Positions 1 to 64,000 of a DNA stretch of 64,000 nucleotides are shown here, piece after piece. A model generated the notes under the pieces. That model was not told where the DNA came from. It did not search any database and saw only the letters and a list, made by a program, of their open reading frames with translations. Source of the stretch: a virus (lineage: Duplodnaviria; Heunggongvirae; Uroviricota; Caudoviricetes); IMG/VR virus record IMGVR_UViG_3300037400_001691, positions 1 through 64,000 of that record. One strand, written 5' to 3'. The number at the start of each line of letters is the position of its first letter. Position 1 is the first letter of the stretch. The position numbers were made by a program, and so were the translations under genes.

Positions 1-102
1 GATTTAAAAGAATATATAAAAACTTTAAAATAATGGAAAAGAAAGTTTTTGAAATTTTCGGAAAAGTATTAATCTCAAATAAGCCAAAAGTATTTTTCAC
101 AA

Positions 103-447
103 TTGAAAGGTTCTATTATATTAGTTAGAGGTAATCACGATGAAATTCCTCTTGGTACATATGAATTTGCAAATAGTCTCGGTGCTAGATCTTTTGAAGT
201 ATATGATCAACTTATGTTTAATGTTGATGGTGTTGGAATGTTTGCATCACATTATCCAGCAACAGTATTTCCAGGTCTGTATCAAGTGTTTGGACATCTT
301 CATACATTAAAGGATGATACATCTTTCTTTATTAAAGGAAAGACAAGTGACGTACTTAAACCAACACAATATGACGTTGGTGTAGACCAAAATGATTTTC
401 GACCAATTTCATTTTGGGAACTTTGCAATATTTTTAAACAAAGATAA
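103..447 (+). CDS. metallophosphoesterase (calcineurin-like), C-terminal portion only; N-terminal motifs absent (window edge or frameshift)
   Basis: Translation contains motif III GNHDE and the GHLH motif. It has no ATG, and the ORF opens right after an in-frame TAA at 79-81. Confidence 0.45.
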   Translation: MKGSIILVRGNHDEIPLGTYEFANSLGARSFEVYDQLMFNVDGVGMFASHYPATVFPGLYQVFGHLHTLKDDTSFFIKGKTSDVLKPTQYDVGVDQNDFRPISFWELCNIFKQR

Positions 448-448
448 A

Positions 449-2146
449 ATGAAAAAACTCGAATCTCTTTATCCAACAAAGGCTCCTTCTACCAAAGATA
501 TGAACATCTTTGAGAAGGAGCTTTTTAAGAAGTCAGTACAAACTACTTCTGGTAATGGTAGTGTTAAGTATTCTATCAGCGGTAATGTCTTCTTAGATGA
601 CTATGCTGCAATTTCAAATTATCGTGAACCTAGAGAGTTAGACGATATTTTCTGTACTATGCAGAAACTTTGTAACGAGAATGTTCTTATTGCTCTTCGA
701 CTTACAGCATTTATAAGAATGATTACTCGTGCTCCATTCTTCAAAGATCAAACTCTTGGTGTTCATCGTGGTCAGGGTCTAAAGCATGAATACATTGGAA
801 GAATGTATTTCTTTGCTAAGAATTATCCAAAGATTTTCAAGCGTAACCTTGATGTATTTATCGCGATAGGTTCTTGGAATGATTTGTTTGAAATTCTCAG
901 AACAGATCTTTACTACAATGGTAAGAAGAGAAAGTCAAATTTCTTATTCAAAACTATTATTGATTATATCATTGCAAAAACATATGATAAGAATCAAGTA
1001 GAGTTGATTAAGAAGTATCTTCCACAAATTAAGCCTGCATCTAAGTGCTCAACTATTCGAAATCAGGCAAATAGTATTATCGCTAAGATAATTGCAACAC
1101 GTCTATTCCCTAGTGAGGATAAGAAGACAAGTTATGCAAGTTATCGTAGGTTTAAGAGTTCTGGTACAGCTCATATTTGGGAGCAAAAGATTTCTCAAGG
1201 TAAGTTCAATGAACTTGATTTTTCTCTCATTGCTGGTCGTGCACTTTCAAAACTCATAAACTCTAAGTTCCTAAAGAATCATGATCTTGAGGATGCTTAT
1301 TATGAGTGGATTGCTAAGCAGCCTGTAGCTAAGTTCACAGGATATCCATTTGAATTGTTTGCACCTTTTAATGAAGTGTACTTACAATACAATTATCTGC
1401 AAAACAGTAAGAATTTTAAACCTTATCAAATTGAAACATTAAATAAGCAATTTGAAGGTCTTATTGAAACTGCAAAGAAGGATATGAATCGTGAAACTTC
1501 ATTCATATGTTGTATTGATACTTCTGGTTCAATGACAGTACAAGCTAATGGTTTGAAAGTTTCTTCACTTACTGTTGCTCGTTCAATGGCTCTTTATTTT
1601 AGTAAACTCCTTATAGGTAAGTTTGCTAATACCTTCCTAGAGTTTGATAGACAGTGTAATTTCAATGTTTGGCAAGGACAAACTGCATATGAAAATTGGG
1701 TACAAACTCCAATCTCTGGATGGTGTAGAGATACTAATTTCATGAGTGTTGCAAACAAGTTTGTTGAACTCAAGCAGAAAGGATATGATGAATCTGAGTT
1801 TCCAACAGGAATAATTTGTATTTCAGATGGTGAATTTAATAGATATTCACATGATAAATCTGTATTTGAATCATTCTTGAATGCTCTTCGTCCTTGGTTC
1901 TCAAAAGAATTTGTTGATAATTTCAAACTTGTTCTTTGGGATTGTCCTAATGGTTGTTACGGTGAAGGAGTTAGACCTAAGTTCGAAAGTCTTGCTGATC
2001 GTCCAAACTTTTATTATATGTCTGGACTTGATCCTGCTGGAATTGCTTTCCTAACAGGTACTAAGTATTCACCTTCTATTCCTAAGACAGCTGAAGAACT
2101 CTTTGAAGCTGCTCTTGATCAAGAACTAATCAAAGCAATTAAGTAA
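449..2146 (+). CDS. vWA-domain protein, Ro60/TROVE-like (Rsr-like) candidate
   Basis: The protein is about 565 aa. A MIDAS-type motif (CC)IDTSGSM at about aa 360 is followed by vWA-like sequence, and size and domain order match Ro60 (toroid plus C-terminal vWA). The probable start is ATG 449, in frame directly after the upstream stop; the ORF track's 392 start overlaps the previous gene. Confidence 0.45.
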   Translation: MKKLESLYPTKAPSTKDMNIFEKELFKKSVQTTSGNGSVKYSISGNVFLDDYAAISNYREPRELDDIFCTMQKLCNENVLIALRLTAFIRMITRAPFFKDQTLGVHRGQGLKHEYIGRMYFFAKNYPKIFKRNLDVFIAIGSWNDLFEILRTDLYYNGKKRKSNFLFKTIIDYIIAKTYDKNQVELIKKYLPQIKPASKCSTIRNQANSIIAKIIATRLFPSEDKKTSYASYRRFKSSGTAHIWEQKISQGKFNELDFSLIAGRALSKLINSKFLKNHDLEDAYYEWIAKQPVAKFTGYPFELFAPFNEVYLQYNYLQNSKNFKPYQIETLNKQFEGLIETAKKDMNRETSFICCIDTSGSMTVQANGLKVSSLTVARSMALYFSKLLIGKFANTFLEFDRQCNFNVWQGQTAYENWVQTPISGWCRDTNFMSVANKFVELKQKGYDESEFPTGIICISDGEFNRYSHDKSVFESFLNALRPWFSKEFVDNFKLVLWDCPNGCYGEGVRPKFESLADRPNFYYMSGLDPAGIAFLTGTKYSPSIPKTAEELFEAALDQELIKAIK

Positions 2147-2149
2147 ATT

Positions 2150-2419
2150 ATGATAACAGCAGAAGAAGCAAAGAAAGCTTCAAATGAAGCTTTAGAAAAA
2201 AGAGAAAAACAAGAATTTGATGACATTCTTAACAAGTTCAAAGTAGAAGAAACAGTAAATAGTGCTATAAATTCAGGTCTTTATAGAGCTTATTTACAGG
2301 GTGTTAGCAATAAAGAGTTGGAAATTCTACGTAAATATCTCATGAACAAAGGTTTTCTTGTTGATAGGTCGCTTTCAACAAACGATGTTTACATAGATTG
2401 GAGCACTAGCAAAAAATAA
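2150..2419 (+). CDS. hypothetical protein (89 aa)
   Basis: ORF with ATG start 4 nt after the upstream stop. No recognisable motif. Confidence 0.55.
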   Translation: MITAEEAKKASNEALEKREKQEFDDILNKFKVEETVNSAINSGLYRAYLQGVSNKELEILRKYLMNKGFLVDRSLSTNDVYIDWSTSKK

Positions 2420-2465
2420 AAAAATTTTAAAAATTTTTTGAAATTTGAAAATTCTATAATATATT

Positions 2466-2502
2466 TGTACACATTCGCTTCAAAAAAAGTAAATGTGTAC
2501 AA
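2466..2502. promoter_or_regulatory. perfect 11-bp inverted repeat TTGTACACATT/AATGTGTACAA with 15-nt spacer, just downstream of a TATAAT hexamer (2453-2458)
   Basis: Read directly in the sequence. It lies immediately 5' of the tRNA-like gene at 2558. Confidence 0.3.
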
Positions 2503-2557
2503 AATATTGGGTTCATAGTTCAATGGTTAGAACAATTGATTAAAATTTATCATATTA

Positions 2558-2643
2558 GGGTGGTTGGCCGAGTGGACGATGGCAATAAACTGTTAATCTA
2601 TCTAGTGAAAGCTACACCGTGGGTTCGAATCCCTCACTGCCCG
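2558..2643 (+). tRNA. atypical class-II-like tRNA (long variable arm, acceptor GGGTGGT/ACTGCCC with 2 G-U pairs); anticodon loop CTGTTAA reads GUU
   Basis: Hand fold: Ser-like D-arm GCC-GAGTGGACGAT-GGC, anticodon stem ATAAA/TCTAT (one A-C mismatch), variable hairpin TAG-TGAAAG-CTA, T-arm GTGGG-TTCGAAT-CCCTC. Confidence 0.4.
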
Positions 2644-2648
2644 CTAAT

Positions 2649-2963
2649 ATGGCATAGAAAGAAATTCGTTATTGTGAAAAACATGGAAATACTGAGTTTG
2701 CTTTGTATAAAACTGGAAAAGATAGCACTAGATGGAGATGTCTAAAGTGCTAGACTGAAGCAACTTAGAAAAGAAGAGATAAAGTGAAATATATGGCAGT
2801 TGTTTATAAAGGAGGTAAATGTCAATGTTGTGGATACAATAAATATATAGGAGCTTTAGAATTTCACCATGTAGATCCAGAACAAAAAGATTTTGGAGTA
2901 TCATCATAGGGATATACCCATTCTTGGGATAAAGCTAAGAAAGATTTCGATGATAAATTTTAA
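2649..2963 (+). CDS. HNH homing endonuclease (C-terminally truncated) with four in-frame TAG codons
   Basis: Frame-0 translation reads ...YCEKHGNTEF...RWRCLKC*TEAT*KRRD...YKGGKCQCCGYNKYIGALEFHHVDPEQKDFGVSS*GYTHSWDKAKKDF. This is a classic Zn-finger plus HNH motif. The TAGs are at 2655, 2751, 2766 and 2907. There is no TAA or TGA inside and no frameshift. Confidence 0.6.
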
Positions 2964-3016
2964 CCTATTAATATCAGTTCGATTCTGTTTGGGCCCGCTA
3001 CTATAAAAATAATATC

Positions 3017-3769
3017 ATGAATACACTCGTTCATCATTTTGCAGGAATGAAATTAAGAGCACAACAATTTGTAAAATATTTTTACGATAATGTTGTTAAT
3101 GCTAAAATAAATTCAGATAATTTGACAGATTTTAATAATAATGTTACTTTAGTTTACGGATCAACAAATAATTATCCGTTTTCTCAAACATTACTTAAAT
3201 ATATAACTGAAAATAATATAAATTCTATAAATATATATGAGAATATTAATCAAGCTTTAAATATTGAGAAAATATCATATTTTAAAAAAGTTCTTGACGA
3301 AAAGTATGATTTATTAAACGATTATATATTATTTATAGATGCTGGAGATACAGTATTAAATATAGATATTTCTTTTAATGAAATTCTTGAAAGATTTAAA
3401 AGTTATAATTGTAATGTTTTATTTAATAAAGATATTACTGATTATCCTTTTAGTTTTAAAAAATATTTTAATCCGAAATCTCCAAGTTATATCAAAGAAT
3501 ATTTTGAAACTCCAAATGTTGAACAATTAAGTGATATAAAAAATGGACATTTTATAAATTCTGGTGTTTATTTTGGTAAAAAAGAAGACATTAAAGAATT
3601 AATAGATGTTTGTTTTAAAATTATAATAACTGATAACAATCCAAGATATTATTCTGATCAATTCATTTTTAAAAAGGCTGCAAAGTTTATTAATGAAAAA
3701 TATAATAAACATTTTGTAGAAGTTGATTATGAGAATAAATTATTTTCTTGTGTAAATTTTAATAAATGA
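3017..3769 (+). CDS. hypothetical protein, extremely AT-rich (possible nucleotide-sugar transferase-like, DAGD motif)
   Basis: 250-aa ORF with very low GC relative to its surroundings. No confident motif. Confidence 0.5.
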   Translation: MNTLVHHFAGMKLRAQQFVKYFYDNVVNAKINSDNLTDFNNNVTLVYGSTNNYPFSQTLLKYITENNINSINIYENINQALNIEKISYFKKVLDEKYDLLNDYILFIDAGDTVLNIDISFNEILERFKSYNCNVLFNKDITDYPFSFKKYFNPKSPSYIKEYFETPNVEQLSDIKNGHFINSGVYFGKKEDIKELIDVCFKIIITDNNPRYYSDQFIFKKAAKFINEKYNKHFVEVDYENKLFSCVNFNK

Positions 3770-4035
3770 AAAAATTACTAATTTTACTAATAATGATGCT
3801 TAGTATTGGTATATTCGGTAATGTAAATCATCAAGCAACTTATTCTGGAAAACACGTTGAAATATATAAAAAATCTAATAACAAGTTAATTTTTGAAACC
3901 GATTCAGCTAAAAAAGCTTATACCAATAAAGACACAATCATTGTAAAAATGATTAACGGAAAGATTAAAAAATATTATCCTGAAAGTGAATATATATTTA
4001 AGTATTCAATTTCAAGTGTAAGATATTACGAATGA
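3766..4035 (+). CDS. small secreted/lipoprotein-like protein
   Basis: N-terminal hydrophobic signal MKKLLILLIMMLSIGIFG. Start overlaps the previous stop (ATGA). Confidence 0.5.
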   Translation: MKKLLILLIMMLSIGIFGNVNHQATYSGKHVEIYKKSNNKLIFETDSAKKAYTNKDTIIVKMINGKIKKYYPESEYIFKYSISSVRYYE

Positions 4036-4055
4036 CATAGATACAACATATAAAA

Positions 4056-4144
4056 GGAATACATACAGCAAATGTTTTTGGTTAATAAATAATACTGATT
4101 ATATTGTTTTAAGTGGTTCAAATCCATTACTTTTTTGTATTCCG
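4056..4144 (+). ncRNA. IR-flanked structured element (GGAATACA...TGTATTCC) with ACAGCAA motif and a T-arm-like hairpin; degenerate Y-RNA/tRNA-like unit U1
   Basis: The 8-bp terminal inverted repeat encloses 73 nt that contain AGTGG-TTCAAAT-CCATT. No acceptor pairing was found. Confidence 0.35.
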
Positions 4145-4149
4145 AATTT

Positions 4150-4222
4150 GCATCGTTGGTGTTAGTGATTAGCATATTGGACTTCCACTCCAAAGGCGAG
4201 AGTTTGAATCTCTTACGATGCT
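4150..4222 (+). tRNA. tRNA-Gly(UCC)
   Basis: Acceptor GCATCGT/ACGATGC 7/7. Anticodon stem TTGGA/TCCAA with loop CTTCCAC. T-arm GAGAG-TTTGAAT-CTCTT. Confidence 0.65.
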
Positions 4223-4281
4223 CTCGAATCCCCATTAGTCCCTGAATTTTTAATTCAAACTAGTGGGTATTGTTATCTTAA

Positions 4282-4357
4282 GGAGGTATAGCGTAGGTGG
4301 TTGTTGCGCGTGGGTCTGAAAAACCCAAGGCTTGTGGTTCAACTCCCAATGCCTCCA
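4282..4357 (+). tRNA. tRNA-Phe(GAA)
   Basis: Acceptor GGAGGTA/TGCCTCC. D-arm GCGT...GCGC. Anticodon stem TGGGT/ACCCA with loop CTGAAAA. The T-stem is imperfect. Confidence 0.55.
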
Positions 4358-4380
4358 CTAATTTTTAAAATTATATTATT

Positions 4381-4563
4381 ATGAGTTTCGATAAAGCAAT
4401 AGAATCTGGTAAAGAACATCGTAAGCAATTTAAAGGAGCAAAGTCTGTTTCTTATAGTTGTAGAAATCATGGTGAATGTCCGTGGTGTAGAAGTAACAGA
4501 TTGTATGGTAATAGAAAAAGAGAAATAAGATCTTTAATGGAAATTAGAGATTTTCTGTCATAG
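4381..4563 (+). CDS. small Cys-rich zinc-ribbon protein (60 aa)
   Basis: Contains SCRNHGECPWCRSN. The ORF ends with TAG immediately followed by TAA. Confidence 0.5.
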   Translation: MSFDKAIESGKEHRKQFKGAKSVSYSCRNHGECPWCRSNRLYGNRKREIRSLMEIRDFLS

Positions 4564-4574
4564 TAAAGAATAAA

Positions 4575-4753
4575 GAAAGCGTACAGCAAATTTTTATATT
4601 TTACCATTAAATTTATAATCCGAAATGTTGTGCAATTCATATAAAAGACTGATTGAATTGTGTTTTATACTCGTATAGAAGTTAAGCTATACTAAGGTGT
4701 GAGTCACTGATTTAGAAGAATAAAAGTTAAATTAAACTTATATTTCGCTTTCT
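4575..4753 (+). ncRNA. IR-flanked structured element U2 (AGAAAGCG...CGCTTTCT) with ACAGCAAA motif, 179 nt, several internal hairpins
   Basis: The terminal 8-bp inverted repeat is preceded by the same leader motif as U1 and U3-U6. Internal hairpins include CAATTCA/TGAATTG and GTATAG/CTATAC. Confidence 0.35.
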
Positions 4754-4759
4754 GTAAAC

Positions 4760-4830
4760 AGGTCCTTAGTTTAACGGTAAAACATTAGTCTCCAAAACTA
4801 AAGTTATTGGTTCGATTCCATTAGGGTCTG
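4760..4830 (+). tRNA. tRNA-Trp(CCA)
   Basis: Acceptor AGGTCCT/AGGGTCT with 2 G-U pairs. D-arm GTTT-AACGGTA-AAAC. Anticodon stem TTAGT/ACTAA with loop CTCCAAA. T-loop TTCGATT. Confidence 0.6.
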
Positions 4831-5136
4831 CTAAAAAATGTTAAACTATTTTGTTTTCATAATAAAGATATGTATATTTGAAGTGTTAATTAGGAACACA
4901 TACAACAAAATTAATTCATTACTCTGCGTTTTAGAGTTCATTGTGTTCCGTTATTTTAATTATTGATTATGGCTTATAAAAAAGATACAAGACAAAGAGT
5001 AAAAGTACTCAATTGTGACATTCCTTATCTTAAAGGAATGGTTGGTCGAGTAGAAAAAGTAAATGGGGATATTTACAATGTAATGGTAGGACCGATTGTT
5101 ATAGCATTACATAAAAGTAAAATTCAAATATTAAAT

Positions 5137-5208
5137 TGAGGTATAGTATAACGGTTAGTACAGTAAACTGATAATTTACAAACCTAAGTTCAACTCTTAG
5201 TACTTCAA
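5137..5208 (+). tRNA. tRNA-Ile(GAU)
   Basis: Acceptor TGAGGTA/TACTTCA. D-arm GTAT-AACGGTTA-GTAC. Anticodon stem GTAAA/TTTAC with loop CTGATAA. T-arm CTAAG-TTCAACT-CTTAG. Confidence 0.6.
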
Positions 5209-5216
5209 CTAATATC

Positions 5217-5285
5217 GCGGATGCAGTGTGATGGTCGCATTTAAGGCTCATAACCTTAAGGAGTAGTTCGATTCTAACATTCGCA
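5217..5285 (+). tRNA. tRNA-Met-like (CAU) with truncated/imperfect T-stem (possible pseudo-tRNA)
   Basis: Acceptor GCGGATG/CATTCGC. Anticodon stem TAAGG/CCTTA with loop CTCATAA. The T-loop TTCGATT has only a 3-bp stem. Confidence 0.4.
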
Positions 5286-5306
5286 ACTTATCTTCATGTT
5301 TTTTAA

Positions 5307-5421
5307 AGGAAACTTCAGCAAACAATTCTCCCACAGAATGTCGTTAGTTCGAATCTAACTCCCTCTGATAGAGGGATAGCTCAATTGGTTCAGAGCGTCT
5401 GTTTTATAAAAAATGTTTCCT
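5307..5421 (+). ncRNA. permuted tRNA-like element U3 (Y-RNA/YrlA-like): 3' tRNA half then 5' tRNA half, enclosed by IR AGGAAAC/GTTTCCT
   Basis: At 5333-5367 lie ACAGA-ATGTC-GTTAG-TTCGAAT-CTAAC-TCCCTCT-G. After the linker AT, 5370-5402 hold AGAGGGA-TA-GCTC-AATTGGTTCA-GAGC-G-TCTGT. The acceptor pairs 7/7 and the anticodon stem 5/5 between the halves. The leader contains CAGCAAA. Confidence 0.6.
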
Positions 5422-5427
5422 GTTTAA

Positions 5428-5545
5428 AGAAAACTAACAGCAATATTTAAATCCGTATCCTGGTGGTAACATGGGTTCGATTCCCTTCTCTACTGTAACA
5501 GGTAGTGTCGTCTAGTGGTAGGACGCCTTTTTTGAATAGTTTTCT
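5428..5545 (+). ncRNA. permuted tRNA-like element U4 (Y-RNA/YrlA-like), IR AGAAAACTA/TAGTTTTCT
   Basis: Leader ACAGCAA, then T-arm ATGGG-TTCGATT-CCCTT, then an acceptor-like hairpin CTCTACTG-TAA-CAGGTAG, then a Glu-like D-arm TCGTCTAGTGGTAGGAC. The inverted-repeat arms show compensatory changes relative to U5 and U6. Confidence 0.55.
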
Positions 5546-5552
5546 GTAATAT

Positions 5553-5636
5553 CGCGGTATAGTCTAATGGTAAGATGCGAGGCTCATAACCTTGAGACAG
5601 TAAATGCTTGTGTGGGTTCGATTCCCACTACCGCAA
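5553..5636 (+). tRNA. atypical tRNA, anticodon CAU, C1-A72 mismatch, 17-nt variable region
   Basis: Acceptor CGCGGTA/TACCGCA. D-arm GTCT-AATGGTA-AGAT. Anticodon stem CGAGG/CCTTG with loop CTCATAA. T-arm GTGGG-TTCGATT-CCCAC. Confidence 0.45.
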
Positions 5637-5725
5637 GGACACATAATCAAAACCTCCACGTGGTGTGTCTGGGTAATGCTAATTTGATTATAATTTGTTT
5701 AATTTAATTTATTTAGAATTGAATC

Positions 5726-6376
5726 ATGGCTTATATTTATTGTATTACAAATTTAATTAATGGAAAATAGTATGTAGGTAAAACTACATATTCTATTACA
5801 AAAAGATTTAAAGAACATTGCAGAGATTGTTCAAAAGAATGTGAAGAAAAAAGACCTTTATATGCTGCTATGAATAAATACGGTATAGAAAATTTTGTTG
5901 CAAAAGAACTTATAGAATGTGAAATAGATGAACTTAGTTCTTATGAAATTATGTTTATAGAAAAACTTCAAACATATGGAAAAAATGGATATAATGCAAC
6001 AAAAGGAGGTGATGGTTCTATATTATTTGATTATAATGAAATAGTTAATTTATATAAACAAGGAAAATCTATGACAGAAGTAGCTAGTATAATACATTGT
6101 TGTATTGATACTGTTTCTAAAGTAGTTCATTTATATAATTTACCTATAAATAAAATTATATCAGGTAGTTGTAAACAACCAAAAATTGTAATACAATTAA
6201 ATAAAGAAACAAAAGAAGAAATACAAATTTTTAATTCAGTTGCAGACGCTTCTCATTGGTTAGTTGATAATGGATATGCTAAAACATATAACGGAGGTGT
6301 TAGACAAAAAATTTGTAATTGTTGTAATGGAAAATCAAAATCAGCTTATAATTTTAAATGGAAATATAAGGAATAA
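5726..6376 (+). CDS. GIY-YIG homing endonuclease (free-standing) with one in-frame TAG
   Basis: Translation MAYIYCITNLINGK*YVGKTTYSITKRFKEHCRD...AAMNKYGIENF... carries the GIY-YIG motif with a TAG at 5768-5770. The ORF is otherwise intact through to TAA at 6374-6376. Confidence 0.7.
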
Positions 6377-6394
6377 TTCCCACTACCGCAATAT

Positions 6395-6466
6395 GGGGCA
6401 TTAGTGTAGAGGTCAGCACGTCAGATTTTCATTCTGGAGACTCGAGTTCGAATCTCGGATGCCCTA
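6395..6466 (+). tRNA. tRNA-Glu(UUC)
   Basis: Acceptor GGGGCAT/ATGCCCT. D-arm GTGT-AGAGGTCA-GCAC. Anticodon stem TCAGA/TCTGG with loop TTTTCAT. T-arm TCGAG-TTCGAAT-CTCGG. Confidence 0.6.
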
Positions 6467-6588
6467 CAAAGGTTCTTGCTTTTTCATCCTATAACGAAAA
6501 AGCCGTAGCAATTCGTCAATGCCGTAGGAATCCGTTAACTCCAATAAACTAGTTTGTGTAACTACACTCTTTGAGTGCAGTTCTTTTT

Positions 6589-6659
6589 GAGTGCTTGTCC
6601 GAGCGGTTAGGTAACGCTCTGTAAAAGCGAATACATTGGTTCAAATCCAATAGCACTCT
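6589..6659 (+). tRNA. tRNA-Tyr(GUA), short class-I form
   Basis: Acceptor GAGTGCT/AGCACTC 7/7. Anticodon stem CGCT/AGCG with loop CTGTAAA. T-arm ATTGG-TTCAAAT-CCAAT. Confidence 0.5.
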
Positions 6660-6805
6660 CAACCTCAGCTGACAAGAGCTAGATCTTGTTGACTTTTAAA
6701 TTCCGGGGCAACATGAAACGGAATAGGTTGGCTTACCTTAAAAAAGTACACGCATCAAAGATGTAAGAGATCCTACTCAGTGAGGTTTTAGAGTAGGATT
6801 TACTT

Positions 6806-6888
6806 GCCGGAATGGGACAGCGGTCGACTCCACTTGATTTGTAATCATGCTCTGAAAAGACACGTCGGTTCGAATCCGACTTCCGGCT
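6806..6888 (+). tRNA. class-II-like tRNA (83 nt, long variable arm), anticodon loop TTTGTAA reads UGU
   Basis: Acceptor GCCGGAA/TTCCGGC 7/7. D-stem GGA/TCC with an 11-nt loop. Anticodon stem CTTGA/TCATG with one mismatch. Variable hairpin. T-arm GTCGG-TTCGAAT-CCGAC. Confidence 0.45.
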
Positions 6889-6909
6889 CAAACAATTAAT
6901 TTTAATAGT

Positions 6910-7458
6910 ATGGTAGATAATAACAAAATCATTCATTTGTTTATTACAAACAAATGTACACATAATTGTAAAAATTATTGTAATAAACAGTATGACATTG
7001 ACAAAATTTCTGTAATTACTGTAGATGAATTAAAATATGCAGATACAGTTTTACTAACAGGTGGTGAACCATTTATGTTAGTTGATTATCTTGAGGATTT
7101 TGCTAAGATGTTAAAGCATGGTTTCACAAATATTAAACAACTTTATGTTTATACTTATGGAGATTCTCTTTATAAATATTTACAGAAGGGTAAAACACTT
7201 GATGTATTTGATGGAGTAAATATAGCTCCTAAAAATAAATATGATGCAGAATGTACTAATAGCATTCTTAAATATAGAAAAGATGATATACTTTCTTTAG
7301 CATCAAGTCGTTTATATATCTTCCCAGAAATGAACGATTATATTCCTACTTACGATTTATATGGATATAGTAATTTTGAAGTTATTCATAGAAAATGGCA
7401 AGAGGAATTTGTACCAGATTCTGGAATATTTAGAAGACTTCCTATTTTATTTGAATAA
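6910..7458 (+). CDS. radical-SAM-like protein (CX3CX3C variant plus GGEP motif)
   Basis: Contains NKCTHNCKNYC and LLTGGEPF. Confidence 0.45.
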   Translation: MVDNNKIIHLFITNKCTHNCKNYCNKQYDIDKISVITVDELKYADTVLLTGGEPFMLVDYLEDFAKMLKHGFTNIKQLYVYTYGDSLYKYLQKGKTLDVFDGVNIAPKNKYDAECTNSILKYRKDDILSLASSRLYIFPEMNDYIPTYDLYGYSNFEVIHRKWQEEFVPDSGIFRRLPILFE

Positions 7459-7553
7459 GTGTTCATATTTGTATAATTAAAGGTTACATATAGCAAACTT
7501 ATTATCAGCAACAAACTTGTAATTTGTCACGCTTTACCTTGTAACCTGTATTT

Positions 7554-7626
7554 GTGACCTTAGCTCAGATGGTAGAGCTACGGATTTTTAATCCATCGGG
7601 CATGGGTTCAAGTCCCATAGGTCACA
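7554..7626 (+). tRNA. tRNA-Lys(UUU)
   Basis: Acceptor GTGACCT/AGGTCAC 7/7. D-arm GCTC-AGATGGTA-GAGC. Anticodon loop TTTTTAA. T-arm ATGGG-TTCAAGT-CCCAT. Confidence 0.65.
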
Positions 7627-7644
7627 CATTAAAACTATTAAAAT

Positions 7645-8685
7645 ATGAGTGAAAAGAATTGGACGTGTAAATATGCACATCATGGAAGACGTAATGGTGA
7701 AGGATTCCCACGTCATGCACTAAAGGATTTTGATGGTACTCATATTAGTATGGGTATGTTACGTTCTTATAAATCCAAATATTCTTGGGATTATCGAAAT
7801 TATCCAGCAATTACAAATAAGTATATTGTAGGTTTATTAGATAAATATGTTGGTAAATCTTATGATGATTTTAAACTTGCTTTTGATCAAAGGACTAAAA
7901 ATCTTTATAAGAAATATCCTATAGAATGGGGTAAGATTTCTGATTACTTACTTGATAAGCCACAAGAATATTATCGTCGTATTACATTTTATCTTGACAA
8001 AAACAATATAATTAGAAGATGCAAGAAATTAAAATATAGAACTTGGAAACTTCCAACTCTTAGTAAAACTCAAAAACATTTTAATGAAAGAGTTAAACTT
8101 CCAGAATGGGGACAAGTAAGAACTGATTCTCGATTTGACGTTGATCATGATTCTTTTTCTACTATGCCTGATAAGTTTAAAGAACCTTTATTACTTGGAA
8201 CATTTTATGTTATTGTAAATGATAAGATTTGTAAACTTCCTGTTTATACTTGTAATAAAGAAATATTTAAAACATATTCAACTTATCGTGATGAAAAATG
8301 GGATAGTAAAAAGAGACGTTATATTAAAACTCCATTTTGGAAATCAGATGCTTGGAATTGTAAACTTATAAATCCTGCTAAAAGAAAGAAAATAGCAGAA
8401 CAATGGATTCCTGTTGATGTTTACACATTACCAAAATTAAAACATGATTTTTGGTGTGAAGCTAAACATAAAGACAGATATAATCTGGAAGAACGTATTG
8501 AAAATCTTAATAATAAAATCAATATAACATTAAATTTTGATATTAGATTGGAATTAATTGGTGATAGAAATAAATTAATTCACCAACTTAATGAACTTCC
8601 AGAAACTGCTTGTTACAATCTTGGATATGGTCGATATTATCCATTTGTAAAAGTATCTGATTACGAAAAGTTTTGTAAAAAATAA
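7645..8685 (+). CDS. hypothetical protein (346 aa)
   Basis: Long ORF with no recognisable motif. Confidence 0.6.
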   Translation: MSEKNWTCKYAHHGRRNGEGFPRHALKDFDGTHISMGMLRSYKSKYSWDYRNYPAITNKYIVGLLDKYVGKSYDDFKLAFDQRTKNLYKKYPIEWGKISDYLLDKPQEYYRRITFYLDKNNIIRRCKKLKYRTWKLPTLSKTQKHFNERVKLPEWGQVRTDSRFDVDHDSFSTMPDKFKEPLLLGTFYVIVNDKICKLPVYTCNKEIFKTYSTYRDEKWDSKKRRYIKTPFWKSDAWNCKLINPAKRKKIAEQWIPVDVYTLPKLKHDFWCEAKHKDRYNLEERIENLNNKINITLNFDIRLELIGDRNKLIHQLNELPETACYNLGYGRYYPFVKVSDYEKFCKK

Positions 8686-8699
8686 TTTTAAGTGTTTAA

Positions 8700-8816
8700 A
8701 GAATACTAACAGCAACTTAATTAGCACTTGTAATGCCGTGTCGGAGGTTCGATTCCTCCTCTTACTTTTAATTGAGAAAGATAGTTTAGTGGCAAAACAC
8801 GTAATTATAGTATTCT
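8700..8816 (+). ncRNA. permuted tRNA-like element U5 (Y-RNA/YrlA-like), IR AGAATACTA/TAGTATTCT
   Basis: After the IR comes the ACAGCAAC bulge, then a second helix TTAATTA/TAATTA. The T-arm is GGAGG-TTCGATT-CCTCC. The 3' acceptor-like strand TCTTACT pairs 6/7 with the downstream AGAAAGA. A D-arm GTTT-AGTGGCA-AAAC follows. Confidence 0.55.
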
Positions 8817-8835
8817 GTTTTTAAAATTAATAAAA

Positions 8836-9030
8836 ATGAAAAAAGTAATTTTTTGGATTATTGTGAAAAATTGTATTATAGTTGTACTTGTTGCAATTAT
8901 TATTGGTTTAATGGTATATTATAATCATATGCGTGAGGAATATCAAAAGAAAGAAAATACATTAATAATGATGTATAATTCTAAATGTAATCACGCTCAA
9001 ATTGATTACAAACTATTAAGAAGTTATTAA
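8836..9030 (+). CDS. small membrane protein (1 TM)
   Basis: Hydrophobic segment IIVVLVAIIIGLMVYY. Confidence 0.45.
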   Translation: MKKVIFWIIVKNCIIVVLVAIIIGLMVYYNHMREEYQKKENTLIMMYNSKCNHAQIDYKLLRSY

Positions 9031-9032
9031 TA

Positions 9033-9206
9033 TGAAAAGTAATTTTGACGGATTATTAGCAATGATTATAATTGCTACAGCTTGTGTTTTAGTTACAATG
9101 AGTATTTTTTATAATAATATTGAGCAACGTATCGAAACACTTCAACAACAAAATGATTCTCTTAAACAAGAAATTGTTTTATTAAATAATTATTTATATG
9201 ATTAAA
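9033..9206 (+). CDS. small membrane/coiled-coil protein (57 aa)
   Basis: ORF MKSNFDGLLAMIIIATACVLVTMSIFYNN... with an ATG start. Confidence 0.4.
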
Positions 9207-9407
9207 TATGTTAAACCTGAAATACAATTAATAATATCAGATTCTGAAGATTTGATGATTAGTTCACAAGAACATTTACCAGATATTCAATCTGATGTTC
9301 ACGAATGTTGTCCTGCTTGTGATCCAAATGGTTATTGGCATTGCGATCATTCTAGAGCATGGGGTAACAAAGGATCACAATATGGAAAATGTGATAGATG
9401 TAATTAA
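9198..9407 (+). CDS. small Cys/His-rich protein
   Basis: Contains CCPACDPNGYWHCDH...CDRCN. Confidence 0.45.
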   Translation: MIKYVKPEIQLIISDSEDLMISSQEHLPDIQSDVHECCPACDPNGYWHCDHSRAWGNKGSQYGKCDRCN

Positions 9408-9411
9408 CATG

Positions 9412-9485
9412 GTGTCGTTAACTTAATTGGCTAAAGGCGGTGACTGTGAATCACTGAGATATCGGTTCGAATCCGTTGCGATACT
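9412..9485 (+). tRNA. tRNA-His(GUG)
   Basis: Acceptor GTGTCGT/GCGATAC with 2 G-U pairs, and a G at -1. Anticodon stem GGTGA/TCACT with loop CTGTGAA. T-loop TTCGAAT. Confidence 0.55.
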
Positions 9486-9503
9486 ACATCATATGTATTG
9501 TAA

Positions 9504-9643
9504 AGAATACTAACAGCAAAATTATTTAAAAACTGTTTTCTCCGTTGTGCGAAAGGCGCGTATAGGTTCGAATCCTATCATTAGGTAATTACTCCTAATG
9601 TGGTGGAATTGGTAGACACGATGGATTGTTTTAATAGTATTCT
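9504..9643 (+). ncRNA. permuted tRNA-like element U6 (Y-RNA/YrlA-like), IR AGAATACTA/TAGTATTCT
   Basis: Leader ACAGCAAA and a second helix TTTAAAAAC/GTTTTAA. T-arm TATAGG-TTCGAAT-CCTATC. Acceptor-like hairpin ATTAGG-TAATTACT-CCTAAT. D-arm GTG-GAATTGGTAGA-CAC. Confidence 0.55.
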
Positions 9644-9798
9644 GTTTTTGGAGGGTTGACAGAGTGATTTATTGCACCAGACTACTAATCTGGCAGTCGT
9701 CATTTTACAGGTTTACTTTGGCCATTTTTAGTAGTTATATTCCTACTTTGGCTTTGGGGTAAGTTTTGTACAAAAATTTCTAAAAAGATTTTGAAACA

Positions 9799-10017
9799 AT
9801 GATTATATTTTTTATATTTATCTATCTTTTAGGTTCAACAATTTTTGCTGGATATTTCTTCAGTAAATTTGAGCCAAATGATTTCATGGCTCAATCTTCT
9901 GCAATATTTTTAGGATTATTATGGATTTTTATAATTCCTTTAATAATAATGTGGTGTACATTATATTATCCTACAAAATATTTCGGTAATTTGTTTGATA
10001 AACTTAACAATAAATAA
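9799..10017 (+). CDS. small membrane protein (2 TM)
   Basis: Hydrophobic ORF. Confidence 0.45.
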   Translation: MIIFFIFIYLLGSTIFAGYFFSKFEPNDFMAQSSAIFLGLLWIFIIPLIIMWCTLYYPTKYFGNLFDKLNNK

Positions 10018-10023
10018 ATTTTA

Positions 10024-10108
10024 GGAGTTGCTGCTCGGATGGTGGACGGGCACCGGACTGTAAATCCGGCACATAGAAACACCGTAGGTTCGAATCCTAC
10101 CAACCCCA
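10024..10108 (+). tRNA. tRNA-Tyr(GUA), class II (bacterial type)
   Basis: Acceptor GGAGTTG/CAACCCC with one mismatch. Anticodon stem CCGGA/TCCGG with loop CTGTAAA. 14-nt variable arm. T-arm GTAGG-TTCGAAT-CCTAC. Confidence 0.6.
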
Positions 10109-10124
10109 CTAAAAATTTAACACT

Positions 10125-10691
10125 ATGAGTTATTATCATTATTTTAAATTAAAGGATGAAAGTAAATATCAGAAAGAAGATGCTTTAAGAGAACTTAAGT
10201 TTAAATATACATCTTCAGATAAAGATAAAATTCTATTAAAAGTAAGTATGATTAAAGCTTATTATGAAAATAAGATTGAAAATAATTATACTGATATTTT
10301 TTGTAGAGTTAAACTCTTAGCATCTGATATAGAAAAAAATTGTCTTCTTTCTTTAGTAAAAGAGATTAAAGAAAAAGGAGAAATAGAGAGAAATAGACCT
10401 CACGATGAATATGAAATGGAACAAATAGTAAATTCTTATGATGAAGATATAAATAGAATTATTGAAAATCTTCTTATATTATCTACTATTAGATTTGTTC
10501 CAGATAATGAATATTCAGACACTCCTAAAACGGAAATGGATTATTTGAGATATGAATATATTACTCAAATTAATTACGAATTAGAAACGTTAGAAGATAC
10601 AGTTCTCGATTACACTTTTTCTAAATTTGTATTAGAAGAATGTAATAGAGAAACAGAATCTGAAAGGAGTTCATCAGAAGACTTAGAATAA
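10125..10691 (+). CDS. hypothetical acidic protein (188 aa)
   Basis: ORF with no recognisable motif. Confidence 0.55.
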   Translation: MSYYHYFKLKDESKYQKEDALRELKFKYTSSDKDKILLKVSMIKAYYENKIENNYTDIFCRVKLLASDIEKNCLLSLVKEIKEKGEIERNRPHDEYEMEQIVNSYDEDINRIIENLLILSTIRFVPDNEYSDTPKTEMDYLRYEYITQINYELETLEDTVLDYTFSKFVLEECNRETESERSSSEDLE

Positions 10692-10705
10692 GTCTTCTGT
10701 AAATT

Positions 10706-10780
10706 AGGATCATAGTTCAGTTGGTCAAGAACATCTGGCTTACATCCAGAAGATCATCGGTTCGAATCCGATTGATCCTA
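10706..10780 (+). tRNA. tRNA-Val(UAC)
   Basis: Acceptor AGGATCA/TGATCCT 7/7. D-arm GTTC-AGTTGGTCAA-GAAC. Anticodon stem TCTGG/CCAGA with loop CTTACAT. T-arm ATCGG-TTCGAAT-CCGAT. Confidence 0.65.
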
Positions 10781-10787
10781 CAATTAT

Positions 10788-10874
10788 GCACCTATGGCGC
10801 AAATGGATGAGACGCACCACACTTAGAATGTGGAAACCGAAAGGTTTGTAAGAGTTCGACTCTCTTTAGGTGCA
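10788..10874 (+). tRNA. tRNA-Leu(UAG), class II
   Basis: Acceptor GCACCTA/TAGGTGC 7/7. Anticodon stem CCACA/TGTGG with loop CTTAGAA. Variable hairpin AAACC-GAAA-GGTTT. T-arm AAGAG-TTCGACT-CTCTT. Confidence 0.65.
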
Positions 10875-10876
10875 CT

Positions 10877-11098
10877 ATGAATATAATATATTGGAATCCT
10901 AAAGAACATAAAAGATATAAATTTTATACTTTATGTTTAAAGTTTCCATTTGGAAAGAAGTGGAAACAATATTGGTTTTGTAAAAGATGTAATTTTATAA
11001 ATAAACCTCTTTTAGACGCAATGAGAAATCTCCCATTAACAAAACCCAATTTTAAAGAAATTGAATTTGAAGATTTTACTTGGGAAATAATTAGATAA
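10877..11098 (+). CDS. hypothetical protein (73 aa)
   Basis: ORF with no recognisable motif. Confidence 0.45.
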   Translation: MNIIYWNPKEHKRYKFYTLCLKFPFGKKWKQYWFCKRCNFINKPLLDAMRNLPLTKPNFKEIEFEDFTWEIIR

Positions 11099-11100
11099 TT

Positions 11101-11514
11101 ATGAAGAAACTTATTTTATTATTGATGCTCTTATTATCTATAGGAGTATATGCACAGGTAACAACTCATGTTACACTTACATATTACCAACCTGTAGTGG
11201 AACAGTGTAATTCTGATCCATTAACAACTGCAGACGGTAGTAAAATAAATTTACATCATCTTAAACAAGGGAAAATTAAATGGTGTGCAATCAGCAGAGA
11301 TTTATTATATCTTTTCCCGAAAGATGAACCAAAACGTATTTACATTGAGGGATTTGGAGTTTATGAAGTTCGTGATGTAATGAATAAAAGATTTCATCAT
11401 CGAGTAGATATTCTCATTCATCCCAAAAATAGTGTAAGAGTTAAATTAGATAGAGTTAAAATTAAAATTTTGAGTAGTCACAGAAATGTGAATCGTAACC
11501 ACAAGAAACATTAG
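11101..11514 (+). CDS. secreted 3D-domain-like (cell-wall-binding/lytic transglycosylase-like) protein
   Basis: Signal peptide MKKLILLLMLLLSIGVYAQ. The TYYQ...QC...DPLTTADGS...IEGFGVYEVRD pattern resembles 3D-domain proteins. The ORF ends with TAG. Confidence 0.45.
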   Translation: MKKLILLLMLLLSIGVYAQVTTHVTLTYYQPVVEQCNSDPLTTADGSKINLHHLKQGKIKWCAISRDLLYLFPKDEPKRIYIEGFGVYEVRDVMNKRFHHRVDILIHPKNSVRVKLDRVKIKILSSHRNVNRNHKKH

Positions 11515-11796
11515 CACGTTTGCCCAAGACATTAATTATCTGCACAATCGTAGTTGATGGCTAACAGACTTGGAGACCATCGTATTGGTACAGAGTTATC
11601 CCACTCTCGGAGTATAAGGGAACCCAAGTTTACCACTACTTTATTAATATATGAAGCTAACATAGTATATTAAATAAAGGTGAAAGACTATAAAGGCGCA
11701 CTATTGTCACAATAGATGAAAATCTGGCGGTAAACTTATTAATTTTTATTTATAATTATATATAAAAGGTTGTACGATACCTTAAATCGTACATTT

Positions 11797-11870
11797 GGGC
11801 TTTGTGGTGTAACTGGCTAACACACCTCCCTTGCAAGGAGGAGTTTAGGGTTCAAATCCCTCATCGTCCA
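11797..11870 (+). tRNA. tRNA-Ala(UGC)-like with imperfect acceptor (G3-U70 present)
   Basis: Anticodon stem CCTCC/GGAGG is perfect, with loop CTTGCAA. T-loop TTCAAAT. The acceptor GGGCTTT/ATCGTCC has two mismatches. Confidence 0.45.
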
Positions 11871-11961
11871 CTTTTGTTTTTTTCATTTGCATATATTTTT
11901 CCCAATGACCTTTTAATAAGGTTGTTGGGGTTTTTGTTAAGTAACTAATAATTTTTACAAA

Positions 11962-12192
11962 ATGACTAAAAAAGATATATTAAGAGGAGCAGGAATACTC
12001 AGAAAGGAGCAACCTTGCTTAAGGAAAGGACAAGCAGTTTTTAATTATGTAGATATGCATCCAGAACTTTTCAAAAATGCTGCACGTATATCTCAGTTTA
12101 ATTATGGAATTGATTGTTTCTATAATGATGATATAATTGATCAATTTATTGATCAAGTTCTTGAAATATTAAACAATGATTTTATAGACTAA
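11962..12192 (+). CDS. hypothetical protein (76 aa)
   Basis: ORF with no recognisable motif. Confidence 0.45.
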   Translation: MTKKDILRGAGILRKEQPCLRKGQAVFNYVDMHPELFKNAARISQFNYGIDCFYNDDIIDQFIDQVLEILNNDFID

Positions 12193-12319
12193 TGTTATGA
12201 CCTTTGGACAAGCAATAGAAGAACTTATTCAAAACGAGAAATTTCGACATTTGTTTTCTCCTAAATTATATTATAATTATCTTATTGGTGATTGAAATAT
12301 ATTAAATAATTTTCAATAA

Positions 12320-12394
12320 AAGACGCATGATGACCAAGTGGCTATGGTGACAGGTAACGTTCCCAACGATGGTTCGAATCCATCCTTGCGTCTT
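12320..12394 (+). ncRNA. tRNA-like element: 8-bp terminal stem AAGACGCA/TGCGTCTT, D-arm-like CCA-AGTGGCTA-TGG and canonical T-arm GATGG-TTCGAAT-CCATC, but no canonical anticodon arm
   Basis: Hand fold. Confidence 0.35.
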
Positions 12395-12954
12395 AATTTG
12401 GGGGTATTTGGATTTGATTGCTAAGAGAAGCAAAGAAATCACGCAAAGGCAGTTGGAAAGACAACAAATAAAATTTAAACGGAAATAACACAGTTACATT
12501 CCGTATCGCTGCTTAATTGAATTAGATTAAGTACGATACCCGGGAAACACAGGATACTTACCGAGGAACAGAAATAGTATTCATCGCTGGCATCGGCAGT
12601 AATTAAACGAGCAAAAGTTTTATTAGTTTTCACAAAACTAATTGGTGGAGCTAACATTCAGTTAGCCTAAAGAAGAAAACTTTTAAAAATTGAAAAGCGT
12701 GTACAAATTTCGATGATATTTTAGTAAGACGAGGGTTTAATAGTTGGACCAGCTATAAAGTGATTTATAGTTAAAAACATCGGATGAATTCAGGGAACGC
12801 TAAAAAATAAAGCTCAAGATAAGCTTTATTTCATGCTAATCCTGAGCTAAACATAGAGTACACTCTATGAAAGTGCAACGACTATTGGAGAACTACAGTG
12901 TTCTTAATTACCAACTTGAGCGTCCGACATCTCATTAAGAGATGATGATATAGT

Positions 12955-13518
12955 CTAATCTTCTATGAAAGTAGAAGTATAGGAAGAAATCTGTTTTAAA
13001 AATTTTTTAGTTTCTAAATCAGACATTTGTTGTTTCATTAAATTAATAGGAGTTGATACAAATTGAACATTACCTTTTATGTAACCTTTAGATGAATCAA
13101 TTCTATCTAAAGATGCTCGATAAATTATATTTAAATCATTTATATTATTATCTTCTGGTAATGTTAATTTAAGATTAGTATAAGGACATATTCCATTTTG
13201 TTGTTCCCATATTAATTTTAAATATTCTAAATCTATATTTATTTCTTTAGATCTACGTTTTATACATCTCATTGTATATCTAAAAGGACTAAATTCATCT
13301 CTTCTATTTCCAGAATGTTGTGAAATATCATATTTATCATTTGATAATGATAAATTTTTATTAGATTTTCCAGAACAAATTCTAGAACAATAATTTTTTC
13401 TTCCTAATTTAACATTTCTATTATATTCGGAAAGTGGTTTTTGAAATTCTTTACCACAACAATCACAAATTAATGTGATTAATTTTCGATTTTTACAATA
13501 ATCTTTTAAAATTTCCAT
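12955..13518 (-). CDS. HNH homing endonuclease (Zn-finger N-terminus, SLDRIDSSKGYIKGNVQFV HNH motif)
   Basis: Minus-strand ORF of 187 aa with CxxC pairs and the HNH signature. Confidence 0.65.
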   Translation of the reverse strand: MEILKDYCKNRKLITLICDCCGKEFQKPLSEYNRNVKLGRKNYCSRICSGKSNKNLSLSNDKYDISQHSGNRRDEFSPFRYTMRCIKRRSKEINIDLEYLKLIWEQQNGICPYTNLKLTLPEDNNINDLNIIYRASLDRIDSSKGYIKGNVQFVSTPINLMKQQMSDLETKKFLKQISSYTSTFIED

Positions 13519-13737
13519 AATTTTTTATTTTATTTAATATATGTATATATAAGAAATTTATGTGGATACTTATAATTTTTATTGTTAATAAATGTTAATT
13601 TTGCGACTCCCTCTACCTCCACAAGAAAACGATAATTATCTATAATGTTTAATTTTTAATTACGGACGTAAGGAGCGTCCTTCTTAAATTACATATAATT
13701 ACCATCAAATTATCGTTTTCTTTTTAATTTAAAAATT

Positions 13738-13953
13738 ATGTTAGATATTTTATCATTTATCGCAATGGCATTATCATTGCTTGGAAACATTCTTTTAGTA
13801 AAGAAAATCATTTGGGTATTCCCAATTTGGATTATAGCGAATGTAACATGGATTGTTGTGAATTTTATGAGTACTCCTAATATTTCACAAATAATTATGT
13901 TTGTAGTTTATACCATACTTGCTATGATAAGTTGGTATCAATGGAAAAAATAA
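13738..13953 (+). CDS. small membrane protein (2 TM)
   Basis: Hydrophobic ORF. Confidence 0.45.
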   Translation: MLDILSFIAMALSLLGNILLVKKIIWVFPIWIIANVTWIVVNFMSTPNISQIIMFVVYTILAMISWYQWKK

Positions 13954-14035
13954 AAATAATGCTCCCATAGTCAATTAGATACTTATAAATCTAAAAATAA
14001 AAACGGAGATAAATCTTATTATCGTTATCACAAAT

Positions 14036-14119
14036 GGGAGGTGGGCAGGGTTGAATAATGCACCGGTCTTCTAAACCGGAGTCTTTTAGACATGATGGGT
14101 TTGAATCCCATACCTCCTA
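14036..14119 (+). tRNA. class-II (Ser-like) tRNA with anticodon loop CTTCTAA, reading UCU
   Basis: Acceptor GGGAGGT/ACCTCCT. Anticodon stem CCGGT/ACCGG is perfect and almost identical to the E. coli tRNA-Ser anticodon arm. Variable hairpin GTCT-TTT-AGAC. T-arm ATGGG-TTTGAAT-CCCAT. Confidence 0.5.
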
Positions 14120-14297
14120 CATTTTTATTGATGTAGGTTCGATTCCTACTGGGAGTACTATTTTAGGTAGTGATTTAACATTTATTAACAAATTTGTTGA
14201 TTTACATCAATTTAAATTTTTTTGAAAATAAAAATCAAATTATTATATTTGATTAGAAATTTTAGATAAACAGTTTATTAATTAAAAATTTAAAAAA

Positions 14298-14473
14298 ATG
14301 AAAAAGTTGTTATTTGCATTTGTTATGTGCATGAGTATTGTACTTGTAAGTTGCGGTTCTGGCGCAGTAACATCAGTAAGTGATAATGATTCTATCGACA
14401 CAGTATCTTATGATACTATTGATACCATTGTTCTTGATACAGTGGGTGTTGATACAACCATTTGTATTGATTA
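14298..14473 (+). CDS. small lipoprotein (58 aa)
   Basis: Signal peptide with lipobox MKKLLFAFVMCMSIVLVSCGSG. Confidence 0.45.
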
Positions 14474-14643
14474 ATTTATTAAAAGAAAGGATTTATTATG
14501 AAGAAATTGTGTAATCTAGTGAAAGCAGGAATTAAATTTTATGGAAGAAATCTCAAAAACTTTACGAAGTTAATCGTTATTCCTGAAGGAGCTTGCTATG
14601 CACAGTAATTCCTGTACAATGGTAGTTTAATACTACCAACAAT

Positions 14644-14712
14644 GTCCCATGGTGTAATGGTAGCACATCAGATTTTGGTTCTGACGGTCAAGGTTCGAAT
14701 CCTTGTGGGACA
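14644..14712 (+). tRNA. tRNA-Gln(UUG)
   Basis: Acceptor GTCCCAT/GTGGGAC. Anticodon stem TCAGA/TCTGA with loop TTTTGGT. T-arm AAGG-TTCGAAT-CCTT. Confidence 0.55.
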
Positions 14713-14862
14713 ACAATTAACTTTTAAAAAGAAAGGAGTTTAATTATGAAAAAAATCAAAGCTTTATTTATTAGTGCTATTACTATCGCTGCTTGCATGT
14801 ATTCATTTTACATCGTAGCATAGTAATGCTTTTTTAATCGAATTTTATTAACTTTAAATATA

Positions 14863-14890
14863 AACCGGGCATAAGCTCGGTTATTTTTTT
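14863..14890 (+). terminator. rho-independent terminator-like hairpin AACCGGGC-ATAA-GCTCGGTT followed by a T-run
   Basis: Seen directly. It follows a small ORF (14747-14824) that ends TAG-TAA. Confidence 0.4.
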
Positions 14891-15040
14891 ATATATGATT
14901 AGTATTATTTTATTGGAAACGAAACAAGAGGTCCAGAATTAATAAAGGCTCTTGAAGAAAAAGGTGGAATTAATTTTTATAATCATTCTGGTGAACGTGA
15001 TAATTTAATTTATTACTGTGATCCTATAAATAATCACATT

Positions 15041-15292
15041 ATGTCAAGTGATAATGATGGTCGTCTTGCTAAATTTATTATAGCTAATTATGAAGAAGTA
15101 AAACTTCCTCTTTTTGTGCGAGGTGATAAAGTTCTTGTAAGAACTTTTAAATCTGATGTTTGGAGAGAAGCTATTTATAGTTTTACAGAAGTACGCAATG
15201 AAAGGAAATTTTATTTTGTAGTAGGTGGATGTTACTTTTATTATTGTATTTTATTTGATATTAACAAATTAGGAAAAATAACCGATGAATAA
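15041..15292 (+). CDS. hypothetical protein (83 aa)
   Basis: ORF. Confidence 0.5.
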   Translation: MSSDNDGRLAKFIIANYEEVKLPLFVRGDKVLVRTFKSDVWREAIYSFTEVRNERKFYFVVGGCYFYYCILFDINKLGKITDE

Positions 15293-15638
15293 ATTAATAT
15301 TAAATAATGTTTCATATATAGTTGAAGTAGCTAGTGATACAGATGAAGGTTGTGCTAGATGTGCTCTTCGTAATTTAAATGGAGGATGTTGTTCACCTTG
15401 TGAAGTTTTTGATCATCATGGGAAAGGATTAACTGAAGGTAATTGTTATTTCATAGAAGAGACTGAAGAAACAGAAAAAGCAAAAGAAGCAATAGTTAAT
15501 AAGAAAGCAGAAGTTGCTAAGAAATTATATGATGTTCTCGATCCTTTAGAAAGTTGTTTTGATGAGTGTCCTTTAAATGAAATTTGTGGATCTCCAAATA
15601 CAATTTGTGATACATTAAAAGACACAGCTAAATATTAA
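15285..15638 (+). CDS. hypothetical Cys-rich protein (117 aa)
   Basis: Contains CARCALRNLNGGCCSPCEV. Confidence 0.5.
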   Translation: MNKLILNNVSYIVEVASDTDEGCARCALRNLNGGCCSPCEVFDHHGKGLTEGNCYFIEETEETEKAKEAIVNKKAEVAKKLYDVLDPLESCFDECPLNEICGSPNTICDTLKDTAKY

Positions 15639-15649
15639 ATATATAAACT

Positions 15650-16642
15650 ATGTTCAGAAAATATTCTCATATTCAAAATTCTTATCAAACTTCATATATT
15701 GAAAGAGTAAGAGAGTGGACAAATAAAGACACAAAATTTGTCGCACAAGAAAAAGTTGATGGAACTAATTTTCAATTCTTTATAAATCGTAATAAAGAAT
15801 CTAAAGAATTTGAAATTAATTGTGGTAAGCGTTCATCAGAAATTGCTCCTAATGAAAGTTTCTTTAATTATAAAGAACTTCTTGCTCAAATGACTCCTAA
15901 ACTTGAAGATCTTTATGACATAATGAGTTATTATCATTATGATATAAGTAAAGGTATCATTGTTTATGGAGAATATTTTGGTAAAGGTATTCAGTCAAGA
16001 ATATTTTATACAGAAAATCAAGATTTTTATGGATTTGATATTTATCTTCCATCTATAGGAGAAATTATAAATCCTATTGAAGTTATGGATTTATTTGATA
16101 GTGCTAAAATATTTCATGCTGAAAATCTTCATATTGGAACTCTTGATGAAATGCTTGCACTTGATGTAACATTTTTATCAACAATTCCAGAGCGTTTAGG
16201 TTATAAAAATCCTGAAAACAATTATGCTGAAGGATATGTTATTAAACCTGTAGATGCTCCTTATTTTGCTCCAAATGGAGATAGAATTATTATTAAACAT
16301 AAGAATTCTAAATTCATTGAAATTGGACAACATAAGAAAGAAAAGAAAGTAATTGAGCCAGGTAATCCTCTTAAGTATAGAGAACTTCTTGATGCTGTAA
16401 ATAATTATTTTACAGTAGCTCGTCTTGAGAATTGTAAATCACATCTTGGTGATATAGAACTTCCAAATGATTTTGGTAAGTTACTTAAGGAACTTTGTTG
16501 TGATGTACTTAATGAGTTCTTAGAAGATGAAAATTATAAAGCAATTTATAATTCATTAGAAAAGAACGATCAAAAGATGCTTAAGACTGAAATTAATAAG
16601 AAGTCAGTGGCTCTTATTAAAGAAACTTACATGAATGGATAA
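15650..16642 (+). CDS. rnlB: RNA ligase 2 (T4 Rnl2-like, ATP-dependent)
   Basis: The N-terminus MFRKYSHIQNSYQTSYIE...FVAQEKVDGTNFQFFI matches T4 Rnl2 MFKKYSSLENHYNSKFIE...WVAREKIHGTNFSLII, including the KxDGxN lysine-adenylation motif. Downstream, VYGEYFGKGIQ and IIKHKNSKF also match, and the size is 330 aa. Confidence 0.85.
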   Translation: MFRKYSHIQNSYQTSYIERVREWTNKDTKFVAQEKVDGTNFQFFINRNKESKEFEINCGKRSSEIAPNESFFNYKELLAQMTPKLEDLYDIMSYYHYDISKGIIVYGEYFGKGIQSRIFYTENQDFYGFDIYLPSIGEIINPIEVMDLFDSAKIFHAENLHIGTLDEMLALDVTFLSTIPERLGYKNPENNYAEGYVIKPVDAPYFAPNGDRIIIKHKNSKFIEIGQHKKEKKVIEPGNPLKYRELLDAVNNYFTVARLENCKSHLGDIELPNDFGKLLKELCCDVLNEFLEDENYKAIYNSLEKNDQKMLKTEINKKSVALIKETYMNG

Positions 16643-16922
16643 GCAAAAAGTAATTGATCTTGGAAATAAACTTTGTAACCCTAATGGTGCTAATCTTCAG
16701 TACAGTGAGGTTACAGAGTTTATTTATGAATATCTCCAAGATAAAATGCCAGAAAAAGCTGGAGAAATGATGAAAGCATTCATGAGTTTCCCAGACAATA
16801 TTAAATTCGAAGCACTTAAAACTGCTATCGAATATTATACTAAAAAATTCGGAATTTTTACATTAAGAAAAGTTGATCCTTTTATAGGAGGACAACAAAT
16901 TACAATTATTAAATATTATTAA
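16635..16922 (+). CDS. hypothetical protein (95 aa)
   Basis: ORF. Confidence 0.5.
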   Translation: MDKQKVIDLGNKLCNPNGANLQYSEVTEFIYEYLQDKMPEKAGEMMKAFMSFPDNIKFEALKTAIEYYTKKFGIFTLRKVDPFIGGQQITIIKYY

Positions 16923-18058
16923 TGCAAGCTTGGTATAAAGACGGAGAAACTTATTCACAAACTTCTCCAAGTGCGGAAATCTACAAGGGAGAGTTGCCTG
17001 TAGGTATTTACAAAATTGAACACACAATGATGGGATATCGTCTAGCTAAACTTAAAGAAAGATTTGAGTTTAACTATAAATTGTACGATATTGAAACTGA
17101 GTTCATCGATCATGTTCTTCAATGGTGGAGTGAAACAAATCGCAATCTTGGTGTTTTGCTTAGTGGAACAAAGGGTACAGGAAAATCAGTTACTGCAAAG
17201 ATTATTTCAAATGCAGTTAAGCTTCCTGTAATTCTTATTGACGATAACGATGAAGATCTTATTAGATTTTTGACAACATTTGATTTTCCATGTGTATTCT
17301 TCTTTGACGAATATGAAAAGTTATTTAAAGATGGAAATCAAATTCTTACGTTAATGGATGGAGCTTTCTCTGATTTTAATCGTAAGTTATTTATTCTTAC
17401 TACAAATAGTTTTAAGATTAATGAAAATCTAATTTCTCGTCCTTCTCGTATTCGTTATCATAAAGAGTTTTATAATCTTTCTATTAATGTAATTTCAAAT
17501 TACATTGATGATAATCTTAAACGTCCAGAAAAAAAGCATGACATTCTTAAATTCTTGAATGAACTTAGTGAATGTACTATTGACATTATAAAGGCTATTG
17601 TTCAGGAAATTAATATGTTCAATTCTTCTATTGAGGAAATTCAAGAGTATATGAATCTCGATACTCGAATGTTTGCATATCATTGTTATAAATTTGACAA
17701 TAGTTATCAAAGTAAAGAAGATCAAATTACAAACATTGATGATTTCATCGCTCTTTGTAAAAGAATTGGAACTTCTGGAAAAGATATTCAAGGTGTTCAA
17801 AAAGATTATTTGATGTATAATGATTTAGGTCTTACTACATCATATTCAGATTTTATTTATAAATTCTCTGATTTAGAAGTAGGAGATAATCCTTTCTCTA
17901 ATAATGATAATTGGGAAATTCTTGCAATTAAAGATAATGCTTTCTTAGTTGCACCTCATTATAATCCAGAGGATATAAATGATTGGCAATTCTATTATAT
18001 AAAAGATCCTAATGAAGATAAAGGTCTTTATAGTGGTAAATTAGATTTAATTCTCTAA
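16922..18058 (+). CDS. AAA+ ATPase (clamp-loader-like features)
   Basis: Walker A GTKGTGKS, Walker B FFFDEYEK, sensor-1 ILTTN and SRPSRIR resembling the SRC arginine-finger motif. Confidence 0.55.
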   Translation: MQAWYKDGETYSQTSPSAEIYKGELPVGIYKIEHTMMGYRLAKLKERFEFNYKLYDIETEFIDHVLQWWSETNRNLGVLLSGTKGTGKSVTAKIISNAVKLPVILIDDNDEDLIRFLTTFDFPCVFFFDEYEKLFKDGNQILTLMDGAFSDFNRKLFILTTNSFKINENLISRPSRIRYHKEFYNLSINVISNYIDDNLKRPEKKHDILKFLNELSECTIDIIKAIVQEINMFNSSIEEIQEYMNLDTRMFAYHCYKFDNSYQSKEDQITNIDDFIALCKRIGTSGKDIQGVQKDYLMYNDLGLTTSYSDFIYKFSDLEVGDNPFSNNDNWEILAIKDNAFLVAPHYNPEDINDWQFYYIKDPNEDKGLYSGKLDLIL

Positions 18059-18468
18059 TGAATCTTAAATTTTATACAGATGGTGCTTATTCTTCTGCTC
18101 GTAATGCAGGAGGTATAGGCATTGTTTGTTTACAAGACGACGAAGTAATACTAAAATATTCAAAAAAATATACGAATACTACTAATAATAGAATGGAAAT
18201 GAAAGCAGTAATTCTTTCATTAAAATCTATTCAACAAAAAGTAGATAGTATTACAATAGTTAGTGATTCTCAATATGTAATTGGTTGTGCCACAAAAGGT
18301 TGGAAAAGAAAAAAGAATGTAGACTTATGGGAAGAATATGATAAAGCTTTTAAATATGCTTCTCAGTTCTGTTCTGACATTAAATTTGAATGGGTACATG
18401 GTCATAACGGAGATAAATATAATGAAATAGTTGATAAATTAGCAGTAAGAGCAAGTCAATCGTTATGA
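18058..18468 (+). CDS. rnhA: ribonuclease HI
   Basis: FYTDGAYS...GGIGIV...NNRMEMKAV...WVHGHNG matches RNase H type 1 catalytic motifs. Confidence 0.75.
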   Translation: MNLKFYTDGAYSSARNAGGIGIVCLQDDEVILKYSKKYTNTTNNRMEMKAVILSLKSIQQKVDSITIVSDSQYVIGCATKGWKRKKNVDLWEEYDKAFKYASQFCSDIKFEWVHGHNGDKYNEIVDKLAVRASQSL

Positions 18469-18818
18469 AAAAATTTGATGAAATTAAACTAAAACTTCAA
18501 CAGAAAATTGATAATATTATAGATTGTTTCGATTTCAATAAAGTTCATGAAATAATGGAACACCTTAATTGGACATGGGCTACTACATCAGGTAGAGTTC
18601 CTGATGTTCTTGATCTTAAACAATGTGCTCGTAAGCTTCTTAATGATGTAGTAGATAATTACATCAATAATAGAATATATGGGGATGAAAAAATTCATGA
18701 ATTTGATGTTTCAACAGGCGGATTTAAAGCAGAACTTTATTATGAAATACTTGAACTTTCTTTTATATTAGAAAGTTGGGATGAAGAAAATATTTTGGAT
18801 AAACCAAAAAACGATTAA
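18465..18818 (+). CDS. hypothetical protein (117 aa)
   Basis: ORF. Confidence 0.5.
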   Translation: MKKFDEIKLKLQQKIDNIIDCFDFNKVHEIMEHLNWTWATTSGRVPDVLDLKQCARKLLNDVVDNYINNRIYGDEKIHEFDVSTGGFKAELYYEILELSFILESWDEENILDKPKND

Positions 18819-18922
18819 ACAATGAAGTACAAAAACAAATTGAAGAAGCTTGAAGCAAGAATTAAGTTTTACGAAGCAATTAAAAACAAAACTGGTTATA
18901 CAAAACCAGGAAGTCAAAAGAA

Positions 18923-19123
18923 ATGAATAGTAAAAATTTTCTTTTAATTGTAGTGTGGATTTTATGTACACTACTTATATTAGATGGAGCACTCTCACTA
19001 ATCAATTGTTCCAGCACTATTGCTAATATTGTTGGAGTTATTCTAACTGCTCTTTATGCAGTACTAACTCTCAAGTCAGAATTTTTTACATCAAATCCAT
19101 TTAAAGTAACAACAAAAAAGTAA
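18923..19123 (+). CDS. small membrane protein
   Basis: Hydrophobic ORF. Confidence 0.45.
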   Translation: MNSKNFLLIVVWILCTLLILDGALSLINCSSTIANIVGVILTALYAVLTLKSEFFTSNPFKVTTKK

Positions 19124-19130
19124 ATTAAAA

Positions 19131-19922
19131 ATGAAGAAGTTTGTAAAGTTTTTCGTAGTAGCTATTGTAGCAGTTCTTACCCTTTCATCTTGTTATGAGC
19201 GTGTTGATGCTGGTTATGAGGGAGTTCTTGTAAACCTTTATGGTGATAAGAAAGGTGTAGATGATGCAAATCTCTGCACAGGTGCAGTTTGGTATAACCC
19301 ATTTACTCAGCGAGTATTTGAGTATCCTGTTTATGTTCAAACAGTAGATTATCCTGCTTTTGAAGTAAACTCAAAGGATGGAACCAAATTTACTATTGAT
19401 CCAAGTATTCTTATTAAGATTGAGGATACTAAGTCACCTTATATTTATAAGAAGTATAGAACTGAACTATCGGATATTATTAATAAGACTCTTTATGTAT
19501 ATGTAAGAGATGCAGCAAGAAATGAATTTAATAAGTATAATGCTGATCAGATTATATCCAATAGATCTGCTGTCGATAAAAGTTTTGAAACTAATGTTCG
19601 TAAGGCTTTAAAGAAGGAGCATTTCATTCTTGAGCAGCTAACTCCTGGCATAAAGTATCCACAATCTTACGAAGATGCTATTAATGCAAAGAATAAGGCA
19701 GTTCAGGATAGTATGCGAGTTCGTAATGAGGTAGCTGTTGCAAAGGCTGATGCTGAGAGAAAGATTGTAGTAGCTCAAGCTGAAGCTAAGGCTAATGCTC
19801 TCAAGACACAGGCTCTTACTAATGCTATTCTAAAGGCTCGCTGGATTGAGAAATGGGATGGTCATCTTCCAACTGTTACTAGTGGTAACAATATGATTCT
19901 CAACTTAAAGGATTTTGAGTAA
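19131..19922 (+). CDS. SPFH/band-7 (HflK/C-stomatin-like) lipoprotein
   Basis: Lipoprotein signal ...LTLSSC. The C-terminal A/E/K-rich segment KADAERKIVVAQAEAKANALKTQA is typical of SPFH. Confidence 0.55.
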   Translation: MKKFVKFFVVAIVAVLTLSSCYERVDAGYEGVLVNLYGDKKGVDDANLCTGAVWYNPFTQRVFEYPVYVQTVDYPAFEVNSKDGTKFTIDPSILIKIEDTKSPYIYKKYRTELSDIINKTLYVYVRDAARNEFNKYNADQIISNRSAVDKSFETNVRKALKKEHFILEQLTPGIKYPQSYEDAINAKNKAVQDSMRVRNEVAVAKADAERKIVVAQAEAKANALKTQALTNAILKARWIEKWDGHLPTVTSGNNMILNLKDFE

Positions 19923-20227
19923 TGATTTTCATTTTAATAGGAATTGTGTTCACCATAATATTTTATATGGTGTACACAAAATTTCTTGAATATCGTGATG
20001 AAAGATATAATTGGGTTAGACCACCTCTTCCATTATGGGCATTTCTTTCTGTAGCCATAATCGAATTAATTCCTATTCTTAATTTAGTTGTTGCGGGATT
20101 AATTCTTTTTGGTTTATTTGGAATGATTAATATTGAAAAGAATGTTAGATTAAAATCTCATTCAAAATCTAAAATTCTTGACTTTTTTAATTACGATTTA
20201 AATGCTAACAGCCGAAAAAATAACTGA
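19922..20227 (+). CDS. membrane protein (2 TM), possible SPFH partner
   Basis: Overlaps the SPFH stop (ATGA) and is hydrophobic. Confidence 0.45.
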   Translation: MIFILIGIVFTIIFYMVYTKFLEYRDERYNWVRPPLPLWAFLSVAIIELIPILNLVVAGLILFGLFGMINIEKNVRLKSHSKSKILDFFNYDLNANSRKNN

Positions 20228-20498
20228 ATATTGCGGAGATATTAAGTTTTTACAACGTCTTGAACAGACTATAGCTGGATTATCTAAAGTAGTAAATCCT
20301 GTTAAAAATCTTGTAAGAAAAGATATTTGTAATGCTGATCTCTATATGCTTGAAGCAATTGCAATCTTAGGAAAAGTGTCTCGTCTTTCTAAATCAGAGC
20401 GAGATACTATTCTTAATGTAATAGAATTTACAATAGATTATTATGAAAAATGGAAATCTGGAACCAATACTGAAGAAACTCAACCAACTATGCAATGA
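20202..20498 (+). CDS. hypothetical protein (98 aa)
   Basis: ORF. Confidence 0.5.
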   Translation: MLTAEKITEYCGDIKFLQRLEQTIAGLSKVVNPVKNLVRKDICNADLYMLEAIAILGKVSRLSKSERDTILNVIEFTIDYYEKWKSGTNTEETQPTMQ

Positions 20499-20937
20499 TT
20501 TGGACAGCTGGTATGATATAAATAAAGGAGGTTGCTGTTATGTCGCATATTTAATTGCTACAAATTTATGGAATCTTAAAATCAAATACAAATTAGTAGT
20601 ATGTGATAGATGGAAAACTTGCAAGGCCCTTAAAATGCGTAGAGACATAAACAGTTTAAGACTTTCAAATTATTCATTTAATCACTATTTCATAGAAGTT
20701 GATGGATTTCCTATAAATATGGGATATTTTAGCAAAGATGTATGTTATCAATCTAAAGCATCTTATATAAATCCTTTTTGTATAAATAAAATATACACAT
20801 ACTTTAAAGAAAGAAATGAATGGAATGTAGTATATAAACCTCATTATAATCCTATTATAAGAGACACAATTAACAAATTTTTTGAAGAAAATGAAGAATG
20901 TATTAGACAAATCGTTAATGCCTGTAGATGTGCATAA
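20443..20937 (+). CDS. hypothetical protein (164 aa)
   Basis: ORF. Confidence 0.5.
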   Translation: MKNGNLEPILKKLNQLCNDLDSWYDINKGGCCYVAYLIATNLWNLKIKYKLVVCDRWKTCKALKMRRDINSLRLSNYSFNHYFIEVDGFPINMGYFSKDVCYQSKASYINPFCINKIYTYFKERNEWNVVYKPHYNPIIRDTINKFFEENEECIRQIVNACRCA

Positions 20938-21367
20938 CGACGCTGAAATGGTAGCTATTGGTATTCGTGTTCCACTTGCTAAACCTATTGATGAATCTGT
21001 TTGGACTAAGACAGATGCAGAAAAGAAAGAATTAGCTAAGAAGCGTGCGGTACTTAAACATTATTTTGATGGTACAAAAGGTATAAGCACTACAAGAAAG
21101 TGGAGTATTCCATTTAGAAGTAAGCTTATCATTACCATCCAAAATCATCCTAAGTTTAGGAAGATTAAAAAGAATAAGAAGGGCGAAATTGTAACCAATT
21201 ATAAGACTACCTTTTCTCATGTTTGTGGACAGTCAGAAATTAAGGATGTCCTAAAGATGTTCGATGTTTATGATAAGCAAACAAAGTCTAAAGTAAATCT
21301 TGTCAAAAAGTATTATTGGAATGGCAAAGAGTATGCCCCAGATGTGCTACCAGCATGGGGATGGTAG
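20882..21367 (+). CDS. hypothetical basic protein (161 aa), TAG-terminated with TAG and TAA again within 7 codons
   Basis: ORF. Confidence 0.5.
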   Translation: MKKMKNVLDKSLMPVDVHNDAEMVAIGIRVPLAKPIDESVWTKTDAEKKELAKKRAVLKHYFDGTKGISTTRKWSIPFRSKLIITIQNHPKFRKIKKNKKGEIVTNYKTTFSHVCGQSEIKDVLKMFDVYDKQTKSKVNLVKKYYWNGKEYAPDVLPAWGW

Positions 21368-21624
21368 AATTCTGTATAGAGCTAATAGTTTTATATACGA
21401 ATTAACAACTAATCTCTTTTTTAAAAATGAAGGGAGGATGGAACTTGAAGCGTGTCGATATATATCGTCTCAAGTTCCGCTAAAATTTAAAAAAACATAT
21501 GTAGTTGAAAAACTTTCTAAACAATTAACAAGAACGAAAGAAATAGAACTCGTATGTGCTCCAATGGATTATATTACAAAAAATAACTTTGTACTAACAG
21601 AATTAAAGAACAAAAAGACTAAAA

Positions 21625-22248
21625 ATGTATCATGAGTGTATAAATATATCTAAGTTGTGTTGTATTGGAGGTTTATGTGAATCTTTTATCTTTGCTGATA
21701 TGTTTCAAAAAAGATACAAGAGTCCAACTGATACAATGACAGCAAAAAATTTTAAATCATTATTGGATTTATTTAATGGAAATCTATTTGATGCAGTTTT
21801 AAACGATAAAATTATTGAAACTAAATTTAATCAATTTAGAAGTGGTTATTCAAATGATGAAGAGTTTTTAAAGACGCATGATGATTTTAGTATAAGAAGT
21901 TATTGTAATACTAATAATGGTTGGAGTTGGTATTCTGGACACATAGACTTTACGTTACAAAATCGAAAGGAAGAATTTAAAAGAAGAATAGATAATTTTA
22001 ACAATTTTACTGAATTAGTAAAAAAAGAAGGAAATTATTATCTATATTCAATTTCTCCTTTTGATTTTAAATTAACAAAAGATGATCTTGAATACACAAT
22101 TAATAATCTACCTAACTATGTAGTTGATAATCTAATTATTTTAGGAACAAATAGATATCCTATGTTAGATATTTTTAAACAATTTAAGAATATATCAATC
22201 AATTTATCATTAGGTAGTAAATCTAACAAATGGTTAAAAATTAATTAA
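21625..22248 (+). CDS. hypothetical protein (207 aa)
   Basis: ORF. Confidence 0.55.
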   Translation: MYHECINISKLCCIGGLCESFIFADMFQKRYKSPTDTMTAKNFKSLLDLFNGNLFDAVLNDKIIETKFNQFRSGYSNDEEFLKTHDDFSIRSYCNTNNGWSWYSGHIDFTLQNRKEEFKRRIDNFNNFTELVKKEGNYYLYSISPFDFKLTKDDLEYTINNLPNYVVDNLIILGTNRYPMLDIFKQFKNISINLSLGSKSNKWLKIN

Positions 22249-22259
22249 AGTAAGTAAAA

Positions 22260-22709
22260 ATGGATGTAACAAAAATTAAAATTAATCCACGTGTGATTAA
22301 GGCAGCAGTAACAAACTTTGTTGATTTCAAGGGTGATACACATAAGATTACAGCAGTAGCTTATGATTCTCTTACAGGTAACGAATTTTGGTATGATGAT
22401 GTAACAAGAAAGGCTGTAGCTTTTGGTATTTCTATTCAGAATCCTCAGGATGAGTATGTAGAAGCTATTGGTATTAATCGTGCAGCTAAAGGTATTGAGA
22501 AGAAAATTTCAGAAGGTCAGTTTGTTCCAGAAATCACATCTAATTACGTTGCTGGTATAGATGATGATGTACTTGAGTTCTATCTCACAAGAGAGCTTGA
22601 TTATGTAACCAATAACATCAACATCTTTATAAAGGGTTACAACCAGGAGAAGGCTAAGTATGAGAAGAAGCGTGCTAAGAAAGATGCTGAAATCATTGAT
22701 AAGGTATAA
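22260..22709 (+). CDS. hypothetical protein (149 aa)
   Basis: ORF with GC somewhat above the local background. Confidence 0.55.
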   Translation: MDVTKIKINPRVIKAAVTNFVDFKGDTHKITAVAYDSLTGNEFWYDDVTRKAVAFGISIQNPQDEYVEAIGINRAAKGIEKKISEGQFVPEITSNYVAGIDDDVLEFYLTRELDYVTNNINIFIKGYNQEKAKYEKKRAKKDAEIIDKV

Positions 22710-23025
22710 ATACCTTATTATAACTTTAATATTAATACTTGTTGGCATATTATGTGCTAACAAGTATTTGACACATGAACCTGAAACAGTATATCCACAA
22801 ATTCAAAAACTGGATTCTATTGCTGATACAATTCGTAAAAATAATGATAGTATTATTACTACCATTAAAAATAACGAAAAAGTTTTGTTAGAAATAAGAA
22901 CTAAATATGAAAAAGATAGTATTACTATTGTCAATCAGTCTGTTGATTCCGATTACGAGTATTTCACAAACTATCTTAAAGGATTCTTTGATAACAATAA
23001 CTCCGACTCAACTAAAACAAATTAA
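22660..23025 (+). CDS. membrane-anchored protein (121 aa)
   Basis: N-terminal TM segment. Confidence 0.45.
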   Translation: MRRSVLRKMLKSLIRYKYLIITLILILVGILCANKYLTHEPETVYPQIQKLDSIADTIRKNNDSIITTIKNNEKVLLEIRTKYEKDSITIVNQSVDSDYEYFTNYLKGFFDNNNSDSTKTN

Positions 23026-23293
23026 TCTTATTTTTAATGAACATTCTTCATTAAAGAAAGAAAAGGAAGTTTATTTAGAGCAAATTAACTCTTACGAAAG
23101 AGTAATTGACAATTATCAGCAGTTAGATTCTGTAAATATTGTTAAGTCAAAATTGTATAAGCAAGAATTACAAAATAAGGAAAACACAATCTCCGAACTT
23201 AATAAAGCAATAAAGACGTCAAAAACTAAACATCATATTAAGAATTGGATTATTGGGGTTCTTGGTGCAGTTGTTGGACTTTTAGCAATATGA
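22907..23293 (+). CDS. secreted/coiled-coil protein with C-terminal TM
   Basis: Signal-like N-terminus MKKIVLLLSISLLIPITSIS. Confidence 0.45.
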   Translation: MKKIVLLLSISLLIPITSISQTILKDSLITITPTQLKQINLIFNEHSSLKKEKEVYLEQINSYERVIDNYQQLDSVNIVKSKLYKQELQNKENTISELNKAIKTSKTKHHIKNWIIGVLGAVVGLLAI

Positions 23294-23454
23294 AGGATGA
23301 CTTAAATAAACTTTTAAAAGATAGTTCTGGGTTTAAATACAAGCATCCTAAAAGAGATTGTAAAGATTGTTTACATTATCCGTGTTTTATAAATATGGAT
23401 AAGTTAAAATGTAATTTTGCAAAGTATGGATGCTCAGACTACAAAGACTCCTAA
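23245..23454 (+). CDS. small Cys-rich protein
   Basis: ORF. Confidence 0.4.
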   Translation: MDYWGSWCSCWTFSNMKDDLNKLLKDSSGFKYKHPKRDCKDCLHYPCFINMDKLKCNFAKYGCSDYKDS

Positions 23455-23767
23455 AATAATGACTTTAGCAAAATTAGTTGACTTCTGTGAAGATATAAGT
23501 AATTATATAAATTATGTATTCCAACTTTTGGACAAAGATGATATTAATAGATTTAATACTAAATATCTGATTTGTACAAGATATCCAAATTGGGATCATA
23601 AAACATTACATATTGGAGACGAAGGATACTTAAGTTGCGAAGAAGTTTTAAGTGGAATAACAGAATGGTATGATGGAAAGAAATTTATCCATCATAATTA
23701 TGATCATTTTCATTTTATTAAATTTGTTCCTTTAAAGGAAGAAGTTAAAAATGAAATTGTACTCTAG
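23417..23767 (+). CDS. hypothetical protein (116 aa)
   Basis: ORF. Confidence 0.5.
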   Translation: MQSMDAQTTKTPKIMTLAKLVDFCEDISNYINYVFQLLDKDDINRFNTKYLICTRYPNWDHKTLHIGDEGYLSCEEVLSGITEWYDGKKFIHHNYDHFHFIKFVPLKEEVKNEIVL

Positions 23768-23802
23768 ATCATTTTATATTTATTTTATAGTTATGAAAAA
23801 TA

Positions 23803-24702
23803 ATGAGTATAATCGGAGATGCACTAACACAAGCAATCGACGCAAAGAGTAATGATGTAAATTCATACGTTTGGAAAGGTCCAAAGAAGGATATTAACGG
23901 ACGTAAAGTACAAGACGAAATTAAGTTAATGGACATGAGTGTAGAGCAGTTACAAGCTGCTTTTGACCATTGTGCTTCTATGCTTTATAGTAATGATAAG
24001 GAAAATCCAGGAAGATATGTCCTTCTCAAAATTATTAAGGAGCAGAGAATGAAATGCAACGCAGAACTCTTTATGCGTTATCAGGAGAATACCTATCATA
24101 CATCTGATAGAGCAAAGTATCCTAGATTTCATTATCAAGAGGATTTACGTAAGTTCCTTCGTGATAATGAAGTACAGCTTAAAGAAATGTATGGAGTAGA
24201 AAACTTAAAAGAACTTCCTATGGGAATACTTAACAATATCCCATCAGAGTTTTCTAATATTCCTATTAATACAGTAATTGATGCTTGCCTTGATTCACTT
24301 GGTACTTTCAATAAAAAGCATATTACTTTAAACTTTATTACTAAGCTTCCTCTTTGGTTTACACAGCAAGAAATGAAAGATCTTACTGAGAGAACTGCTG
24401 ATGGAAAAATACGTAATAGACTTGAGGTAATTAAAGAAAGACTCGGAATCCGTAACAACATTCGTCTTATTATAGATGATGAAAATGCAAAACTTAATTA
24501 CACTGAATTTCGTGCAGCAGTTCAGTTAAAGAATAAGAATTATTCTCAACTTACAACTGATCAGCTCGTACTTCTTCAAAATAAACTTTTATTTTATCTT
24601 GAGGATGAAGTAGACGTTCATATTAAACAATGGGAATCTCGAATCAAACAGATTAATGAAGTTTGTAAACTTAAAGGATACAGACTTCAGGTAAATGGCT
24701 GA
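23803..24702 (+). CDS. hypothetical protein (299 aa)
   Basis: ORF. Confidence 0.55.
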   Translation: MSIIGDALTQAIDAKSNDVNSYVWKGPKKDINGRKVQDEIKLMDMSVEQLQAAFDHCASMLYSNDKENPGRYVLLKIIKEQRMKCNAELFMRYQENTYHTSDRAKYPRFHYQEDLRKFLRDNEVQLKEMYGVENLKELPMGILNNIPSEFSNIPINTVIDACLDSLGTFNKKHITLNFITKLPLWFTQQEMKDLTERTADGKIRNRLEVIKERLGIRNNIRLIIDDENAKLNYTEFRAAVQLKNKNYSQLTTDQLVLLQNKLLFYLEDEVDVHIKQWESRIKQINEVCKLKGYRLQVNG

Positions 24703-24805
24703 TTTATTTGGTCCCATTTCAAGGGATGAACGTCAAGCACAATGTATTGAGAATTGGGTAAAGCATAAAGGAAAAGCTACTGTTGTTGGTGCAACAGGTT
24801 TTGGT
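24695..24805 (+). CDS. SF2 (DExH) helicase, exon 1 (ends inside Walker A ...GATGFG)
   Basis: Translation is MADLFGPISRDERQAQCIENWVKHKGKATVVGATGFG. Joined to exon 2 it gives GATGFG-KT, a complete Walker A. Confidence 0.7.
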
Positions 24806-25961
24806 TTCCAAAATAAAATTTTTGTTTGAAATTTTGAAACTTGTTAAATTAGTTATATTATTAATTTAACAGTTAAAATTATGGATATAGAAAAATTGGC
24901 ATTTGAATTTCAAACAACTAGTATTTCTCTTACTAAATTAGCAGAAAGAGAACATACAGCAAGACAAACTCTTGCAAAAAAATTTAAAGAATTAGGTATT
25001 GAGATAATTAATAAACAAAATAAAACTAAATTTAATGAACATATCTTTGATTCTATAGATACAGAGAAAAAAGCATACTGGTTAGGTTTTATTTTTGCTG
25101 ATGGAAGTATTAGAGAACAAATTGAAGGTAAAAAAGTTCCTTATACTTTTGAATTAAGTTTAAAAGGAGATGATATAGAACATCTTAAAAAATTTAATTC
25201 ATTTATGGAATATCAAGGAGATAATGTTAAATTAGGAAAAAGTAAATGCAAAAATAAAGAGTTTTCTAGATGTAGATGGACTATTACAAATAAACATTTA
25301 TGGACTATTCTTAACAATTTAGGTTGCACATCTAATAAATCTTTAACATTACAATTTCCTAATGAATCAATATTTAGTTCAAAAGATTTAATTCCACACT
25401 TTATTAAAGGTTATTTTGATGGTGATGGATGTTTTACACGTCATGTATATACACATATTGTTAGTCCTGTTATTTCTATATTAGGAACTCCAGAATTTTT
25501 AGATAAAATTGACGAATATTCTAATATAGAATCTATAAGACGACATGACAAAAGACATTCTGAAAAAACTTATATTTTAGAATTTAATAAAGAAAATGGA
25601 ATTAAATTTATTAATTATATTTATTCTAATTGTAATATATATTTAGATAGGAAATATAAATTATATAATTTTTTTAAAAACGGAAGCCGTTCTGTAGAGG
25701 AATTTACAGAATTACAATCGGGCAATATCGGGGAAAAGCTGAAGCTTGAGTCGAGAGACTATATGTATGAAAATCCCGAGATAAACTTAGAAACTAAAGA
25801 ATCTGAGTCATCGTACAGCGTAGGAGGTGAAACTGTATAACAGACTATAATCCTTCCAAGAGTGTCCGATACCCCAACTGAAATAAGTGGGTAAAAAGGT
25901 ACGCGGGGCTTACTTGTAATAAGTAAGAAATACGAATAAAAAATCGTATGATAACAATCCG
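24806..25961 (+). mobile_element. group I intron in helicase gene, carrying LAGLIDADG endonuclease ORF
   Basis: The exon ends in U and the intron ends in G. The in-frame read-through hits a stop. The host Walker A motif is split precisely. The 3' core shares blocks with the dut intron. Confidence 0.65.
24881..25840 (+). CDS. LAGLIDADG homing endonuclease (intron-encoded)
   Basis: Two LAGLIDADG motifs: YWLGFIFADGSI and KGYFDGDGCF. Confidence 0.75.
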   Translation: MDIEKLAFEFQTTSISLTKLAEREHTARQTLAKKFKELGIEIINKQNKTKFNEHIFDSIDTEKKAYWLGFIFADGSIREQIEGKKVPYTFELSLKGDDIEHLKKFNSFMEYQGDNVKLGKSKCKNKEFSRCRWTITNKHLWTILNNLGCTSNKSLTLQFPNESIFSSKDLIPHFIKGYFDGDGCFTRHVYTHIVSPVISILGTPEFLDKIDEYSNIESIRRHDKRHSEKTYILEFNKENGIKFINYIYSNCNIYLDRKYKLYNFFKNGSRSVEEFTELQSGNIGEKLKLESRDYMYENPEINLETKESESSYSVGGETV

Positions 25962-27131
25962 AAAACTCGAGTTGGAACAAACTTGATAGGTAAAATACTA
26001 AAGCGTAAACCCCAATATAGAATTTTAGTAGTTGTTCCTACCACTACTCTTAAAGAACAATGGGAAGAAATCCTTGATTCATTAGGATACGGATTCAACT
26101 GTTCTGTAGAAGTAATTAACACTATTGTATTAAAAGATACAAAATATATTTGTGATTTTTTAATTTTGGATGAAATTCATAGATTTGCGTCTGATTTATT
26201 TCAACAAGTGTTCAATAGAGTTAATTATTCTCTGATTTTAGGACTTACTGCAACTATTGAAAGACTTGACGGAAAAGAAATTATCATTAAACAATATTGT
26301 CCTGTATGTGATGAAATCACATTAGAGGAATGTATGATTAATGGTTGGATTTCCGATTATAAGGAATATCAAGTACTAATAGAAGTAGATAACATACAAG
26401 AATATAAAGATTTAAATAGACAATTTAATGAACATTTTGGATTCTTTAACTATGATTTTGGATTAGTTATGAATATGGTTGGTCCAAAAGGATATTTGGC
26501 TCGTATTGCATATCGAGATCAATTATGTCCAAATGGTACAAAAGAAGAAAAATCCGCAGTTCTTAAATCTATTATCTATCATTCGACTGCTTTCATGAGA
26601 GCATTACAAGGTAGAAAATCTTTTATTAATAATCATCCTAAGAAAATTGAAATTGCTAGAAAAATAATTGATGCACGTCCAGATGCTAAAATTATTACTT
26701 TTTCTAATAATATAAAGATGGCTGAGGCTATTGGAATTGGAAAAGTATATAGTGGTAAAGACACTAAAAAGAAAGGTCGTGCAACATTAGAAGAATTACA
26801 ATCTGGTGACATTCGTGTTATAAACACAATTGCTAAAGCAAATGAAGGTCTTAATATTCCAGATTTATCTATAGCAGTAATGCTTGGAATTGATTCTTCT
26901 AAAATAAAAGCAGTTCAAAGAGTAGGTAGAGTATGTAGAGCGCAAGAAAATAAACAGGCTGAAATCTTTAATCTTGTTATTAATGATACAGCGGAACTAG
27001 AATGGTTCAAAAGAGCTCACGCTAAATCTCAATATACAACAATTGACGAACAAGGTTTAGAAGCGGTTCTTAATTATGAAGAACCTAAACCGTATAAAAA
27101 GAAAATACCAAAATTAACTTTTAGATTTTAA
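25962..27131 (+). CDS. SF2 (DExH) helicase, exon 2
   Basis: Begins KTRVGTNLIGKILKRKPQYRILVVVPTTTLKEQW and contains the LDEIHR DExH box. Confidence 0.7.
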   Translation, partial: KTRVGTNLIGKILKRKPQYRILVVVPTTTLKEQWEEILDSLGYGFNCSVEVINTIVLKDTKYICDFLILDEIHRFASDLFQQVFNRVNYSLILGLTATIERLDGKEIIIKQYCPVCDEITLEECMINGWISDYKEYQVLIEVDNIQEYKDLNRQFNEHFGFFNYDFGLVMNMVGPKGYLARIAYRDQLCPNGTKEEKSAVLKSIIYHSTAFMRALQGRKSFINNHPKKIEIARKIIDARPDAKIITFSNNIKMAEAIGIGKVYSGKDTKKKGRATLEELQSGDIRVINTIAKANEGLNIPDLSIAVMLGIDSSKIKAVQRVGRVCRAQENKQAEIFNLVINDTAELEWFKRAHAKSQYTTIDEQGLEAVLNYEEPKPYKKKIPKLTFRF

Positions 27132-27134
27132 AAA

Positions 27135-27347
27135 ATGACAGTAGAAAGAATGCTTGAACTCGTATTGTTAAATCATTTCGATTCACATCTTAAAATGTTA
27201 TCATCTGATGAAGTGTATGAAATTGCACAACAATACGATTTACAAAAAATGGCAGAAAGAAGTAAAGAACTTTCTAATGATTTTTTAAAGGATTATATAA
27301 TTGATAACCCTTCGAAAGAAGTTGAACCGATTGTAGTGAAAGATTAG
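27135..27347 (+). CDS. hypothetical protein (70 aa)
   Basis: ORF. Confidence 0.45.
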   Translation: MTVERMLELVLLNHFDSHLKMLSSDEVYEIAQQYDLQKMAERSKELSNDFLKDYIIDNPSKEVEPIVVKD

Positions 27348-27995
27348 TTGTTTGAAACTAGTTTTAACTATATAGTGCAAAAACTTAATTTTAATATAGA
27401 CGATGAATTAGTTCTCATTGAAAAATATGAGATAACTCCAACTGAAATGTTTGTAGCAAGATTAATTCTCTTAGCGCAAGAGAGTGACGAAGAACAACAA
27501 TATCTTGCTAAATTTTTGAGTATCCCAGAAAATGTAAGGGGAGATTTTAGAGACATTTTATTATCACTACAAAATAAAGGGATTATATTAAAAAGTTATA
27601 ACATTCCAAAGAAAGGAGAAACACTTGATATTTACGAAATAGAGTTTAATAAGAATTTCTTAAAGAACTTTTATCGAGCATCTGGTGAAATGGGTGAAGA
27701 ATTATTTGAACATTATCCACAATTTGCAAATATAAATGGTAACATGGTTGGAATAAGAAATGTTTCAAAGAAGTTTGTAGACCTTGAAGATGCTTGGCGA
27801 AAATATGGTAAAATTATTAAGTGGAATCCTGATATTCATAACGAAATTATCAGTTTACTTGATTGGGCAGTAGAAAATGGTATTGACATAAATAAATCGT
27901 TAGCGAATTTTATTTGTGATCATAGTTGGTTAGATTTAAAGACTCTTCGTGATGGAGGGGCTGGATTTAACACGAATACTGTTAAAATGTTATGA
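27348..27995 (+). CDS. hypothetical protein (215 aa)
   Basis: ORF. Confidence 0.55.
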   Translation: MFETSFNYIVQKLNFNIDDELVLIEKYEITPTEMFVARLILLAQESDEEQQYLAKFLSIPENVRGDFRDILLSLQNKGIILKSYNIPKKGETLDIYEIEFNKNFLKNFYRASGEMGEELFEHYPQFANINGNMVGIRNVSKKFVDLEDAWRKYGKIIKWNPDIHNEIISLLDWAVENGIDINKSLANFICDHSWLDLKTLRDGGAGFNTNTVKML

Positions 27996-29071
27996 TTAGT
28001 AATTCCTTACTAACACAAATTACAAACGGTCGTGATGGTTCGAATTGGGGATATACTATGGGATTACCAAAACTTGAAAATATTGTAGATGGTGTATGTA
28101 AACAAACATATACACTATTATTTGCAGGTTCAGGTTGTGGTAAATCAAATCTCATGATGTATGCTTATATTTATAGACCATTAATGGAACATTTAGACGA
28201 TGATGATTTCTTTGTTTATTTATTCTCATTAGAGATGAAAGCAGAAATCATTCTTGCTAAACTTCTTTGTATTTACATATTTGAAAAATATCATATTGAA
28301 CTTTCTTTTAAAGAATTACTTTCTAAAAAGAGAAATTATAGACTTCCAGACGAATATTACAAAATAGTTTTGGAATGTGCTGATTGGCTAAAGAAAGTAG
28401 AATCCAAAATTAGGATTTATGATAAAGGAGCAAATGCTGATACAATTTATGCTAAATTAAAAGAAGATTTAGAGCAAAAAGGAAAAGTTGAAGAACAAGG
28501 TAATCGTAAAGTATATTACCCAAATAATCCAAATTTAACATATTTGGTTGTTGTTGATCATATGGGATTACTTCGTACTAAAGACGGAAGAAGTAAGAAA
28601 CAAGAAATTGATTTATTATCAAATTATTTTGTTTATTTACGTAATAGTTATGGCATTAGTCCATTAGCTATAATGCAATCTAATAGAGATCAATCTTCAT
28701 CTGCAAGAAGACAATTAGGTATGTATTTACCTCAAATGTCTGATGTTAAAGAAACTAATGTTCCGTATGAGGATTCCGATATCACCATTGCGATTTATAA
28801 TCCTAATGTTGATAAATTAAAAACTCATAATAAATACGACATAGTACAATTTGGCGATGCGTTTAGAAGCATTGTATGTATTAAGAATAGATACGGTGAA
28901 TCTAATGTAGAAGATAGTTGTGCGTTCTATGGTAAATCTAATATCTGGGTGGAATTACCTAAACCAGATGAGATTTATGATGTAGAAAGATATAAAACTC
29001 CAGATTGGCTTTGGAAAAAGCAAGAGATGCCAGATAAAGAAAAGAAAGAACAATTTAAATTTACAATGTAA
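27992..29071 (+). CDS. DnaB-family replicative DNA helicase
   Basis: Walker A GSGCGKS, Walker B LVVVDHMGL and the H4 motif QSNRDQSSSARRQLGMYLPQMSDVKETNVPYEDSDITIAIYNP, which matches the DnaB SDLRESGSIEQDAD block. Confidence 0.7.
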   Translation: MISNSLLTQITNGRDGSNWGYTMGLPKLENIVDGVCKQTYTLLFAGSGCGKSNLMMYAYIYRPLMEHLDDDDFFVYLFSLEMKAEIILAKLLCIYIFEKYHIELSFKELLSKKRNYRLPDEYYKIVLECADWLKKVESKIRIYDKGANADTIYAKLKEDLEQKGKVEEQGNRKVYYPNNPNLTYLVVVDHMGLLRTKDGRSKKQEIDLLSNYFVYLRNSYGISPLAIMQSNRDQSSSARRQLGMYLPQMSDVKETNVPYEDSDITIAIYNPNVDKLKTHNKYDIVQFGDAFRSIVCIKNRYGESNVEDSCAFYGKSNIWVELPKPDEIYDVERYKTPDWLWKKQEMPDKEKKEQFKFTM

Positions 29072-29106
29072 TGGCAGAATTAATCGCAGTCGTAGGAGAA
29101 AGTGGT
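29071..29106 (+). CDS. Sak4-like (AAA_24) P-loop ATPase, exon 1 (12 codons, MAELIAVVGESG)
   Basis: Overlaps the helicase stop (TAATG). Joined to exon 2 it gives the Walker A GESGSGKTT. Confidence 0.6.
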
Positions 29107-30496
29107 CTTTTAAGAAATTTTAACATTTAATTTTACCATTATTAAAATAAAATTCGTATATTTGTATTATTAATTATTAACTATTAACTATTAAAATAAT
29201 ACAAACATGAAACGAGTTTATAAAATTTTAACTAAATTACACAAAACTGCTGGAATTTATATTATTTCCTGCACAAAAACAGATAAAGTATATATTGGAG
29301 AAAGTTTAAATGTTAGTGGGAGAATTTTAAAACATTTTACTAATCTTAGAAAGAATATGCATCATAATCCTATACTTCAAGCTATATTTAATAAGTATGG
29401 AGAAGAAACAATGATAGTAGATGTTTTAGAATGGATTAATTCTGATGATATACATCAACTAGATTTTCTTTTAAGAAAGAAAGAAGTTGAATATCAAAAA
29501 AAGTTTGAACATTGTATCAATTTTGATAAAAATGGATACGCATGGAAATTAAATGCAACAGAAGAACAAAAAGAAGCAAATCGTAAACAATTAGACTCTA
29601 TTAGAGAAGCAGCGATGAATGCTTGCAAAACTCCTTTAGTTATATATAATATTAAAACTAAAGAAAAAATAGAAGTAGATAGTTTACAAGAAGCGGAAAA
29701 TTATATTGAGCAAAAACATATTTATCGAAATATAAAAGATAAAGTGTATTTACCATATAATAATTATGTAGCATTTCTTCCAGAAGAGTATAATCCTACA
29801 CTAATTTTAAACACATCTTGTATGTCTAATGCTAGTATATCTGAAGTATATAAGTTATATAATTTAAAAACTGGGGAAGCTTTAAGTTTTCCAAGTAAAT
29901 CTCAATTTGCCATATATTTAACAGGTAAAAGGAATGATAAATTATATGATAGATATACTACATTTATAGATGATAATTTTTTAACTGCAATGCAAATTAC
30001 TTCTATAGAAGATTTTTGGAATGCTCCTTTTGTATATAATAGAAATTCTAGAAGTATAAAAACTTGTATTCTAAAAGATTATTATCAGGCATTACTGAAT
30101 TACAAGACTGATATTGAATTATCTAATATTTTAGGTTGTGAAAGAAGATTAATTCCAGTTTTATTTAAAAATAAATCCTTAGCAGACAGGATTAATGAAA
30201 TTACAGAAACCGCAGGCCACTTTAACAAATCTGTTTAAAATTGGGAAGCTTTAATTCTAATTATTGTGAAATAATTATAAGGTAATCAATTACGAACTAT
30301 ATGAATAGCATAAAAGTAATATAGACGTTTAACGACTAGTAGATAAATAGCTAAATTGATTCTACCACGAAATACAGACATTTTATAAATTGTATGTGAA
30401 TATAAGATATAAAGTGAAGAGATAGTCTAAACTGCATATTAAAGAATATAAATTGCAGAGTTTAGGATAAAGAGCCTAGAGTTAATTACAAAAATG
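29107..30496 (+). mobile_element. group I intron in ATPase gene, carrying GIY-YIG endonuclease ORF
   Basis: Exon 1 ends in U (GGT) and the intron ends in G, the G of the ATG at 30494-6. The P-loop is split exactly. Confidence 0.6.
29207..30238 (+). CDS. GIY-YIG homing endonuclease (intron-encoded)
   Basis: Contains GIYIISCTKTDKVYIGESLNVSGRILKHF...NKYGEE. Confidence 0.75.
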   Translation: MKRVYKILTKLHKTAGIYIISCTKTDKVYIGESLNVSGRILKHFTNLRKNMHHNPILQAIFNKYGEETMIVDVLEWINSDDIHQLDFLLRKKEVEYQKKFEHCINFDKNGYAWKLNATEEQKEANRKQLDSIREAAMNACKTPLVIYNIKTKEKIEVDSLQEAENYIEQKHIYRNIKDKVYLPYNNYVAFLPEEYNPTLILNTSCMSNASISEVYKLYNLKTGEALSFPSKSQFAIYLTGKRNDKLYDRYTTFIDDNFLTAMQITSIEDFWNAPFVYNRNSRSIKTCILKDYYQALLNYKTDIELSNILGCERRLIPVLFKNKSLADRINEITETAGHFNKSV

Positions 30497-30943
30497 AGCG
30501 GTAAAACTACAAGTATAAGAAACCTTAATCCAGAAGAGACCTTCATAATCTCAACCACTGGAAAACGTCCTGGTACAAAGGGCGCAAAGAAGAAATATCC
30601 AACTTTTGGAGTTGATCCAGAAACAAAGGAACTTCACGGAAATTTCTTCACAGCATCTAACGTTGATAATATCGGTAAGATGCTAAAAGTAATTAATACT
30701 AAACTTCCTAATATCAAAACAGTCATTATTGACGATTATCAGTATGTAATGGGTTTTGAAGCAATGGATCGTGCAGGAGACAAAGGCTTTGACAAATTTA
30801 CTCAAATGGCTCAACATGCTTATCAGGTAATCAAAGATGCCATGAATCTCCGCGATGATTTATATGTTGTTATTCTTACTCATAGTGAAAATACTGGTGA
30901 CAAAATGAATCCATATTATAAGATTAAGACTCAAGGTAAATAA
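30497..30943 (+). CDS. Sak4-like P-loop ATPase, exon 2
   Basis: Begins SGKTTSIRNL. Walker B VIIDDYQY. Confidence 0.6.
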   Translation, partial: SGKTTSIRNLNPEETFIISTTGKRPGTKGAKKKYPTFGVDPETKELHGNFFTASNVDNIGKMLKVINTKLPNIKTVIIDDYQYVMGFEAMDRAGDKGFDKFTQMAQHAYQVIKDAMNLRDDLYVVILTHSENTGDKMNPYYKIKTQGK

Positions 30944-31327
30944 TATTTTGCCAGTATAACCCCTAATTCGGCGAAATCTGAAGCACAAGTCGTGAGATTA
31001 ACTGTATGACAATGCCGAGCCAAGCAAAAATAGAATTCTAGACTATTTTGGGCGCGTGTATCGACTAGTAGCGGATCGGCTACGTAAAAATTGAAGTAAT
31101 TAATCAATTTTGAAATGGGGATGTAAATTTTATATATTTTAATTTGAGGTAAATTTAAACAAAAATTAACTAGAAAACTTTTAATCATAAAATAAATGAT
31201 GTAAAAGGGTTTAAATTTATTAAATATAAAGAATTTGTGAATACATAGTCAGTTCCCGTAGAAATACGGTAGGCATAAATTTGATAGTAATTATATCAAA
31301 TAAAAAATTTATGTAATTTTAACGAAA

Positions 31328-31546
31328 ATGATTGATAATGTCATCACTCTTGAGGGTCTGTTTACTTATGTGTTCTTCACAGAAGTAAATCGTGATGACG
31401 ATGGTAATCCAAAGTATCAGTTTAAAACTAATTCTGATGGAACTTGTACTGCTAAGTCTCCAATGGGACTTTTCGATACACTTCTTATAGATAATGATCT
31501 TAATATGGTAATTTCTAAAATAAAGGAATATAATGGCGAAGACTAA
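31328..31546 (+). CDS. hypothetical protein (72 aa)
   Basis: ORF. Confidence 0.45.
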   Translation: MIDNVITLEGLFTYVFFTEVNRDDDGNPKYQFKTNSDGTCTAKSPMGLFDTLLIDNDLNMVISKIKEYNGED

Positions 31547-32138
31547 TCTTGTTAAAATGGAAGTTTATTTCGATCTCGATACTCAGAGCTTTATAGCTCT
31601 GGATCCTGAGACCGGAGAATTTAGAGACTTTTCAGTTTCTAAAAAGAGTGCAACACCTAAGAAAAAGGCTGTTACCTCTGATGATGCAACTCCTAAATTA
31701 ATTCTAGAAACAAGTAAATATACTTTAACTCAAGCAGCAGCCAATTTACTCGGTGTTGAGCCTGATGATCGTATTGATATTAAATATCAAAAGATAGGTA
31801 ATATACTTGTTCCTGTAATTGGGTCTAATACTGCTTTTGGTACTAAGGCAGGAAATAAACTTACTAAAAGTTTAACTGTTAGTTGTAGAGGTAAAGCTAA
31901 TGAAGAACTTAGTGAATATGGTTCTGAGTTTACACTTAAGCCTCATCCTAACAAAGAAGGTTTATTTATCCTTGAAGGAGATAAACCGTTACCAGAACCA
32001 AAAGAAAGTAAAGTTGTAAAAATAGATGATAAATCCGAACACGAGAAGGATATTGATGACGATCTTGCTGACCTTCTCGATTCCGATAGTAAAACAGATG
32101 ATTATTTAGAAATCAATAATGATATTTTTGAAATTTAA
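31533..32138 (+). CDS. hypothetical protein with acidic C-terminal tail (201 aa)
   Basis: C-terminus is DDDLADLLDSDSKTDDYLEINNDIFEI. Confidence 0.5.
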   Translation: MAKTNLVKMEVYFDLDTQSFIALDPETGEFRDFSVSKKSATPKKKAVTSDDATPKLILETSKYTLTQAAANLLGVEPDDRIDIKYQKIGNILVPVIGSNTAFGTKAGNKLTKSLTVSCRGKANEELSEYGSEFTLKPHPNKEGLFILEGDKPLPEPKESKVVKIDDKSEHEKDIDDDLADLLDSDSKTDDYLEINNDIFEI

Positions 32139-32140
32139 TT

Positions 32141-32839
32141 ATGAATAGTTTTAATTTCGGTGGATTTGCAGAGCAAAAAGTAAAGAATACTAATTATCTT
32201 AGAGCGTATAACATTTATGAGAATGTAAAGTTTACAGGTATTGATGAACCAAAGACAGGTACATCAAAGAATGGTAGAGCTTGGAAGTCTTGGGCTTTCC
32301 ATTTCGAGTGTCCTGATGGTGAGTTTGTAAAGTCTATCTTCGTTCCAGAAGATAACAAACGTCCTGTATTTAAGAATGCACAGGGTCACGATTATGAGAG
32401 ACCTTCTAACCATGAGAACAATCTTGCTTTCCTTTTCCTCGTTGGTCAGTATTTTGATCCAGAAGGACTTGAGAAGCTAAAGAAGAACATGGATAAGGTT
32501 GATGGTTATGACACTCTTATCGCTCTCTTCAAGAAAGTAATCGCTACAAATAAGAATACTACAAGTATGAAGCTTGTTGGTAGAAATGTAGAAGGTTCTG
32601 TTTATGCTGAGATGCCACAGTATTGTGGACTTAGTAAGGAACTCGATGAAGAGGGTAAAGCTAAGTGGTTCCCTGTAAGTAACAGTGTATTCGGAGATAA
32701 GGTAGGATTTACTGCTTATGAGCTTTCTAAGAAGAAGGAGCTCGAGTCTGCAAAGCCAACTGATATGTCTAAGAAGGAGAGTGCTCCTTCAGAATCATCT
32801 GAATCTAACGAAGTAGCGTTTGATGATCTTCTTGATTAA
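32141..32839 (+). CDS. possible ssDNA-binding protein (gp32-like acidic tail ...FDDLLD)
   Basis: The acidic C-terminal tail resembles the T4 gp32 C-terminus, and GC is above the local level, suggesting high expression. Confidence 0.35.
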   Translation: MNSFNFGGFAEQKVKNTNYLRAYNIYENVKFTGIDEPKTGTSKNGRAWKSWAFHFECPDGEFVKSIFVPEDNKRPVFKNAQGHDYERPSNHENNLAFLFLVGQYFDPEGLEKLKKNMDKVDGYDTLIALFKKVIATNKNTTSMKLVGRNVEGSVYAEMPQYCGLSKELDEEGKAKWFPVSNSVFGDKVGFTAYELSKKKELESAKPTDMSKKESAPSESSESNEVAFDDLLD

Positions 32840-32859
32840 TCAAAAGACTAATAAACTAT

Positions 32860-32890
32860 AAAACTTTCCGAGAGGAAAGTTTTATTTTAA
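32860..32890 (+). terminator. rho-independent terminator AAAACTTTCC-GAGA-GGAAAGTTTT followed by a T-run
   Basis: Seen directly. Confidence 0.55.
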
Positions 32891-32938
32891 TTTCTCATTA
32901 AAATAGTTTATATTAGTCAATATTAACTTATTTTAAAG

Positions 32939-33946
32939 ATGAAATTAAATTTTGAATTTGAACAAGACATTACAAAAGAATTTCTCTTATCTAAGTATAG
33001 CGAAGAAACCTATATGACCCATTATTTGGGTATTCCAGTTAAAAAAGGATTGTTTAAGTCTCCTTTGAGGGGTGACAAAACCCCAACGTGTTCTTTCTTT
33101 AGGAACAAATCTGGAGAACTTATTTTTAAAGACTTTAGTGGAGCTTTTTATGGTAATTTTATTAACGTTGTTATGACTAAATATCAATGTAATTATCATA
33201 AAGCTCTAAAAATAATAGCAACTGATTTTGGACTTGTTAAAGGTTCAGTTAAAAAAGAAGAAATTAAAATTGTAGAAGTGCCTAAGTTTAAGGATTCTGG
33301 TCAAGCAATTATCAATGTAGAAATACAAGATTTTACTGAAACAGAACTTAAATGGTGGGCTAAATACGGTATTACCGAAAAAATTCTAGCAAAATTTAAA
33401 GTTTATTCTTGTAAAAATATCTGGTTGAATGGTAATTATTTTGCTAATTCATCTAAAAATAATATGATATTTGGCTATTATGGAGGAATTAAAGATAAGG
33501 TTGAACTTTGGAGAATTTATTTTCCAAAACGTAAAGAATATAGGTTTTTAAGTAATTGGAATGCGAATAAAATACAAGGATTTGATCAGCTTCCAAAAAA
33601 TGGTAAAGCTCTCGTTATTACTAAATCTATGAAAGATGTAATGACATTGTATTCTGTTGGTATTCCAGCTATTGCTCCAAATTCAGAAAATCTATTTATA
33701 AGTGAATCAGTATTGTCTAAACTTAAAGAACGTTTCGAACATATTTATGTTTTATATGATAATGATTTACCAGGAATTACTAATATGAATAAAATTAAAA
33801 AGCAATTTCCTGATTTGAATTATATTTGGATTCCTCGTGAGACAGGAGCAAAAGATATTTCGGATCTTCGCAAACTTTTAGGTAAAGAGAAATTTATTTT
33901 GTATTTAAAAGAACAATTGTTATGGTTAAAAAATAGGTGGAATTAA
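32939..33946 (+). CDS. DNA primase (zinc-finger plus TOPRIM)
   Basis: CHC2-like finger GDKTPTCSF and TOPRIM acidic motifs LVITKSMKD and VLYDNDLPG. Confidence 0.6.
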   Translation: MKLNFEFEQDITKEFLLSKYSEETYMTHYLGIPVKKGLFKSPLRGDKTPTCSFFRNKSGELIFKDFSGAFYGNFINVVMTKYQCNYHKALKIIATDFGLVKGSVKKEEIKIVEVPKFKDSGQAIINVEIQDFTETELKWWAKYGITEKILAKFKVYSCKNIWLNGNYFANSSKNNMIFGYYGGIKDKVELWRIYFPKRKEYRFLSNWNANKIQGFDQLPKNGKALVITKSMKDVMTLYSVGIPAIAPNSENLFISESVLSKLKERFEHIYVLYDNDLPGITNMNKIKKQFPDLNYIWIPRETGAKDISDLRKLLGKEKFILYLKEQLLWLKNRWN

Positions 33947-34470
33947 ACACATCTTGTAGAGCAACATTTAAAGACGGACATACAGAAGAATATAATTCTG
34001 TAGAAGAAGCAGCAGAGGCAACAGGTCTTACTGTCAATTCCATAAAGATAAGATGTAACCGTAAAGGTGCAGGTGGTAAAGATAAAACTACATTCGAATG
34101 GTTAGATGATCATACTAAAAGACACTATCAAGCAAAGAAATCTAAAAATAAAGGTAGTGGTTTTGAGTCAGAAGTCGTTCATAAATTACAAGAAATAGGC
34201 TATTCTGGTTGTATTCGTTCAGCTGGAGAGTCTAAATGGACTGATAGTAATAAAATAGATATAATGGATATGGAAGGTGAACTTCCTATAAATATTCAGT
34301 GTAAATATACAATGAATACTCCATCTTATTTTAATATATCAGAAGAATGTTCAGATAAATCTAAACCATTTTGTTTATTATGGAAAAAGGCTCCAGAACC
34401 TGGCTCTATTAGTAGAGGTGCTGTTGCTATTATCCCTCTTGATTATTTCTACGATTTAATTAGAAAATGA
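33937..34470 (+). CDS. hypothetical protein, N-terminal HTH-like segment, possible nuclease fold C-terminus
   Basis: Weak D...E.K pattern DIMDMEGELPINIQCK. Confidence 0.35.
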   Translation: MELNTSCRATFKDGHTEEYNSVEEAAEATGLTVNSIKIRCNRKGAGGKDKTTFEWLDDHTKRHYQAKKSKNKGSGFESEVVHKLQEIGYSGCIRSAGESKWTDSNKIDIMDMEGELPINIQCKYTMNTPSYFNISEECSDKSKPFCLLWKKAPEPGSISRGAVAIIPLDYFYDLIRK

Positions 34471-34685
34471 ATACGTATTTGATTCCGATTGATGATGTGA
34501 ATATGGAAGGACCTTATATTATGAGTGTTCATGCCGATTCATTATCTGACGCTAAAGACGTAATTGAAGAACAACTTCGTTATGATTACGAAGTTAAAAA
34601 TACAGGTTCTTGGATGGATTTCGTTAAAGAAATGGCTGAAATAGAAGTGTATTTAGGTACTATTTATGACAAAGATGAATTTTAA
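34467..34685 (+). CDS. hypothetical protein (72 aa)
   Basis: ORF. Confidence 0.45.
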   Translation: MNTYLIPIDDVNMEGPYIMSVHADSLSDAKDVIEEQLRYDYEVKNTGSWMDFVKEMAEIEVYLGTIYDKDEF

Positions 34686-35187
34686 TAAAACATTAAGAAT
34701 AGGGTTAGATATAGATGATACCCTTGCTGGATTCTCTCAAGGATACCTTGAAAGATTTGGTAAATGGCCGAAGGTTGATTGGGCTATTACAAGAAATGTA
34801 AATAATATACTCATTAAGGAAAGAGAGTTTTGGTTAAGTCTTCCTGTTTTAAGAAAACCTGATTTTGAACCTCGTCTTTATTGTAGTTGTCGTATTAACA
34901 ATAAACGTTGGACTAAACGTTTCTTGCAAGACCACGGTTTTCCAAATAGTCCTCTTTATCAAATTCCTGGTTATCATCTAAGTAAAGCCGCTACTCTTAG
35001 AGGTAAAGTGGATGTGTTTATTGATGACTCTATAAGAATATTTGAAGAACTTAACAGTAAAGGTATTCCTTGTCTTCTTATAGATGCGCCACAAAACCAA
35101 AATTACAAAACTGAATATCGCATACATTCTCTACAATATTCAGAAATTGAGAACGCATATAATAGGCTTAAAAATGAAAGTAACTAG
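34666..35187 (+). CDS. HAD-superfamily phosphatase (5'(3')-deoxyribonucleotidase-like)
   Basis: Contains the LDIDDTLAGF DxDxT motif. Confidence 0.55.
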   Translation: MTKMNFNKTLRIGLDIDDTLAGFSQGYLERFGKWPKVDWAITRNVNNILIKEREFWLSLPVLRKPDFEPRLYCSCRINNKRWTKRFLQDHGFPNSPLYQIPGYHLSKAATLRGKVDVFIDDSIRIFEELNSKGIPCLLIDAPQNQNYKTEYRIHSLQYSEIENAYNRLKNESN

Positions 35188-35578
35188 AGTAAAAACAATA
35201 CGAAAAACTGTTGTTGAGGATATTACTCCTGAAGAAATAGTTGAAGAAATAGTTGATTCAGTAAATTTCTTTGACTATGATACAACAGACGACAAATGTT
35301 ACGAAGAAATGTTTGAAGATGGTTTGAATTATGTTCAAGATGAAGTAGAAATATCTGATGAAGATATTCCATTACTTAAATCTTTAACTATTGAAAAACT
35401 TAAAGAAACAAAAAAATCTAGAACTGACAACGAACTTAAACTTTTCTTAAAAAATCCTTATTATATAGCTCAATTAATGGAGTATTTAAATGAAGATCTT
35501 CAACGTGATTTTGAATTTATAAATTCTGATACTCCGGAAGTAAGAGAAACTATTATAAAATATTTACAGGAAAAATGA
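35174..35578 (+). CDS. hypothetical acidic protein
   Basis: ORF. An internal ATG was chosen to avoid a long overlap. Confidence 0.45.
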   Translation: MKVTRVKTIRKTVVEDITPEEIVEEIVDSVNFFDYDTTDDKCYEEMFEDGLNYVQDEVEISDEDIPLLKSLTIEKLKETKKSRTDNELKLFLKNPYYIAQLMEYLNEDLQRDFEFINSDTPEVRETIIKYLQEK

Positions 35579-36630
35579 ATTTATCTGAAATAAAGATAAC
35601 TCCATTGCTCGATACTCTTCGTCTGCAAAAAATATCAGATGAAGAGTATTTTTCTGAGGTGTATAAGGATTATATAAGTAATTCCAGACTTGGACTTATA
35701 GATCCGAGTAATGAAGGTTCACCTGAGAAATTCTTAGATGGTCTTAGAGCTAACAAAATTTTCAGTGATTCTTTAAGTTTGGGAACTGTAGTGCATGAGC
35801 AAACACTACAACCTGATTTATTTAATTTCCCACCATCTTTAAATCGTCCTACTGCGAAAGTAGGTTTTATTGCGGATGAACTTTGGAAAATTGCTAAAGA
35901 TCCACTTAATTTTACAAAGAGTGAATTTGAAACTGCTTGTTTAGTAGTTGATTATTACAAAGGAAATCCTTCAGACGAAAAACGTAAAGAAATTTATCCT
36001 AAGATTCAAAATTATTTTGTAAATCTTAAGAATTTCTGTGACAATAACGATTCTTCAAAAATTTCAACTTTTCTTGATGATAACACTTTAGTTAAAGCTA
36101 AGAATTGTGTAGAAGCTTTGAAGAATAATAAAAAGGTTCAGAACTTACTTCACCCTAAAGGATTAATTGATGATCCGATTTCTGAATGTGAGCAAGCAAT
36201 TTTGCTTGACGCTAAAGTAGAAGTTCCTGGACTTGATTCATTTATTGTAAGATTGAAATCTAAACTTGATAATTATACAATCGATAAGGAGAGTAATCTT
36301 ATTACAGTAAATGATGTAAAAACCATAGGTAGAACTTTAGATAAATGTGATGAACAAATAATGAAATATCATTACTATAGAGAAATGTATATGTATTGTT
36401 ATTTACTTATTTTATGTGCACAAAAGTTCTATAATATGGACAAATTTAAAGTTAGAAGTAACTTTTTATGGGTTTCTACTCTTCCTACTTGTTATACTAA
36501 AGTAACACCAATGACTCAAACGTTATTTGAAACAGGTAAGAAAGAATTTAAAGAATTATTAAGACGTGCTGCAATAGCATTGTATTTTAAAGATGCCGTA
36601 GAAGCAAGTACTTTTATTAATGGTCTATGA
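35575..36630 (+). CDS. hypothetical protein (351 aa)
   Basis: ORF. Confidence 0.55.
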   Translation: MNLSEIKITPLLDTLRLQKISDEEYFSEVYKDYISNSRLGLIDPSNEGSPEKFLDGLRANKIFSDSLSLGTVVHEQTLQPDLFNFPPSLNRPTAKVGFIADELWKIAKDPLNFTKSEFETACLVVDYYKGNPSDEKRKEIYPKIQNYFVNLKNFCDNNDSSKISTFLDDNTLVKAKNCVEALKNNKKVQNLLHPKGLIDDPISECEQAILLDAKVEVPGLDSFIVRLKSKLDNYTIDKESNLITVNDVKTIGRTLDKCDEQIMKYHYYREMYMYCYLLILCAQKFYNMDKFKVRSNFLWVSTLPTCYTKVTPMTQTLFETGKKEFKELLRRAAIALYFKDAVEASTFINGL

Positions 36631-36980
36631 GTGATATAGAAACTGAGGATTGGCTGTCTTATAAAGAAATGTTGAAAATTCATTCTAAATTGTTTTCGCT
36701 TGGATTTTTAGATGCTGATTTTAAAACTAAAATGGCACTAATCTCTCTAATTTGTTATATTACACATAAGGCGAAAATGAAAAAACCCGATGTAACACAT
36801 TACCAAATCGTCCAAAAATTAGCAGAAGGTAAAGGACTTCCCGACAAATATTTGAAGGCTCTGGCTGTGATTTGTGATGAATTTGGATATGGTTGCACTG
36901 AATTTCCAACTTTTGATTTGAAAGATGCAGATATTATCAAAACTGTGAAGAACATTTTTGATAATTACAAACCATTTTAA
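36627..36980 (+). CDS. hypothetical protein (117 aa)
   Basis: ORF. Confidence 0.5.
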   Translation: MSDIETEDWLSYKEMLKIHSKLFSLGFLDADFKTKMALISLICYITHKAKMKKPDVTHYQIVQKLAEGKGLPDKYLKALAVICDEFGYGCTEFPTFDLKDADIIKTVKNIFDNYKPF

Positions 36981-37177
36981 CAAAAATTAATACATAAATT
37001 TTTTGGAAAACTAAGATGACTGATATATATTTGTATCAGCTTTCGGATTAAGAGAGTCCGAAGAAAAAATAAAAAATTTATGTTAAATTACTTGTATGTG
37101 TAAAATTTAATACATATATTTGTAATAGAAATTTAGATCATGTTAATAAGAATTAATGTTTAAAAAATTTAAGAAAA

Positions 37178-37801
37178 ATGGCAACAAAAGAGTACGTAAA
37201 TTTTAAGAAAGTAGACATCGTAGCAGAAAGTTTTGAAGCAGCTAAGGCACAGGCTCCATTCGGTATTCAGGGTAACGCAACACAGGCTTATAAGAATTGG
37301 TTATCTAAGCAGACAGGTGTTGTAACAGACTCAATGAAGAAAGAGTTTATGATTGATTATCTCAACAAGAAGACTAAGAACGTTGAGGGTTCTGGTTTCA
37401 TTATTGTTGTTGAGGCTGCTGTAACTGACAAGCGTGAGCGTCCTTACAAGAAGATTAATATCAAGAACGAGGACGGTAAGCGTGATTGGGATACCACATT
37501 TGACATCGTTGGTGCAAGTGGTAAGGTTTATGCAACTGTAACATCTGAGGATGCTAAGAAGTTTGCTAAGGAAGTAGCTAAGAATGAGAATGGTACTGAG
37601 AAGGAAATCCGTGTTAAGAAATCTGATGCTGAGAAGGTTGTTAAGGATCTTTATGTAAACAAGGGTCTTACAGAGAACGTTGATGTTCTTTATAACAAGA
37701 CTCCACGTAAGGAATCTCAGCGTATTGCAATGCGTTTCGAGTATACTCCTTCTAAGGGAACAAAGCCTGGTCAGTATATTGCTTTCGGTATCGAGGCTTA
37801 A
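37178..37801 (+). CDS. hypothetical protein, GC-richer/likely highly expressed (207 aa)
   Basis: Codon usage differs from its neighbours and a strong terminator follows. Confidence 0.55.
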   Translation: MATKEYVNFKKVDIVAESFEAAKAQAPFGIQGNATQAYKNWLSKQTGVVTDSMKKEFMIDYLNKKTKNVEGSGFIIVVEAAVTDKRERPYKKINIKNEDGKRDWDTTFDIVGASGKVYATVTSEDAKKFAKEVAKNENGTEKEIRVKKSDAEKVVKDLYVNKGLTENVDVLYNKTPRKESQRIAMRFEYTPSKGTKPGQYIAFGIEA

Positions 37802-37823
37802 TTTTTCTATCAAATACTTTTTA

Positions 37824-37860
37824 AAGGCGGTGCTGAGTAATCAGTATCGCCTTATTTTTT
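37824..37860 (+). terminator. rho-independent terminator AAGGCGGTGCTGA...TCAGTATCGCCTT followed by TATTTTTT
   Basis: Seen directly. Confidence 0.55.
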
Positions 37861-37891
37861 ATTACAACACGAAAGTGATTTAAAAGCAGAG

Positions 37892-38479
37892 ATGCGACAA
37901 ATCAGTACTATAACACAAAATGTTACATTTATCCCTATAAAGGGTTCAGACTTTTACAATGACTTTTTTGATGAAAAAGGAAAGGTAGAAGTTGAAAGTG
38001 TAATAGAATCTGTTTATTGTAATTCCATGCTGAAGTCAACAAGCGGTAAAGTAGACGTGATTAAGAAAAGGTTTACTAAAGGAATTACAGATGGATTAAT
38101 TAGATTTAAATTTGAGGGAGAAGAGATCAAATTTTTCGGAATACAAGAATGTAAACGTAATATTAAAAGAAACAGTGCTGCTTATAAATATCAAATAAGT
38201 CAAGCATTACTTTATTTTATTCAAATGATAGAAGATTGTAAAGTATTGATTATTGATTCTGTTAATTATTTCGATTACATTTTAATTGATGAAAATATTG
38301 AGTTCCTTAATGAAATCAAATCCAATTTAAAACACACATTAATATTGGGTTCTCCAAGTCAATCTTGTAAGAAATGTAAATTTTTAGATTTATGTAAATT
38401 AAAGATTCATACTTGTGATGTTCCTGATGAAACAGAGATCAATAAAATAATGTTAAACATTTATAGAAATTGTATTTAA
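37892..38479 (+). CDS. hypothetical protein (195 aa)
   Basis: ORF. Confidence 0.5.
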   Translation: MRQISTITQNVTFIPIKGSDFYNDFFDEKGKVEVESVIESVYCNSMLKSTSGKVDVIKKRFTKGITDGLIRFKFEGEEIKFFGIQECKRNIKRNSAAYKYQISQALLYFIQMIEDCKVLIIDSVNYFDYILIDENIEFLNEIKSNLKHTLILGSPSQSCKKCKFLDLCKLKIHTCDVPDETEINKIMLNIYRNCI

Positions 38480-38877
38480 TTATGAACAAGTTTGAAAGTT
38501 TTTTCGGAAGAATGATGAAAAAGTCAGGTATTTTATCTCTTAAAGAAGCTCAGTCTCTTATTGATGATGCTTTTAGTTATGTAAAAGGTCTTATTCCAGA
38601 GGACCAGCTTTATAGAATCCCAAATAAATTTGAGTGGGATGCTGACAAGAGTATTGAAGCTAATCTCTTTGATGTTATTACTTATAACATTTATGAGTAT
38701 GTAGCAAAGAAGAACAATCTTCTTAAGAAGGGTTATAAGTTTGATTTTGTAACTACAGAGGGTGTTGGTATCCTTGATTCTCCAGAAGATTGTACTGATA
38801 CTGTAGAAGTTGCCGTTAGATTTGGCGAGCATGACTTTAAATTCATGTATTCTGTTTCTAACGCTAATAATGACTAA
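38470..38877 (+). CDS. hypothetical protein (135 aa)
   Basis: ORF. Confidence 0.5.
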   Translation: MYLIMNKFESFFGRMMKKSGILSLKEAQSLIDDAFSYVKGLIPEDQLYRIPNKFEWDADKSIEANLFDVITYNIYEYVAKKNNLLKKGYKFDFVTTEGVGILDSPEDCTDTVEVAVRFGEHDFKFMYSVSNANND

Positions 38878-38880
38878 TTT

Positions 38881-39660
38881 ATGGAATTAACACTCGAAGA
38901 AGTACTTAAGGGTAAAGCAACTCGTATAAAGGACAAAGATTATTTCCCAACCGCAGCTTATGTAGAACCATTTATTGAAAAAATGTCTAAGTATACATCT
39001 GATTTTAGAATACAAGCTAAACTTCCAGATCAGATTACTAAGACTTTTAATGGTGATATTAATTATGATGATATTACCTACAATCGCGTTTGGGTTCAGG
39101 CAGTAATGCCAGAAAGTTATAGATTTGATAATCATGACGAAGTAGTCGGTATGGTTTATGGACTTGATTGTCGTAAGCCTATTGTAAAGCTTTATCGTGG
39201 AGGACTTAATAGAGCTTGTACTAATTTATGTGTATTCGATCCATCTTTCCTTCATGTTCAAGAAATTGAAGCAGAAAAGGGATTTGATTATCGTTGTATT
39301 AAACAAATGATGGAGCAAACTTCTGACCTTAAAGCATGGTTAAATAAACTCCATAATACACCGTTTGATACAAGTTATGTTTCTATTAATGAAGCATTAG
39401 GAGAATGGATCAGAAATTCTATTTCTGCATCTTATGATAGCGGATTTGGAAAAGTTAAGATTGGTGCGACAAATGTAATTGATGCATATAAAGATCTTTT
39501 TGAGAAAAAAGACTCACCATATTATGTAGGTGAAGGAAACCCTACATCAATGTTCAATGTGTATAACGCATTTACTCAACAGATTACTGATGATAAAAGA
39601 GATATTATGAATAAAGTAGAGAAAACTCTTCTTATCAAAGATATTTTGGGTTCTATTTAA
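38881..39660 (+). CDS. hypothetical protein (259 aa)
   Basis: ORF. Confidence 0.55.
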   Translation: MELTLEEVLKGKATRIKDKDYFPTAAYVEPFIEKMSKYTSDFRIQAKLPDQITKTFNGDINYDDITYNRVWVQAVMPESYRFDNHDEVVGMVYGLDCRKPIVKLYRGGLNRACTNLCVFDPSFLHVQEIEAEKGFDYRCIKQMMEQTSDLKAWLNKLHNTPFDTSYVSINEALGEWIRNSISASYDSGFGKVKIGATNVIDAYKDLFEKKDSPYYVGEGNPTSMFNVYNAFTQQITDDKRDIMNKVEKTLLIKDILGSI

Positions 39661-39719
39661 AATAATTTGTTTAAATGGGAATTAATGTTTATATTAGTTC
39701 TCATTTAAACTTATAAATA

Positions 39720-40889
39720 ATGGAAATAAAAGTAATTAATAAATGCGGAATTTTAGAAGATTTTGATCCACAGCGTATTGCTGTAGCAATTAGAAAAAGT
39801 GCAAGTAGAGTATTTGTGGATCTCACCGACGAAGATTGTGAAAAAGTATCAGATTGGGTATATTCTCATTTAACTGAGAACATTCCAGTTAAAACTCTTC
39901 ATAATTTAGTCGAATGTGCATTAGATGAATGTAATTTTAAAAGAGTAGCAGAATCTTATCGTGCTTTCCGAAATTATAAATCTGACATTAAAGAAATTTG
40001 GGAAGCAGTACAATTAAAAGAAATTGAATTAGATTCTCAGCCAGATCATTCTAATGCTAATTGTAATTCACAGTTAGTATCTACTAAAGGTATTCTTACT
40101 TATGGAGAATTTCTTAAAGAATCTTATATGAGATTCTTTTTAACTCCAGAAGAAAGAAAAGCTGTTAAGGAAGGGTTTATTTATCCTCATGATATGAAGG
40201 ATAGATATAGAACATATAATTGTTGTCTATTAAATGTCGGTCGTATTATGAAAGGTGGATTTACCCTTGAAAATATGCCTTATACAGAACCTGGAAGTGT
40301 AGCTGCTGCGATAGCAGTTGCATCTGATATTATAAGTGTTACTGCTGGAAATCAATATGGTGGTCTTACTTGGCCTCAAGTTGATGAGGATTTATCTTAT
40401 TACTGTCAGAAATCATATAATTTCTATATTAAAGAATATAGTCATATTATAGAAGATGCTGGCTGTACTGTAGATCCTCGTAAAGCAGATGCTTATGCTT
40501 ATAGAAAAGTAAAACGTGAAATTCAACAAGGTTATCAAGGAATTGAACATACCTTTAATAGTGTATCATCTTGTAGAGGTGATTTTCCATTCATTTCATT
40601 TAGTTTTGGTAACGGAACTGATAGATGGTCTAAACTTGTAAGTACAACTATCTTAGAAACAAGAATGGGTGGTCAAGGAAAACCAGGTGGTAAAACTCCT
40701 GTATTATTCCCTAAACTTATCTTTACTTATAGAGATGAAATTCACGGAGAAGGTGGTATTTCCGAAGATTTATTTGACTTAGCTGCTAAGTGTTCTAAAG
40801 ATACTATGTATCCTGATTTCTTAAGTCTTGATGCTGGTTATGTAGGACAAATGTATAAGAAAACAGGTAAGATTATCACTATGATGGGT
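39720..40889 (+). CDS. nrdD: anaerobic ribonucleoside-triphosphate reductase NrdD, exon 1
   Basis: N-terminal ATP-cone. The exon ends ...KIITMMG, immediately before the conserved active-site CRA(C/F)LSP. Confidence 0.75.
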
Positions 40890-41732
40890 AAGCGTAAACT
40901 ATAGCTCATCTAAAACCTTTTGAACCGTTATTCGCGGGTGTCTAGAAATAGGCTAACGGTTAGGTCCTATAAATAATAGGATGAGACCGTGCTAAATTTA
41001 TTATATATGTTTTTAAAAATAATGTAATATGTGGATATATAAAATAGTAAATGATATTAATAATAAAATTTATATCGGGCAAAGTAAATATCCAATTGAG
41101 CAACGTTTTTAGAGACATAAAAATGATTGTTTATGATTAGATACACATCTTGCTCGTGCATTTAAAAAATATGGAATAGAGCATTTCAAAATAGAAATAG
41201 TAGAAGAAGGAATTGAAGATCCAAATTTATTAACAGAAAGGGAATCATATTGGATTAAACATTATGATTCAATAAAGAATGGATATAATGAAACTGATGC
41301 TGCTGTACGTTCTGGAGGAAATACTTATCAAAGTAAAACAGAAGAAGAAATGCTTATAATCAAAGATAAAATTAGATAGACTAAATTAGGAGGAAAAAAT
41401 CCTCATGCAAGAGCTGTTAAAATGATAAATATACAAACTGGAGAAGAAAAAATATTTGAAGCTATATCAGTTTGTGTAAAAGAATTAAATTTAGATCGAC
41501 ACGATCATGTATCTAAAAGATGTAGAGGAATTATTAAATCTCCTTATAAAGGGATTTATAAATTTGAATATGTAAATAATTAATAAACATATATAATAAA
41601 GAAGTGTATCGACTATCCCTGATGAATGTAAGGGAGTAGGCTTAGAGATGAATACTAAGTCGAAGCGGAAGGCTTTAAGTAATTACTTAAAGAAGATATA
41701 GTCAGTTCTTTTGGTAACAAAAGATTAAAACG
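40890..41732 (+). mobile_element. group I intron in nrdD with degenerate GIY-YIG ORF
   Basis: Exon 1 ends in U and the intron ends in G. The joined exons give ITMMG-CRACLSPDY...GVISLNLPMFYQK, matching T4 NrdD SPMGCRAFLSPWY...AISLHLPMIYQK. Confidence 0.7.
41040..41583 (+). pseudogene. GIY-YIG endonuclease (I-TevI-like) with in-frame TAG x2 and TGA x1
   Basis: Translation MWIYKIVNDINNKIYIGQS...QRF*RHKNDCL*LDTHLARAFKKYGIEHF...YWIKHYDSIKNGYN...KIR*TKLGG. Confidence 0.55.
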
Positions 41733-42716
41733 TGTAGAGCGTGTTTATCTCCTGATTATAATGAACAAGGTGAACTTCTTATTAATAGATGTAATATGGG
41801 TGTTATATCTCTTAACTTACCTATGTTCTATCAGAAAGCTAAGTTAGAAAACAAAACCTTCTATGAAGTATTTGATTATTACTTTGAATTAGCAAGACAA
41901 ATTAATCTTAGAACTATTGAATATTTAAAACGCAAACTTAAAGGAGCTAGTAGTCCACTTGCATTTATGGAAGGTGGATTTGACGATGGTTATCTTGGAC
42001 CAAATGATTCTGTAGCTCCTGTTCTTAAACATTCTACTATAAGTTTTGGTTATGGTGGACTTAGTGAACTACAAACTTTATATAATAAGGATCATAATAT
42101 TGAAACTCATTATTTTGAAGATTGTGATTTTGCTAAAGATGTTATGACTTACTTTAACGATAAAGTAGAAGAAATTAAGAAGGAAGACAATGTATTATAT
42201 GCGATATATGGTACTCCAGGTGAATCTTGGCTTCCAAAAGCTTGTGAACAATTTATTGCTAAATATGGAGAAGTTGACGGTGTAACCGATAAAGGTTTCT
42301 TCTCTAATTCATTCCATATTAATGTTGACGAAGACGTAACTCCAATTGAAAAAATTGATTTTGAAAATCAATTCTTCCCACTTTCTAAAGGTGGTTCAAT
42401 CTGTCACGTTAAGATTCCATCTATTGCTGATGAAATGATGCCAGGAGTTAAAGCAATAATTCGTCATGCTATGAAAATTGGTAACTATCAATCTGTAAAT
42501 CACGCATCTAATAGATGTACTGATTGTGGACACCATTGGATTGGTGATGATAGTATGCCTTATGAAGAAAATTATAGATGTCCAGTTTGTGGAAGTATGA
42601 ATACCGTAGGAACACGTAGAATGAATGGATATCTTGGATATTCTAAAACTATTCTAGGTGTAAATAAGTTCAATGATGGTAAGATTAAAGAATTTAAATT
42701 ACGTAAAAATCTATAA
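41733..42716 (+). CDS. nrdD: NrdD exon 2 (glycyl-radical domain, C-terminal Zn ribbon)
   Basis: CTDCGHHW...CPVCGS zinc ribbon and RRMNGYLGYS glycyl-radical motif. Confidence 0.75.
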   Translation, partial: CRACLSPDYNEQGELLINRCNMGVISLNLPMFYQKAKLENKTFYEVFDYYFELARQINLRTIEYLKRKLKGASSPLAFMEGGFDDGYLGPNDSVAPVLKHSTISFGYGGLSELQTLYNKDHNIETHYFEDCDFAKDVMTYFNDKVEEIKKEDNVLYAIYGTPGESWLPKACEQFIAKYGEVDGVTDKGFFSNSFHINVDEDVTPIEKIDFENQFFPLSKGGSICHVKIPSIADEMMPGVKAIIRHAMKIGNYQSVNHASNRCTDCGHHWIGDDSMPYEENYRCPVCGSMNTVGTRRMNGYLGYSKTILGVNKFNDGKIKEFKLRKNL

Positions 42717-42718
42717 TT

Positions 42719-42940
42719 ATGTTTTTAATAATAGCAGAAATTATGGGGTGGATAGCAACCATTTTCCGTGGTGCTGGTATGCTCGTTCACGGAATGATGG
42801 TTAAGTACCTTGTTAGTATCGGAAATCTTTTCTGGTTTATCAATGGTGCTATGACTAAAAATACTCCATTAATGGTATCTAATGGTTTTTGTCTTGTTGT
42901 AATGTTATATGAAATGATTAAAACACATTACAAAAAATGA
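42719..42940 (+). CDS. small membrane protein (73 aa)
   Basis: Hydrophobic ORF. Confidence 0.45.
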   Translation: MFLIIAEIMGWIATIFRGAGMLVHGMMVKYLVSIGNLFWFINGAMTKNTPLMVSNGFCLVVMLYEMIKTHYKK

Positions 42941-43605
42941 AAATAACTTTTATTAGCGATACACATACACAACATAAGAAAATAGAATTGCCAGAAGGAG
43001 ATATTCTTATCTTCTCCGGCGATTTTATGAGTTCTGGATATAGAGTTTATGAAGCACAAAGTTTTCTTAAATGGTTTTCAGAACAACCTTATAAATACAA
43101 AATATTTATAGCTGGAAACCATGATAGATATTGTGAAATCAATCCAGAAATATTCGAAACATTAGTTGATGATTATGTTGATAAAAATGTAATTTATCTA
43201 AAGGATGATATGATTGAAGTTGAAGGTCTTAAAATTTATGGTACTCCTTGGCAACCATATTTTTGTGATTGGGCTTTTAATATACCTGAACCTGATCGAC
43301 TTATATCACTTTATCAAAACATTCCTGAGGATTTAGACATTTTAATTACACATTGTCCACCTTATAATATATTGGATAAATCTCACGATTATCGTAATGG
43401 AGAAGAACCACTTGGAAGTAAAGAACTTGAAATTGTACTTTTTCAAATGGGAACACATCGTCCAAAAGTTCATTGTTTTGGACATATTCACGGTGATGGT
43501 GGTAATGTTTTAACAGACGGAACTTGTTATATAAACGCTAGTGTATGTGACGAAAATTATAATCCATTAAACAAAATTGTAACAATAGATTATGAAAAAG
43601 TATAA
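42937..43605 (+). CDS. metallophosphoesterase (calcineurin-like)
   Basis: Motifs ISDTHTQH, FSGDF, AGNHD and GHIHG. Confidence 0.65.
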   Translation: MKITFISDTHTQHKKIELPEGDILIFSGDFMSSGYRVYEAQSFLKWFSEQPYKYKIFIAGNHDRYCEINPEIFETLVDDYVDKNVIYLKDDMIEVEGLKIYGTPWQPYFCDWAFNIPEPDRLISLYQNIPEDLDILITHCPPYNILDKSHDYRNGEEPLGSKELEIVLFQMGTHRPKVHCFGHIHGDGGNVLTDGTCYINASVCDENYNPLNKIVTIDYEKV

Positions 43606-43608
43606 CAA

Positions 43609-43743
43609 ACCTACAATGAAAGTACATACTTGTGCTTTATCAAATGAAGTATTAAAATGTTGTTGTGGAAGTGGTTGTTGTTGTGGTAAAAATGCAAAAG
43701 CAACAACTACTGATTTTAACGATGTAAATTTTGAAGAAAATGA
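43609..43743 (+). CDS. very small Cys-rich protein (44 aa, CCCGSGCCCG)
   Basis: Short ORF not in the track. Low confidence. Confidence 0.3.
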
Positions 43744-43907
43744 GTAAAAATACAGAAAACGCAATTAAGGGAGCTATCGGTTTCTTAGGTACCGGTTTGA
43801 TTTGTGTAGGCTCAGCAGTTCCAACAACTTGGTATGGTATAACATCACTTGTTGTTGGTGTAGGCATATTAGGTTGGTTTGGTTATCACGTTTTATTTGA
43901 TGAATAA
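43737..43907 (+). CDS. small membrane protein (56 aa)
   Basis: Short hydrophobic ORF not in the track. Confidence 0.3.
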   Translation, partial: KMSKNTENAIKGAIGFLGTGLICVGSAVPTTWYGITSLVVGVGILGWFGYHVLFDE

Positions 43908-44401
43908 TGATTATTCATATTTACGATGATGATTTATTAAATGGAGATGGCATCCGTGAAGTAGTATTTCTTCAAGGGTGCCATCATCATTGTAAGGGAT
44001 GTTTTAATCAAGAAACTTGGGAATTTAAAAAACCAACTCCAGAATCTGAATTAAAAGATTCTGAATATTTAAAACATCTTGATGATAAACTTTCACAAGA
44101 TTACATTGATGGAGTTACTATAAGTGGAGGTGATCCATTAGCTCCAGAAAATTTGTATTTAACAAGGATTATTATAGATATAGCCAAACGTCATGAAAAG
44201 ACAATTTGGATATATTCTGGATATACTTACGAACATTTATCAATGGTTGCATATGATATATTAAAAGATATTGATGTACTATGTGATGGAAAGTTTGTAG
44301 AAGAATTAAAATCTCCAAATAAGCCTTGGGTTGGAAGTTCTAATCAAAGAGTAATAGATGTTCAAAAGTCATTAAAAAGTGGAACAATTCTATTAAAATG
44401 A
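43907..44401 (+). CDS. nrdG: anaerobic RNR activating protein NrdG (radical SAM)
   Basis: LLNGDGIREVVFLQGCHHHCKGCFNQETW is the NrdG N-terminal signature with CX3CX2C, and ISGGDPL follows. Confidence 0.75.
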   Translation: MIIHIYDDDLLNGDGIREVVFLQGCHHHCKGCFNQETWEFKKPTPESELKDSEYLKHLDDKLSQDYIDGVTISGGDPLAPENLYLTRIIIDIAKRHEKTIWIYSGYTYEHLSMVAYDILKDIDVLCDGKFVEELKSPNKPWVGSSNQRVIDVQKSLKSGTILLK

Positions 44402-44715
44402 AAGAAGAATCTTTAAGTAAAGAACTTGATCGTAAGAGAACTGAACTTTCTGATTATTTTAGAAGTTTAGATTTTGAAGATAGAACTATGATTTACACTA
44501 AAGCAAGAGAACTTTTTGATTCTGAAGAACTACAAGAAGCTTTTGTTAAAGGTTACGAATATTCTTCAGAACAACCTTCTGCTCGTGTAATTCATACAGT
44601 AGCAATGTATGTATTTGATTATATTAAGAGTAAAGCAAATTACATTAATATAATTAAAAAGATCTATCAATTATATAGAGAATATTTACCAACTTTGAAA
44701 AAAAATGAAAAATAA
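44398..44715 (+). CDS. hypothetical protein (105 aa)
   Basis: ORF. Confidence 0.5.
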   Translation: MKEESLSKELDRKRTELSDYFRSLDFEDRTMIYTKARELFDSEELQEAFVKGYEYSSEQPSARVIHTVAMYVFDYIKSKANYINIIKKIYQLYREYLPTLKKNEK

Positions 44716-44835
44716 ATACGGAACTTGTTGTTGTTGTGGTAAACCTCTTACAAGAGAGGATAAGTTTTATTATGATTTAGATAGTTATTGTATTGATTGC
44801 GCCATTCGTGATGGTATAAGAACATCTAAAGATTA

Positions 44836-45174
44836 ATGACACATAAATATAAAGGCAAAGAATACGAAATACAAACAGGTGCTAAAGGTGGACAATTTTT
44901 CGTAGATGATACAGGTAAGAAACATTATCTTAAATCTGCTACATCAAAGAAAACCACTAAAAAGAAATCAACTGAAGCTATTAAAAAAGAAGTAGAATCA
45001 ACTGATTTTATAAAGCGTTATGTTTGTTATTATTCCAGATATAAGGATGGCGAAATGATAGACGATTTTAAAGAATGGACTGATGCTAAATCTTATAATG
45101 AAGCAAAAGAATATTTTGAAAATGAATATCGCCATGATGAAAATGTGAAAATTGATTTAATTACAAGAGAATGA
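44836..45174 (+). CDS. hypothetical protein (112 aa)
   Basis: ORF. Confidence 0.5.
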   Translation: MTHKYKGKEYEIQTGAKGGQFFVDDTGKKHYLKSATSKKTTKKKSTEAIKKEVESTDFIKRYVCYYSRYKDGEMIDDFKEWTDAKSYNEAKEYFENEYRHDENVKIDLITRE

Positions 45175-45261
45175 TTATACTTTGTTGGATTTTATTCATT
45201 CTGTTGATGATTAGATTTCTATATAGCGGTTGTTATTTAATTGATAAATCAAATAAAATAA

Positions 45262-45510
45262 ATGAAATACGTAATCATCAATGGTCAAACAATTCCTTCT
45301 GAAATATTAGAACTATCTGATGTTCAAATAATTGATGAAGGAACATTAAAAGGTAAAAAGGAAGCTTACAAAATTAAAGGTAAGTTTGCTGCAAGAATGA
45401 CACCTTTTATAGGTATAATAGATGAAGATGGTAAAATTCAAAAAGGATTTTATTCTGAAGCAAGTACTAATGTATTTAAAGATTTTATAGATTATGAGAA
45501 ATGTAAATGA
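45262..45510 (+). CDS. hypothetical protein (82 aa)
   Basis: ORF. Confidence 0.45.
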   Translation: MKYVIINGQTIPSEILELSDVQIIDEGTLKGKKEAYKIKGKFAARMTPFIGIIDEDGKIQKGFYSEASTNVFKDFIDYEKCK

Positions 45511-45934
45511 GAAAATCCCAGGAATTACAAGTATGCCAATAAGGGTTTATGAACTTCTTAAACTCAAATTGACACCTGAGAATGAACTTGATGAAGATTT
45601 AGTTAAATATTCAAACATACTTGATGAAATTAAAAAGTCTAAATCTGGATGGATTAAGATTAAAAAAATTTCTGATAATGGTGGATATTTAACTAAAAAT
45701 GAATCAGAAAGTGGTTGGTTTGCAGTATTTGCAAAAGGAATGTCTTTATATATAGGAGATGGTTCACATTATTATTATACTTCTAATATTGTAGACATAG
45801 ATTGGGATAAAAAGTTATTTTTAACATTAAATTCTATTTATTCATTTGAAATAACAGAATATGATGCTAAAGATATGGTAGATGCTATCGACGAACTAAT
45901 CTCAAATAGAAATGTTAAACATCAAAATAATTAA
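45494..45934 (+). CDS. hypothetical protein (146 aa)
   Basis: ORF. Confidence 0.5.
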
Positions 45935-46163
45935 TAAATCTGAATACGAAGCTCCAAAATACGAAACAGAACAAAGTGCTGGAGTAGATCTTCGTGCTAA
46001 TATTGATAAAGAAATAATTCTTTATCCTATGGAAAGAAAATTAATTCCAACAGGAATTTTTATTGAACTTCCTAAAGGTTATGAAGCACAAATACGTCCT
46101 CGTAGTGGTCTTGCAGCAAAATATGGTATTACTGTTCTTAATTCTCCTGGCACTATAGACGCT
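45912..46163 (+). CDS. dut: dUTPase, exon 1
   Basis: Motifs [16 protein letters not shown] and NSPGTID(A). The in-frame read-through then leaves the dUTPase motif and hits a stop. Confidence 0.7.
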
Positions 46164-46385
46164 AGCCGAAATAATTGGCGTCTTTAAATCGGGCAATATC
46201 GGTGGAGGCTGTGATGTTAATACCGAGATAAATTCAGAGATTGCGCAAGGCTCTGAATCATCGTACAGCGTAGAGAGTGAATAAATATAATCTCTCCAAG
46301 AGTGTCCGACATTGAAAATGTACGCGGGACTTAAGTGAAAAAAAACTTAAGAAGTTAGGATAAAAAGCCTAATGATAACAAATCG
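46164..46385 (+). mobile_element. ORF-less small group I intron in dut (222 nt)
   Basis: Exon 1 ends in U and the intron ends in G. The joined exons give GTIDA-DYRGEI. The intron shares blocks (AATCGGGCAATATCGG, TCATCGTACAGCGTAG, TCCAAGAGTGTCCGA, GTACGCGGG, ATGATAACAA) with the helicase intron 3' region. Confidence 0.65.
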
Positions 46386-46571
46386 GATTATAGAGGAGAA
46401 ATTATGGTATTACTTATTAATCTTAATAATGAATATTTTTCAGTTAAACCAGGTATGCGTATAGCACAAATGATTATTGCACGTCATGAACAAGCTAATT
46501 TCTTAGATTTTGATGTTCTTAGTGAAACAGAACGTGGTGATGGAGGTTTTGGACATTCTGGTAATTTCTAA
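46386..46571 (+). CDS. dut: dUTPase, exon 2
   Basis: Translation [31 protein letters not shown]...[12 protein letters not shown] covers dUTPase motifs III-V. Confidence 0.7.
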
Positions 46572-47017
46572 TGAAAATATTTAAAAAATTATTATCTTAT
46601 ATTTCTTACGGAATCCGATATTTAAAAACATTCGGGTTTCGTAAGAAATTAAGATTCGTTTCTAGAGGCGAAAGACTTATTTATCATTATCTAAAAGATT
46701 GTGGTGATAATATTAAATTTAAACCTCAATATAAAATCTCAATACCTGAAGGAATTAATAAAACAAATCGTGCTTATATTGATTTTATGGTTTGGGTAGG
46801 AAATAAACGTTATGCTATTGAATATAATGGTATACAACATTATGAATTTATACCTTATTTTCATAGAACATATGACGATTTCTATTTTCAAACGAGAAGA
46901 GATTTAGCGGTAGAAAGTTATTGTTTTGATAAAGGAATAACTTTTGTAGAAATTCCTTATTATTGGTCTGATACACGAATAATTCATAAATTAAAAGAAA
47001 TAACACATGAAGCTTGA
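46571..47017 (+). CDS. hypothetical protein (148 aa)
   Basis: ORF. Confidence 0.5.
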   Translation: MKIFKKLLSYISYGIRYLKTFGFRKKLRFVSRGERLIYHYLKDCGDNIKFKPQYKISIPEGINKTNRAYIDFMVWVGNKRYAIEYNGIQHYEFIPYFHRTYDDFYFQTRRDLAVESYCFDKGITFVEIPYYWSDTRIIHKLKEITHEA

Positions 47018-47321
47018 AATTGTAAGAACAGTTAAAACTGTTTATGAAATTGACGAACATGAATTACAAGCATTCGCTAATACATGGGAAGACTGTTTTG
47101 ATCAATGTGAACTTACTACTATGGAAGAAGTAGTAGATGGTCATTTAGATTATATCAAAGAAGAATTTGAATGTTCAGTAGAAGGTTATGATAGTATATG
47201 TGGAGTTAATTCTCATATTCAAGTAAATGAAGAATATTCAATAGATGATGTAAAGATGTCTGAATCAGATGTTACAAAAGTAATTGCTAATAAAGTGAAA
47301 GATTATATTGATGAAAATTAA
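47007..47321 (+). CDS. hypothetical acidic protein (104 aa)
   Basis: ORF. Confidence 0.5.
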   Translation: MKLEIVRTVKTVYEIDEHELQAFANTWEDCFDQCELTTMEEVVDGHLDYIKEEFECSVEGYDSICGVNSHIQVNEEYSIDDVKMSESDVTKVIANKVKDYIDEN

Positions 47322-47333
47322 AATAATAATTAA

Positions 47334-47755
47334 ATGAATAAAACTCTCATTACTAAAGACGCAAAAGGTAAAATTCGTGTAGCTGAAATTAATTGTGAAC
47401 TTCTTGATTCTGGTATTTATCTTATAACAAGAGTAACTTATCAGTACGGAGGTAAAAGAACAAATCAACCTTCAATTGAAATTACAGAAGGAAAAGCTAA
47501 ACGAACAATTAAAGAACAAGCTGAATTAAAGTTTAATTCTTTAGTTAAAGAGAAATTAGATAAAGGATATAAGGAAATTGAAAATCCTGTTGATACTTAT
47601 ACTCATGAAGAACTCGAAAATATTGTTGGTCAAATTGTAACTGATGCTAATGGATTTGCTAAACATATGTTAGCAAAACAAGCTGATAAAGTTTCTGATA
47701 AAACAATAAATAAACTTGATTTCTGGTATGCTTCGAGAAAGATTGACGGTAGACT
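47334..47755 (+). CDS. ATP-dependent DNA ligase, exon 1 (through motif I KIDGRL)
   Basis: Contains ...FWYASRKIDGRL. The in-frame continuation runs into intron sequence. Confidence 0.65.
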
Positions 47756-48681
47756 TATGCCGTCGTTAAATTCGGCTAATTCAGGGAACCCTGAGACGGG
47801 AATCCTGAGCTAAATTGAATAGTAATATTCATAAATGCGCAGAGACTAGAAATTCGTCCTAAAATTTTTAGGATGTAATTTCCACGAACACCGAACTTTT
47901 TTCGATTCCATTTTGATAGTGTAAGAATTTTCATTATTTTTGTTTCATAGTATTAATTTAAAAAATTTTTATATGGAAACGAAAATTTGTAGAACTTGTA
48001 AAAAGGAAAAACCACTGTCTGAATTTAATAAAGACAGGAGACAAAAAGATGGATTTGCTACACAATGTAAAGAGTGTAAACACGCATATGATAAAGCTAG
48101 ATATGAAAGAATTAAAAATGATCCTGAATATCATACAAAAAAGCTTGAACATGGGGAAAAAATATAGGGAATCTCATAAAGAACAAATACAAGCTTATTC
48201 TGTAGAATATAATATGCGTCCAGAAGTTGTTCAAAGAAAAGCTGATTGGCATCAAAATAAAGTAGCTAATCAGTCTATAGAAGATAAGTTAAAAAGTATG
48301 GCACATAGAGCTCATGATAGAGCTAACTTAAAGAAAGTACCTTGTACAATTACCTGGAAGGATCTGGAATATGTAGAGTATTGTCCATTATTGGAGATAA
48401 AATTAAATTGGGGCAATACTACAAATGAGGGAGGAAGAAATATTGATACTCCATCTTTGGATAGAATAAATCCTGATTTAGGATACATTCCAGGAAATGT
48501 TAGGATAATTTCTAACTTAGCTAACATGATGAAAAGTTCTGCTACTTTAGAGCAACTTAAAACTTTTTACAAAAATATTTGGAATTATATGAAAAATGAA
48601 GATATAGTCCGAACTATAGAGAATAATGAATCTATAGAATCTGAGGATAAAGAGCCTCAGAGTTAACAAACTGGTAAGATG
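47756..48681 (+). mobile_element. group I intron in DNA ligase gene carrying frameshifted HNH endonuclease ORF
   Basis: Exon 1 ends in U and the intron ends in G. The joined exons give KIDGRL-SFYWKDGEIHTASRGGG, matching T4 ligase KYDGQRCFAHVDGGVVTMHSRNGN with no length change. Confidence 0.65.
47964..48666 (+). pseudogene. HNH homing endonuclease (intron-encoded) split by frameshift in an A6 run near 48150
   Basis: The N-terminal part METKICRTCKK...CKECKH (ORF 47940-48167) and the C-terminal part ...PSLDRINPDLGYIPGNVRIISNLAN (ORF 48049-48666) lie in different frames. The slip site is GGGGAAAAAATATAG. Confidence 0.55.
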
Positions 48682-49444
48682 TTCATTCTATTGGAAAGAT
48701 GGAGAAATTCATACAGCATCTCGTGGAGGTGGACATTATGATTATTCAACTTATCAATTAAGAACTAATCCAGAATTTATTGAGTTCTTTAAAAATAATC
48801 CAGACATTATACTTGATGGAGAACTTTACAAACATGGAAAATCCTTACAACAAATTTCGGGAGCAGCACGAATGGAGAAAACTGCTAATGGTTGTGACTG
48901 GCTCGAATATTATATATATGACGTCATGGAACCAAAACCTTTCTCTGAGCGACTTCAAACGCTCAATAGAATCAGCCTCGAACTCAATCTGGGATTTGAT
49001 CCAAACAGGGTCTGGTCCGATAACGATTTGCGCGTACAAATGGTGCCACAAGAAAAAGTTTCTGGTAAAGAGAATATTATCGCGCTCCATGATAAATATG
49101 TTGCGGAAGGTTGGGAAGGATGTGTCGTTCGAGATCCTAACGGATTATATAAAAATGGCGGACGTGGCTCTGAGATGATTAAGTTCAAAATGTATCAAGA
49201 TGCAGAGTTTGAAATCACAGGTATATCTGAAGGTCTTCGTGATGAAGATATGTGTTTTACATTAAAAACTGAAAATGGAATTGAATTTAAAGCTAAACCA
49301 ATGGGTTCCCGTGAACTCAAAGATCAGTATCGTCAAGATATTAATGAACTTATAGGTAAGATGGCTACTGTTAAATTCTTCTATTACAGTGATGATGGAA
49401 CACCATTACAACCTGTATTAAAAGCAATTAGAGACTATGAGTAA
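48682..49444 (+). CDS. ATP-dependent DNA ligase, exon 2
   Basis: Contains ...LDGELY..., WEGCVVRDPNGLYKNGGRGSEMIKFK (motifs IV-V) and a C-terminal OB-fold-like region. Confidence 0.65.
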
Positions 49445-49643
49445 ATATCAAGTTGAAGTACATCACATAATACATAGTTATGATTACTATGAAATAGAAG
49501 CAGAATCTCCAGAAGAAGCTTGTGATAGAGTAAATAAAGGTGATGGTGAATATATGTTTTCAAATACAGAACCAGATTGGAGAGACGATACAGAAACATA
49601 TGTTACAGGTGTTTTTAATGAAGAAGGAGATAGAATATTATGA
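49437..49643 (+). CDS. hypothetical protein (68 aa)
   Basis: ORF. Confidence 0.45.
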   Translation: MSKYQVEVHHIIHSYDYYEIEAESPEEACDRVNKGDGEYMFSNTEPDWRDDTETYVTGVFNEEGDRIL

Positions 49644-50032
49644 TTAATGTGGATGAATTTTTAAAGTCTTATAAAGAACATCTTTCTAATTTAAGAGAAA
49701 ATCTTAAAAAAGATGTCCAACAATTAATAGATGAAAAGAAAATAAATTATGAACAAGCTATTAGAATATTTGAAGATTCCAAACTATTTGAAATAAAAGG
49801 TCTTATAATATATAAAGGAATTTTTGATGTATATACTGATTATGCTGGTGATTGGGCTAATAGATGTGAAACAATTTATTTTTCACAAATTAGTGATTGG
49901 ATAAATGATGATTATGAAGGTTGTATAACAGAAATATGTGAGGAAAAAGGTGTTACTAAAGAAGATCTTCAAAAAGAAATATATGACACAATCATAAATG
50001 ATAATATTGTCGGATTTATATACGATTGGTAA
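49640..50032 (+). CDS. hypothetical protein (130 aa)
   Basis: ORF. Confidence 0.5.
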   Translation: MINVDEFLKSYKEHLSNLRENLKKDVQQLIDEKKINYEQAIRIFEDSKLFEIKGLIIYKGIFDVYTDYAGDWANRCETIYFSQISDWINDDYEGCITEICEEKGVTKEDLQKEIYDTIINDNIVGFIYDW

Positions 50033-50249
50033 AATTATGAAATATCAAATTTTATTTAATGCTACGGATAGAGTAACAAGTCTTATGACCGCTACAGTTG
50101 ATGCTGATTCTGTGAGAGAAGCAGAAAGCAAATTTTATTCTGGAGATTACTATAATGAAAGAATAATAAAAGAAGTAGATAGAGAATGGGAAGATGAAGA
50201 CGATCTTATTTCTATAACTGACTGTAGAGGTCGAACTGTTGAAATGTAA
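49998..50249 (+). CDS. hypothetical protein (83 aa)
   Basis: ORF. Confidence 0.45.
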   Translation: MIILSDLYTIGKIMKYQILFNATDRVTSLMTATVDADSVREAESKFYSGDYYNERIIKEVDREWEDEDDLISITDCRGRTVEM

Positions 50250-50251
50250 TT

Positions 50252-50533
50252 TTGTTTATGGAATTAAAAGAAATAAATGAAATTATAAATAAAGCTATTG
50301 AAACTTATGGTCAAGATCCTCAAATTTGGATGACTATAGAGGAAATGTCTGAATTAGGTAATGCTCTTGCTAAATATCGTAGAAATAGAGTAACTAAATC
50401 AGATATTTGTGAAGAAATAGCTGATGTTTTAATTATGTGTATCCAAATGTCTAAAATATTTGGAGAAGACCGTGTTAAACAAATGTTTGAAGACAAATTA
50501 ATAAGATTAAAAGAAAGACTTGGCTATGAATGA
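50252..50533 (+). CDS. mazG: MazG-like nucleoside triphosphate pyrophosphohydrolase
   Basis: The EEMSELGNAL...EEIADVLIMCIQ pattern is the all-alpha NTP-PPase fold. Confidence 0.65.
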   Translation: MFMELKEINEIINKAIETYGQDPQIWMTIEEMSELGNALAKYRRNRVTKSDICEEIADVLIMCIQMSKIFGEDRVKQMFEDKLIRLKERLGYE

Positions 50534-50825
50534 ATATTTATTTATAGTAGATGTTTATTACAATCATAATAAAATAGATGTTATAGATCGTTATGGAGTA
50601 TCATATAATTTAAATCCTAATACTCATTGGGCACTTGAAGATCAAATTCAAGATAAAATTTATAATAATGAGAGTTTGTGGGATGAATTATGTGATAATC
50701 TTAAAAGTCATTGGGATTTAGGTGAAGAACCTAAATATGATATAATAATGAGTGTAACATTAGTTAATCCTAATGATAATGAGATGATTGAAACTTATAA
50801 ATCATTAACAAAATTAGAACTATGA
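50520..50825 (+). CDS. hypothetical protein (101 aa)
   Basis: ORF. Confidence 0.5.
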   Translation: MAMNEYLFIVDVYYNHNKIDVIDRYGVSYNLNPNTHWALEDQIQDKIYNNESLWDELCDNLKSHWDLGEEPKYDIIMSVTLVNPNDNEMIETYKSLTKLEL

Positions 50826-51049
50826 AAAGTTTCCAAGTTGTTTACACAGAAGAAAGTGAATTAACACGTACCTTTGTTTATAGAGTACAAGCTGAATCTG
50901 CTGAGGAAGCAGAAGAAAAAGTAAGACACTCTGGATATCAAGACACTGATGATGTTGAATGTATTGACTCTTACGATGATGAAGCACTTCTTACTAGTTA
51001 TATAGATCCTGAATGTACTGAACTAATCGAGGAAGAAGACGAAGACTAA
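50822..51049 (+). CDS. hypothetical acidic protein (75 aa)
   Basis: ORF. Confidence 0.45.
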   Translation: MKSFQVVYTEESELTRTFVYRVQAESAEEAEEKVRHSGYQDTDDVECIDSYDDEALLTSYIDPECTELIEEEDED

Positions 51050-51969
51050 TGAAGTCTTTTAAGATCATTCAATCTATTACTAATAAGGATGATATATCCA
51101 TTAAAAATTATTTTAAAGATATAGCTAAAATTCCCTTATTAACGAAAGAAGAAGAAATTAAATTAGGAACTATTATTCAAACTAAATATAAAGAACTTGA
51201 GTCAGAAAATTTAACATTAGAAGAAAAGAAATCTATTGAAAATGAAATTAATAAAGCTGTTAATAAACTTGTTTCTTCTAATTTAAAATTCGTCATTTCT
51301 GTAGCAAAACAATATCGTAATCAAGGACTTCCATTTATTGATTTAGTAAATGAAGGTAATCTTGGTATGATACAAGCTGCTAAAAAATATGATCCTGAGA
51401 GAGGATTTAAATTTATAAGTTATGCTGTATGGTGGATTAGGCAATCTATCATACAAGCTTTAGCTCTTAAAAGTAAAACAATCAAAACTCCTGTAAATCA
51501 ATCTGCTTCATTAACAAGACTTAACAATGTCTCTGCTAAATATGAACAGTTAAATGGATTTAAACCATCTTATGATGAATTATCCAAACTTACAGGAATC
51601 CCTGTTGATAAAATAAGTAAAATTTATAGTTATAATTCTACTTGTGTATCAGTAGATACACCTTTTACAACAGAGGAAGATTCTGGTTGTTTACTTGATG
51701 TAGTCAAAAATCCTAATTGTGATGATTCGGATAAAGACTTAATGGATTCTTCTTTAAAACAAGATATTGAAAGAGTTTTGAATAAACTTACTCCAAGACA
51801 AAGAGTAATACTACAAATGTTTTTTGGTATAGGCTGTGACGCAATGCAATTAGATCAGATAGCACCAAAGTTTGGAGTAACGTCAGAACGTATAAGACAG
51901 ATTAAAGATGGTGCAATAAAAGAGATTATTACTAAATATAAATCAACTTTAAAAACTTATATAATATGA
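51049..51969 (+). CDS. sigma-70 family RNA polymerase sigma factor
   Basis: The region-2 block LVSSNLKFVISVAKQYRNQGLPFIDLVNEGNLGMIQAAKKYDPERGFKFISYAVWWIRQSI matches RpoD [41 protein letters not shown]...YATWWIRQAI. The C-terminus is region-4-like. Confidence 0.75.
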   Translation: MKSFKIIQSITNKDDISIKNYFKDIAKIPLLTKEEEIKLGTIIQTKYKELESENLTLEEKKSIENEINKAVNKLVSSNLKFVISVAKQYRNQGLPFIDLVNEGNLGMIQAAKKYDPERGFKFISYAVWWIRQSIIQALALKSKTIKTPVNQSASLTRLNNVSAKYEQLNGFKPSYDELSKLTGIPVDKISKIYSYNSTCVSVDTPFTTEEDSGCLLDVVKNPNCDDSDKDLMDSSLKQDIERVLNKLTPRQRVILQMFFGIGCDAMQLDQIAPKFGVTSERIRQIKDGAIKEIITKYKSTLKTYII

Positions 51970-52232
51970 CGGACAATGTAAATCACCCAGCTCATTATAC
52001 TTCACATCCATCTGGAATTGAATGTATTGAAGTCGTAAGACATTATTGTTTTTCAATAGGTAACGCTATAAAATATTTATGGAGAGCTGGTTTGAAGAAA
52101 GAACAAGGAATTGATGAAATTGATAAAGAGATTGAAGATCTTAAAAAAGCAATTTGGTATATTAATGACAGAATACATCAATTGGAAATGTCTCGTAAAC
52201 CAAAAACTAATATTGACGAACTTGACGACTAA
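51966..52232 (+). CDS. hypothetical protein (88 aa)
   Basis: ORF. Confidence 0.5.
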   Translation: MTDNVNHPAHYTSHPSGIECIEVVRHYCFSIGNAIKYLWRAGLKKEQGIDEIDKEIEDLKKAIWYINDRIHQLEMSRKPKTNIDELDD

Positions 52233-52726
52233 TGATATTAGAAGTATACGATTTAGAGTGTTTAATTAATATATTTACTTATACAGGATATTGTCCTAAA
52301 ACAAATACTTGGCATCAATTTGTAATTTGTGGTTGGAGAAATGATTATGATGCTTTAATGGAGCACCTTAAAAGAGATCAAATTATCCAAGTTGGATTTA
52401 ATAACGAGAGTTATGATTATCCATTGTTACATCACATTATAAGACATTATGACGAATACAAGAAACTAAGTGGAAGCATGGCTGCCCAAAAAATATATGC
52501 CAAATCACAAGAAATAATTGAACAGCAATTTAGTACTATTGCTGATAAAAATAAATTTATTAGACAAATTGATTTATATCGTATATGGCATTATAATAAT
52601 GATGCACGAAGAACTAGTTTAAAAGACCTCGAAATATGCATGAGAATGGAGAATGTCGAGGAAATGCCAATACACCATTCCACTTGGTGTAAGCAAGGTG
52701 ACGAAATACAAGTACTTGCGTATTGA
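52232..52726 (+). CDS. family-B DNA polymerase, N-terminal 3'-5' exonuclease portion (before intron)
   Basis: Exo I motif LEVYDLEC and Exo II motif GFNNESYDYPLL. The reading frame runs into a stop where intron-like sequence begins, so the exact exon end is uncertain. Confidence 0.55.
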   Translation: MILEVYDLECLINIFTYTGYCPKTNTWHQFVICGWRNDYDALMEHLKRDQIIQVGFNNESYDYPLLHHIIRHYDEYKKLSGSMAAQKIYAKSQEIIEQQFSTIADKNKFIRQIDLYRIWHYNNDARRTSLKDLEICMRMENVEEMPIHHSTWCKQGDEIQVLAY

Positions 52727-52989
52727 AATTATGCGCCATAGTTTTACAACTATGAAAATTGGGTGAATTGCTGGAAGACTAAGTTGTAAAATAAAAATAT
52801 TGATTTTATAATATGTTAATCAGCAGCCAAGTCTTTAGTATACTAAAGAAAGGTTCACAGACTACCTGAGCAGTACAATCTGCTTAATGACAGGGGAATT
52901 ATTAAAAATTCTTAAAAAAGCGCCCAATAATTTTGTTTATCTAAAAATAAATTATATATTAACATCGTTATATAAAAATTTAACGATGT

Positions 52990-53985
52990 ATGAGTAAATA
53001 TAATTTAAACAAAGAACAAATTTATGATTGGTATATTAATCAAAATTTGAATCAAGACGAAATTTGTGAAAAATTAGGCGGAATACCTAAAATTACGTTA
53101 CAGAGATTTTTAAGAAAAAATGAGATAAAGAAAATAGATAGAGTAAATTATGATTTATTAGTTCCTGAAATAAGATCAAGATTAGATTTAGGAATGATAC
53201 ATAAAGAAATTGCTGAAGATTTAGGTTTAACTATTGATAAAGTTAGAAAAATAATTTATCAAAAAATAAATCCTAATGATAATCCAAAGTATTCAAATAA
53301 ATTATTAGACGATTCGTGGATTAACGAAAATAATTTAATTTTTTGGTATATAGTTGGATTAATAAGTTCAGACGGTCATATTGATAAAAATAATTGTATT
53401 AATATATTTCAATCTAATTTTGAATATTTAAAAATGATCCAAAAAATAATAAATCATCCTGGAAAATTATACAAAAAAGAAGATTCTGATTGTTATACAC
53501 TAATTATTAATAGTGAAAAATTATATAAAATATTATCTGAAAAATATAATATTAATTGTGATAAAAGATATTCAGTTCCTTTTATAAATCCTCCTAAAGA
53601 ATTAATTAATCATTATATAAGAGGAATATTTGATGGAGATGGATGTTTATATTATAGATATATTTCAGGGATATTTGAAGGAAAACGTTGGCAAATAACT
53701 ACAGGATCTAAATTTATGGCAGAAGGTTTAAAAGAATGTATTAAAAAAGAATTGAATATAGATCTAACAATACATTGTAAAAAATCTATTGCTGATAATA
53801 ATTATTATGATATAATATGTAATGATACTGAATCATTATTAAAATTATGTCAATATATGTATAATAATTCAAATAAACTTTATTTAAATAGAAAATTTAA
53901 AAGCTATATTAAACTTAAAAATCTTATTAAATTAGATAAACAAATTAATGATATAGTCGATGCTTCTATGAAAATAGAAGAATAA
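52990..53985 (+). CDS. LAGLIDADG homing endonuclease (within polymerase-gene insertion)
   Basis: Two LAGLIDADG motifs: IVGLISSDGHI and RGIFDGDGCL. Confidence 0.75.
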   Translation: MSKYNLNKEQIYDWYINQNLNQDEICEKLGGIPKITLQRFLRKNEIKKIDRVNYDLLVPEIRSRLDLGMIHKEIAEDLGLTIDKVRKIIYQKINPNDNPKYSNKLLDDSWINENNLIFWYIVGLISSDGHIDKNNCINIFQSNFEYLKMIQKIINHPGKLYKKEDSDCYTLIINSEKLYKILSEKYNINCDKRYSVPFINPPKELINHYIRGIFDGDGCLYYRYISGIFEGKRWQITTGSKFMAEGLKECIKKELNIDLTIHCKKSIADNNYYDIICNDTESLLKLCQYMYNNSNKLYLNRKFKSYIKLKNLIKLDKQINDIVDASMKIEE

Positions 53986-54123
53986 CATGATAATAAAAAT
54001 GATGTTTGGGCAACTTATTTATTTTTAAGAACAACACTCGGTAAAACTGACTATTCAATTTATAAAGGAAAGAATAAAATTAAACTGAGAGAAAATCTTG
54101 GTAAGAAATTTCATGTTAATGTA

Positions 54124-55431
54124 ATGAATATGGGTGATGTTCCTATGGGAGAAGAGTTAATGCTTAACTTATATTCTCGAAAAGTAGGAATACCTCCCTA
54201 CGTTCTTAAGAAACGTGGAGGAACTCATAGACCAAATGGAATAAATTTAAAAGATTGTATTCCATATTGGTGTAAAATTGAATCTAAAGAATTTAATACT
54301 TTCCTTGATAAACTTAAAACTATGAAAATTACAGGAGCTAAAGGAGAATTTCAATATTCTGTAATATTTCATAATTATAAGTTTGATTTTGGATTAGGAG
54401 GTTCACATGGATGTTGTAACCCTAAAATATGGGAATCTAACGAAAATTGGGTAATCGTAGACTATGATATCGGGTCGCTATACCCCAGTATAAGTAAATC
54501 TCTTAAACTATATCCAGAACACCTTGGTCCTGTATTCAATGAACAATATATAGGTTTCATTGATACTCGATTAAATGAAAAACACAAACCAAAAGAACTT
54601 CGTGATAACGTCCTTATTGAAGGATATAAACTTATTCTTAATGGAACGTATGGTAAAAGTAAGGAGGAAACATCTTTCTTATATGATCCACTTTATACTT
54701 TCAAAACTACAGTAGCAGGACAATTATTTATTTGTATGTGGGCTGAACGTTGGGTTAAAGTATGTCCAGAATTAAAGTTTATCCAAACTAACACTGATGG
54801 TCAAACTATTTATATTCCACGTAAAGATATAGATAAGATACGTGCTGTTAATGAACAATTAACAAAAGAAACAGGTCTTACTATTGAAGAAGTTATCTAT
54901 AAAAAGATGATAGTGCGTGATGTAAATAACTACCTCGCAGTTTATGAGGATAACGAAAAAGAACACGAACACATTAAGCTAAAAGGTGATTATGAAGTAG
55001 ATAAGGAATATCATAAAGATCCATCTATGAGAATAGTTCCATTAGCTGTTAAAAATTATTTTGTATATGGAGTTCCTGTAGAAGAAACCATTCGAAATCA
55101 TACAGATATATTTGATTTTTGTATGAGATTGAAAACTAATTCCAAAAGTACACCTTATTTTAGACACTTCGATGATAATTATAATGTTGTAAATGATAAA
55201 CTCGATAGAACAACACGATATTATATTTCTAATAGAGGTGGAAACTTATATAAGGACTTTAATGGAAAACAAGTAGGTGTAAATATAGGATTTTCAGTTA
55301 CATTATTTAACAAATATGTTAAAAAAGATATGAAAGACTATGATATTAATTATAGATTTTATATCATTGAAGCTAAAAAGTTAATAACTTCAATAGAAAC
55401 AAAACAATTATCATTATTTGATTTATTTTAA
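54124..55431 (+). CDS. family-B DNA polymerase, C-terminal polymerase portion (the ORF is open upstream to about 53986, so the true exon start is upstream of the ATG)
   Basis: Motif A DYDIGSLYPSI, motif B KLILNGTYGKS and a motif-C-like IQTNTDGQTIY. The protein is compact, of phi29-like size. Confidence 0.6.
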   Translation: MNMGDVPMGEELMLNLYSRKVGIPPYVLKKRGGTHRPNGINLKDCIPYWCKIESKEFNTFLDKLKTMKITGAKGEFQYSVIFHNYKFDFGLGGSHGCCNPKIWESNENWVIVDYDIGSLYPSISKSLKLYPEHLGPVFNEQYIGFIDTRLNEKHKPKELRDNVLIEGYKLILNGTYGKSKEETSFLYDPLYTFKTTVAGQLFICMWAERWVKVCPELKFIQTNTDGQTIYIPRKDIDKIRAVNEQLTKETGLTIEEVIYKKMIVRDVNNYLAVYEDNEKEHEHIKLKGDYEVDKEYHKDPSMRIVPLAVKNYFVYGVPVEETIRNHTDIFDFCMRLKTNSKSTPYFRHFDDNYNVVNDKLDRTTRYYISNRGGNLYKDFNGKQVGVNIGFSVTLFNKYVKKDMKDYDINYRFYIIEAKKLITSIETKQLSLFDLF

Positions 55432-55433
55432 AT

Positions 55434-55883
55434 ATGTACGAGGATTATAAAAAATACACAATTGATCATTATTGCCAAGATTATGAAGATATAATATCTA
55501 CAATTAACGGGTTTAGTGATGAAGAACTTGAAATGGTAGCAAATAATCTTCCTGAGAATTATGAATATTTAGAATATGCTATTAAAGAACAAGTAGAAGC
55601 AAGAATTATTCAAATATTATACGATAATCTTATAAAAGATTTATCTGATAAAAACTTCTATGAGTGTTTTGAAGGAGATATTATAGATTATCTTACAGGA
55701 GAAGGATTATCATATGAATCATGTGGATATTATATCAATTTAGATTATTATACAGATTGGTTTATTTCAATACTTAATAATTCTGATCACATATATGATT
55801 TTGAAGTTAATTCAGAATTAAATAAATACGAACTTGTAAACAGTTTAAATCAAGTATTTACAAATATTAAATTTTATATATAA
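55434..55883 (+). CDS. hypothetical acidic protein (149 aa)
   Basis: ORF. Confidence 0.5.
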   Translation: MYEDYKKYTIDHYCQDYEDIISTINGFSDEELEMVANNLPENYEYLEYAIKEQVEARIIQILYDNLIKDLSDKNFYECFEGDIIDYLTGEGLSYESCGYYINLDYYTDWFISILNNSDHIYDFEVNSELNKYELVNSLNQVFTNIKFYI

Positions 55884-56117
55884 TTATGGCATTTTTTACA
55901 ATAGAAAAGAATTAAGTTTTGCAGAGAGAATTGATAATGTACAGTCGATGTTTACTAATGCTTATAATAAGGCTCAATCTATTAAAGAAGACCTTGTTAA
56001 AGATAATGAAAACAAGCAAGTTCAAATCAATACTCTCAATTAAGAAATTGAAAAGAACGCAACTCTTATTACTAAAACTACAAGTTTTATGAATAAACTT
56101 AAAGACATTATTGGATA

Positions 56118-57092
56118 ATGAAAATTGTAAATCAATCATATGAAATTTTGGAACAAGAGATTCCAGTTCATAAATTAGACGATTATTCTGGTTATCATTT
56201 CAGAGAACAATATCTTGAAAATATGTATAAACATATCGAAAGATGTGGAAGAACTTGTTATAAATCTGAAGATAGAATAACTCCAGATAGTTCTAAAAAG
56301 TTTGTAGATGGACTTATTAAATCTAAACATTTAAGTGTTCTTGAACATGGAACTATTTATTTAGAATATATTTTTAATCCATCAAAAGAAGATGAAAAAG
56401 AATTTTTCAAAAGATATACACTTAATCCGTATTCTAAGCTTAAAAGTAAAGCTTTAGAATATGAAGATAAATCTGTAGAAGAACAAGTAATTGGAGAAAA
56501 AATAAAAATTATTAAAGCAGCTATGTACGTAACTACTAATTTTAGAGTATTAGTAGAGAATAATTGGCTTGATGATTTACAATATCTTTGTCAACCAACT
56601 GAATATCATGATATTCGTCATACTGTACTTCTTCATTCTTGTATTCATGTTTATAAGGATTTAACTCGTCATAGACCAATGAGTTTTTCTATTGAATCTA
56701 CAAGATATTGTAATTATCTTAAAGGAAAATTTGGAAGCGAACTTAAATTTGTACGACTTCCTTGGACAAAAATTATTCCAGGTGATTACGATAGTTCTAT
56801 ACTTCAAAAACTATATGACGATGATGTAATGTCTATTGAAGACATTAATTTTATCGCATCTCTTTGTAGTATTGAAGAAACTTATATGTATCTTATTAAA
56901 GAAAAGTGGGAGCCTCAACAAGCAGCTGAAATTCTTCCACAATGTCTTGCTGCTGATGTTATAATGTCTGGATTTGAATCTGATTGGAGACACGTATTCA
57001 ATCTTCGTTCAGATATTGCAGCAACAGGCAAACCACATCCTCTTGTAGAACAATTAATGACTCCATTAAGAAAAGAAATGTTACATGAATAA
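56118..57092 (+). CDS. thyX: flavin-dependent thymidylate synthase ThyX
   Basis: Carries the ThyX signature DLTRHRPMSFSIESTRY (RHRxxSxxxxSxRY). Confidence 0.75.
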   Translation: MKIVNQSYEILEQEIPVHKLDDYSGYHFREQYLENMYKHIERCGRTCYKSEDRITPDSSKKFVDGLIKSKHLSVLEHGTIYLEYIFNPSKEDEKEFFKRYTLNPYSKLKSKALEYEDKSVEEQVIGEKIKIIKAAMYVTTNFRVLVENNWLDDLQYLCQPTEYHDIRHTVLLHSCIHVYKDLTRHRPMSFSIESTRYCNYLKGKFGSELKFVRLPWTKIIPGDYDSSILQKLYDDDVMSIEDINFIASLCSIEETYMYLIKEKWEPQQAAEILPQCLAADVIMSGFESDWRHVFNLRSDIAATGKPHPLVEQLMTPLRKEMLHE

Positions 57093-57444
57093 AGTAATTA
57101 TTTTGCTAATAAGTTTGTTTATTAGTTTAAACACTTTTAGCCAGAATGTTACTGTTTATGAAAATGTAGATCCTAAAACTATTGTTTCTAATATATATCT
57201 TTTATATAGTAAAGAAAAGCCTGTCAAAGTAATTGAAAGTTACTTTGGCGGCTATGTATATTATTGGAATAATAGTATTTTAGGATTTATAAATGAACAG
57301 TTTGTAGTAATAACTGAAGAAAAATCTTCTTTAGATAGTATTGAAACTCTTTTAAATATATCAAATAAAAAACATGAACTTATGTATTTTGATACTGATA
57401 ATAATTCTTCTTATTGCGATGTTCTTTATTTGGATTATTGTTGA
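57085..57444 (+). CDS. secreted protein (119 aa)
   Basis: Signal peptide MNKVIILLISLFISLNTFSQ. Confidence 0.5.
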   Translation: MNKVIILLISLFISLNTFSQNVTVYENVDPKTIVSNIYLLYSKEKPVKVIESYFGGYVYYWNNSILGFINEQFVVITEEKSSLDSIETLLNISNKKHELMYFDTDNNSSYCDVLYLDYC

Positions 57445-57545
57445 TAATAAAATTAAAACTTATTATTTAGACGATGAACATGAAGGAAAAAGCGATAATA
57501 AATGGAGCGTAGACTCGGATTGAAAAATTTATAAAGCGAACGAAA

Positions 57546-57830
57546 TGTCTAATATTAATAATAAACCCTTATCGAAAGATGAAATACGTGAATATTTAAA
57601 AAAGAAATCATTCAATTTTTCACCTTCTGATAAGGGTAAATTCGTTATTGTGCAAAAGCCAAGAAAAAAAAAGGTCTTGTTACAAGATTATATTTAGTAA
57701 ATAGAAATATTACTAAAGATTTTTGGTGGAGTCATGATGCTCAATATGCAATGAAATTTAATTCAAAAGATGATGCTAAACAAACATTATCTAAACTTAA
57801 ATATAATAATCCCGAAATAATTAAAATAAA
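57546..57830 (+). pseudogene. small gene interrupted by frameshift in an A9 homopolymer (57664-57672)
   Basis: Translation MSNINNKPLSKDEIREYLKK...VQKPRKKK then continues in another frame as ...FWWSHDAQYAMKFNSKDDAKQTLSKLKYNNPEIIKIK. Confidence 0.35.
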
Positions 57831-58265
57831 ATGAAAGCATATACAGATTTAGAACAATCTAAAAAGTTGTCTGAAATATTATCACTTGATAGTGCAGATA
57901 TGGCAAGGTGTGGTGGTGAAAATGTTATAATGACAGATTATATATCAGCAAAAAAGAAGTTTAGTAATGCAGGTGAAATTCCGATTGATCCTTGTTGGAG
58001 TCTTGCTGCATTATTAAATCTTCTTCCAAGTGAATTTACACAAAAAGGTAAATATTCTACAACAACATATAAAATTGACATCCGTAAATATAAGTTTACT
58101 GATAATGTAGATTTGCATCAAATAGCCTATGGTAGTATAAAATTTGATGTAGATGGACAGTATTCATTTAAGGATATGATTAATACTGGCGAAAAAGAAA
58201 ATTTAGTTGATGCGTGTGTACAAATGATAATTAAACTTAAAGAATTAAATATATTATATGTTTAG
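57831..58265 (+). CDS. hypothetical protein (144 aa)
   Basis: ORF. Confidence 0.5.
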   Translation: MKAYTDLEQSKKLSEILSLDSADMARCGGENVIMTDYISAKKKFSNAGEIPIDPCWSLAALLNLLPSEFTQKGKYSTTTYKIDIRKYKFTDNVDLHQIAYGSIKFDVDGQYSFKDMINTGEKENLVDACVQMIIKLKELNILYV

Positions 58266-58659
58266 TAGTAATCAAAAATTAGAAATATCTGGTGAGTATG
58301 ACCAATTGAAATCAGCATTAGAATTTGCAATAAAACTTGATGGTACAGACTTTGATGAACTCTGTTATCAAACAACTGAAGATGGAAAATTCTGTATAGG
58401 TTGGTTTAGTGGTAATGTCTTAGCATTAGGTTGGAAAAGATTTCAATTTGATTTTGATATAGAGATAGTATCAAGAATAATTATTCAGTTTTTATCAAAA
58501 CAAAAGCAAAAAGATATGTCAGGATTTGATGGTGATACAGAGAATGGATTTGTTATGAGAGCAATCCCAGAAACATTTTCAAATCTTGATAATGGAATCC
58601 AAAATCCATTTTATGGTATTGTTAGTTTTAAACCTTTTATTTGTTTTTATTCAAAATAA
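58258..58659 (+). CDS. hypothetical protein (133 aa)
   Basis: ORF. Confidence 0.5.
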   Translation: MFSSNQKLEISGEYDQLKSALEFAIKLDGTDFDELCYQTTEDGKFCIGWFSGNVLALGWKRFQFDFDIEIVSRIIIQFLSKQKQKDMSGFDGDTENGFVMRAIPETFSNLDNGIQNPFYGIVSFKPFICFYSK

Positions 58660-59140
58660 TATAAGAGAAAATAAAGATTTACTGTTAAGGTATCTGTGTA
58701 TAGCATTGCCTTATGAGGTTAAGGGTAGAGTGTATGCTGAGATTACAAATGGACAGTATGATATGAATGGGGATATGATATTTTTCGATTCTCCATTTGA
58801 CGTTATACTTGATGGTATTAATGTGTCAACCGAAGAAATTCATGTGGTTGCTATTGGTAATGAAGATACTGTTGAGTTTATAGAAATACAACAAACAGAT
58901 GGTATCCCTTATACTATAAAGGATATTAAACCCTATCTCCGTCCAATGTCAAGCATGACTGAGGAAGAAGATAAGAAATATGGTCTTTTGTGTTTTGACG
59001 TATCTTATTATGACAAAGATACCCCAAAGTGCAGTTTTAAGTTGATAAAATGGTTACTTGAAAAGCATTTTGACTTTATGAGTTTAATTCTAATGGGTCT
59101 TGCAATTGAAGTCACTGAAGAAAACAATCTTTATAAATAA
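58586..59140 (+). CDS. hypothetical protein, paralog of 62052-62468
   Basis: Shares IKPYLRPMSSMTEEE...LIKWLLEKHFDFMSLILMGLAIEVTEENNLYK with IKPYLRPLLSMTKAE...LIWLVRNHFDCFNLINQGLTIGVTKNNNPYEK in the paralog. Confidence 0.5.
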   Translation: MIMESKIHFMVLLVLNLLFVFIQNNIRENKDLLLRYLCIALPYEVKGRVYAEITNGQYDMNGDMIFFDSPFDVILDGINVSTEEIHVVAIGNEDTVEFIEIQQTDGIPYTIKDIKPYLRPMSSMTEEEDKKYGLLCFDVSYYDKDTPKCSFKLIKWLLEKHFDFMSLILMGLAIEVTEENNLYK

Positions 59141-59273
59141 TATGTCAAAAAAGATTCAAAATAAAAAAGAAAATAAATCTCAACAAATTTATTTAGGTAA
59201 TGGTCTTGCAACTATACTTAAAGAGGTTAAACCTTTGTTTGAAACAAGAGCAGATTATACTTAGCCATGTCCT

Positions 59274-59462
59274 TTGAAAAATCTTGTAGATGATGACATT
59301 ACAGCAGTATATATGTATAATGATGAGCTGTATGCAATTACTTGTGATTTGTTCGACACACCATTTGCAGAACTTTCAAGTAATATAAGAAACCAAATAA
59401 GGGAAGAGGCTATAAAGTGGTTGAAAGAACAACCTCAAACTCAAGGTAAATTTAGAGAATAA
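59274..59462 (+). CDS. hypothetical protein (62 aa)
   Basis: ORF. Confidence 0.45.
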   Translation: MKNLVDDDITAVYMYNDELYAITCDLFDTPFAELSSNIRNQIREEAIKWLKEQPQTQGKFRE

Positions 59463-59466
59463 AATT

Positions 59467-59799
59467 ATGATTGATTTTGAAACTCTTGGATATAAAAATA
59501 TAACAGAAGATAAACCAATTCGTTTTTCAGAATATCTTGGTGAATTTTTTGAGAGTGTTTATCCTTATGATAAAAGATATTATAGAAAAGATGGATGTAT
59601 AGAAATAGAATTAAAAGTAGGAAATCATTATGATTTATATTTTATTTCTGGCATTTGTTATTATCCTAAAGGATGGCAAAAATTTGAAATTATTAATTCA
59701 GAAAAACATATTGTTGAATATCTTAATAAAACTCTTATTGCAGTAAAAGATATAATAACAGAAAATTTAGAACGTTATGGACTACGAAAAGAGATATAA
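59467..59799 (+). CDS. hypothetical protein (110 aa)
   Basis: ORF. Confidence 0.5.
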   Translation: MIDFETLGYKNITEDKPIRFSEYLGEFFESVYPYDKRYYRKDGCIEIELKVGNHYDLYFISGICYYPKGWQKFEIINSEKHIVEYLNKTLIAVKDIITENLERYGLRKEI

Positions 59800-60793
59800 T
59801 GAAGCTCTTGATAGAGCAAAGAAATTAAAGGAAACTTGTGATAGCACTGCTGTCATAGGTTGGTGTGAATATATTTTTTCTGAACTCAAAGAATCAGATG
59901 AGGAAATAAAAAAAGCACTTATCGCACTTGTAAAATGTAATGAAAGAAGTGGATATACATTACTTAATAATGTTTCTACAAGTTCTATGATTAATTGGGT
60001 CGAAAAACAAGGTAAAGAAACTATTTCTCAATCGTATCTTGCACCAAAATCAGCAAGCCAAGCAATTAAAGAAATAATAACTGATAATGCTAATAAAGTT
60101 GAACCGAAGTTCAAAGTTGGTGATTGGGTTGTTTTTAATGGTCTCACCCTTTATATAAATGAAGTTCTAAAAGGGTATTATAGAACAATATCTAAAAGCG
60201 GTATACCTAATAGCTATGATTGGAATATTGATAATACAGCAAGACTTTGGACAATTCAAGATGCAAAAGACGGTGATGTGCTTGCAGAAGATTCTTGTAT
60301 TTTTATTATTCAAAAGTTTGGTGGTATTAATGCAGCAGCGAAAACATATTGTACATTATTTAATGATGGTGAATTTAATGACGGTACAATATTATATTTT
60401 GATATAGATAGTACAAAACCTGCCACCAAAGAACAGCGTGACCTGTTATTCCAGAAAATGAAAGAAGCAGGCTATGAGTGGGATGCTGATAAGAAGGAGT
60501 TGAAGAAGATTGAGCAGAAACCTGTCAAGAAAACATCCTGTGATAGATGTAAGAATGTGCAGTCTTCTCATTCATGTCAAAACATAGCAGAATTAGGAAG
60601 ATGTTATCTTGAGCACGAAAAGCAAGGTGAACAGAAGCCTACTTGGAGTAAAGAGGATGAAAAGAAAAGAACATTATTAATGAAAATTCTTGAAGTTAAT
60701 CATCCTCACGGATTATTTAAAGTTAATTTATCAGAAACAATGCGAACAGAAGAACTTGTTTCTTGGCTTAAATCTCTTAATTATAAAATTTAA
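59777..60793 (+). CDS. hypothetical protein (338 aa)
   Basis: ORF. Confidence 0.55.
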   Translation: MDYEKRYNEALDRAKKLKETCDSTAVIGWCEYIFSELKESDEEIKKALIALVKCNERSGYTLLNNVSTSSMINWVEKQGKETISQSYLAPKSASQAIKEIITDNANKVEPKFKVGDWVVFNGLTLYINEVLKGYYRTISKSGIPNSYDWNIDNTARLWTIQDAKDGDVLAEDSCIFIIQKFGGINAAAKTYCTLFNDGEFNDGTILYFDIDSTKPATKEQRDLLFQKMKEAGYEWDADKKELKKIEQKPVKKTSCDRCKNVQSSHSCQNIAELGRCYLEHEKQGEQKPTWSKEDEKKRTLLMKILEVNHPHGLFKVNLSETMRTEELVSWLKSLNYKI

Positions 60794-60799
60794 ATAAAT

Positions 60800-61207
60800 A
60801 TGTGTTTAGTTAGATCAAATATACATTGTGGTCCTAAATATGCAACTGAAGATATAATTTGTTATAAAGTATTATGCAAAAATAATCAAAATGAATATTT
60901 TTCTCCTTATAAATTCTTTAAATATGAATTAAATAAACAGGTATCATCTAATTTTAGTTTTACAGTTTCTTCACCGGTAAGTTTTTCTCCACAAAAAGAG
61001 TATGATTCCCTTAAAATTTTTAGAAATTTTAATTGTATAAGACAAGGTTTACATTCATGTAAATATTTATCAGGTGCTCTTAATTATAGTTCTCGTTTTA
61101 TAGGAGCGTGTGTTATGAAATGTACGATTCCAAAAGGAAGTTGGTATTATGAAGGAACAAACTATGAATTAGTTTCTGATAATATAATAATAAATAGAGA
61201 AATATGA
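60800..61207 (+). CDS. hypothetical Cys-rich protein (135 aa)
   Basis: ORF. Confidence 0.5.
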   Translation: MCLVRSNIHCGPKYATEDIICYKVLCKNNQNEYFSPYKFFKYELNKQVSSNFSFTVSSPVSFSPQKEYDSLKIFRNFNCIRQGLHSCKYLSGALNYSSRFIGACVMKCTIPKGSWYYEGTNYELVSDNIIINREI

Positions 61208-61419
61208 GTGTTTTTAAATTTGATCTTGAAAATGTTAAAGAATATTTGTATAATGAATTAAATTTTTCAAATAATCGTCAATCTAAATACCATCCAAAAG
61301 AAAATATAAATAAAGCATCAGATGTTTTTAATATTCTTAATGATTATTATATGATTAATAAGGATGAAGATTTTTATTTAGATTTGATACAATATTTGAG
61401 AGATAATAAAAAGTTATAA
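61204..61419 (+). CDS. hypothetical protein (71 aa)
   Basis: ORF. Confidence 0.45.
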   Translation: MSVFKFDLENVKEYLYNELNFSNNRQSKYHPKENINKASDVFNILNDYYMINKDEDFYLDLIQYLRDNKKL

Positions 61420-62055
61420 ATGACTGATAATTTTAACTTATATAGAAAATTTATTACAGAAGTATACGGAGGATTACCAAATACAAACGAAAAAGGTAAT
61501 CTTGATAAATATTTTGTAATAGAATTAATGAGACGTGGAAAGGATAATCCCGATATGTCTGCTGCAAATTATCATTTCAGAAATTATTATATTTATTCTT
61601 GGAAAGATTTAGATAAGTATAAAGAAGAAATAAAGAATGTATGTACTTTACTTAGACTTCGTGCTTATTGTTCAGTTAATTATAAAATGATGTCTCAAGT
61701 AGCATTAGATGCGTTAGCTGAATCTGCTCGTAGAATTGCAGCTCGTGATTATAAGAAATTTTACAATATATTTGAAAGTTGTTCTGGAAAATATTCCGAT
61801 AAAGGAAATTCTGTATGGGTTGTAGATATTGATAAAGAAAATCTTGATTCGATTAATGTAATTAAACATTATATTAATGAAGTTAAGCCAAAGAATACAG
61901 AAAAAATTCTATTTGAAATGCCAACTAAATCAGGAATACACCTGATAACAAAAGGATTTGATTTAAAAACTTTTAACGATAATTGTAAAAATGAATTGGG
62001 ATATAAAATCGATGTAAAGAAAAATCATTTAACATTATTATACGAGAATTTATGA
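61420..62055 (+). CDS. hypothetical protein (211 aa)
   Basis: ORF. Confidence 0.55.
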   Translation: MTDNFNLYRKFITEVYGGLPNTNEKGNLDKYFVIELMRRGKDNPDMSAANYHFRNYYIYSWKDLDKYKEEIKNVCTLLRLRAYCSVNYKMMSQVALDALAESARRIAARDYKKFYNIFESCSGKYSDKGNSVWVVDIDKENLDSINVIKHYINEVKPKNTEKILFEMPTKSGIHLITKGFDLKTFNDNCKNELGYKIDVKKNHLTLLYENL

Positions 62056-62468
62056 ATGATTTATTAAATTATATTTGTATATCAGTTCCATTTGAATTGA
62101 TAGTACAATATGAAGGTGTTGATTATTATCTTGACGGTATGACTAGTTGGAATGAAGTACAATTAGCTACTATGGATTATACATCACTTAATTATACAGT
62201 TCCTTTAAATGATATTAAACCATATTTACGTCCATTATTAAGTATGACTAAAGCTGAAAATGATGATCTTTATGAATTTGGATGGCAAGCTTGTTGGACA
62301 AATGGTTCAGAAATTAGGCTTAATGAATTTGCCGGATTCAAAGAAACATATCGAAGTTTAATTTGGCTAGTTCGAAATCATTTTGATTGCTTTAATTTGA
62401 TTAATCAAGGTTTAACTATCGGAGTAACTAAAAATAATAATCCTTATGAAAAAGATAATTGTGAATAG
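62052..62468 (+). CDS. hypothetical protein, paralog of 58586-59140
   Basis: See the paired feature 58586-59140. Confidence 0.5.
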   Translation: MNDLLNYICISVPFELIVQYEGVDYYLDGMTSWNEVQLATMDYTSLNYTVPLNDIKPYLRPLLSMTKAENDDLYEFGWQACWTNGSEIRLNEFAGFKETYRSLIWLVRNHFDCFNLINQGLTIGVTKNNNPYEKDNCE

Positions 62469-62640
62469 TGCTTTATTTATTGTAGCACTAATTGGTGCAT
62501 TTTTTGCACTAATCTTATCTGGAATAATATTTATATTTACTTCTATAATTCCAGATAATGATGAATGGAAAATTGATGAAGAAGAAACTTGGTATATAAC
62601 TAGTAAGTTATTAGATTTTATAGAATCAGTTTTTAAATAG
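62446..62640 (+). CDS. small membrane protein (64 aa)
   Basis: Hydrophobic ORF. Confidence 0.45.
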   Translation: MKKIIVNSALFIVALIGAFFALILSGIIFIFTSIIPDNDEWKIDEEETWYITSKLLDFIESVFK

Positions 62641-62641
62641 T

Positions 62642-63187
62642 ATGTCAAAGAAACGTTTTAAATTGGTGGGTTTGTTACTTGGTAGTTTCGACCCACCACA
62701 TATTGGGCACATAGATGCCGCATTACAATCAATCAATCTCTTGGATGAAGTTTGATTTGTTCCAGCTTGGCAAAATCCATAGAAAGAAAAATCATCTGAT
62801 TATTGGGATCGTTATCTAATGTTAAATACATTAGTAAAGAATTATAATTTAGATGATTCTTATAGGTTTTCTGTTAGAAATATAGAATATACAGTAAAAC
62901 CTAAATATACGTATGAATTAATTGAATATCTTGTCAAACAATATTCGGATACTCAATTTTTTATTATTGGAGGGCAAGATATAGAACAAGATATTAAAAA
63001 TTGGAAAAATACTGATTACATTTTAGAAAAATGTATATTACTTCCAATTGATAGACATAGGATTAATATTTCTTCAACAGAAATACGTGAATTAATTAAA
63101 AATCATAGTAATCCTATTCCTTATATAACTCCAGCTGTTTTAGAACTTATTAAAAACAAAAATTTATATAATGAAAATAACGAATAA
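62642..63187 (+). pseudogene. nicotinate/nicotinamide-nucleotide adenylyltransferase (NadD/NMNAT family) with 1-nt frameshift plus in-frame TGA and TAG
   Basis: Frame A reads MSKKRFKLVGLLLGSFDPP. After a 1-nt shift it reads (H)IGHIDAALQSINLLDEV*FVPAWQNP*KEKSSDYWDRY... then ...NISSTEIRELIKN...LY. The TGA sits at the conserved Trp (B. subtilis LDEIWFMPNQIPPHK). Confidence 0.55.
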
Positions 63188-63656
63188 ATTTATTTACTTT
63201 TGGGGCGATTGGACTTCCAATTTCTATCCTTGTCATTTCGTAACAAAAGACAAAAAGACATTCTTTTGTACTGAACAGTATTTCATGTATATGAAAGCTA
63301 TTACTTTTGAGGATTATGAAATAGCAGAGAAAATTCTATTAGAAACAAAACCTTCTAATTGTAAGAAACTCGGAAGACAAGTAAGAAATTACGACGATAA
63401 AGTTTGGAACGAAAAACGCTATCAAGTTATGCTTGATGCAAATATGATGAAATTTTCTCAAAATCTTGATTTAAAAGACTTACTTTTGAATGATGATTTT
63501 GAAGGTAAACATTTTGTTGAAGCTTCACCTTATGACGCAATTTGGGGAATTAAATGTTCCGTAAGAGACGCTAAAGATGATAAATCTAATTGGAAAGGAT
63601 TAAATCTTTTAGGTAAAGTTTTAGATGAAGTAAGGTTAAATTTAAAAAATAAATAA
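63171..63656 (+). CDS. NADAR-domain protein (YbiA-like)
   Basis: The pattern FYFWGDWTSNFYPCHF...EQYFMYMKA...KKLGRQVRNYDDKVW...KFSQN..LKDLLL...EASPYDAIWGI matches the NADAR family. Confidence 0.6.
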   Translation: MKITNKFIYFWGDWTSNFYPCHFVTKDKKTFFCTEQYFMYMKAITFEDYEIAEKILLETKPSNCKKLGRQVRNYDDKVWNEKRYQVMLDANMMKFSQNLDLKDLLLNDDFEGKHFVEASPYDAIWGIKCSVRDAKDDKSNWKGLNLLGKVLDEVRLNLKNK

Positions 63657-63667
63657 TTACGAATTCA

Positions 63668-64000
63668 ATTCTTGATACAGATCTTTACAAATTTACAACT
63701 TCATATGCATATATGAAGAAATTTCCTGACGCTGAATGTACATTCACATTTAAGGATAGAAATAAAGTTAAACGTACACCTGAGTTTTTAAATAAGTTTA
63801 AGAAACATCTTAAAGAATATTGTGAAAATATTTGTTTAACTATCAATGAACTTAATTGGCTTTTAACTTCTCATAAGATTGACTTTATTGCTCAGTATTA
63901 TTGGGAGTGGTTATATTCATTCCGTTTTGAATATGACAAGATTAATGTATATCTTGATAAGGATGGTGTACTTTGTATGGAAGTAACTGATAAGTGTTAT
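63668..64000 (+). CDS. nicotinate/nicotinamide phosphoribosyltransferase-like, N-terminal part (continues beyond window; start codon unclear, no in-frame ATG)
   Basis: The N-terminal signature ILDTDLYKFT(T)SYAY is characteristic of PncB/NAMPT-type phosphoribosyltransferases. Confidence 0.45.
   Translation, partial: MLDTDLYKFTTSYAYMKKFPDAECTFTFKDRNKVKRTPEFLNKFKKHLKEYCENICLTINELNWLLTSHKIDFIAQYYWEWLYSFRFEYDKINVYLDKDGVLCMEVTDKCY

What the first reader, a model, noticed from the sequence alone, without database searches (positions are those of the whole stretch)
14036..14119. Class-II (Ser/Leu/Tyr-like, long-variable-arm) tRNA bodies carrying anticodons of class-I amino acids
tRNA 14036-14119 has a body almost identical to E. 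coli tRNA-Ser around the anticodon arm (CCGGTCTxCTAAACCGGAG) but its loop is CTTCTAA, anticodon UCU, which normally reads Arg AGA/AGG. Similar mismatches occur at 2558-2643 (class-II body, anticodon GUU), at 6806-6888 (class-II, anticodon UGU) and at 5553-5636 (anticodon CAU with C1-A72 and a 17-nt variable region). A 5' fragment at 9651-9725 has loop CTACTAA. SerRS and LeuRS ignore the anticodon. If these tRNAs are expressed and charged they would insert Ser or Leu at AGR, AAY, ACN or AUG codons. That would be either a deliberate host-proteome-corrupting or codon-reassigning device, or decoys for anticodon-nuclease defences. There are also two tRNAs with anticodon GUA: a 71-nt class-I-like form at 6589 and a class-II form at 10024.
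Basis: partly seen in the sequence, partly recalled or inferred. Interest (0 to 1): 0.7.

Follow-up and report, generated by a model that had tools for sequence, protein, structure and literature searches.

The report
Extra-arm tRNAs in a phage array
A large AT-rich phage carries four tRNAs (Arg, Asn, Thr, initiator-like Met) with an extra hairpin arm normally seen only in Ser/Leu/Tyr tRNAs; they belong to conserved tRNA families that most likely carry the amino acid their anticodon specifies, so they are probably not a miscoding device.

Summary
ARAGORN and Rfam call tRNAs at 14036-14120 (UCU), 2558-2644 (GUU), 6806-6889 (UGU) and 5552-5637 (CAU, C1xA72), each with a 14-17 nt variable arm.

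The miscoding interpretation is not supported.
- Each tRNA has homologues elsewhere. T5-like phages carry the Asn form. Sinorhizobium phages and the chromosomes of Spirosoma, Kiritimatiellia and Eremiobacterota carry the Thr form. Bacteroides crAss-like phages carry the Met form. A diverged metagenomic contig carries the Arg form.
- Stems covary in these families, including the extra arm, which is typically 1 nt, a 3-4 bp stem, a GNRA loop, then 3-4 nt.
- Positions read by synthetases outside the anticodon mostly fit the anticodon's amino acid. Thr has G1-C72/C2-G71. Asn has G73. Met has C1xA72/G2-C71/C3-G70. Arg has A20/A73. None has the Ser pattern (G2-C71, A3-U70, stem of 4-6 bp).
- The phage's own genes use AGA, AAY, ACA and AUG at conserved Arg, Asn, Thr and Met positions.

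The core (D-arm plus extra arm) is class-II-like in three of the four, so charging still needs an experiment. The role of the arm is unknown; escape from tRNA-cleaving defences is plausible but untested. The short GUA tRNA at 6589 is a tRNA-Cys with a mutated anticodon.

The parts
14036..14120 (+). tRNA-Arg(UCU) with extra arm. Acceptor GGGAGGT/ACCTCCT, A73. 3-bp D-stem GCA/TGC, 11-nt D-loop GGGTTGAATAA (G18, A19, A20). Extra arm A-GTC-TTTTA-GAC-ATG. T-loop TTTGAAT (U56).
   Evidence: Identical gene in L067 and L071. Diverged homologue at L066 53-135 with compensated acceptor, T and extra-arm stems and G19:C56 in place of A19:U56.
2558..2644 (+). tRNA-Asn(GUU) with extra arm C-TAGT-GAAA-GCTA-CACC. 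G73. Ser-like D-arm TGGCCGAGTGGACGATGGCA. A30·C40 and U50·U64 mismatches.
   Evidence: L054 orthologue has G30-C40 and a C-G pair in the extra stem. Full-length match to the tRNA-Asn of T5-like phage Stitch. 40 distinct long-arm Asn(GUU) sequences in the pooled dataset, nearly all from IMG/VR viral contigs.
5552..5637 (+). Initiator-like tRNA-Met(CAU): C1xA72, G2-C71, C3-G70, A73, class-I D-arm, 17-nt extra arm.
   Evidence: Homologues in Bacteroides phage PhiCrAssBcn22 (L061 2502-2586) and bajarodcaudo virus (L062 2501-2588). 7 of 20 pairs show compensatory changes.
6806..6889 (+). tRNA-Thr(UGU) with extra arm C-TCT-GAAA-AGA-CAC. G1-C72, C2-G71, C3-G70, U73.
   Evidence: Family of 47 distinct viral and 37 distinct genomic sequences with the same architecture. 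RNAalifold predicts the extra stem, with 10, 9 and 4 double changes at its three pairs.
6589..6660 (+). 72-nt tRNA with anticodon GUA on a tRNA-Cys body (U73, 4-nt variable loop). This is an anticodon shift, C35 to U.
   Evidence: Alignment with tRNA-Cys(GCA) of L054, L048 and L055.
10024..10109 (+). Ordinary class-II tRNA-Tyr(GUA), A73, 14-nt variable region.
   Evidence: acceptor-end classifier gives Tyr 0.59.
10788..10875 (+). Ordinary class-II tRNA-Leu(UAG), A73, 5-bp extra stem with GAAA loop.
9650..9705 (+). 5' fragment (acceptor 5' strand to the 5' strand of the extra arm) of a tRNA-Ser(ACU). Truncated pseudogene.
   Evidence: Alignment with the intact L048 11213-11302.
14131..14158 (+). 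T-arm plus 3' acceptor fragment of another tRNA, just downstream of tRNA-Arg.
   Evidence: Sequence read. Motif scan.
2558..14714 (+). The whole array of 18 tRNA genes, interspersed with homing-endonuclease-like ORFs. No gene encodes CCA.

Best explanation
The four genes are functional members of naturally occurring extra-arm variants of tRNA-Arg(UCU), tRNA-Asn(GUU), tRNA-Thr(UGU) and an initiator-like tRNA-Met(CAU).

Each combines a class-II-style core with the acceptor-end, discriminator and anticodon determinants of the amino acid its anticodon specifies. In three of them the core has both an extra hairpin arm and an enlarged D-loop. In the Met tRNA it has only the extra arm.

Inferred, not shown: ArgRS, AsnRS, ThrRS and MetRS charge them. 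They decode AGA, AAY, ACA and AUG normally. They supply the A/U-rich codons that this 29% GC phage uses heavily.

The extra arm is a small hairpin, typically one unpaired nt, a 3-4 bp stem, a GNRA tetraloop and 3-4 unpaired nt. It is tolerated by the translation machinery, as it is in tRNA-Tyr.

Its purpose is not established. The Thr form is native to several bacterial phyla, so the arm may simply be inherited. A plausible added benefit in phages is that the altered shape makes the tRNA a poor substrate for host tRNA-cleaving defence nucleases.
For: Shown:
- Gene calls and cloverleaves.
- Orthologues are retained in a relative whose flanking DUF7788 protein is 90% identical (L054). The Arg gene is 100% identical in relatives L067 and L071, which are 94-97% identical elsewhere and differ at 5 mismatches and 1 gap in the ~82 nt of flanking sequence.
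- Thr family: 47 viral and 37 genomic distinct sequences. 2-71 is C-G in 46/47 and 36/37, against G-C in 60/65 tRNA-Ser. U73 is found in 37/37 genomic members. The window gene has the same G1-C72, C2-G71, C3-G70 and U73.
- The extra stem covaries. It far exceeds shuffled controls: 32/47 hairpin-plus-tetraloop against a shuffle mean of 4.3, and 22 GNRA loops against 0.11.
- The Thr gene sits beside aconitase, PEPCK and IMPDH in a Kiritimatiellaeota genome.
- Asn family: 40 distinct sequences, G73 in 38/40, U1-A72 in 25/40 (never seen in tRNA-Ser). It includes cultured T5-like phages.
- Met: C1xA72, G2-C71 and A73 are invariant, 3-70 is C-G or U·G, and 7 pairs are compensated across three lineages, including a cultured Bacteroides crAss-like phage.
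- Arg: the nucleotide after G18-G19 is A in 73/77 phage tRNA-Arg, against 4/66 tRNA-Ser. The homologue L066 keeps A20 and A73 while its acceptor, T and extra stems and the 19:56 tertiary pair all change in a compensatory way.
- Acceptor-end classifier gives P(Ser) <=0.05 for all four.
- Codon test: AGA aligns to R in 6/7 conserved columns, AAY to N in 17/18, ACA to T in 4/5, ATG to M in 6/6.
- These are the phage's main codons and its only tRNAs for them.

From the literature: identity rules come from PMC9976931. A20, C35, U36 and A/G73 mark Arg. The anticodon plus G73 mark Asn. Acceptor pairs plus the anticodon mark Thr. The anticodon marks Met. The extra arm plus G1-C72/G2-C71 mark Ser.
Against: - No aminoacylation or expression data exist.
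- The window's Asn gene is the most Ser-like of the four. It has a D-arm 16/20 identical to E. coli tRNA-Ser, G73, G1-C72 and G2-C71. It also has an A·C mismatch in the anticodon stem and a U·U mismatch in the T-stem.
- The Arg gene has the unusual G8 and G14. Rfam's general tRNA model does not score it; it gets only a sub-threshold tRNA-Sec hit.
- The full-body classifier assigns Asn, Thr and Arg of this window weakly to Ser or Leu.
- U73 occurs in 20/65 phage tRNA-Ser, so U73 in the Thr gene does not by itself exclude SerRS.
- The codon test uses only two protein families, and the counts are small.
- The host and its synthetases are unknown.
Confidence: 0.7

Rival explanations
1. Mischarging device. 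SerRS or LeuRS recognises the class-II core and extra arm regardless of anticodon. Ser or Leu is then inserted at AGR, AAY, ACN or AUG codons, either to damage host proteins or to recode.
For: Three of the four have a class-II-type D-arm plus extra arm. The Arg 5' half is 84% identical to T4-like tRNA-Ser. The Asn D-arm, G73 and G1-C72/G2-C71 are Ser-compatible. The full-body classifier leans to Ser or Leu at low confidence. The window has no tRNA-Ser gene. Precedents exist: allo-tRNAs are serylated with non-Ser anticodons (PMC5389517), and nematode nev-tRNAs are another case (own knowledge).
Against: None has A3-U70, which 57/65 phage tRNA-Ser have. Arg and Met have A73, found in 1/65 tRNA-Ser. 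Thr has C2-G71. The extra stems are 3-4 bp with 3-4 nt 3' spacers, whereas Ser has stems of 4-6 bp in 57/65 and spacers of 0-2 nt in 55/65. Close Asn relatives with the same D-arm have U1-A72 or U2-A71. The Thr family is the chromosomal tRNA-Thr(UGU) form in whole bacterial clades. LeuRS needs A73 (73/73 long-arm phage tRNA-Leu have it); Thr has U73 and Asn has G73. The phage's own conserved residues use these codons in the standard sense, and the cognate codons are about 13% of all its codons.
Confidence: 0.08
2. Non-translating decoys or decaying pseudogenes. The genes are transcribed (or not) but do not serve as adaptors. They soak up tRNA-targeting nucleases, or they are relics in an array that is being shuffled by homing endonucleases.
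For: The array holds clear debris: a 5' tRNA-Ser fragment at 9650, a 3' fragment at 14131, other stray T-arm hairpins, and a tRNA-Cys with a mutated anticodon. The window's Asn has two mismatched pairs. Arg has G8/G14 and A19:U56. Literature suggests phage tRNA can act as a decoy or supplement against Septu and retron-Eco7 (PMC13096335).
Against: All helices are kept through compensatory changes across distant homologues. The 19:56 change in Arg is itself compensated. Identity determinants are conserved, which a pure decoy would not need. These are the only phage tRNAs for very abundant codons. The relative whose flanking protein is 90% identical keeps three of them, and there the Asn stems are fully paired apart from the U50·U64 T-stem mismatch it shares with the window gene.
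Confidence: 0.1
3. Nuclease-resistant substitutes. This concerns the purpose of the arm and is compatible with cognate charging. The extra arm and altered elbow were selected in phages because they block docking or cleavage by host tRNA-targeting defence or toxin nucleases aimed at tRNA-Asn, -Arg, -Thr or -fMet. Translation then continues after host tRNAs are destroyed.
For: Extra-arm versions of at least 17 class-I isotypes turn up in unrelated phage arrays: 127 of 1164 unique tRNAs that passed the parsing filters, although the Asn and Thr counts are inflated by the targeted searches. An Rnl2-type RNA ligase lies 1.5 kb from the array. [quoted passage not shown] VapC toxins target initiator tRNA and colicins E5 and D target Asn and Arg tRNAs (own knowledge).
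Against: The Thr form is native and chromosomal in several bacterial phyla, so the arm does not need a phage-specific explanation. Closest relatives of this phage at 69% protein identity carry ordinary 72-74 nt Asn, Thr and Met tRNAs. No nuclease that targets these tRNAs in the unknown host is identified.
Confidence: 0.25

Closest known systems
Bacterial class-II tRNAs (Ser, Leu, Tyr), especially tRNA-Tyr
   Same: 3-bp D-stem, enlarged D-loop and a base-paired extra arm. The geometry of one unpaired nt, a 3-bp stem, a 4-nt loop and 3 unpaired nt matches phage tRNA-Tyr (5' spacer of 1 nt in 24/32 and 3' spacer of 3 nt in 20/32).
   Different: Anticodons, discriminators and acceptor pairs are those of Arg, Asn, Thr and Met. 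The loops are mostly GNRA, against 3/32 in Tyr. The Met member keeps a class-I D-arm.
allo-tRNAs (Mukai et al., PMC5389517)
   Same: Bacterial and phage tRNAs with a long extra arm and non-Ser anticodons, including UCU/CCU and UAU.
   Different: allo-tRNAs have an 8/4 or 9/3 acceptor/T-stem split, a Sec-like D-arm and G73/U73 Ser identity, and they are serylated or alanylated in E. coli. The window's tRNAs are canonical 7/5 and lack the Ser acceptor pattern.
Nematode nev-tRNAs (Hamashima et al.; cited as ref. 8 in PMC5389517; details from own knowledge)
   Same: An extra arm on tRNAs with Gly or Ile anticodons.
   Different: They are eukaryotic and charged with Leu through Leu determinants. 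Here the Leu determinant A73 is absent in Asn and Thr.
Phage tRNAs that escape tRNA-targeting defences (PMC10264068, PMC11555353, PMC13096335)
   Same: Phage-encoded tRNA variants in large arrays next to homing endonucleases. A distinctive variable loop confers resistance in T5 tRNA-Tyr.
   Different: The described escapes involve anticodon-loop substitutions or a variant arm in a tRNA that is class II anyway. Adding an arm to class-I isotypes has not been described in the papers I could search.
Bacterial initiator tRNA-fMet
   Same: CAU anticodon, C1xA72 mismatch, G2-C71, C3-G70, G4-C69, A73, G30-C40 and G31-C39.
   Different: 17-nt extra arm. A29-U41 instead of the third G-C pair. U11-A24 instead of A11-U24.

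Membership tests
tRNA-Ser (SerRS substrate), applied to 14036-14120 | Extra arm with a long stem (4-6 bp in 57/65 phage tRNA-Ser) and 0-2 unpaired nt on its 3' side | tested here: not met
   Arm is A-GTC-TTTTA-GAC-ATG (3 bp, or 4 bp with a triloop) with a 3-nt 3' spacer..
tRNA-Ser (SerRS substrate), applied to 14036-14120 | G1-C72, G2-C71, A3-U70 and G73 (or U73) | tested here: not met
   G1·U72, G2-C71, G3-C70, A73. Ser set: A3-U70 in 57/65, A73 in 1/65. Acceptor-end classifier P(Ser)=0.01.
tRNA-Arg (ArgRS substrate), applied to 14036-14120 | A20 in the D-loop, C35, U36 or G36, A73 or G73 (PMC9976931) | tested here: met
   C35, U36 and A73 are read directly. A20 is assigned by homology: the D-loop GGGTTGAATAA aligns with GGGCTGGATAA of L066. 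A follows G18-G19 in 73/77 phage tRNA-Arg.
tRNA-Arg (ArgRS substrate), applied to 14036-14120 | Actual arginylation | not testable with these tools
   Needs a charging assay.
Extra-arm tRNA-Thr(UGU) family (phages; Spirosoma, Kiritimatiellia, Eremiobacterota chromosomes), applied to 6806-6889 | G1-C72, C2-G71, C3-G70 (or U-A), U73, and a 13-16 nt arm of 1 nt / 3 bp / tetraloop (mostly GNRA) / 3 nt | tested here: met
   Window: GCC.../...GGC, U73, arm C-TCT-GAAA-AGA-CAC..
tRNA-Asn (AsnRS substrate), applied to 2558-2644 | Anticodon GUU plus G73 (PMC9976931) | tested here: met
   Both are present. G73 in 38/40 long-arm Asn. G73 is also Ser-compatible, so this test is not exclusive.
Bacterial initiator tRNA-fMet, applied to 5552-5637 | C1xA72 mismatch with G2-C71 and C3-G70 (formylation determinants; own knowledge) | tested here: met
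   CGCGGTA.../...TACCGCA-A. C1xA72 and G2-C71 are invariant in four sequences. C3-G70 holds in the window and L054 and is U·G in the two crAss-type homologues.
Bacterial initiator tRNA-fMet, applied to 5552-5637 | Three consecutive G-C pairs 29-41, 30-40 and 31-39, and A11-U24 (own knowledge) | tested here: not met
   A29-U41, G30-C40, G31-C39 and U11-A24. Initiator function is therefore uncertain.
allo-tRNA | 8/4 or 9/3 acceptor/T-stem arrangement (PMC5389517) | tested here: not met
   All four fold as 7/5.
tRNA-Leu (LeuRS substrate) | A73 (73/73 long-arm phage tRNA-Leu) | tested here: inconclusive
   Asn (G73) and Thr (U73) fail. Arg and Met have A73, but the acceptor-end classifier gives P(Leu) 0.03 and 0.07.

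The most novel reading that the evidence does not exclude
Extra-arm versions of class-I tRNAs (Thr, Asn, Arg, initiator-like Met, and also Cys, Trp, Ile, Lys and Pro in other phages) form a widespread structural class that is not described in the literature I could search. They carry a small, usually GNRA-capped hairpin. On this reading phages deploy them as shape-shifted, cognately charged tRNAs that escape host tRNA-cleaving defences. At least one member here (Asn or Arg) might also have dual identity and be partly serylated.
Probability: 0.25. Interest if true: 0.75.

Novelty: new variant of a known kind. Interest (0 to 1): 0.45.

Why it matters
[quoted passage not shown] Here, covariation-supported families of tRNA-Thr, -Asn, -Arg and an initiator-like tRNA-Met break that rule in phages. 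For Thr the rule is also broken in the chromosomes of several bacterial phyla.

This bears on three things: how synthetases, modification enzymes and defence nucleases tell tRNAs apart; how automated annotation handles such genes; and the search for naturally orthogonal tRNA scaffolds. T5-family phages carry the Asn form, so the question can be tested directly in E. coli.

It also shows that a class-II-looking body with a class-I anticodon is not in itself evidence of recoding.

Tried and rejected
- Protein-based searches of IMG/VR with the 346-aa ORF, the RNA ligase and the DUF7788 protein found no close relative. The only INPHARED nucleotide match was a mobile endonuclease shared with crAss phage cr128_1, so the window is not shown to be crAss-like.
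- Two exact-protein look-ups only returned the same sample.
- Two IMG/VR pattern scans were wasted on mis-specified patterns.
- A blastn search of the Arg tRNA against E. coli genomes gave nothing at this database size.
- The promoter scan was uninformative: 94 sites found against 83 expected.
- ARAGORN with intron search found no intron-split tRNA around the group I intron.
- A low-threshold 'tRNA-Stop(tta)' at 9488-9587 was rejected as a poor fold.
- The HDV-like ribozyme hit after the Met tRNA (24.5 bits) is absent from relatives and is probably chance.
- RNAalifold on only two Arg sequences mis-folded the D and anticodon region, so for Arg I rely on the acceptor and T-stem counts and on reading the arms directly.
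- The A19:U56 T-loop is not a shared derived mark of Ser ancestry. The window's tRNA-Gly has it too.

Full report
**What is there**

The window has 29% G+C and comes from a large uncultured phage. Contigs of relatives reach 112-181 kb. ARAGORN finds 18 tRNA genes on the + strand between 2558 and 14714, and Rfam confirms them. Four combine a long variable region with an anticodon of a class-I isotype:
- Asn(GUU), 2558-2644
- Met(CAU), 5552-5637
- Thr(UGU), 6806-6889
- Arg(UCU), 14036-14120

The cloverleaves have 7/5 acceptor/T stems. Asn, Thr and Arg have a 3-bp D-stem (four pairs counting a G·U in Asn) with a 9-11 nt D-loop, which is class-II style. Met has an ordinary 4-bp D-stem with a 7-nt loop.

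The Arg anticodon arm is identical to that of E. coli tRNA-Ser(UGA) except at positions 35-36. The same arm also occurs in 41 IMG/VR loci, mostly as ordinary 73-78 nt phage tRNA-Arg(UCU). It therefore says nothing about identity.

**Relatives**

The phage family is absent from IMG/VR and INPHARED but present in SRA and JGI assemblies.
- A relative whose flanking DUF7788 protein is 90% identical (L054) keeps the extra-arm Asn, Met and Thr genes. In its Asn gene the window's A30·C40 is G-C, and the U·G pair in the extra stem is C-G.
- Two JGI contigs that are 94-97% identical to the window (L067, L071) carry an identical Arg gene. Their ~82 nt of flanking sequence differ at 5 mismatches and 1 gap.
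- Relatives at 69% protein identity (L047, L048, L055) have ordinary 72-74 nt Asn, Thr and Met genes. Extra-arm and ordinary versions are therefore exchanged within one phage family.

**Each gene belongs to a wider family**

- **Asn.** It aligns end to end with the annotated 83-nt tRNA-Asn of T5-like Salmonella phage Stitch, whose arm is GTC-GAAA-GAC-AAC. A pattern scan and ARAGORN gave 40 distinct extra-arm tRNA-Asn(GUU) sequences, nearly all from viral contigs.
- **Thr.** It aligns with the annotated tRNA-Thr of Sinorhizobium phages phiM12, phiM7, phiM19 and phiN3. A scan that put no constraint on the arm sequence gave 47 distinct viral versions. Most hits are single tRNA genes on chromosomes of Spirosoma, Kiritimatiellia, Eremiobacterota and Lentisphaerae (58 of 78 loci with tRNA calls have no other tRNA within 8 kb). 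In a Kiritimatiellaeota genome the gene lies next to aconitase, PEPCK and IMPDH.
- **Met.** It is 81% identical to an unannotated gene of the cultured Bacteroides crAss-like phage PhiCrAssBcn22 and is related to one in bajarodcaudo virus.
- **Arg.** It has a diverged homologue (L066, 83 nt). A second, separate extra-arm Arg(UCU) lineage exists in L064, L068 and L073.

**Structure is under selection**

- **Thr.** RNAalifold on 24 sequences predicts the cloverleaf plus the extra stem. 17 of 25 pairs show compensatory changes, including 10, 9 and 4 double changes at the three extra-stem pairs. A hairpin closed by a tetraloop at the expected place occurs in 32/47 sequences, against a shuffle mean of 4.3 and maximum of 11. 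GNRA loops occur in 22, against a mean of 0.11 and maximum of 3. The typical layout is 1 nt, 3 bp, GNRA, 3-4 nt. That is the geometry of tRNA-Tyr. tRNA-Ser instead has 4-6 bp stems and 0-2 nt on the 3' side.
- **Met.** 7 of 20 pairs are compensated, and C1, A72 and A73 are invariant.
- **Arg.** The window gene and L066 differ by compensatory changes at four acceptor pairs, one T-stem pair and all three extra-stem pairs. The tertiary 19:56 pair changes from G:C to A:U together.

**Identity**

I used 1191 unique phage tRNAs as the reference set.
- **Thr.** Extra-arm Thr has G1-C72 in 44/47 and C2-G71 in 46/47, like ordinary Thr. tRNA-Ser has G2-C71 in 60/65 and A3-U70 in 57/65.
- **Asn.** Extra-arm Asn has G73 in 38/40 and U1-A72 in 25/40. 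U1-A72 never occurs in tRNA-Ser. The closest relatives of the window's Asn share its Ser-like D-arm but have U1-A72 or U2-A71.
- **Arg.** The base after G18-G19 is A in 73/77 tRNA-Arg and in 4/66 tRNA-Ser. The window's Arg keeps A20, assigned by homology with L066, and has A73. A73 is seen in 1/65 tRNA-Ser.

These are the determinants listed in PMC9976931.

A logistic classifier blind to the anticodon and to the extra arm reached 80% cross-validated accuracy and 97% recall for Ser. It assigns most extra-arm tRNAs to the isotype of their anticodon: Thr 30/47, Asn 23/40, Met 6/7, Arg 4/5. It is undecided for this window's Thr (Leu 0.56, Thr 0.30), Asn (Ser 0.34, Tyr 0.27) and Arg (Ser 0.27). That reflects their class-II-type D-arms.

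Restricted to acceptor stem, N73 and N20, the classifier has 91% recall for Ser. It then gives P(Ser) <=0.05 and P(Leu) <=0.08 for all four, with Thr (0.50) and Met (0.44) assigned correctly and Arg and Asn ambiguous.

The honest description is a chimera: a class-II core with a class-I acceptor end and anticodon.

**Decoding in the phage's own genes**

I looked at alignment columns that are at least 80% conserved among homologues of the RNA ligase and the DUF7788 protein. AGA aligns with R in 6/7 columns, AAT and AAC with N in 17/18, ACA with T in 4/5, and ATG with M in 6/6. AGA is 57% of Arg codons. AGA, AAY, ACA and ATG together are about 13% of all codons in the window's ORFs. These four tRNAs are the phage's only tRNAs with those anticodons. 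A Ser- or Leu-inserting tRNA would hit the phage's own proteins hardest.

**Most likely mechanism**

Shown: the genes are conserved, structurally constrained tRNAs whose identity positions match their anticodons.

Inferred: they are charged by the cognate synthetases and supply abundant A/U-ending codons.

The function of the extra arm is open.
- The Thr form is native to several bacterial phyla, so the arm need not be a phage invention.
- Against that, extra-arm forms of at least 17 class-I isotypes recur in unrelated phage arrays.
- An Rnl2-type RNA ligase lies next to the array.
- Published work shows that phage tRNA variants escape tRNA-cleaving defences, in one case through a distinctive variable loop (PMC10264068, PMC11555353, PMC13096335).

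I rate nuclease escape at about 0.25, miscoding at about 0.08, and decoy or pseudogene at about 0.1.

**Comparison with known systems**

These are not allo-tRNAs, which are 8/4 or 9/3 and Ser-identity (PMC5389517). They are not nev-tRNAs, which are eukaryotic and Leu-identity. The Met gene meets the formylation determinants of an initiator but lacks the third G-C pair and A11-U24. Eight literature searches found no description of extra-arm Thr, Asn, Arg or Met tRNAs in bacteria or phages, although GenBank annotates some of these genes simply as tRNA-Asn or tRNA-Thr.

I therefore class the finding as a new variant of a known kind. It is of moderate interest, and the spectacular reading is set aside.

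Noticed in passing
window 6589-6660: The 72-nt tRNA with anticodon GUA is the orthologue of tRNA-Cys(GCA) in relatives (U73, 4-nt variable loop). It differs by C35 to U plus one compensated anticodon-stem pair. The window then has no tRNA-Cys gene. If CysRS still charges it, this tRNA, unlike the flagged ones, would be a true candidate for Cys-at-UAY miscoding. More likely it is a recent loss of function.
   Followed up: partly
window 9650-9705 and 14131-14158; L048 11213-11302: The array contains tRNA debris: a 5' fragment of a tRNA-Ser with the unusual anticodon ACU (intact in relative L048), and a T-arm plus 3' acceptor fragment directly after tRNA-Arg.
   Followed up: partly
window 5426-5443, 8698-8715, 9502-9519 (exact); 4054, 4572, 24945 (3 mismatches): The repeated motif AAAGAAWACTAACAGCAA has 6 matches against 0.59 expected. 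At 4054, 5426, 8698 and 9502 a T-arm-like hairpin that lies outside any called tRNA follows 48-63 nt downstream. This is an unexplained family of tRNA-derived elements or small RNAs.
   Followed up: partly
window 5306-5425 and 392-2146; L054 9582-9696: There is a YrlA-like (Y RNA-like, tRNA-like module) match at 38.8 bits, below the gathering score of 69. It is conserved in a close relative (flanking DUF7788 protein 90% identical) at 31 bits. It lies 3 kb downstream of a DUF2828/DUF7788 protein that PHROGs calls 'RNA-binding protein'. This may be a Ro/Y-RNA-type pair. No PDB sequence match was found.
   Followed up: partly
window 12222-13993: A group I intron (12728-12977, 96 bits) sits with an HNH endonuclease ORF (12955-13518, minus strand) in a 1.8-kb block. 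The block is absent from relatives L067 and L071, which are 94-97% identical elsewhere. The host gene of the intron was not identified.
   Followed up: no
window 15650-16642: A T4 Rnl2-type RNA ligase (Pfam RNA_ligase plus T4_Rnl2_C) lies 1.5 kb downstream of tRNA-Arg. That would fit repair of cleaved tRNAs.
   Followed up: no
window 14036-14120, 4150-4223; L054 11349-11441; L066 53-135: The tertiary D-loop/T-loop pair 19:56 is not fixed as G:C in these phages. It is A19:U56 in the window's Arg and Gly, and C19:G56 (T-loop TTGGAGT) in tRNA-Ser(UGA) of relatives. The change is always compensated. The Arg family also has G8 and G14 instead of U8 and A14.
   Followed up: partly
window 2558-14714: None of the 18 tRNA genes encodes CCA. 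Sixteen end with the discriminator followed by C; the two tRNA-Met(CAU) calls (5217-5285, 5552-5637) do not.
   Followed up: no
L002, L019, L029, L137 (IMG/VR): 91-93 nt tRNA-Ile(UAU) genes have a class-I D-arm and a long extra arm whose loop shares the motif CAGAT(T/A)A. This is a separate conserved extra-arm family. Many phage tRNA-Leu conversely lack the long arm (39 of 120).
   Followed up: no
window 5217-5285: A 69-nt tRNA(CAU) with a 3-bp D-stem and a shortened T-stem is conserved in all relatives (L047, L048, L054, L055). Whether it is an elongator Met or a lysidine-dependent Ile is unknown.
   Followed up: no

Follow-up and report, generated by a model that had tools for sequence, protein, structure and literature searches.

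A Sak4-Like ATPase Gene of a crAss-Like Phage Very Likely Interrupted by Two Group I Introns, the First within the Walker A Codons

Introduction

Downstream of a DnaB-like replicative helicase gene, the window (the whole stretch of 64,000 nucleotides analyzed here) carries a reading frame whose product begins SGKTTS, i.e., with the rest of a Walker A motif. Where is the beginning of this ATPase encoded, and how could the pieces be joined? A sequence-only reading of the locus had proposed a two-exon gene with a single group I intron, ending at position 30943. The split within Walker A was borne out, but the gene end was not: the Sak4-like (AAA_24) ATPase gene of this crAss-like phage very likely consists of three exons and two self-splicing group I introns and ends at position 31546. 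The second group I intron (30938-31324) had been overlooked, and the TAA at 30941-30943 falls within it.

Results

Exon Structure and the Joined Protein

The locus was found to contain the following features:
27992..29071, + strand: DnaB-like replicative helicase gene (Pfam DnaB_C, 55.1 bits; phrog_19)
29071..29106, + strand: exon 1, 12 codons, MAELIAVVGESG; matches the beginning of uninterrupted homologous proteins (MAAETIAIVGESG in L001) and is joined to exon 2 in L003
29107..30496, + strand: intron 1, group I, 1390 nt, with a GIY-YIG endonuclease ORF inside; precisely absent from L003
29157..29164, + strand: match to the Bacteroidetes -7 promoter element TAnnTTTG, TATATTTG, 43 nt upstream of the endonuclease ATG
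29207..30238, + strand: intact ORF of a GIY-YIG homing endonuclease, 343 aa (Pfam, phrog and 1mk0 matches)
30209..30223, + strand: guide sequence of intron 1, covarying with the 5' exon across seven members of the family
30230..30496, + strand: ribozyme core of intron 1, at the 3' end of the intron, without P2 (RNAalifold plus P7 pseudoknot)
30497..30937, + strand: exon 2 (SGKTTS...KIKTQG), encoding Walker B (VIIDD) and the remainder of Walker A; 99.3% identical to L003 1055-1498, with which it is collinear
30938..31324, + strand: intron 2, group I, ORF-less, 387 nt, absent from L003; the boundary is ambiguous in an AAA repeat at the DNA level, and the coordinates were set by the U...G rule
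31325..31546, + strand: exon 3 (KMIDNVITLEGLFTYVFF...EYNGED, stop), from the alignment and profile coverage of the three-exon product

The proposed mini-exon of 36 nt does overlap the stop codon of the DnaB-like gene, with its ATG at 29071-29073 lying on the TAA at 29069-29071 (TAATG), and the same overlap was found in the intron-less relatives L001 and L003. Both the 5' splice-site U (U29106, the last nucleotide of exon 1) and the omega G (G30496) were present where expected. The latter is the G of the apparent ATG of the downstream reading frame, and exon 2 follows directly with AGC GGT AAA ACT ACA (SGKTT).

The insertion boundaries were read from a natural allele. L003, a metagenomic contig of ~98% identity that may represent either genomic DNA or cDNA, lacks both insertions. 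At junction 1 it reads GAAAGTGGT directly followed by AGCGGTAAA, and at junction 2 CAAGGT directly followed by AAAATGATT, in both cases exactly as predicted. The exons of L003 and the window differ at four of 699 nt, and all four differences are synonymous. Since both insertions are also carried by L335, an independent contig 99.8% identical to the window, they are not an assembly artefact. The truncated ATPase anticipated from automated annotation is what gene callers deliver: the products called in L335 are of 343, 149, and 72 aa, and the two shorter ones have no Pfam match.

The joined three-exon protein is 232 aa long and matches phrog_2872 (Sak4-like) with an E-value of 1.8e-60 over profile positions 1-212 of 219, which upholds the label originally given to the gene. 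The alignment to AAA_24 (PF13479) suggested along with it reached 40.1 bits (cutoff 27) over the full profile (5-193 of 195) for three exons and 31.3 bits for exons 1 and 2 joined; exon 2 alone had no Pfam match. The three-exon product aligns in one piece with uninterrupted homologues over 98-99% of its length. Across the exon junction the sequence reads GESGSGKTT, so that Walker A is restored as had been claimed, and only after joining are both GESGSGKT and VIIDD (Walker B) present. The full-length profile match and the intact Walker motifs support the assignment of the predicted product as an AAA_24/Sak4-like ATPase.

We first found 82 loci with ATPase homologues. One (L060) was cut by a contig end, and among the others only L069 was split, at the intron 2 site. 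A DNA pattern scan and nhmmer identified three loci (L136, L138, and L334) split at site 1 by orthologous introns. L136, L138, L263, and L265 were obtained by nhmmer filtering of the 14-mer matches listed in viral and metagenome contigs, most of which are chance matches. Near and distant DNA searches of the phage collection with this region gave no match. The closest relatives of the window lie outside the cultured/GenBank phage set, and the best protein identity was 51%.

Ribozyme Core of Intron 1

The core of intron 1 has the following elements:
P3, 30230-34/30374-78; P4, 30239-44/30286-91; P5, the hairpin between the P4 strands; P6, 30297-302/30319-24
P7, 30334-38/30423-27; P7.1, 30339-43/30361-65; P8, hairpin at ~30379-30415
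P9, 30432-36/30454-58; P9.1, ~30461-30480; omega G, G30496

The order of elements is P3-P4-P5-P4'-P6-P7-P3'-P8-P7'-P9 with a P3/P7 pseudoknot, and one bipartite hairpin is found between P7 and P3'. Fold alignments comprised seven distinct sequences for the intron 1 family and four for the intron 2 family. For relatives of intron 1, RNAalifold recovered P3, P4, P5, P6, P7.1, and P9.1. With the P7 pseudoknot included, 97.1% of 310 cells were paired, compared to 31-39% in slid controls, and 15 pairs were changed on both sides, compared to 1-3 in the controls. The observed values were reached by none of 500 shuffles on four of five measures, and by 393 of 500 for further pair types. Covariation was found in P3, P5, P6, P7.1, and P9.1; P4 and P7 are invariant and therefore uninformative in this respect. 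P8 and P9 were found by per-sequence folds to be different but still-pairing hairpins in each lineage, and hence covary as whole hairpins. A pairing of AAUUGG with UCAAUU was considered as P2 and discarded: given the long-range P3 found by RNAalifold, this pairing is P4, and no P2 is left.

The search with Infernal and the Rfam group I model that had been put forward as a check matched neither intron at gathering score in the whole window, nor did RF00028 match either of them in the 2.7-kb slice 28900-31600 even at E ≤ 10. RF00028 does match another intron of the window (12728-12977, 96 bits); such a match is an aid to recognizing a group I intron, not its definition. Single-sequence minimum free energy folds of the two cores were uninformative (z-scores of -1.8 and -2.5).

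Endonuclease Reading Frame and Guide Sequence of Intron 1

The GIY-YIG reading frame noticed earlier in intron 1 matches PF01541 above cutoff (30.9 bits; cutoff 22.6), phrog_7168 (homing endonuclease, E 6.9e-12) and, with residues 15-77, the I-TevI catalytic domain 1mk0 (E 1e-5), while NUMOD1 at 20.7 bits stays below cutoff. The GIY and YIG motifs are readable at residues 16-18 and 29-31. A protein search of viral contigs with this endonuclease returned no relative. The TAnnTTTG match upstream of the frame is similarly placed in L136, L087, L083, and L088; such matches occur at a background of 0.95 per kb on the + strand, so that support is modest, and independent expression of the endonuclease from its own putative promoter is a weak lead.

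Introns of the intron 1 family were also found in related phages, in the Walker A codons of the SF2 (SNF2-like) helicase gene. The insertion sites are SG^SGKT in the AAA_24 ATPase and TGF^GKT in the SNF2-like helicase. The endonuclease of a helicase-borne relative (L087) is 35% identical to that of intron 1 across the catalytic domain.

P1 of intron 1 is formed by AAAGUGGU of exon 1 (29099-29106) and GCCACUUU (30216-30223), with 8 bp including U29106·G30216, and P10 by ACCGC (30209-30213) and GCGGU of exon 2. The guide sequence lies 1.1 kb 3' of the 5' splice site within the 3' end of the endonuclease ORF, whose final ~30 nt also specify both guide strands (P10 and P1) and the 5' strand of P3. 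As the guide is in the last codons of the ORF, the whole endonuclease ORF lies in the P1 loop (L1). A guide so far from the splice site and within a translated ORF could make folding inefficient.

The guide strand was found to follow the 5' exon in the other members of the family (5' exon/guide strand):
L087: CUGGUU/GACCAG
L333: CUGGCU/GGCCAG
L088: ACUGGAU/GUCCAGU
L083: UACAGGAU/GUCCUGUA
L265: ACUCGGU/GCCGAGU

The U·G pair is kept throughout the seven family members, and four different Watson-Crick pairs occur at position -2. For L088 and L083, the guide strand served to predict the 5' exon, which was subsequently located where it completes the helicase ORF. In L087 the predicted CCTGGTT was not found; the actual exon end is CTGGTT, which still gives 6 bp with the U·G. 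The guide segment is retained in L136 and L138 despite the ORF being mostly deleted. P10 pairings (3' exon/guide) were found in L086 (CGGGAA/UUCCUG), L088 (UCGG/CCGA), and L333 (UCGGC/GCCGA), and with exon 2 in L138 also; none was evident in L083 or L265. A local P1, in which ACCAUU (~29135) pairs with AGUGGU, was rejected: it has a U-A instead of the U·G in the window and no counterpart in the helicase-borne members, whereas the distal guide covaries in all seven. The intron-less allele, the covarying core, the U·G pair and the omega G agree with a group I intron in the Walker A motif of the ATPase gene, as first suggested.

A Second Intron without a Reading Frame

Intron 2 was found to have the following elements:
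P3, 30960-63/31117-20; P4, 30968-73/31013-18; P7, 31063-67/31246-50
P7.1, 31069-82; P7.2, 31088-110; P9, 31256-69; omega G, G31324

In P1, GGUAAA pairs with UUUGCC, with U30937·G30950, and the exon contributes only three paired nucleotides. The U·G in P1, the omega G and a P3-P9 core with P3/P7 pseudoknot are all present. The fold has 53 pairs, with 100% of 212 cells paired compared to 32-41% in slid controls. Ten pairs, located in P5, P7.1, P7.2, P9, and P9.1, were changed on both sides, and P1, P3, P4, P6, and P7 were invariant among the four sequences. P7.1 and P7.2, the hairpins of subgroup IA, are both present and both covary. Within P8, 31200-31247 is what remains of an endonuclease C-terminus. 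Orthologous introns occupy the intron 2 site in L069, L090, and L093, with a P8 insert of ~0.93 kb that contains a 288-aa ORF in L069, and in L091 and L092, where P8 is minimal. Intron 2 appears to be a conventional, IA-like intron that has lost the endonuclease gene from its P8 loop.

The natural alleles at the ATPase locus show all stages of the life cycle of an intron and its homing endonuclease. The site is empty in L003, the endonuclease is intact in intron 1 of the window and intron 2 of L069, and probably also in intron 2 of L090, and it is decayed in L136, L138, and intron 2 of the window.

Discussion

Proposed Mechanism

Intron 1 is proposed to have inserted between the second and third Gly/Ser codons of Walker A (between GESG and SGKT). 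P1, in which the distant guide pairs with the 3'-terminal 8 nt of exon 1, would define the 5' splice site, and ACCGC beside the guide would pair with exon 2 as P10, thereby aligning the exons. The compact P3-P9 core would then perform the two transesterifications with the omega G and restore ...GAA AGU GGU AGC GGU AAA ACU...; intron 2 is likewise predicted to be a self-splicing ribozyme. Cleavage of intron-less alleles such as L003, close to the insertion site, is the most likely role of the GIY-YIG enzyme and would drive homing during co-infection; we infer both this activity and its specificity.

Alternative Explanations

The two insertions could be mobile DNA that does not splice, namely a free-standing endonuclease cassette and its relic, having inactivated the ATPase gene and left a pseudogene in this strain. 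Free-standing endonuclease genes are numerous in Crassvirales-type phages (PMC12880540; PMC7886860), and the missing Rfam match to either intron would fit, but both insertions fold as group I cores with compensatory changes, and guide sequences track the exons, the guide segment being preserved even where the ORF decayed. The exons are intact with only synonymous changes relative to the intron-less allele, and crAss-like phages have four highly conserved replication genes, of which the ATPase gene is one (PMC7886860). We consider loss of the gene by such insertions very unlikely.

Even less probable is that the pieces are used unspliced, either as separate polypeptides of 12, 149, and 72 aa that assemble or as fragments joined by translational bypassing. 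An ATG at or near the start of exons 2 and 3 (30494 and 31328), and the calling of both as ORFs, speak for separate translation, yet the omega G and a Met codon belonging to the exon account for these ATGs. The first fragment would be a mere 12 aa, the split would take away half of the Walker A loop, and no homologue lacking an intron-like insert was found to have such a split. Bypassing would have to span 1390 and 387 nt; the ribosomal hop in T4 gene 60 is 50 nt, and both distances far exceed those of known ribosomal hops. The metagenomic origin of the sequence and the fact that P-loops are common intein targets raise an assembly chimera or an intein, and a group II intron, as further candidates. 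Against a chimera, L335 is 99.8% identical across both insertions, and orthologous insertions occur in L136, L138, L334, L069, and L090-93. Being out of frame and rich in stop codons, the inserts are not inteins, and neither a reverse transcriptase ORF nor an Rfam group II match was found. This set of readings, the least probable of all, is effectively refuted by the intron-less allele, both core folds and L335.

Relation to Known Introns

Three exons joined by the predicted splicing of two group I introns would restore a core gene of the crAss-like phage lineage, of which gene callers leave orphans of 149 and 72 aa and lose exon 1. In crAss-like phages, replication genes including that of the AAA ATPase (ATP_43b) have been reported to contain group I introns (PMC7886860), and the introns of the window therefore add to a known kind. 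The window shares with these phages the block of SNF2-like helicase, DnaB-like helicase, AAA ATPase and DnaG-like primase, the host gene family, a tRNA array, and a high density of introns with GIY-YIG and LAGLIDADG endonucleases (PMC7886860). The 2021 survey identified introns via endonuclease domains and described no splice sites, RNA structure or ORF-less introns (PMC7886860), whereas junctions, guide sequences and cores are resolved here. The crAss literature annotates the orthologue only as 'AAA domain ATPase'; the likeness to the Sak4/AAA_24 single-strand annealing ATPases of phages (PF13479, phrog_2872), with which it shares a full-length profile match after splicing and a place in a replication/recombination block, is suggested here by sequence.

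Introns are also numerous in the 'Jug' jumbo gut phages of Bacteroides/Phocaeicola, where metatranscriptome reads confirmed splicing of 37 of 76 predicted introns (PMC12880540). These too are phages of gut Bacteroidota with many group I introns splitting essential genes, but their introns average ~206 nt, were found by subtype covariance models, and are described in terL, nrdD, and the DNA polymerase gene, not in a Sak4-like ATPase gene (PMC12880540). The standard Rfam model flags neither intron of the ATPase gene, and the two small alignments could seed covariance models for similar introns.

The T4 td intron with I-TevI (group IA2) is similar in being a phage group I intron at a conserved motif of a nucleotide/DNA-metabolism gene, with a homologous GIY-YIG catalytic domain, P7.1 (and P7.2) hairpins resembling those of type IA, and likely homing by double-strand break into intron-less alleles. 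The td ORF occupies a peripheral loop of the P6 region. In intron 1, by contrast, L1 holds the ORF, and the 3' end of this ORF holds the guide; P2 is lacking, P4-P6 is very short, and neither a match to RF00028 nor nucleotide similarity to any phage record was found. What is known of phage group I introns is not altered by the findings at the ATPase locus.

The helicase-borne relatives raise the question of how one intron family came to occupy two genes. We lean somewhat towards the view that a small family unseen by Rfam, with the guide in its own endonuclease ORF, settled in P-loop codons of two NTPase genes that are unrelated to each other, the guide having been retargeted and the C-terminal (DNA-binding) part of the endonuclease replaced, with catalytic domain and core conserved. 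If so, P-loop-coding DNA (NUGGN...CGGNAARAC) would be a generic landing pad on which one intron lineage hops between genes, and the family would illustrate clearly how one lineage was retargeted from one gene's P-loop codons to another's. The helicase gene of the window itself carries a different intron in Walker A, which bears a LAGLIDADG endonuclease and lies 5 nt further on.

Structure of the ATPase gene

The Sak4-like ATPase gene and its surroundings contain the following features:

27992-29071, + strand, DnaB-like helicase ORF (Pfam DnaB_C, 55 bits)
29071-29106, ATPase exon 1
29107-30496, intron 1 (1390 nt)
29207-30238, + strand, GIY-YIG endonuclease ORF, 343 aa (Pfam GIY-YIG, 30.9 bits, cutoff 22.6)
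30497-30937, ATPase exon 2
30938-31324, intron 2 (387 nt)
31325-31546, ATPase exon 3

The sequence evidence supports an ATPase gene of three exons and two introns. Exon 1 comprises 12 codons (MAELIAVVGESG) up to U29106, after which the reading frame closes, and its ATG at 29071 overlaps the TAA (29069-29071) of the DnaB-like helicase ORF. The ORF 30494-30943 opens with M-SGKTTS, and joining 29106 to 30497 gives GESGSGKTT. The sequence-only reading had proposed the overlapping mini-exon, the GIY-YIG ORF in the first intervening sequence and the restored Walker A motif; all were borne out, the last also by the uninterrupted gene of contig L003. Its split by a group I intron was supported for intron 1 and incomplete for the gene, which carries a second intron, and its gene end at 30943 was wrong, since the TAA at 30941 is intronic and a third exon lies further downstream.

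Exon 2 alone had no Pfam match. The product of exons 1 and 2 matched AAA_24 with 31.3 bits (cutoff 27), and the joined 232-aa product matched it with 40.1 bits (profile 5-193 of 195) and phrog_2872 'Sak4-like ssDNA annealing protein' with E 1.8e-60 (profile 1-212 of 219). As a tblastn query, the join of exon 1, exon 2 and ORF 31328-31546 gave unbroken alignments covering 98-99% of the query to uninterrupted homologues from 168 phage records. The ATPase homologues at IMG/VR loci were likewise uninterrupted; leaving aside L060, which is cut by the contig end, L069 was the sole split locus.

Intron boundaries

Three collinear blocks align the 2618-nt contig L003 (IMGVR_UViG_3300031961_000281) to the window:

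L003 1-1054, window 28053-29106, 97.8% identical
L003 1055-1498, window 30497-30940, 99.3% identical
L003 1496-2618, window 31325-32447, 98.0% identical

The ATPase gene of L003 is uninterrupted and differs from the joined exons of the window at 4 of 699 nucleotides, all synonymous. It reads GAAAGTGGT/AGCGGTAAA across the intron 1 site and CAAGGT/AAAATGATT across the intron 2 site. Intron 1 was delimited because the L003 gene is contiguous across that site. The exact position of intron 2 is ambiguous inside an AAA repeat, and it was placed by the group I rule that the 5' splice site follows a U and the intron ends in G. L003 may represent genomic DNA (an empty homing site) or cDNA (spliced RNA), and the junctions would be supported under either. 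The independent contig L335 (JGI 3300037249) has both insertions, and its identity to window 29038-31731 is 99.8%. Gene calls across its locus were 343, 149 and 72 aa, the latter two products having no Pfam match; this is the truncated ATPase that automated annotation had been predicted to give.

Group I core of the introns

Infernal comparison with the Rfam group I model RF00028 gave no match to intron 1 at any threshold tried and none to intron 2. Relatives of intron 1 were therefore sought. Orthologues at the same ATPase site were found by core motifs and nhmmer in contigs L136, L138 and L334. In other phages, paralogues occupy the Walker A codons (T-G-F^G-K-T) of the SNF2-like helicase gene; they were found in L083, L086 (same sequence as L087 and L263), L088, L265 and L333. 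RNAalifold on seven sequences identified P3 of intron 1 as a long-range helix (UCUGU 30230-34 with ACAGA 30374-78), which occurs in five different variants, every one Watson-Crick; P2 was absent from this consensus. The core order is canonical: P3, J3/4, P4, P5, P4', P6, J6/7, P7, P7.1, P3', P8, P7', P9, P9.1. When P7 was included as a pseudoknot, pairing was seen in 97.1% of 310 cells, compared to 31-39% in controls with pairing partners slid by 1-3 columns, and 15 pairs had changed on both sides (1-3 in controls). A different hairpin was substituted at P8 and P9 in each lineage. A hand-curated set of 50 pairs including P1, P8 and P9 was 99.4% paired, with 24 covarying pairs.

Orthologues of intron 2 share the site CAA GGU/AAA AUG in several contigs. 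Their consensus comprises P1 (GGUAAA with UUUGCC, U·G), P3, P4, P5, P6, P7, P7.1, P7.2, P9 and P9.1, and all 212 of 212 cells were paired compared to 32-41% in slid controls, with 10 compensatory pairs. Group I splicing is very probable for both introns.

P8 of intron 2 varies in length: it is minimal (27 nt) in L091 and L092, in L090 and L093 an insert lengthens it by about 0.93 kb, and in L069 it contains an ORF of 288 aa whose N-terminus, read by eye, is GIY-YIG-like. The 121-nt P8 insert of the window ends VKGFKFIKYKEFVNT and the L069 endonuclease VKGFVFKKYKDFMNT, each followed by a stop; from these similar ends, the window insert is the relic of a deleted endonuclease gene.

Guide sequence and endonuclease of intron 1

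The guide sequence of intron 1 (30216-30223, GCCACUUU) is distant from the 5' splice site and pairs with exon 1 AAAGUGGU, keeping the wobble U29106·G30216. ACCGC (30209-13), just before it, pairs with exon 2 GCGGU to form P10. The helicase-borne relatives have different exons, and in each the corresponding segment is complementary to that relative's own exon; the U·G was retained in five of five.

Strands of P1 in helicase-borne relatives of intron 1 (5' exon; guide)
L087: CUGGUU; GACCAG
L333: CUGGCU; GGCCAG
L088: ACUGGAU; GUCCAGU
L083: UACAGGAU; GUCCUGUA
L265: ACUCGGU; GCCGAGU

For L088 and L083 the exon 7-mer was predicted from the guide strand and then located upstream, where it completed the helicase frame (T-G-F/G-K-T). 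Since the guide lies at the 3' end of the endonuclease ORF, this ORF is in the P1 loop, and its last ~30 nt also serve as P10, P1 and P3 strands. The guide segment is intact in L136 and L138, where the ORF has been largely lost by deletion or frameshift.

The endonuclease matched phrog_7168 'homing endonuclease' and the I-TevI catalytic domain (1mk0, E 1e-5). Its ATG has a Bacteroidetes-type TAnnTTTG 43 nt upstream, with a similar element in four relatives and a background rate of about 1 per kb, which gives a weak hint of a promoter of its own.

In the proposed mechanism, folding of the transcript would let the distal guide capture the end of exon 1; an exogenous G would attack after U29106, and P10 would align exon 2 for ligation after G30496. 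Intron 2 would splice by the same route. The endonuclease is probably expressed from its own promoter. Ribosomes at the 3' end of its ORF would unwind P1, P10 and P3, so that a given RNA is likely either to be spliced or to be translated into the endonuclease, but not both.

Introns in helicase genes

Upstream of the ATPase gene, a SNF2/ResIII-type helicase gene (24695-27131) is also split within its Walker A motif:

24695-24805, helicase exon 1, ending ...GATGFG
24806-25961, intervening sequence of 1156 nt, preceded by U and ending in G
24881-25840, LAGLIDADG endonuclease ORF
25962, start of helicase exon 2, KTRVGTNLIGK...

The ResIII score rose to 69.6 bits on joining the exons, up from 37.9, and the match ran across the junction; Rfam gave no match to the intervening sequence. 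The helicase site of the intron 1 family lies 5 nt upstream of the site of this putative LAGLIDADG intron. Two unrelated P-loop genes are occupied by one intron lineage at their Walker A codons, with guides retargeted to helicase exons in related phages. GIY-YIG ORFs occur in the P1 loop of L087 and L333; that of L083 is too short to hold such an ORF. The endonucleases of ATPase- and helicase-borne introns share a conserved catalytic domain (35% identity, E 2e-15), but the comparison detected no similarity in their C-terminal parts.

Genome context and further observations

The window has 29% G+C and a block of SNF2-like helicase, DnaB-like helicase, AAA ATPase and primase genes; this conserved replication block has been described (Yutin et al., 2021; PMC7886860), with group I introns reported in the AAA ATPase and other replication genes of crAss-like phages. 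The DnaB-like protein matched crAss-like phages with 25-29% identity. In gut 'Jug' phages the mean number of group I introns per genome is 18.5, and some of these are metatranscriptome-validated (PMC12880540); the split ATPase is a well-resolved further case of an already known intron type. Less ordinary are a guide that lies 1.1 kb from the splice site and within the endonuclease ORF, a single lineage at the Walker A codons of two unrelated genes, and the failure of RF00028 to detect either intron.

No suppressor anticodons were seen among the 18 genes of the tRNA array (2558-14714). RF00028 matched 12728-12977 (+ strand, 96 bits) in this tRNA-rich region, with no obvious interrupted ORF flanking it and a 187-aa ORF (12955-13518) on the opposite strand. 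In L138 (about 5080-5100) and L136 a TAA closes the ATPase frame directly behind Walker B (VIIVDD), which suggests a third intron site, unused in the window. A family A DNA polymerase-like gene on the reverse strand of L087 (about 3767-5870, by eye) is apparently interrupted by an insert with a GIY-YIG-like ORF. The DnaB-like homologue of MT835492.1, a 121.6-kb gut phage record, was matched in two pieces (26081-27448) over a span about 370 nt longer than the protein requires, suggesting an intron in that gene. In L334 (CALEJY010000119.1), a 10.9-kb contig labelled as a Candidatus Melainabacteria MAG, the phage ATPase gene is of the L138 type and contains intron 1; over the stretch compared no difference from L138 was apparent, and the contig is probably mis-binned phage DNA, or a prophage.

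Follow-up and report, generated by a model that had tools for sequence, protein, structure and literature searches.

Group I introns of the IA type in T4 (td, nrdB and nrdD), Staphylococcus phage Twort (orf142-I2), Bacillus phage SPO1 and the Bastillevirinae lie in conserved motifs of phage protein genes, and the intron family described here has the same habit. The two groups share a P1 with a U.G pair, P10, the P3-P8 and P4-P6 domains, P7.1, P9.0 with a terminal G and a tail of the AACA..G type. They differ in that our family has GCGUA/UACGC in P7 and GAAAAUG in J8/7, not the R/S elements carried by the intron at 12728 of the window (the whole 64,000-nt stretch of viral DNA analysed), and in having a single P7.1 where the phage IA introns have P7.1 and P7.2. 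The compact, ORF-less Azoarcus tRNA-Ile intron (IC3), which is 205 nt long, has a complete active site, retains both P2 and P8 and forms tetraloop contacts between L2 and P8 and between L9 and P5. Such contacts, including the one between L2 and P8, are cited for other group I introns (PMC2813881). In phage IA introns the endonuclease ORFs occupy loops, from which they can extend into the core (PMC3984707, PMC11878797).

In setting, a close parallel is provided by the introns of crAss-like gut phages, since our family also occurs in gut viral contigs and has a member in the ATPase gene of the crAss-like phage cr6_1. In the excerpts of Yutin et al. (2021; PMC7886860) drawn on here, such introns are dense in the Delta and Zeta groups and were detected via endonuclease domains, so that ORF-less copies would have escaped; those excerpts do not name dut as an interrupted gene. 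Two further systems concern mobility: trans-homing of defective introns, as with I-TevIII/mobE of T4 (PMC2790892), and collaborative homing, as with the psbA intron of S-PM2 and F-CphI (PMC3984707).

The dut gene of the window is split by a 222-nt insert that resembles the Azoarcus intron in being compact, ORF-less and about 200 nt long, and differs from it in lacking P2 and P8 and in having an IA-type P7.1. The insert is very probably a real group I intron of the ordinary kind with an unusually reduced core. The elements of the locus are:

45912-46163, +, dut exon 1, 84 codons, ends NSPGTIDA (ORF list, splice translation, Pfam/PDB, L301 junction)
46163, +, 5' splice site, U46163, the final base of dut exon 1 (junction exact in the intron-free contig L301)
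46164-46385, +, 222-nt ORF-less insert assigned to group I, without P2 and without P8 (family HMM, pairs, covariation, L301)
46386-46571, +, dut exon 2, starts DYRGEI, 61 codons and stop (ORF list, translation, Pfam, PDB)
46571-47017, +, 148-aa nuclease-domain ORF, overlapping the dut stop (TAATG); context, outside the intron

The insert ends AAATCG and separates NSPGTIDA from DYRGEI. The original prediction that these two segments together form dUTPase motif III is borne out: with the insert excised, the joined exons encode a 145-aa protein that matches the trimeric dUTPase profile PF00692 with 114 bits over profile positions 3-129 of 129, and this protein aligns without a gap across the junction with the solved dUTPases 8y1q and 7n56 (aligned partner LNAPGTIDADYRGEV). 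The insertion point lies within motif III, between Ala84 (GCU) and Asp85 (GAU); once the insert is removed the motif is whole, and both exons are intact with all motifs (Pfam and PDB alignment). An in-frame TAA at 46185-46187, 22 nt into the insert, excludes an intein. No second dUTPase was found within the window. In the protein collection, exon 1 is listed as a separate 91-aa 'dUTP pyrophosphatase'. Megablast with 25 kb and the dut region found no close relative among GenBank phages and returned only short intron-core matches, and a limited literature check turned up no previously described intron in a dUTPase gene.

The insert belongs to a family found in at least 120 IMG/VR viral contigs and in 42 GenBank phage records, where it splits terminases, helicases, ATPases, tape-measure genes and dUTPase. 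The structure modelled for the dut copy is as follows:

46157-46163, +, P1 5' strand, exon AGACGCU, pairs with GGCGUCU 46177-46183, giving U46163.G46177
46171-46183, +, internal guide sequence, AUAAUU (P10) then GGCGUCU (P1)
46189-46194, +, P3 5' strand UCGGGC, partner GUCCGA 46304-46309
46195-198, +, J3/4 AAUA, outside the P4-P6 range
46199-46262, +, P4-P6 domain, family covariation supporting P4, P5, P6 and P6a
46199-202/46223-226, +, P4
46207-209/46216-218, +, P5
46227-229/46260-262, +, P6
46233-239/46251-257, +, P6a
46263-265, +, J6/7 GUA, outside the P4-P6 range
46266-46272, +, P7 5' strand C[A]GCGUA, C46266 pairing with G46326, A46267 bulged
46273-46296, +, P7.1 hairpin with conserved loop UGAAUAAAUAUAAU, an IA-type insertion between P7 and P3'
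46304-46309, +, P3'
46310-46314, +, linker CAUUG, 5 nt, in the position of P8
46315-46320, +, J8/7 AAAAUG
46321-46326, +, P7' UACGCG
46328-46385, +, 3' domain with P9.0, P9, P9.1, tail GAUAACAAAUC and terminal G46385, the helices supported by family covariation
G46328 A46329 with U46383 C46384, +, P9.0, 2 bp
46330-336/46345-351, +, P9
46354-359/46368-373, +, P9.1 with loop AUAAAAAG

In the family alignment (A3, 41 sequences) 96.0% of cells in the modelled helices are paired, a share that falls to 33-40% when partner columns are shifted by 1-3 positions. Changes in both partners are seen for 47 of the 59 pairs; none of 500 shuffles reached the observed value on any of the pairing or covariation measures. 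The supported structure includes the P3/P7 pseudoknot and a bulged P7 with invariant GCGUA/UACGC. All six pairs of P3 covary (99.2% of cells paired), as do four of the five pairs of P7.1, which is a single hairpin in most copies and has a nested second hairpin in some. Within P7 all 41 sequences have the same five inner pairs, and the outer pair covaries (GC 22, AU 13, CG 6). P9.0 with a terminal G is present in 72 of 85 unique copies (null mean 41, null maximum 49) and is built from six pair types. The dut copy itself keeps every invariant column of the alignment, and each of the 49 modelled pairs that can be scored outside P2 is a standard pair. Its guide sequence combines a 7-bp P1 carrying the U.G pair with a directly adjoining 6-bp P10, in which AUAAUU (46171-46176) pairs with GAUUAU (46386-46391) of exon 2, an arrangement reached in none of 100000 shuffles. 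A U.G pair is also found at the protein-dictated junctions of the helicase, cr6_1 ATPase and L050 tape-measure introns.

The insert therefore combines the U.G pair in P1, P10, a terminal G, the P3/P7 pseudoknot topology and a bulged P7, as in group I, and P7.1 supplies the extra hairpin between P7 and P3' that marks subgroup IA; we call it IA-like. Features of group II (5' GUGYG, domain V, several hundred nt) are absent from the insert, which starts AGCCG, is 222 nt long and has no Rfam match. The ORF-less group I intron of the original prediction is thus upheld on architecture and covariation, although the Rfam search proposed with it drew a blank: whether at the gathering score or at E<=10, RF00028 (Intron_gpI) matched neither intron of the family in the window (dut and helicase) nor L002 or L003. 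Two of these negatives are P8-containing relatives. RF00028 misses the family because its core sequence is unlike the R/S elements, and this model has been reported to miss phage group I variants (PMC11878797); with Rfam silent, the group I identity rests on architecture and covariation. The suggestion that 222 nt is near the lower size limit of group I introns goes too far, since the insert is small but the Azoarcus intron is smaller.

Splicing would follow the usual two steps. The guide sequence 5'-AUAAUU/GGCGUCU-3' would pair with the last seven bases of exon 1 (P1), putting U46163.G46177 at the cleavage site, and with the first six bases of exon 2 (P10). G46268-C46325 of P7 is the candidate guanosine-binding pair by analogy with G264-C311, the guanosine-binding pair of the Tetrahymena intron. 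Free guanosine held there would attack after U46163; the terminal G46385, placed by the 2-bp P9.0, would next occupy the guanosine site, and the 3'-OH of exon 1 would attack after G46385. Ligation of the exons would give an mRNA for the normal 145-aa dUTPase.

The family HMM finds only two copies in the window, the dut copy (E=4e-59) and one in an SF2 helicase gene, where the intron sits inside Walker A:

24695-24799, +, helicase exon 1, ends VVGATG
24800-25961, +, helicase intron, 1162 nt, in the SF2 helicase gene (HMM E=1.8e-39)
24881-25840, +, LAGLIDADG ORF of the helicase intron, in the P1 loop, reading through the core into the P7.1 loop
25682-25688, +, guide sequence GGAAGCC
25962 onwards, +, helicase exon 2, starts KTRVGT

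Pfam identifies ResIII/Helicase_C in the spliced helicase product and LAGLIDADG_1 in the intron ORF. The original prediction held that the two introns share sequence blocks and are of one lineage. Six blocks are shared, each occurring exactly twice in the window (46187/25716, 46223/25776, 46258/25808, 46295/25855, 46320/25899 and 46372/25948), where shuffles lead one to expect about 0.1 matches per block; pairwise alignment confirms the homology with 77% column identity, the variable stretches between blocks being covarying hairpins. A common lineage holds at the level of the family, to which both introns belong by sequence, but the helicase copy is not the nearest relative. The dut intron has closer relatives in unrelated contigs: its P3-P7' core is 90% identical to that of L020 and 87% to that of L019, in both cases more than to that of the helicase copy, and alignment A3 puts its identity at 83% with L020 and at 74.5% with the helicase copy. 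Nothing indicates that either copy in the window derived from the other inside this genome. L050, an intron of a tape-measure gene, has the same P1 as the dut intron without being particularly near to it in the core; the P1 match is coincidence or convergence of guide sequences. Two other candidates for dut introns were set aside. The annotated 'dUTPase' of Staphylococcus phage Rosita is actually an ORF of HNH type, located in the P5 loop of a structural-gene intron. In the relatives L250-L262 the dut match is longer by 150 nt through an in-frame 50-aa insertion, the motif III site being empty.

P8 has been listed as part of the catalytic domain (PMC3984707), and in the dut copy its place between P3' and J8/7 is taken by the five nucleotides CAUUG. 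The spacing from CAAGAG to AAATGTACGC is 13 nt here; among the other 120 copies listed for a first sample it is never below 21 nt, and each of them has a P8 hairpin of at least 4-5 bp. The P8 of L019, for example, has 5 bp (CACCC-UAA-GGGUG). That sample gave the impression that the loss was unique to dut, an impression overturned by a second scan, which revealed another P8-less lineage of 19 contigs (14 variants) splitting the terminase large subunit between AARG and LGKS (Walker A), with the frame open across the junction; in L162 this terminase intron is 254 nt long. L202, which also appeared to lack P8, is a false positive, CAAGAG lying inside its P8. A GNRA L2 is present in 32 of the 41 family members and absent from both P8-less lineages; where present, the GNRA-capped P2 probably docks on P8. 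A full-text literature search for natural group I introns without P8 returned nothing relevant, which is weak evidence of novelty.

We consider it reasonably probable that the dut intron, its HNH-bearing sibling described below and, separately, the terminase lineage are naturally minimised but still active group I ribozymes that have dispensed with P8 and the GNRA-capped P2, with J8/7 tied to P3 by 4-5 nt. Counted against our favoured explanation are the missing P8, the silence of Rfam and a feature of the minimum-free-energy fold of the dut intron, in which the local hairpin ACAUU-GAA-AAUGU would sequester J8/7. A reduced core of this kind might instead need a protein, either a maturase-like endonuclease or a host RNA chaperone, in order to fold. 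The dut copy does lack the L2(GNRA)/P8 peripheral clamp found in most family members, such sites are bound by proteins in bI3, and the P5 of the dut copy has two G.U pairs. Yet the 222-nt form persists in several samples without any intron ORF, P9, P9.1 and the conserved P9.1 loop remain as possible stabilisers, and nothing in the data identifies a cofactor; we regard dependence on a protein as unlikely.

The dut site occurs in three states. L301 (contig Ga0435270_000917, JGI sample 3300039247) is 99.9% identical to the window over 3.9 kb and lacks exactly 46164-46385; its sequence may come from the DNA of an allele without the intron and not from a spliced transcript. An ORF-less form of 222-224 nt is present in several samples (L304, L305 and L306). 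In the sibling phages L302 and L303, with flanks 97.8% identical, a 922-nt form occupies the dut site and carries a 240-aa HNH ORF in the P1 loop on the same P2-less, P8-less core. The CAUUG linker is common to L302, L304, L305 and L306. The original prediction left it open whether the intron had lost or never gained its endonuclease ORF; the absence of the ORF stands, and L302/L303 narrow the choice, loss being favoured because the 700-nt difference between the two forms is bounded by GAAAA repeats. The ORF-less intron is probably a deletion derivative of the HNH-bearing form, the reduced dut copy most likely having arisen when 700 nt were deleted from the P1 loop of the 922-nt version. A copy of this kind could not home alone, and a mixed infection supplying the HNH enzyme could let it enter empty sites. 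With empty, endonuclease-bearing and ORF-less states in near-identical genomes, and a nuclease gene adjoining, the site resembles a homing life cycle.

The adjoining 148-aa ORF raises the idea that it and the ORF-less intron form a collaborative-homing pair (PMC3984707), in which the nuclease would cut the intron-free dut site GGCACTATAGACGCTGATTATAGAGG and the intron would protect its own genome. The ORF matches homing and intron-encoded endonuclease families (PHROG 9084 'homing endonuclease', 1e-14; also PHROGs 7140 and 559; by tblastn, a nuclease encoded in an intron of Staphylococcus phage 812). The closely related L019 intron itself codes for a homologous domain, and the start of the 148-aa ORF overlaps the dut stop codon. 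The syntenic relatives of the dut region are 145-193-kb gut viral contigs, and the more distant among them have neither intron nor ORF. The ORF is, however, present in all three states of the site, next to intron-free dut (L301), the HNH-bearing intron (L302) and the ORF-less form (L304 and L306), so its presence is not linked to the state of the intron. This sets the locus apart from described collaborative pairs, and it led us to downgrade the idea. Moreover, the intron has an HNH enzyme of its own (L302), and the homologues of the 148-aa protein, 369-405 aa long, have N-terminal zinc-ribbon repeats that it is missing. We find such a partnership very unlikely.

Nor do we think it at all probable that the insert is a decayed, splicing-dead relic, the loss of P8, P2 and the ORF having inactivated the ribozyme and left dut a pseudogene. 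What speaks for decay is that P8 is absent here and present in the other 120 copies listed for the first sample, that a competing hairpin is predicted over J8/7, that the window holds no second dUTPase and that dUTPase may be dispensable. A dUTPase need not be essential to the phage, and selection for splicing would then be weaker than in terminase. But the P8-less core recurs in the HNH-bearing version and in at least four further samples and has a separate counterpart in terminase, no invariant position or helix is damaged, and both exons are intact. Within the dut-intron lineage (L304, L305 and L306), moreover, pairing is preserved by each of the five distinct substitutions that fall in helices (46208, 46235, 46354 and 46368), and the remaining differences are confined to loops and junctions.

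That the insert is no intron but a dispersed repeat or miniature mobile element in dut, a ribosome-bypassed stretch or an intein can practically be dismissed: Rfam is silent and the sequence recurs widely, but the reading frame meets a stop, P1, P10 and the terminal G fall exactly at the junction that the protein requires, the pseudoknotted structure covaries, copies in other genes likewise sit at junctions set by the protein, and between its flanks GCT and GAT the insert has neither terminal inverted repeats nor a target duplication.

As an ordinary group I intron with a reduced core, the dut insert bears on both the ribozyme and the phages that carry it. If the P8-less copies are active, P8 would be dispensable for group I catalysis in vivo, and a natural core smaller than the textbook P3-P9 domain would exist in a large gut-phage family unseen by the curated model. 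The two P8-less lineages, one of them in an essential gene (terminase), offer a natural experiment on the minimum size of a group I core. The family is invisible to Rfam, and its ORF-less copies leave genes called as fragments. Empty, HNH-bearing and ORF-less in near-identical phages, the dut site captures stages in the cycle by which homing introns of gut phages are gained, decay and are lost.

The gene dut, which encodes a dUTPase, lies in the window as two exons around a 222-nt insert:

45912-46163, dut exon 1, ending NSPGTIDA
46164-46385, dut intron; last base G46385, with P9.0 formed by GA (46328-29) and UC (46383-84)
46386-46571, dut exon 2, beginning DYRGEI

Past exon 1 the reading frame continues through seven insert codons to TAA at 46185-46187. 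The joined exons encode a 145-aa protein [Pfam dUTPase 114 bits, whole profile covered] that aligns with solved dUTPases gap-free at the junction (compared stretch LNAPGTIDADYRGEV), bearing out the original prediction of a dUTPase in two pieces. The sequence blocks that it described as shared with the helicase intron are also real; each of the six named blocks occurs exactly twice in 64 kb, with all second copies at 25716-25957 (chance expectation approximately 0.1 per block). The observation on dut is confirmed. The end of exon 1, AGACGCU, pairs with the guide GGCGUCU (46177-83) to give P1 with a U46163.G46177 pair, and AUAAUU, immediately upstream of the guide, pairs with the first six exon 2 bases (GAUUAU) as P10. 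A 7-bp P1 contiguous with a 6-bp P10 did not arise once when the first 25 intron bases were shuffled 100000 times. The copy has standard pairs at all 49 scorable positions of the family model and keeps every invariant family column. We regard it as nearly certain that the insert is a group I intron with these splice sites.

The Rfam search proposed earlier (Intron_gpI, RF00028) found no match at the dut or helicase insert, at the gathering score or at E ≤ 10, and it also misses two further family members that retain every helix; its single match in the window is at 12728-12977. Because phage variants can escape RF00028 and GISSD, as a survey of phage introns reports (PMC11878797), and because complete members are missed, the Rfam check is not decisive and comparative analysis was used instead. 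A blastn search with the 222 nt identified 42 GenBank phage records (Staphylococcus, Clostridioides, Listeria, Bacillus, crAss-like, Lak and one cyanophage), many adjoining HNH or LAGLIDADG genes or lying within terminase or polymerase genes, and a motif scan of IMG/VR placed the family in at least 120 contigs. From these matches 127 copies were taken, and the 41 distinct copies spanning the whole core were aligned. Compared with a published list of group I features (PMC3984707), the aligned sequences describe a textbook group I fold.

Order of elements in the intron family
5' part: guide sequence, P2, P3, J3/4 (AAAA or AAUA), P4, P5, P4'
Middle: P6, P6a, J6/7 (GUA), P7 5' strand, P7.1 with conserved loop
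Next: P3', P8, J8/7 (GAAAAUG), P7' strand
3' part: P9.0, P9, P9.1 (loop AUAAAAAG), tail GAUAACAA plus 3-5 nt, G

P2 is capped by a GNRA loop in 32 of the 41 copies. Standard pairs fill 96.0% of the cells of the modelled structure, but only 33-40% when the 3' partners are slid by 1-3 columns as a control. Both sides change in 47 of 59 pairs, and no shuffle out of 500 equalled any observed pairing measure. P3 and P7 cross, giving the group I pseudoknot. P7 comprises a covarying outer pair (G-C 22, A-U 13, C-G 6), one bulged nucleotide and an invariant GCGUA/UACGC, the first G-C pair of which is placed like the guanosine-binding pair of known introns. P9.0, in which J7/9 pairs with the dinucleotide that precedes the terminal G, forms in 72 of 85 unique copies with six pair types; with J7/9 permuted among sequences the mean is 41 and the maximum 49.

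The second member in the window lies in a helicase gene:

24695-24799, helicase exon 1, ending VVGATG
24881-25840, LAGLIDADG ORF of the helicase intron, in the P1 loop
from 25962, helicase exon 2, beginning KTRVGT

These exon ends place a 1162-nt intron inside Walker A, and the joined exons encode ResIII and Helicase_C domains. The guide GGAAGCC (25682-88) pairs with GGU/UUU (slashes mark insertion points). From the P1 loop the ORF continues across the guide sequence, P2, P3-P6 and P7, with its stop codon in the P7.1 loop. Both P2 and P8 are present in this intron, P5 is long, and the core is 74.5% identical to that of the dut intron in the family alignment, lower than several unrelated contigs. 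The 'same intron lineage' originally proposed thus stands in the sense of one family; the two are members of it and appear not to be copies of each other.

In many members the insertion point falls in the Walker A (P-loop) codons of an ATPase gene [helicase GATG/KT, ATPase GTG/KT in the crAss-like phage cr6_1, terminase AARG/LGKS], with sites at window 24799/24800, near 631 in contig L003, at 6310 in contig L162 and at many loci of the IMG/VR scan. UUGCC or GCCGC recurs in their guides and the 3' exons often begin with AAR, which points to repeated targeting of GGU/AAR-type sites by the family. The core is read through in one frame by three unrelated endonuclease types, LAGLIDADG, HNH and a PD-(D/E)XK-like/DUF2726-like domain (window 25716-25840, L302 2960-3071 and L019 2850-2973; peptide ..SGNIG...EIN.E...SESSYSV...), and the conserved UAA in the P7.1 loop terminates at least two of these ORFs, LAGLIDADG and HNH; the family core keeps one frame open. 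In Staphylococcus phage Rosita (PP197657.1; L001 844-1503) a CDS labelled 'dUTPase' encodes an HNH-type endonuclease; it occupies the P5 loop of a family intron that interrupts a head/tail gene, and the label is probably a misannotation. A copy with an internal deletion of the P5 3' strand and P4' (contig L016, 9035-9289) may be a truly defective intron.

The dut intron lacks P2, P1 being followed by UUAAA and then P3. Its P3'-J8/7 linker is five nucleotides, CAUUG, at the position where, among the matches listed, all other 120 copies of the first sample have a P8 hairpin; the spacing from CAAGAG to AAATGTACGC is 13 nt, compared with at least 21 nt in the other listed copies. A scan for short spacing revealed a second P8-less set of 19 contigs (14 distinct sequences; linkers CACG, CGCG, CGAG or UGUGA), which are 254-255-nt ORF-less introns in the terminase large subunit, splitting Walker A at AARG/LGKS with the reading frame open across the junction. 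Their P2 loops are not GNRA and the dut intron has no P2, so the GNRA L2 is gone in both P8-less lineages; this fits the joint loss of an L2-P8 tetraloop-receptor clamp such as other group I introns have (PMC2813881). The copies nearest to the dut intron in the P3-P7' core contain P8 (L020 90%, L019 87%), and the terminase set is at 83% with a different 3' domain, which suggests that the two P8 losses were probably independent.

Near-identical contigs, located by exact-sequence look-up of the spliced protein and the exon 1 product, show the dut site in three states:

Empty site: L301 (JGI 3300039247), 99.9% identical to the window over 3.9 kb with 3 mismatches, exactly 46164-46385 absent
ORF-less, P2-less, P8-less intron: L304, L305, L306 and the Logan contig L124, four further samples
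922-nt intron with HNH ORF: sibling phages L302 and L303, same site, flanks 97.8% identical

No junction base is repeated, so the ends of the missing segment in L301 can be placed unambiguously. This contig represents an intron-free allele or a spliced transcript; under either reading the element is discrete, with its ends as predicted. L124 spans the 5' part of the intron only, and in the complete copies (L304-L306) the only differences are a few substitutions and 1-2 A in the P9 loop. The five distinct helix substitutions in the ORF-less lineage all keep pairing (the changes are G.U to A-U at 46208 and 46354; C-G to U.G at 46235; G-C to G.U at 46368), the remainder being in loops or junctions. 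The 922-nt intron starts with AGCCGAAA, as does the 222-nt form, carries 700 extra nucleotides with a 240-aa HNH_3 ORF in the P1 loop, and resumes with AUAAUUGGCGUCU..., the same P8-less core and the same 3' end. GAAAA flanks the extra segment on both sides, consistent with the 222-nt form having arisen by deletion, and we infer that the direction was ORF loss, not gain.

No intron occupies the dut site in 59 more distant IMG/VR dut loci or in the 30 best GenBank phage matches, and the site is empty (ACTATTGACGCT/GATTATAGAGG) in syntenic 145-193-kb gut viral contigs. In the latter (L250-L262, 1501-2082) the dUTPase has an in-frame insertion of approximately 50 aa near the N-terminus and the motif III site is intron-free. 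L124 (Logan SRR12668996), an independent assembly 100% identical to the window, ends at the position matching window 46273, the exact end of a 16-nt block TCATCGTACAGCGTAG common to the dut and helicase introns; the two intron copies appear to fragment assemblies. A 919-nt contig, L307 (ENA ERZ27280187), has the permuted order dut exon 2, 45-aa ORF, dut exon 1 and probably reflects chimeric or circularised assembly of the dut region.

A 148-aa ORF (46571-47017) overlaps the dut stop codon. It resembles families labelled as homing or intron-encoded endonucleases (PHROG among them) and a homologous domain is encoded within the related L019 intron, which suggested a partnership with the dut intron in collaborative homing (PMC3984707); however, the ORF accompanies empty, short and long dut alleles alike and lacks the zinc-ribbon repeats of longer homologues, making such a pair unlikely. 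Sources label this ORF, in a 116-member 90% cluster, 'signal peptidase I', a name that looks wrong given the PHROG matches.

Elsewhere in the window, the Intron_gpI match at 12728-12977 (+ strand, 96 bits) has canonical R/S elements; it is in a tRNA-rich region, where no + strand ORF stands out as its host. On the opposite strand, a Cys-pair-rich ORF of 187 aa (12955-13518), possibly for a nuclease, overlaps its 3' end. The surrounding dense tRNA array (2558-14714) has 16 Rfam tRNA matches, to which ARAGORN adds tRNA-Arg 14036-14120.

The most likely reading of the dut insert is that ordinary group I splicing, directed by the P1/P10 guide, would restore a functional dut mRNA. The intron very probably splices in vivo; splicing without protein help is less certain. 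The main caveats are the absent P8, a predicted local hairpin, ACAUU-GAA-AAUGU, in which J8/7 could be trapped, and a dUTPase that may be non-essential. The intron would be immobile alone, although the HNH enzyme of sibling phages could mobilise it. Group I introns are well known in phages, crAss-like gut phages included (PMC7886860). New here are dut as the host gene, a widespread intron family missed by the curated model, and a P8-less, P2-less core that has persisted across several samples as well as in a form that bears an endonuclease.
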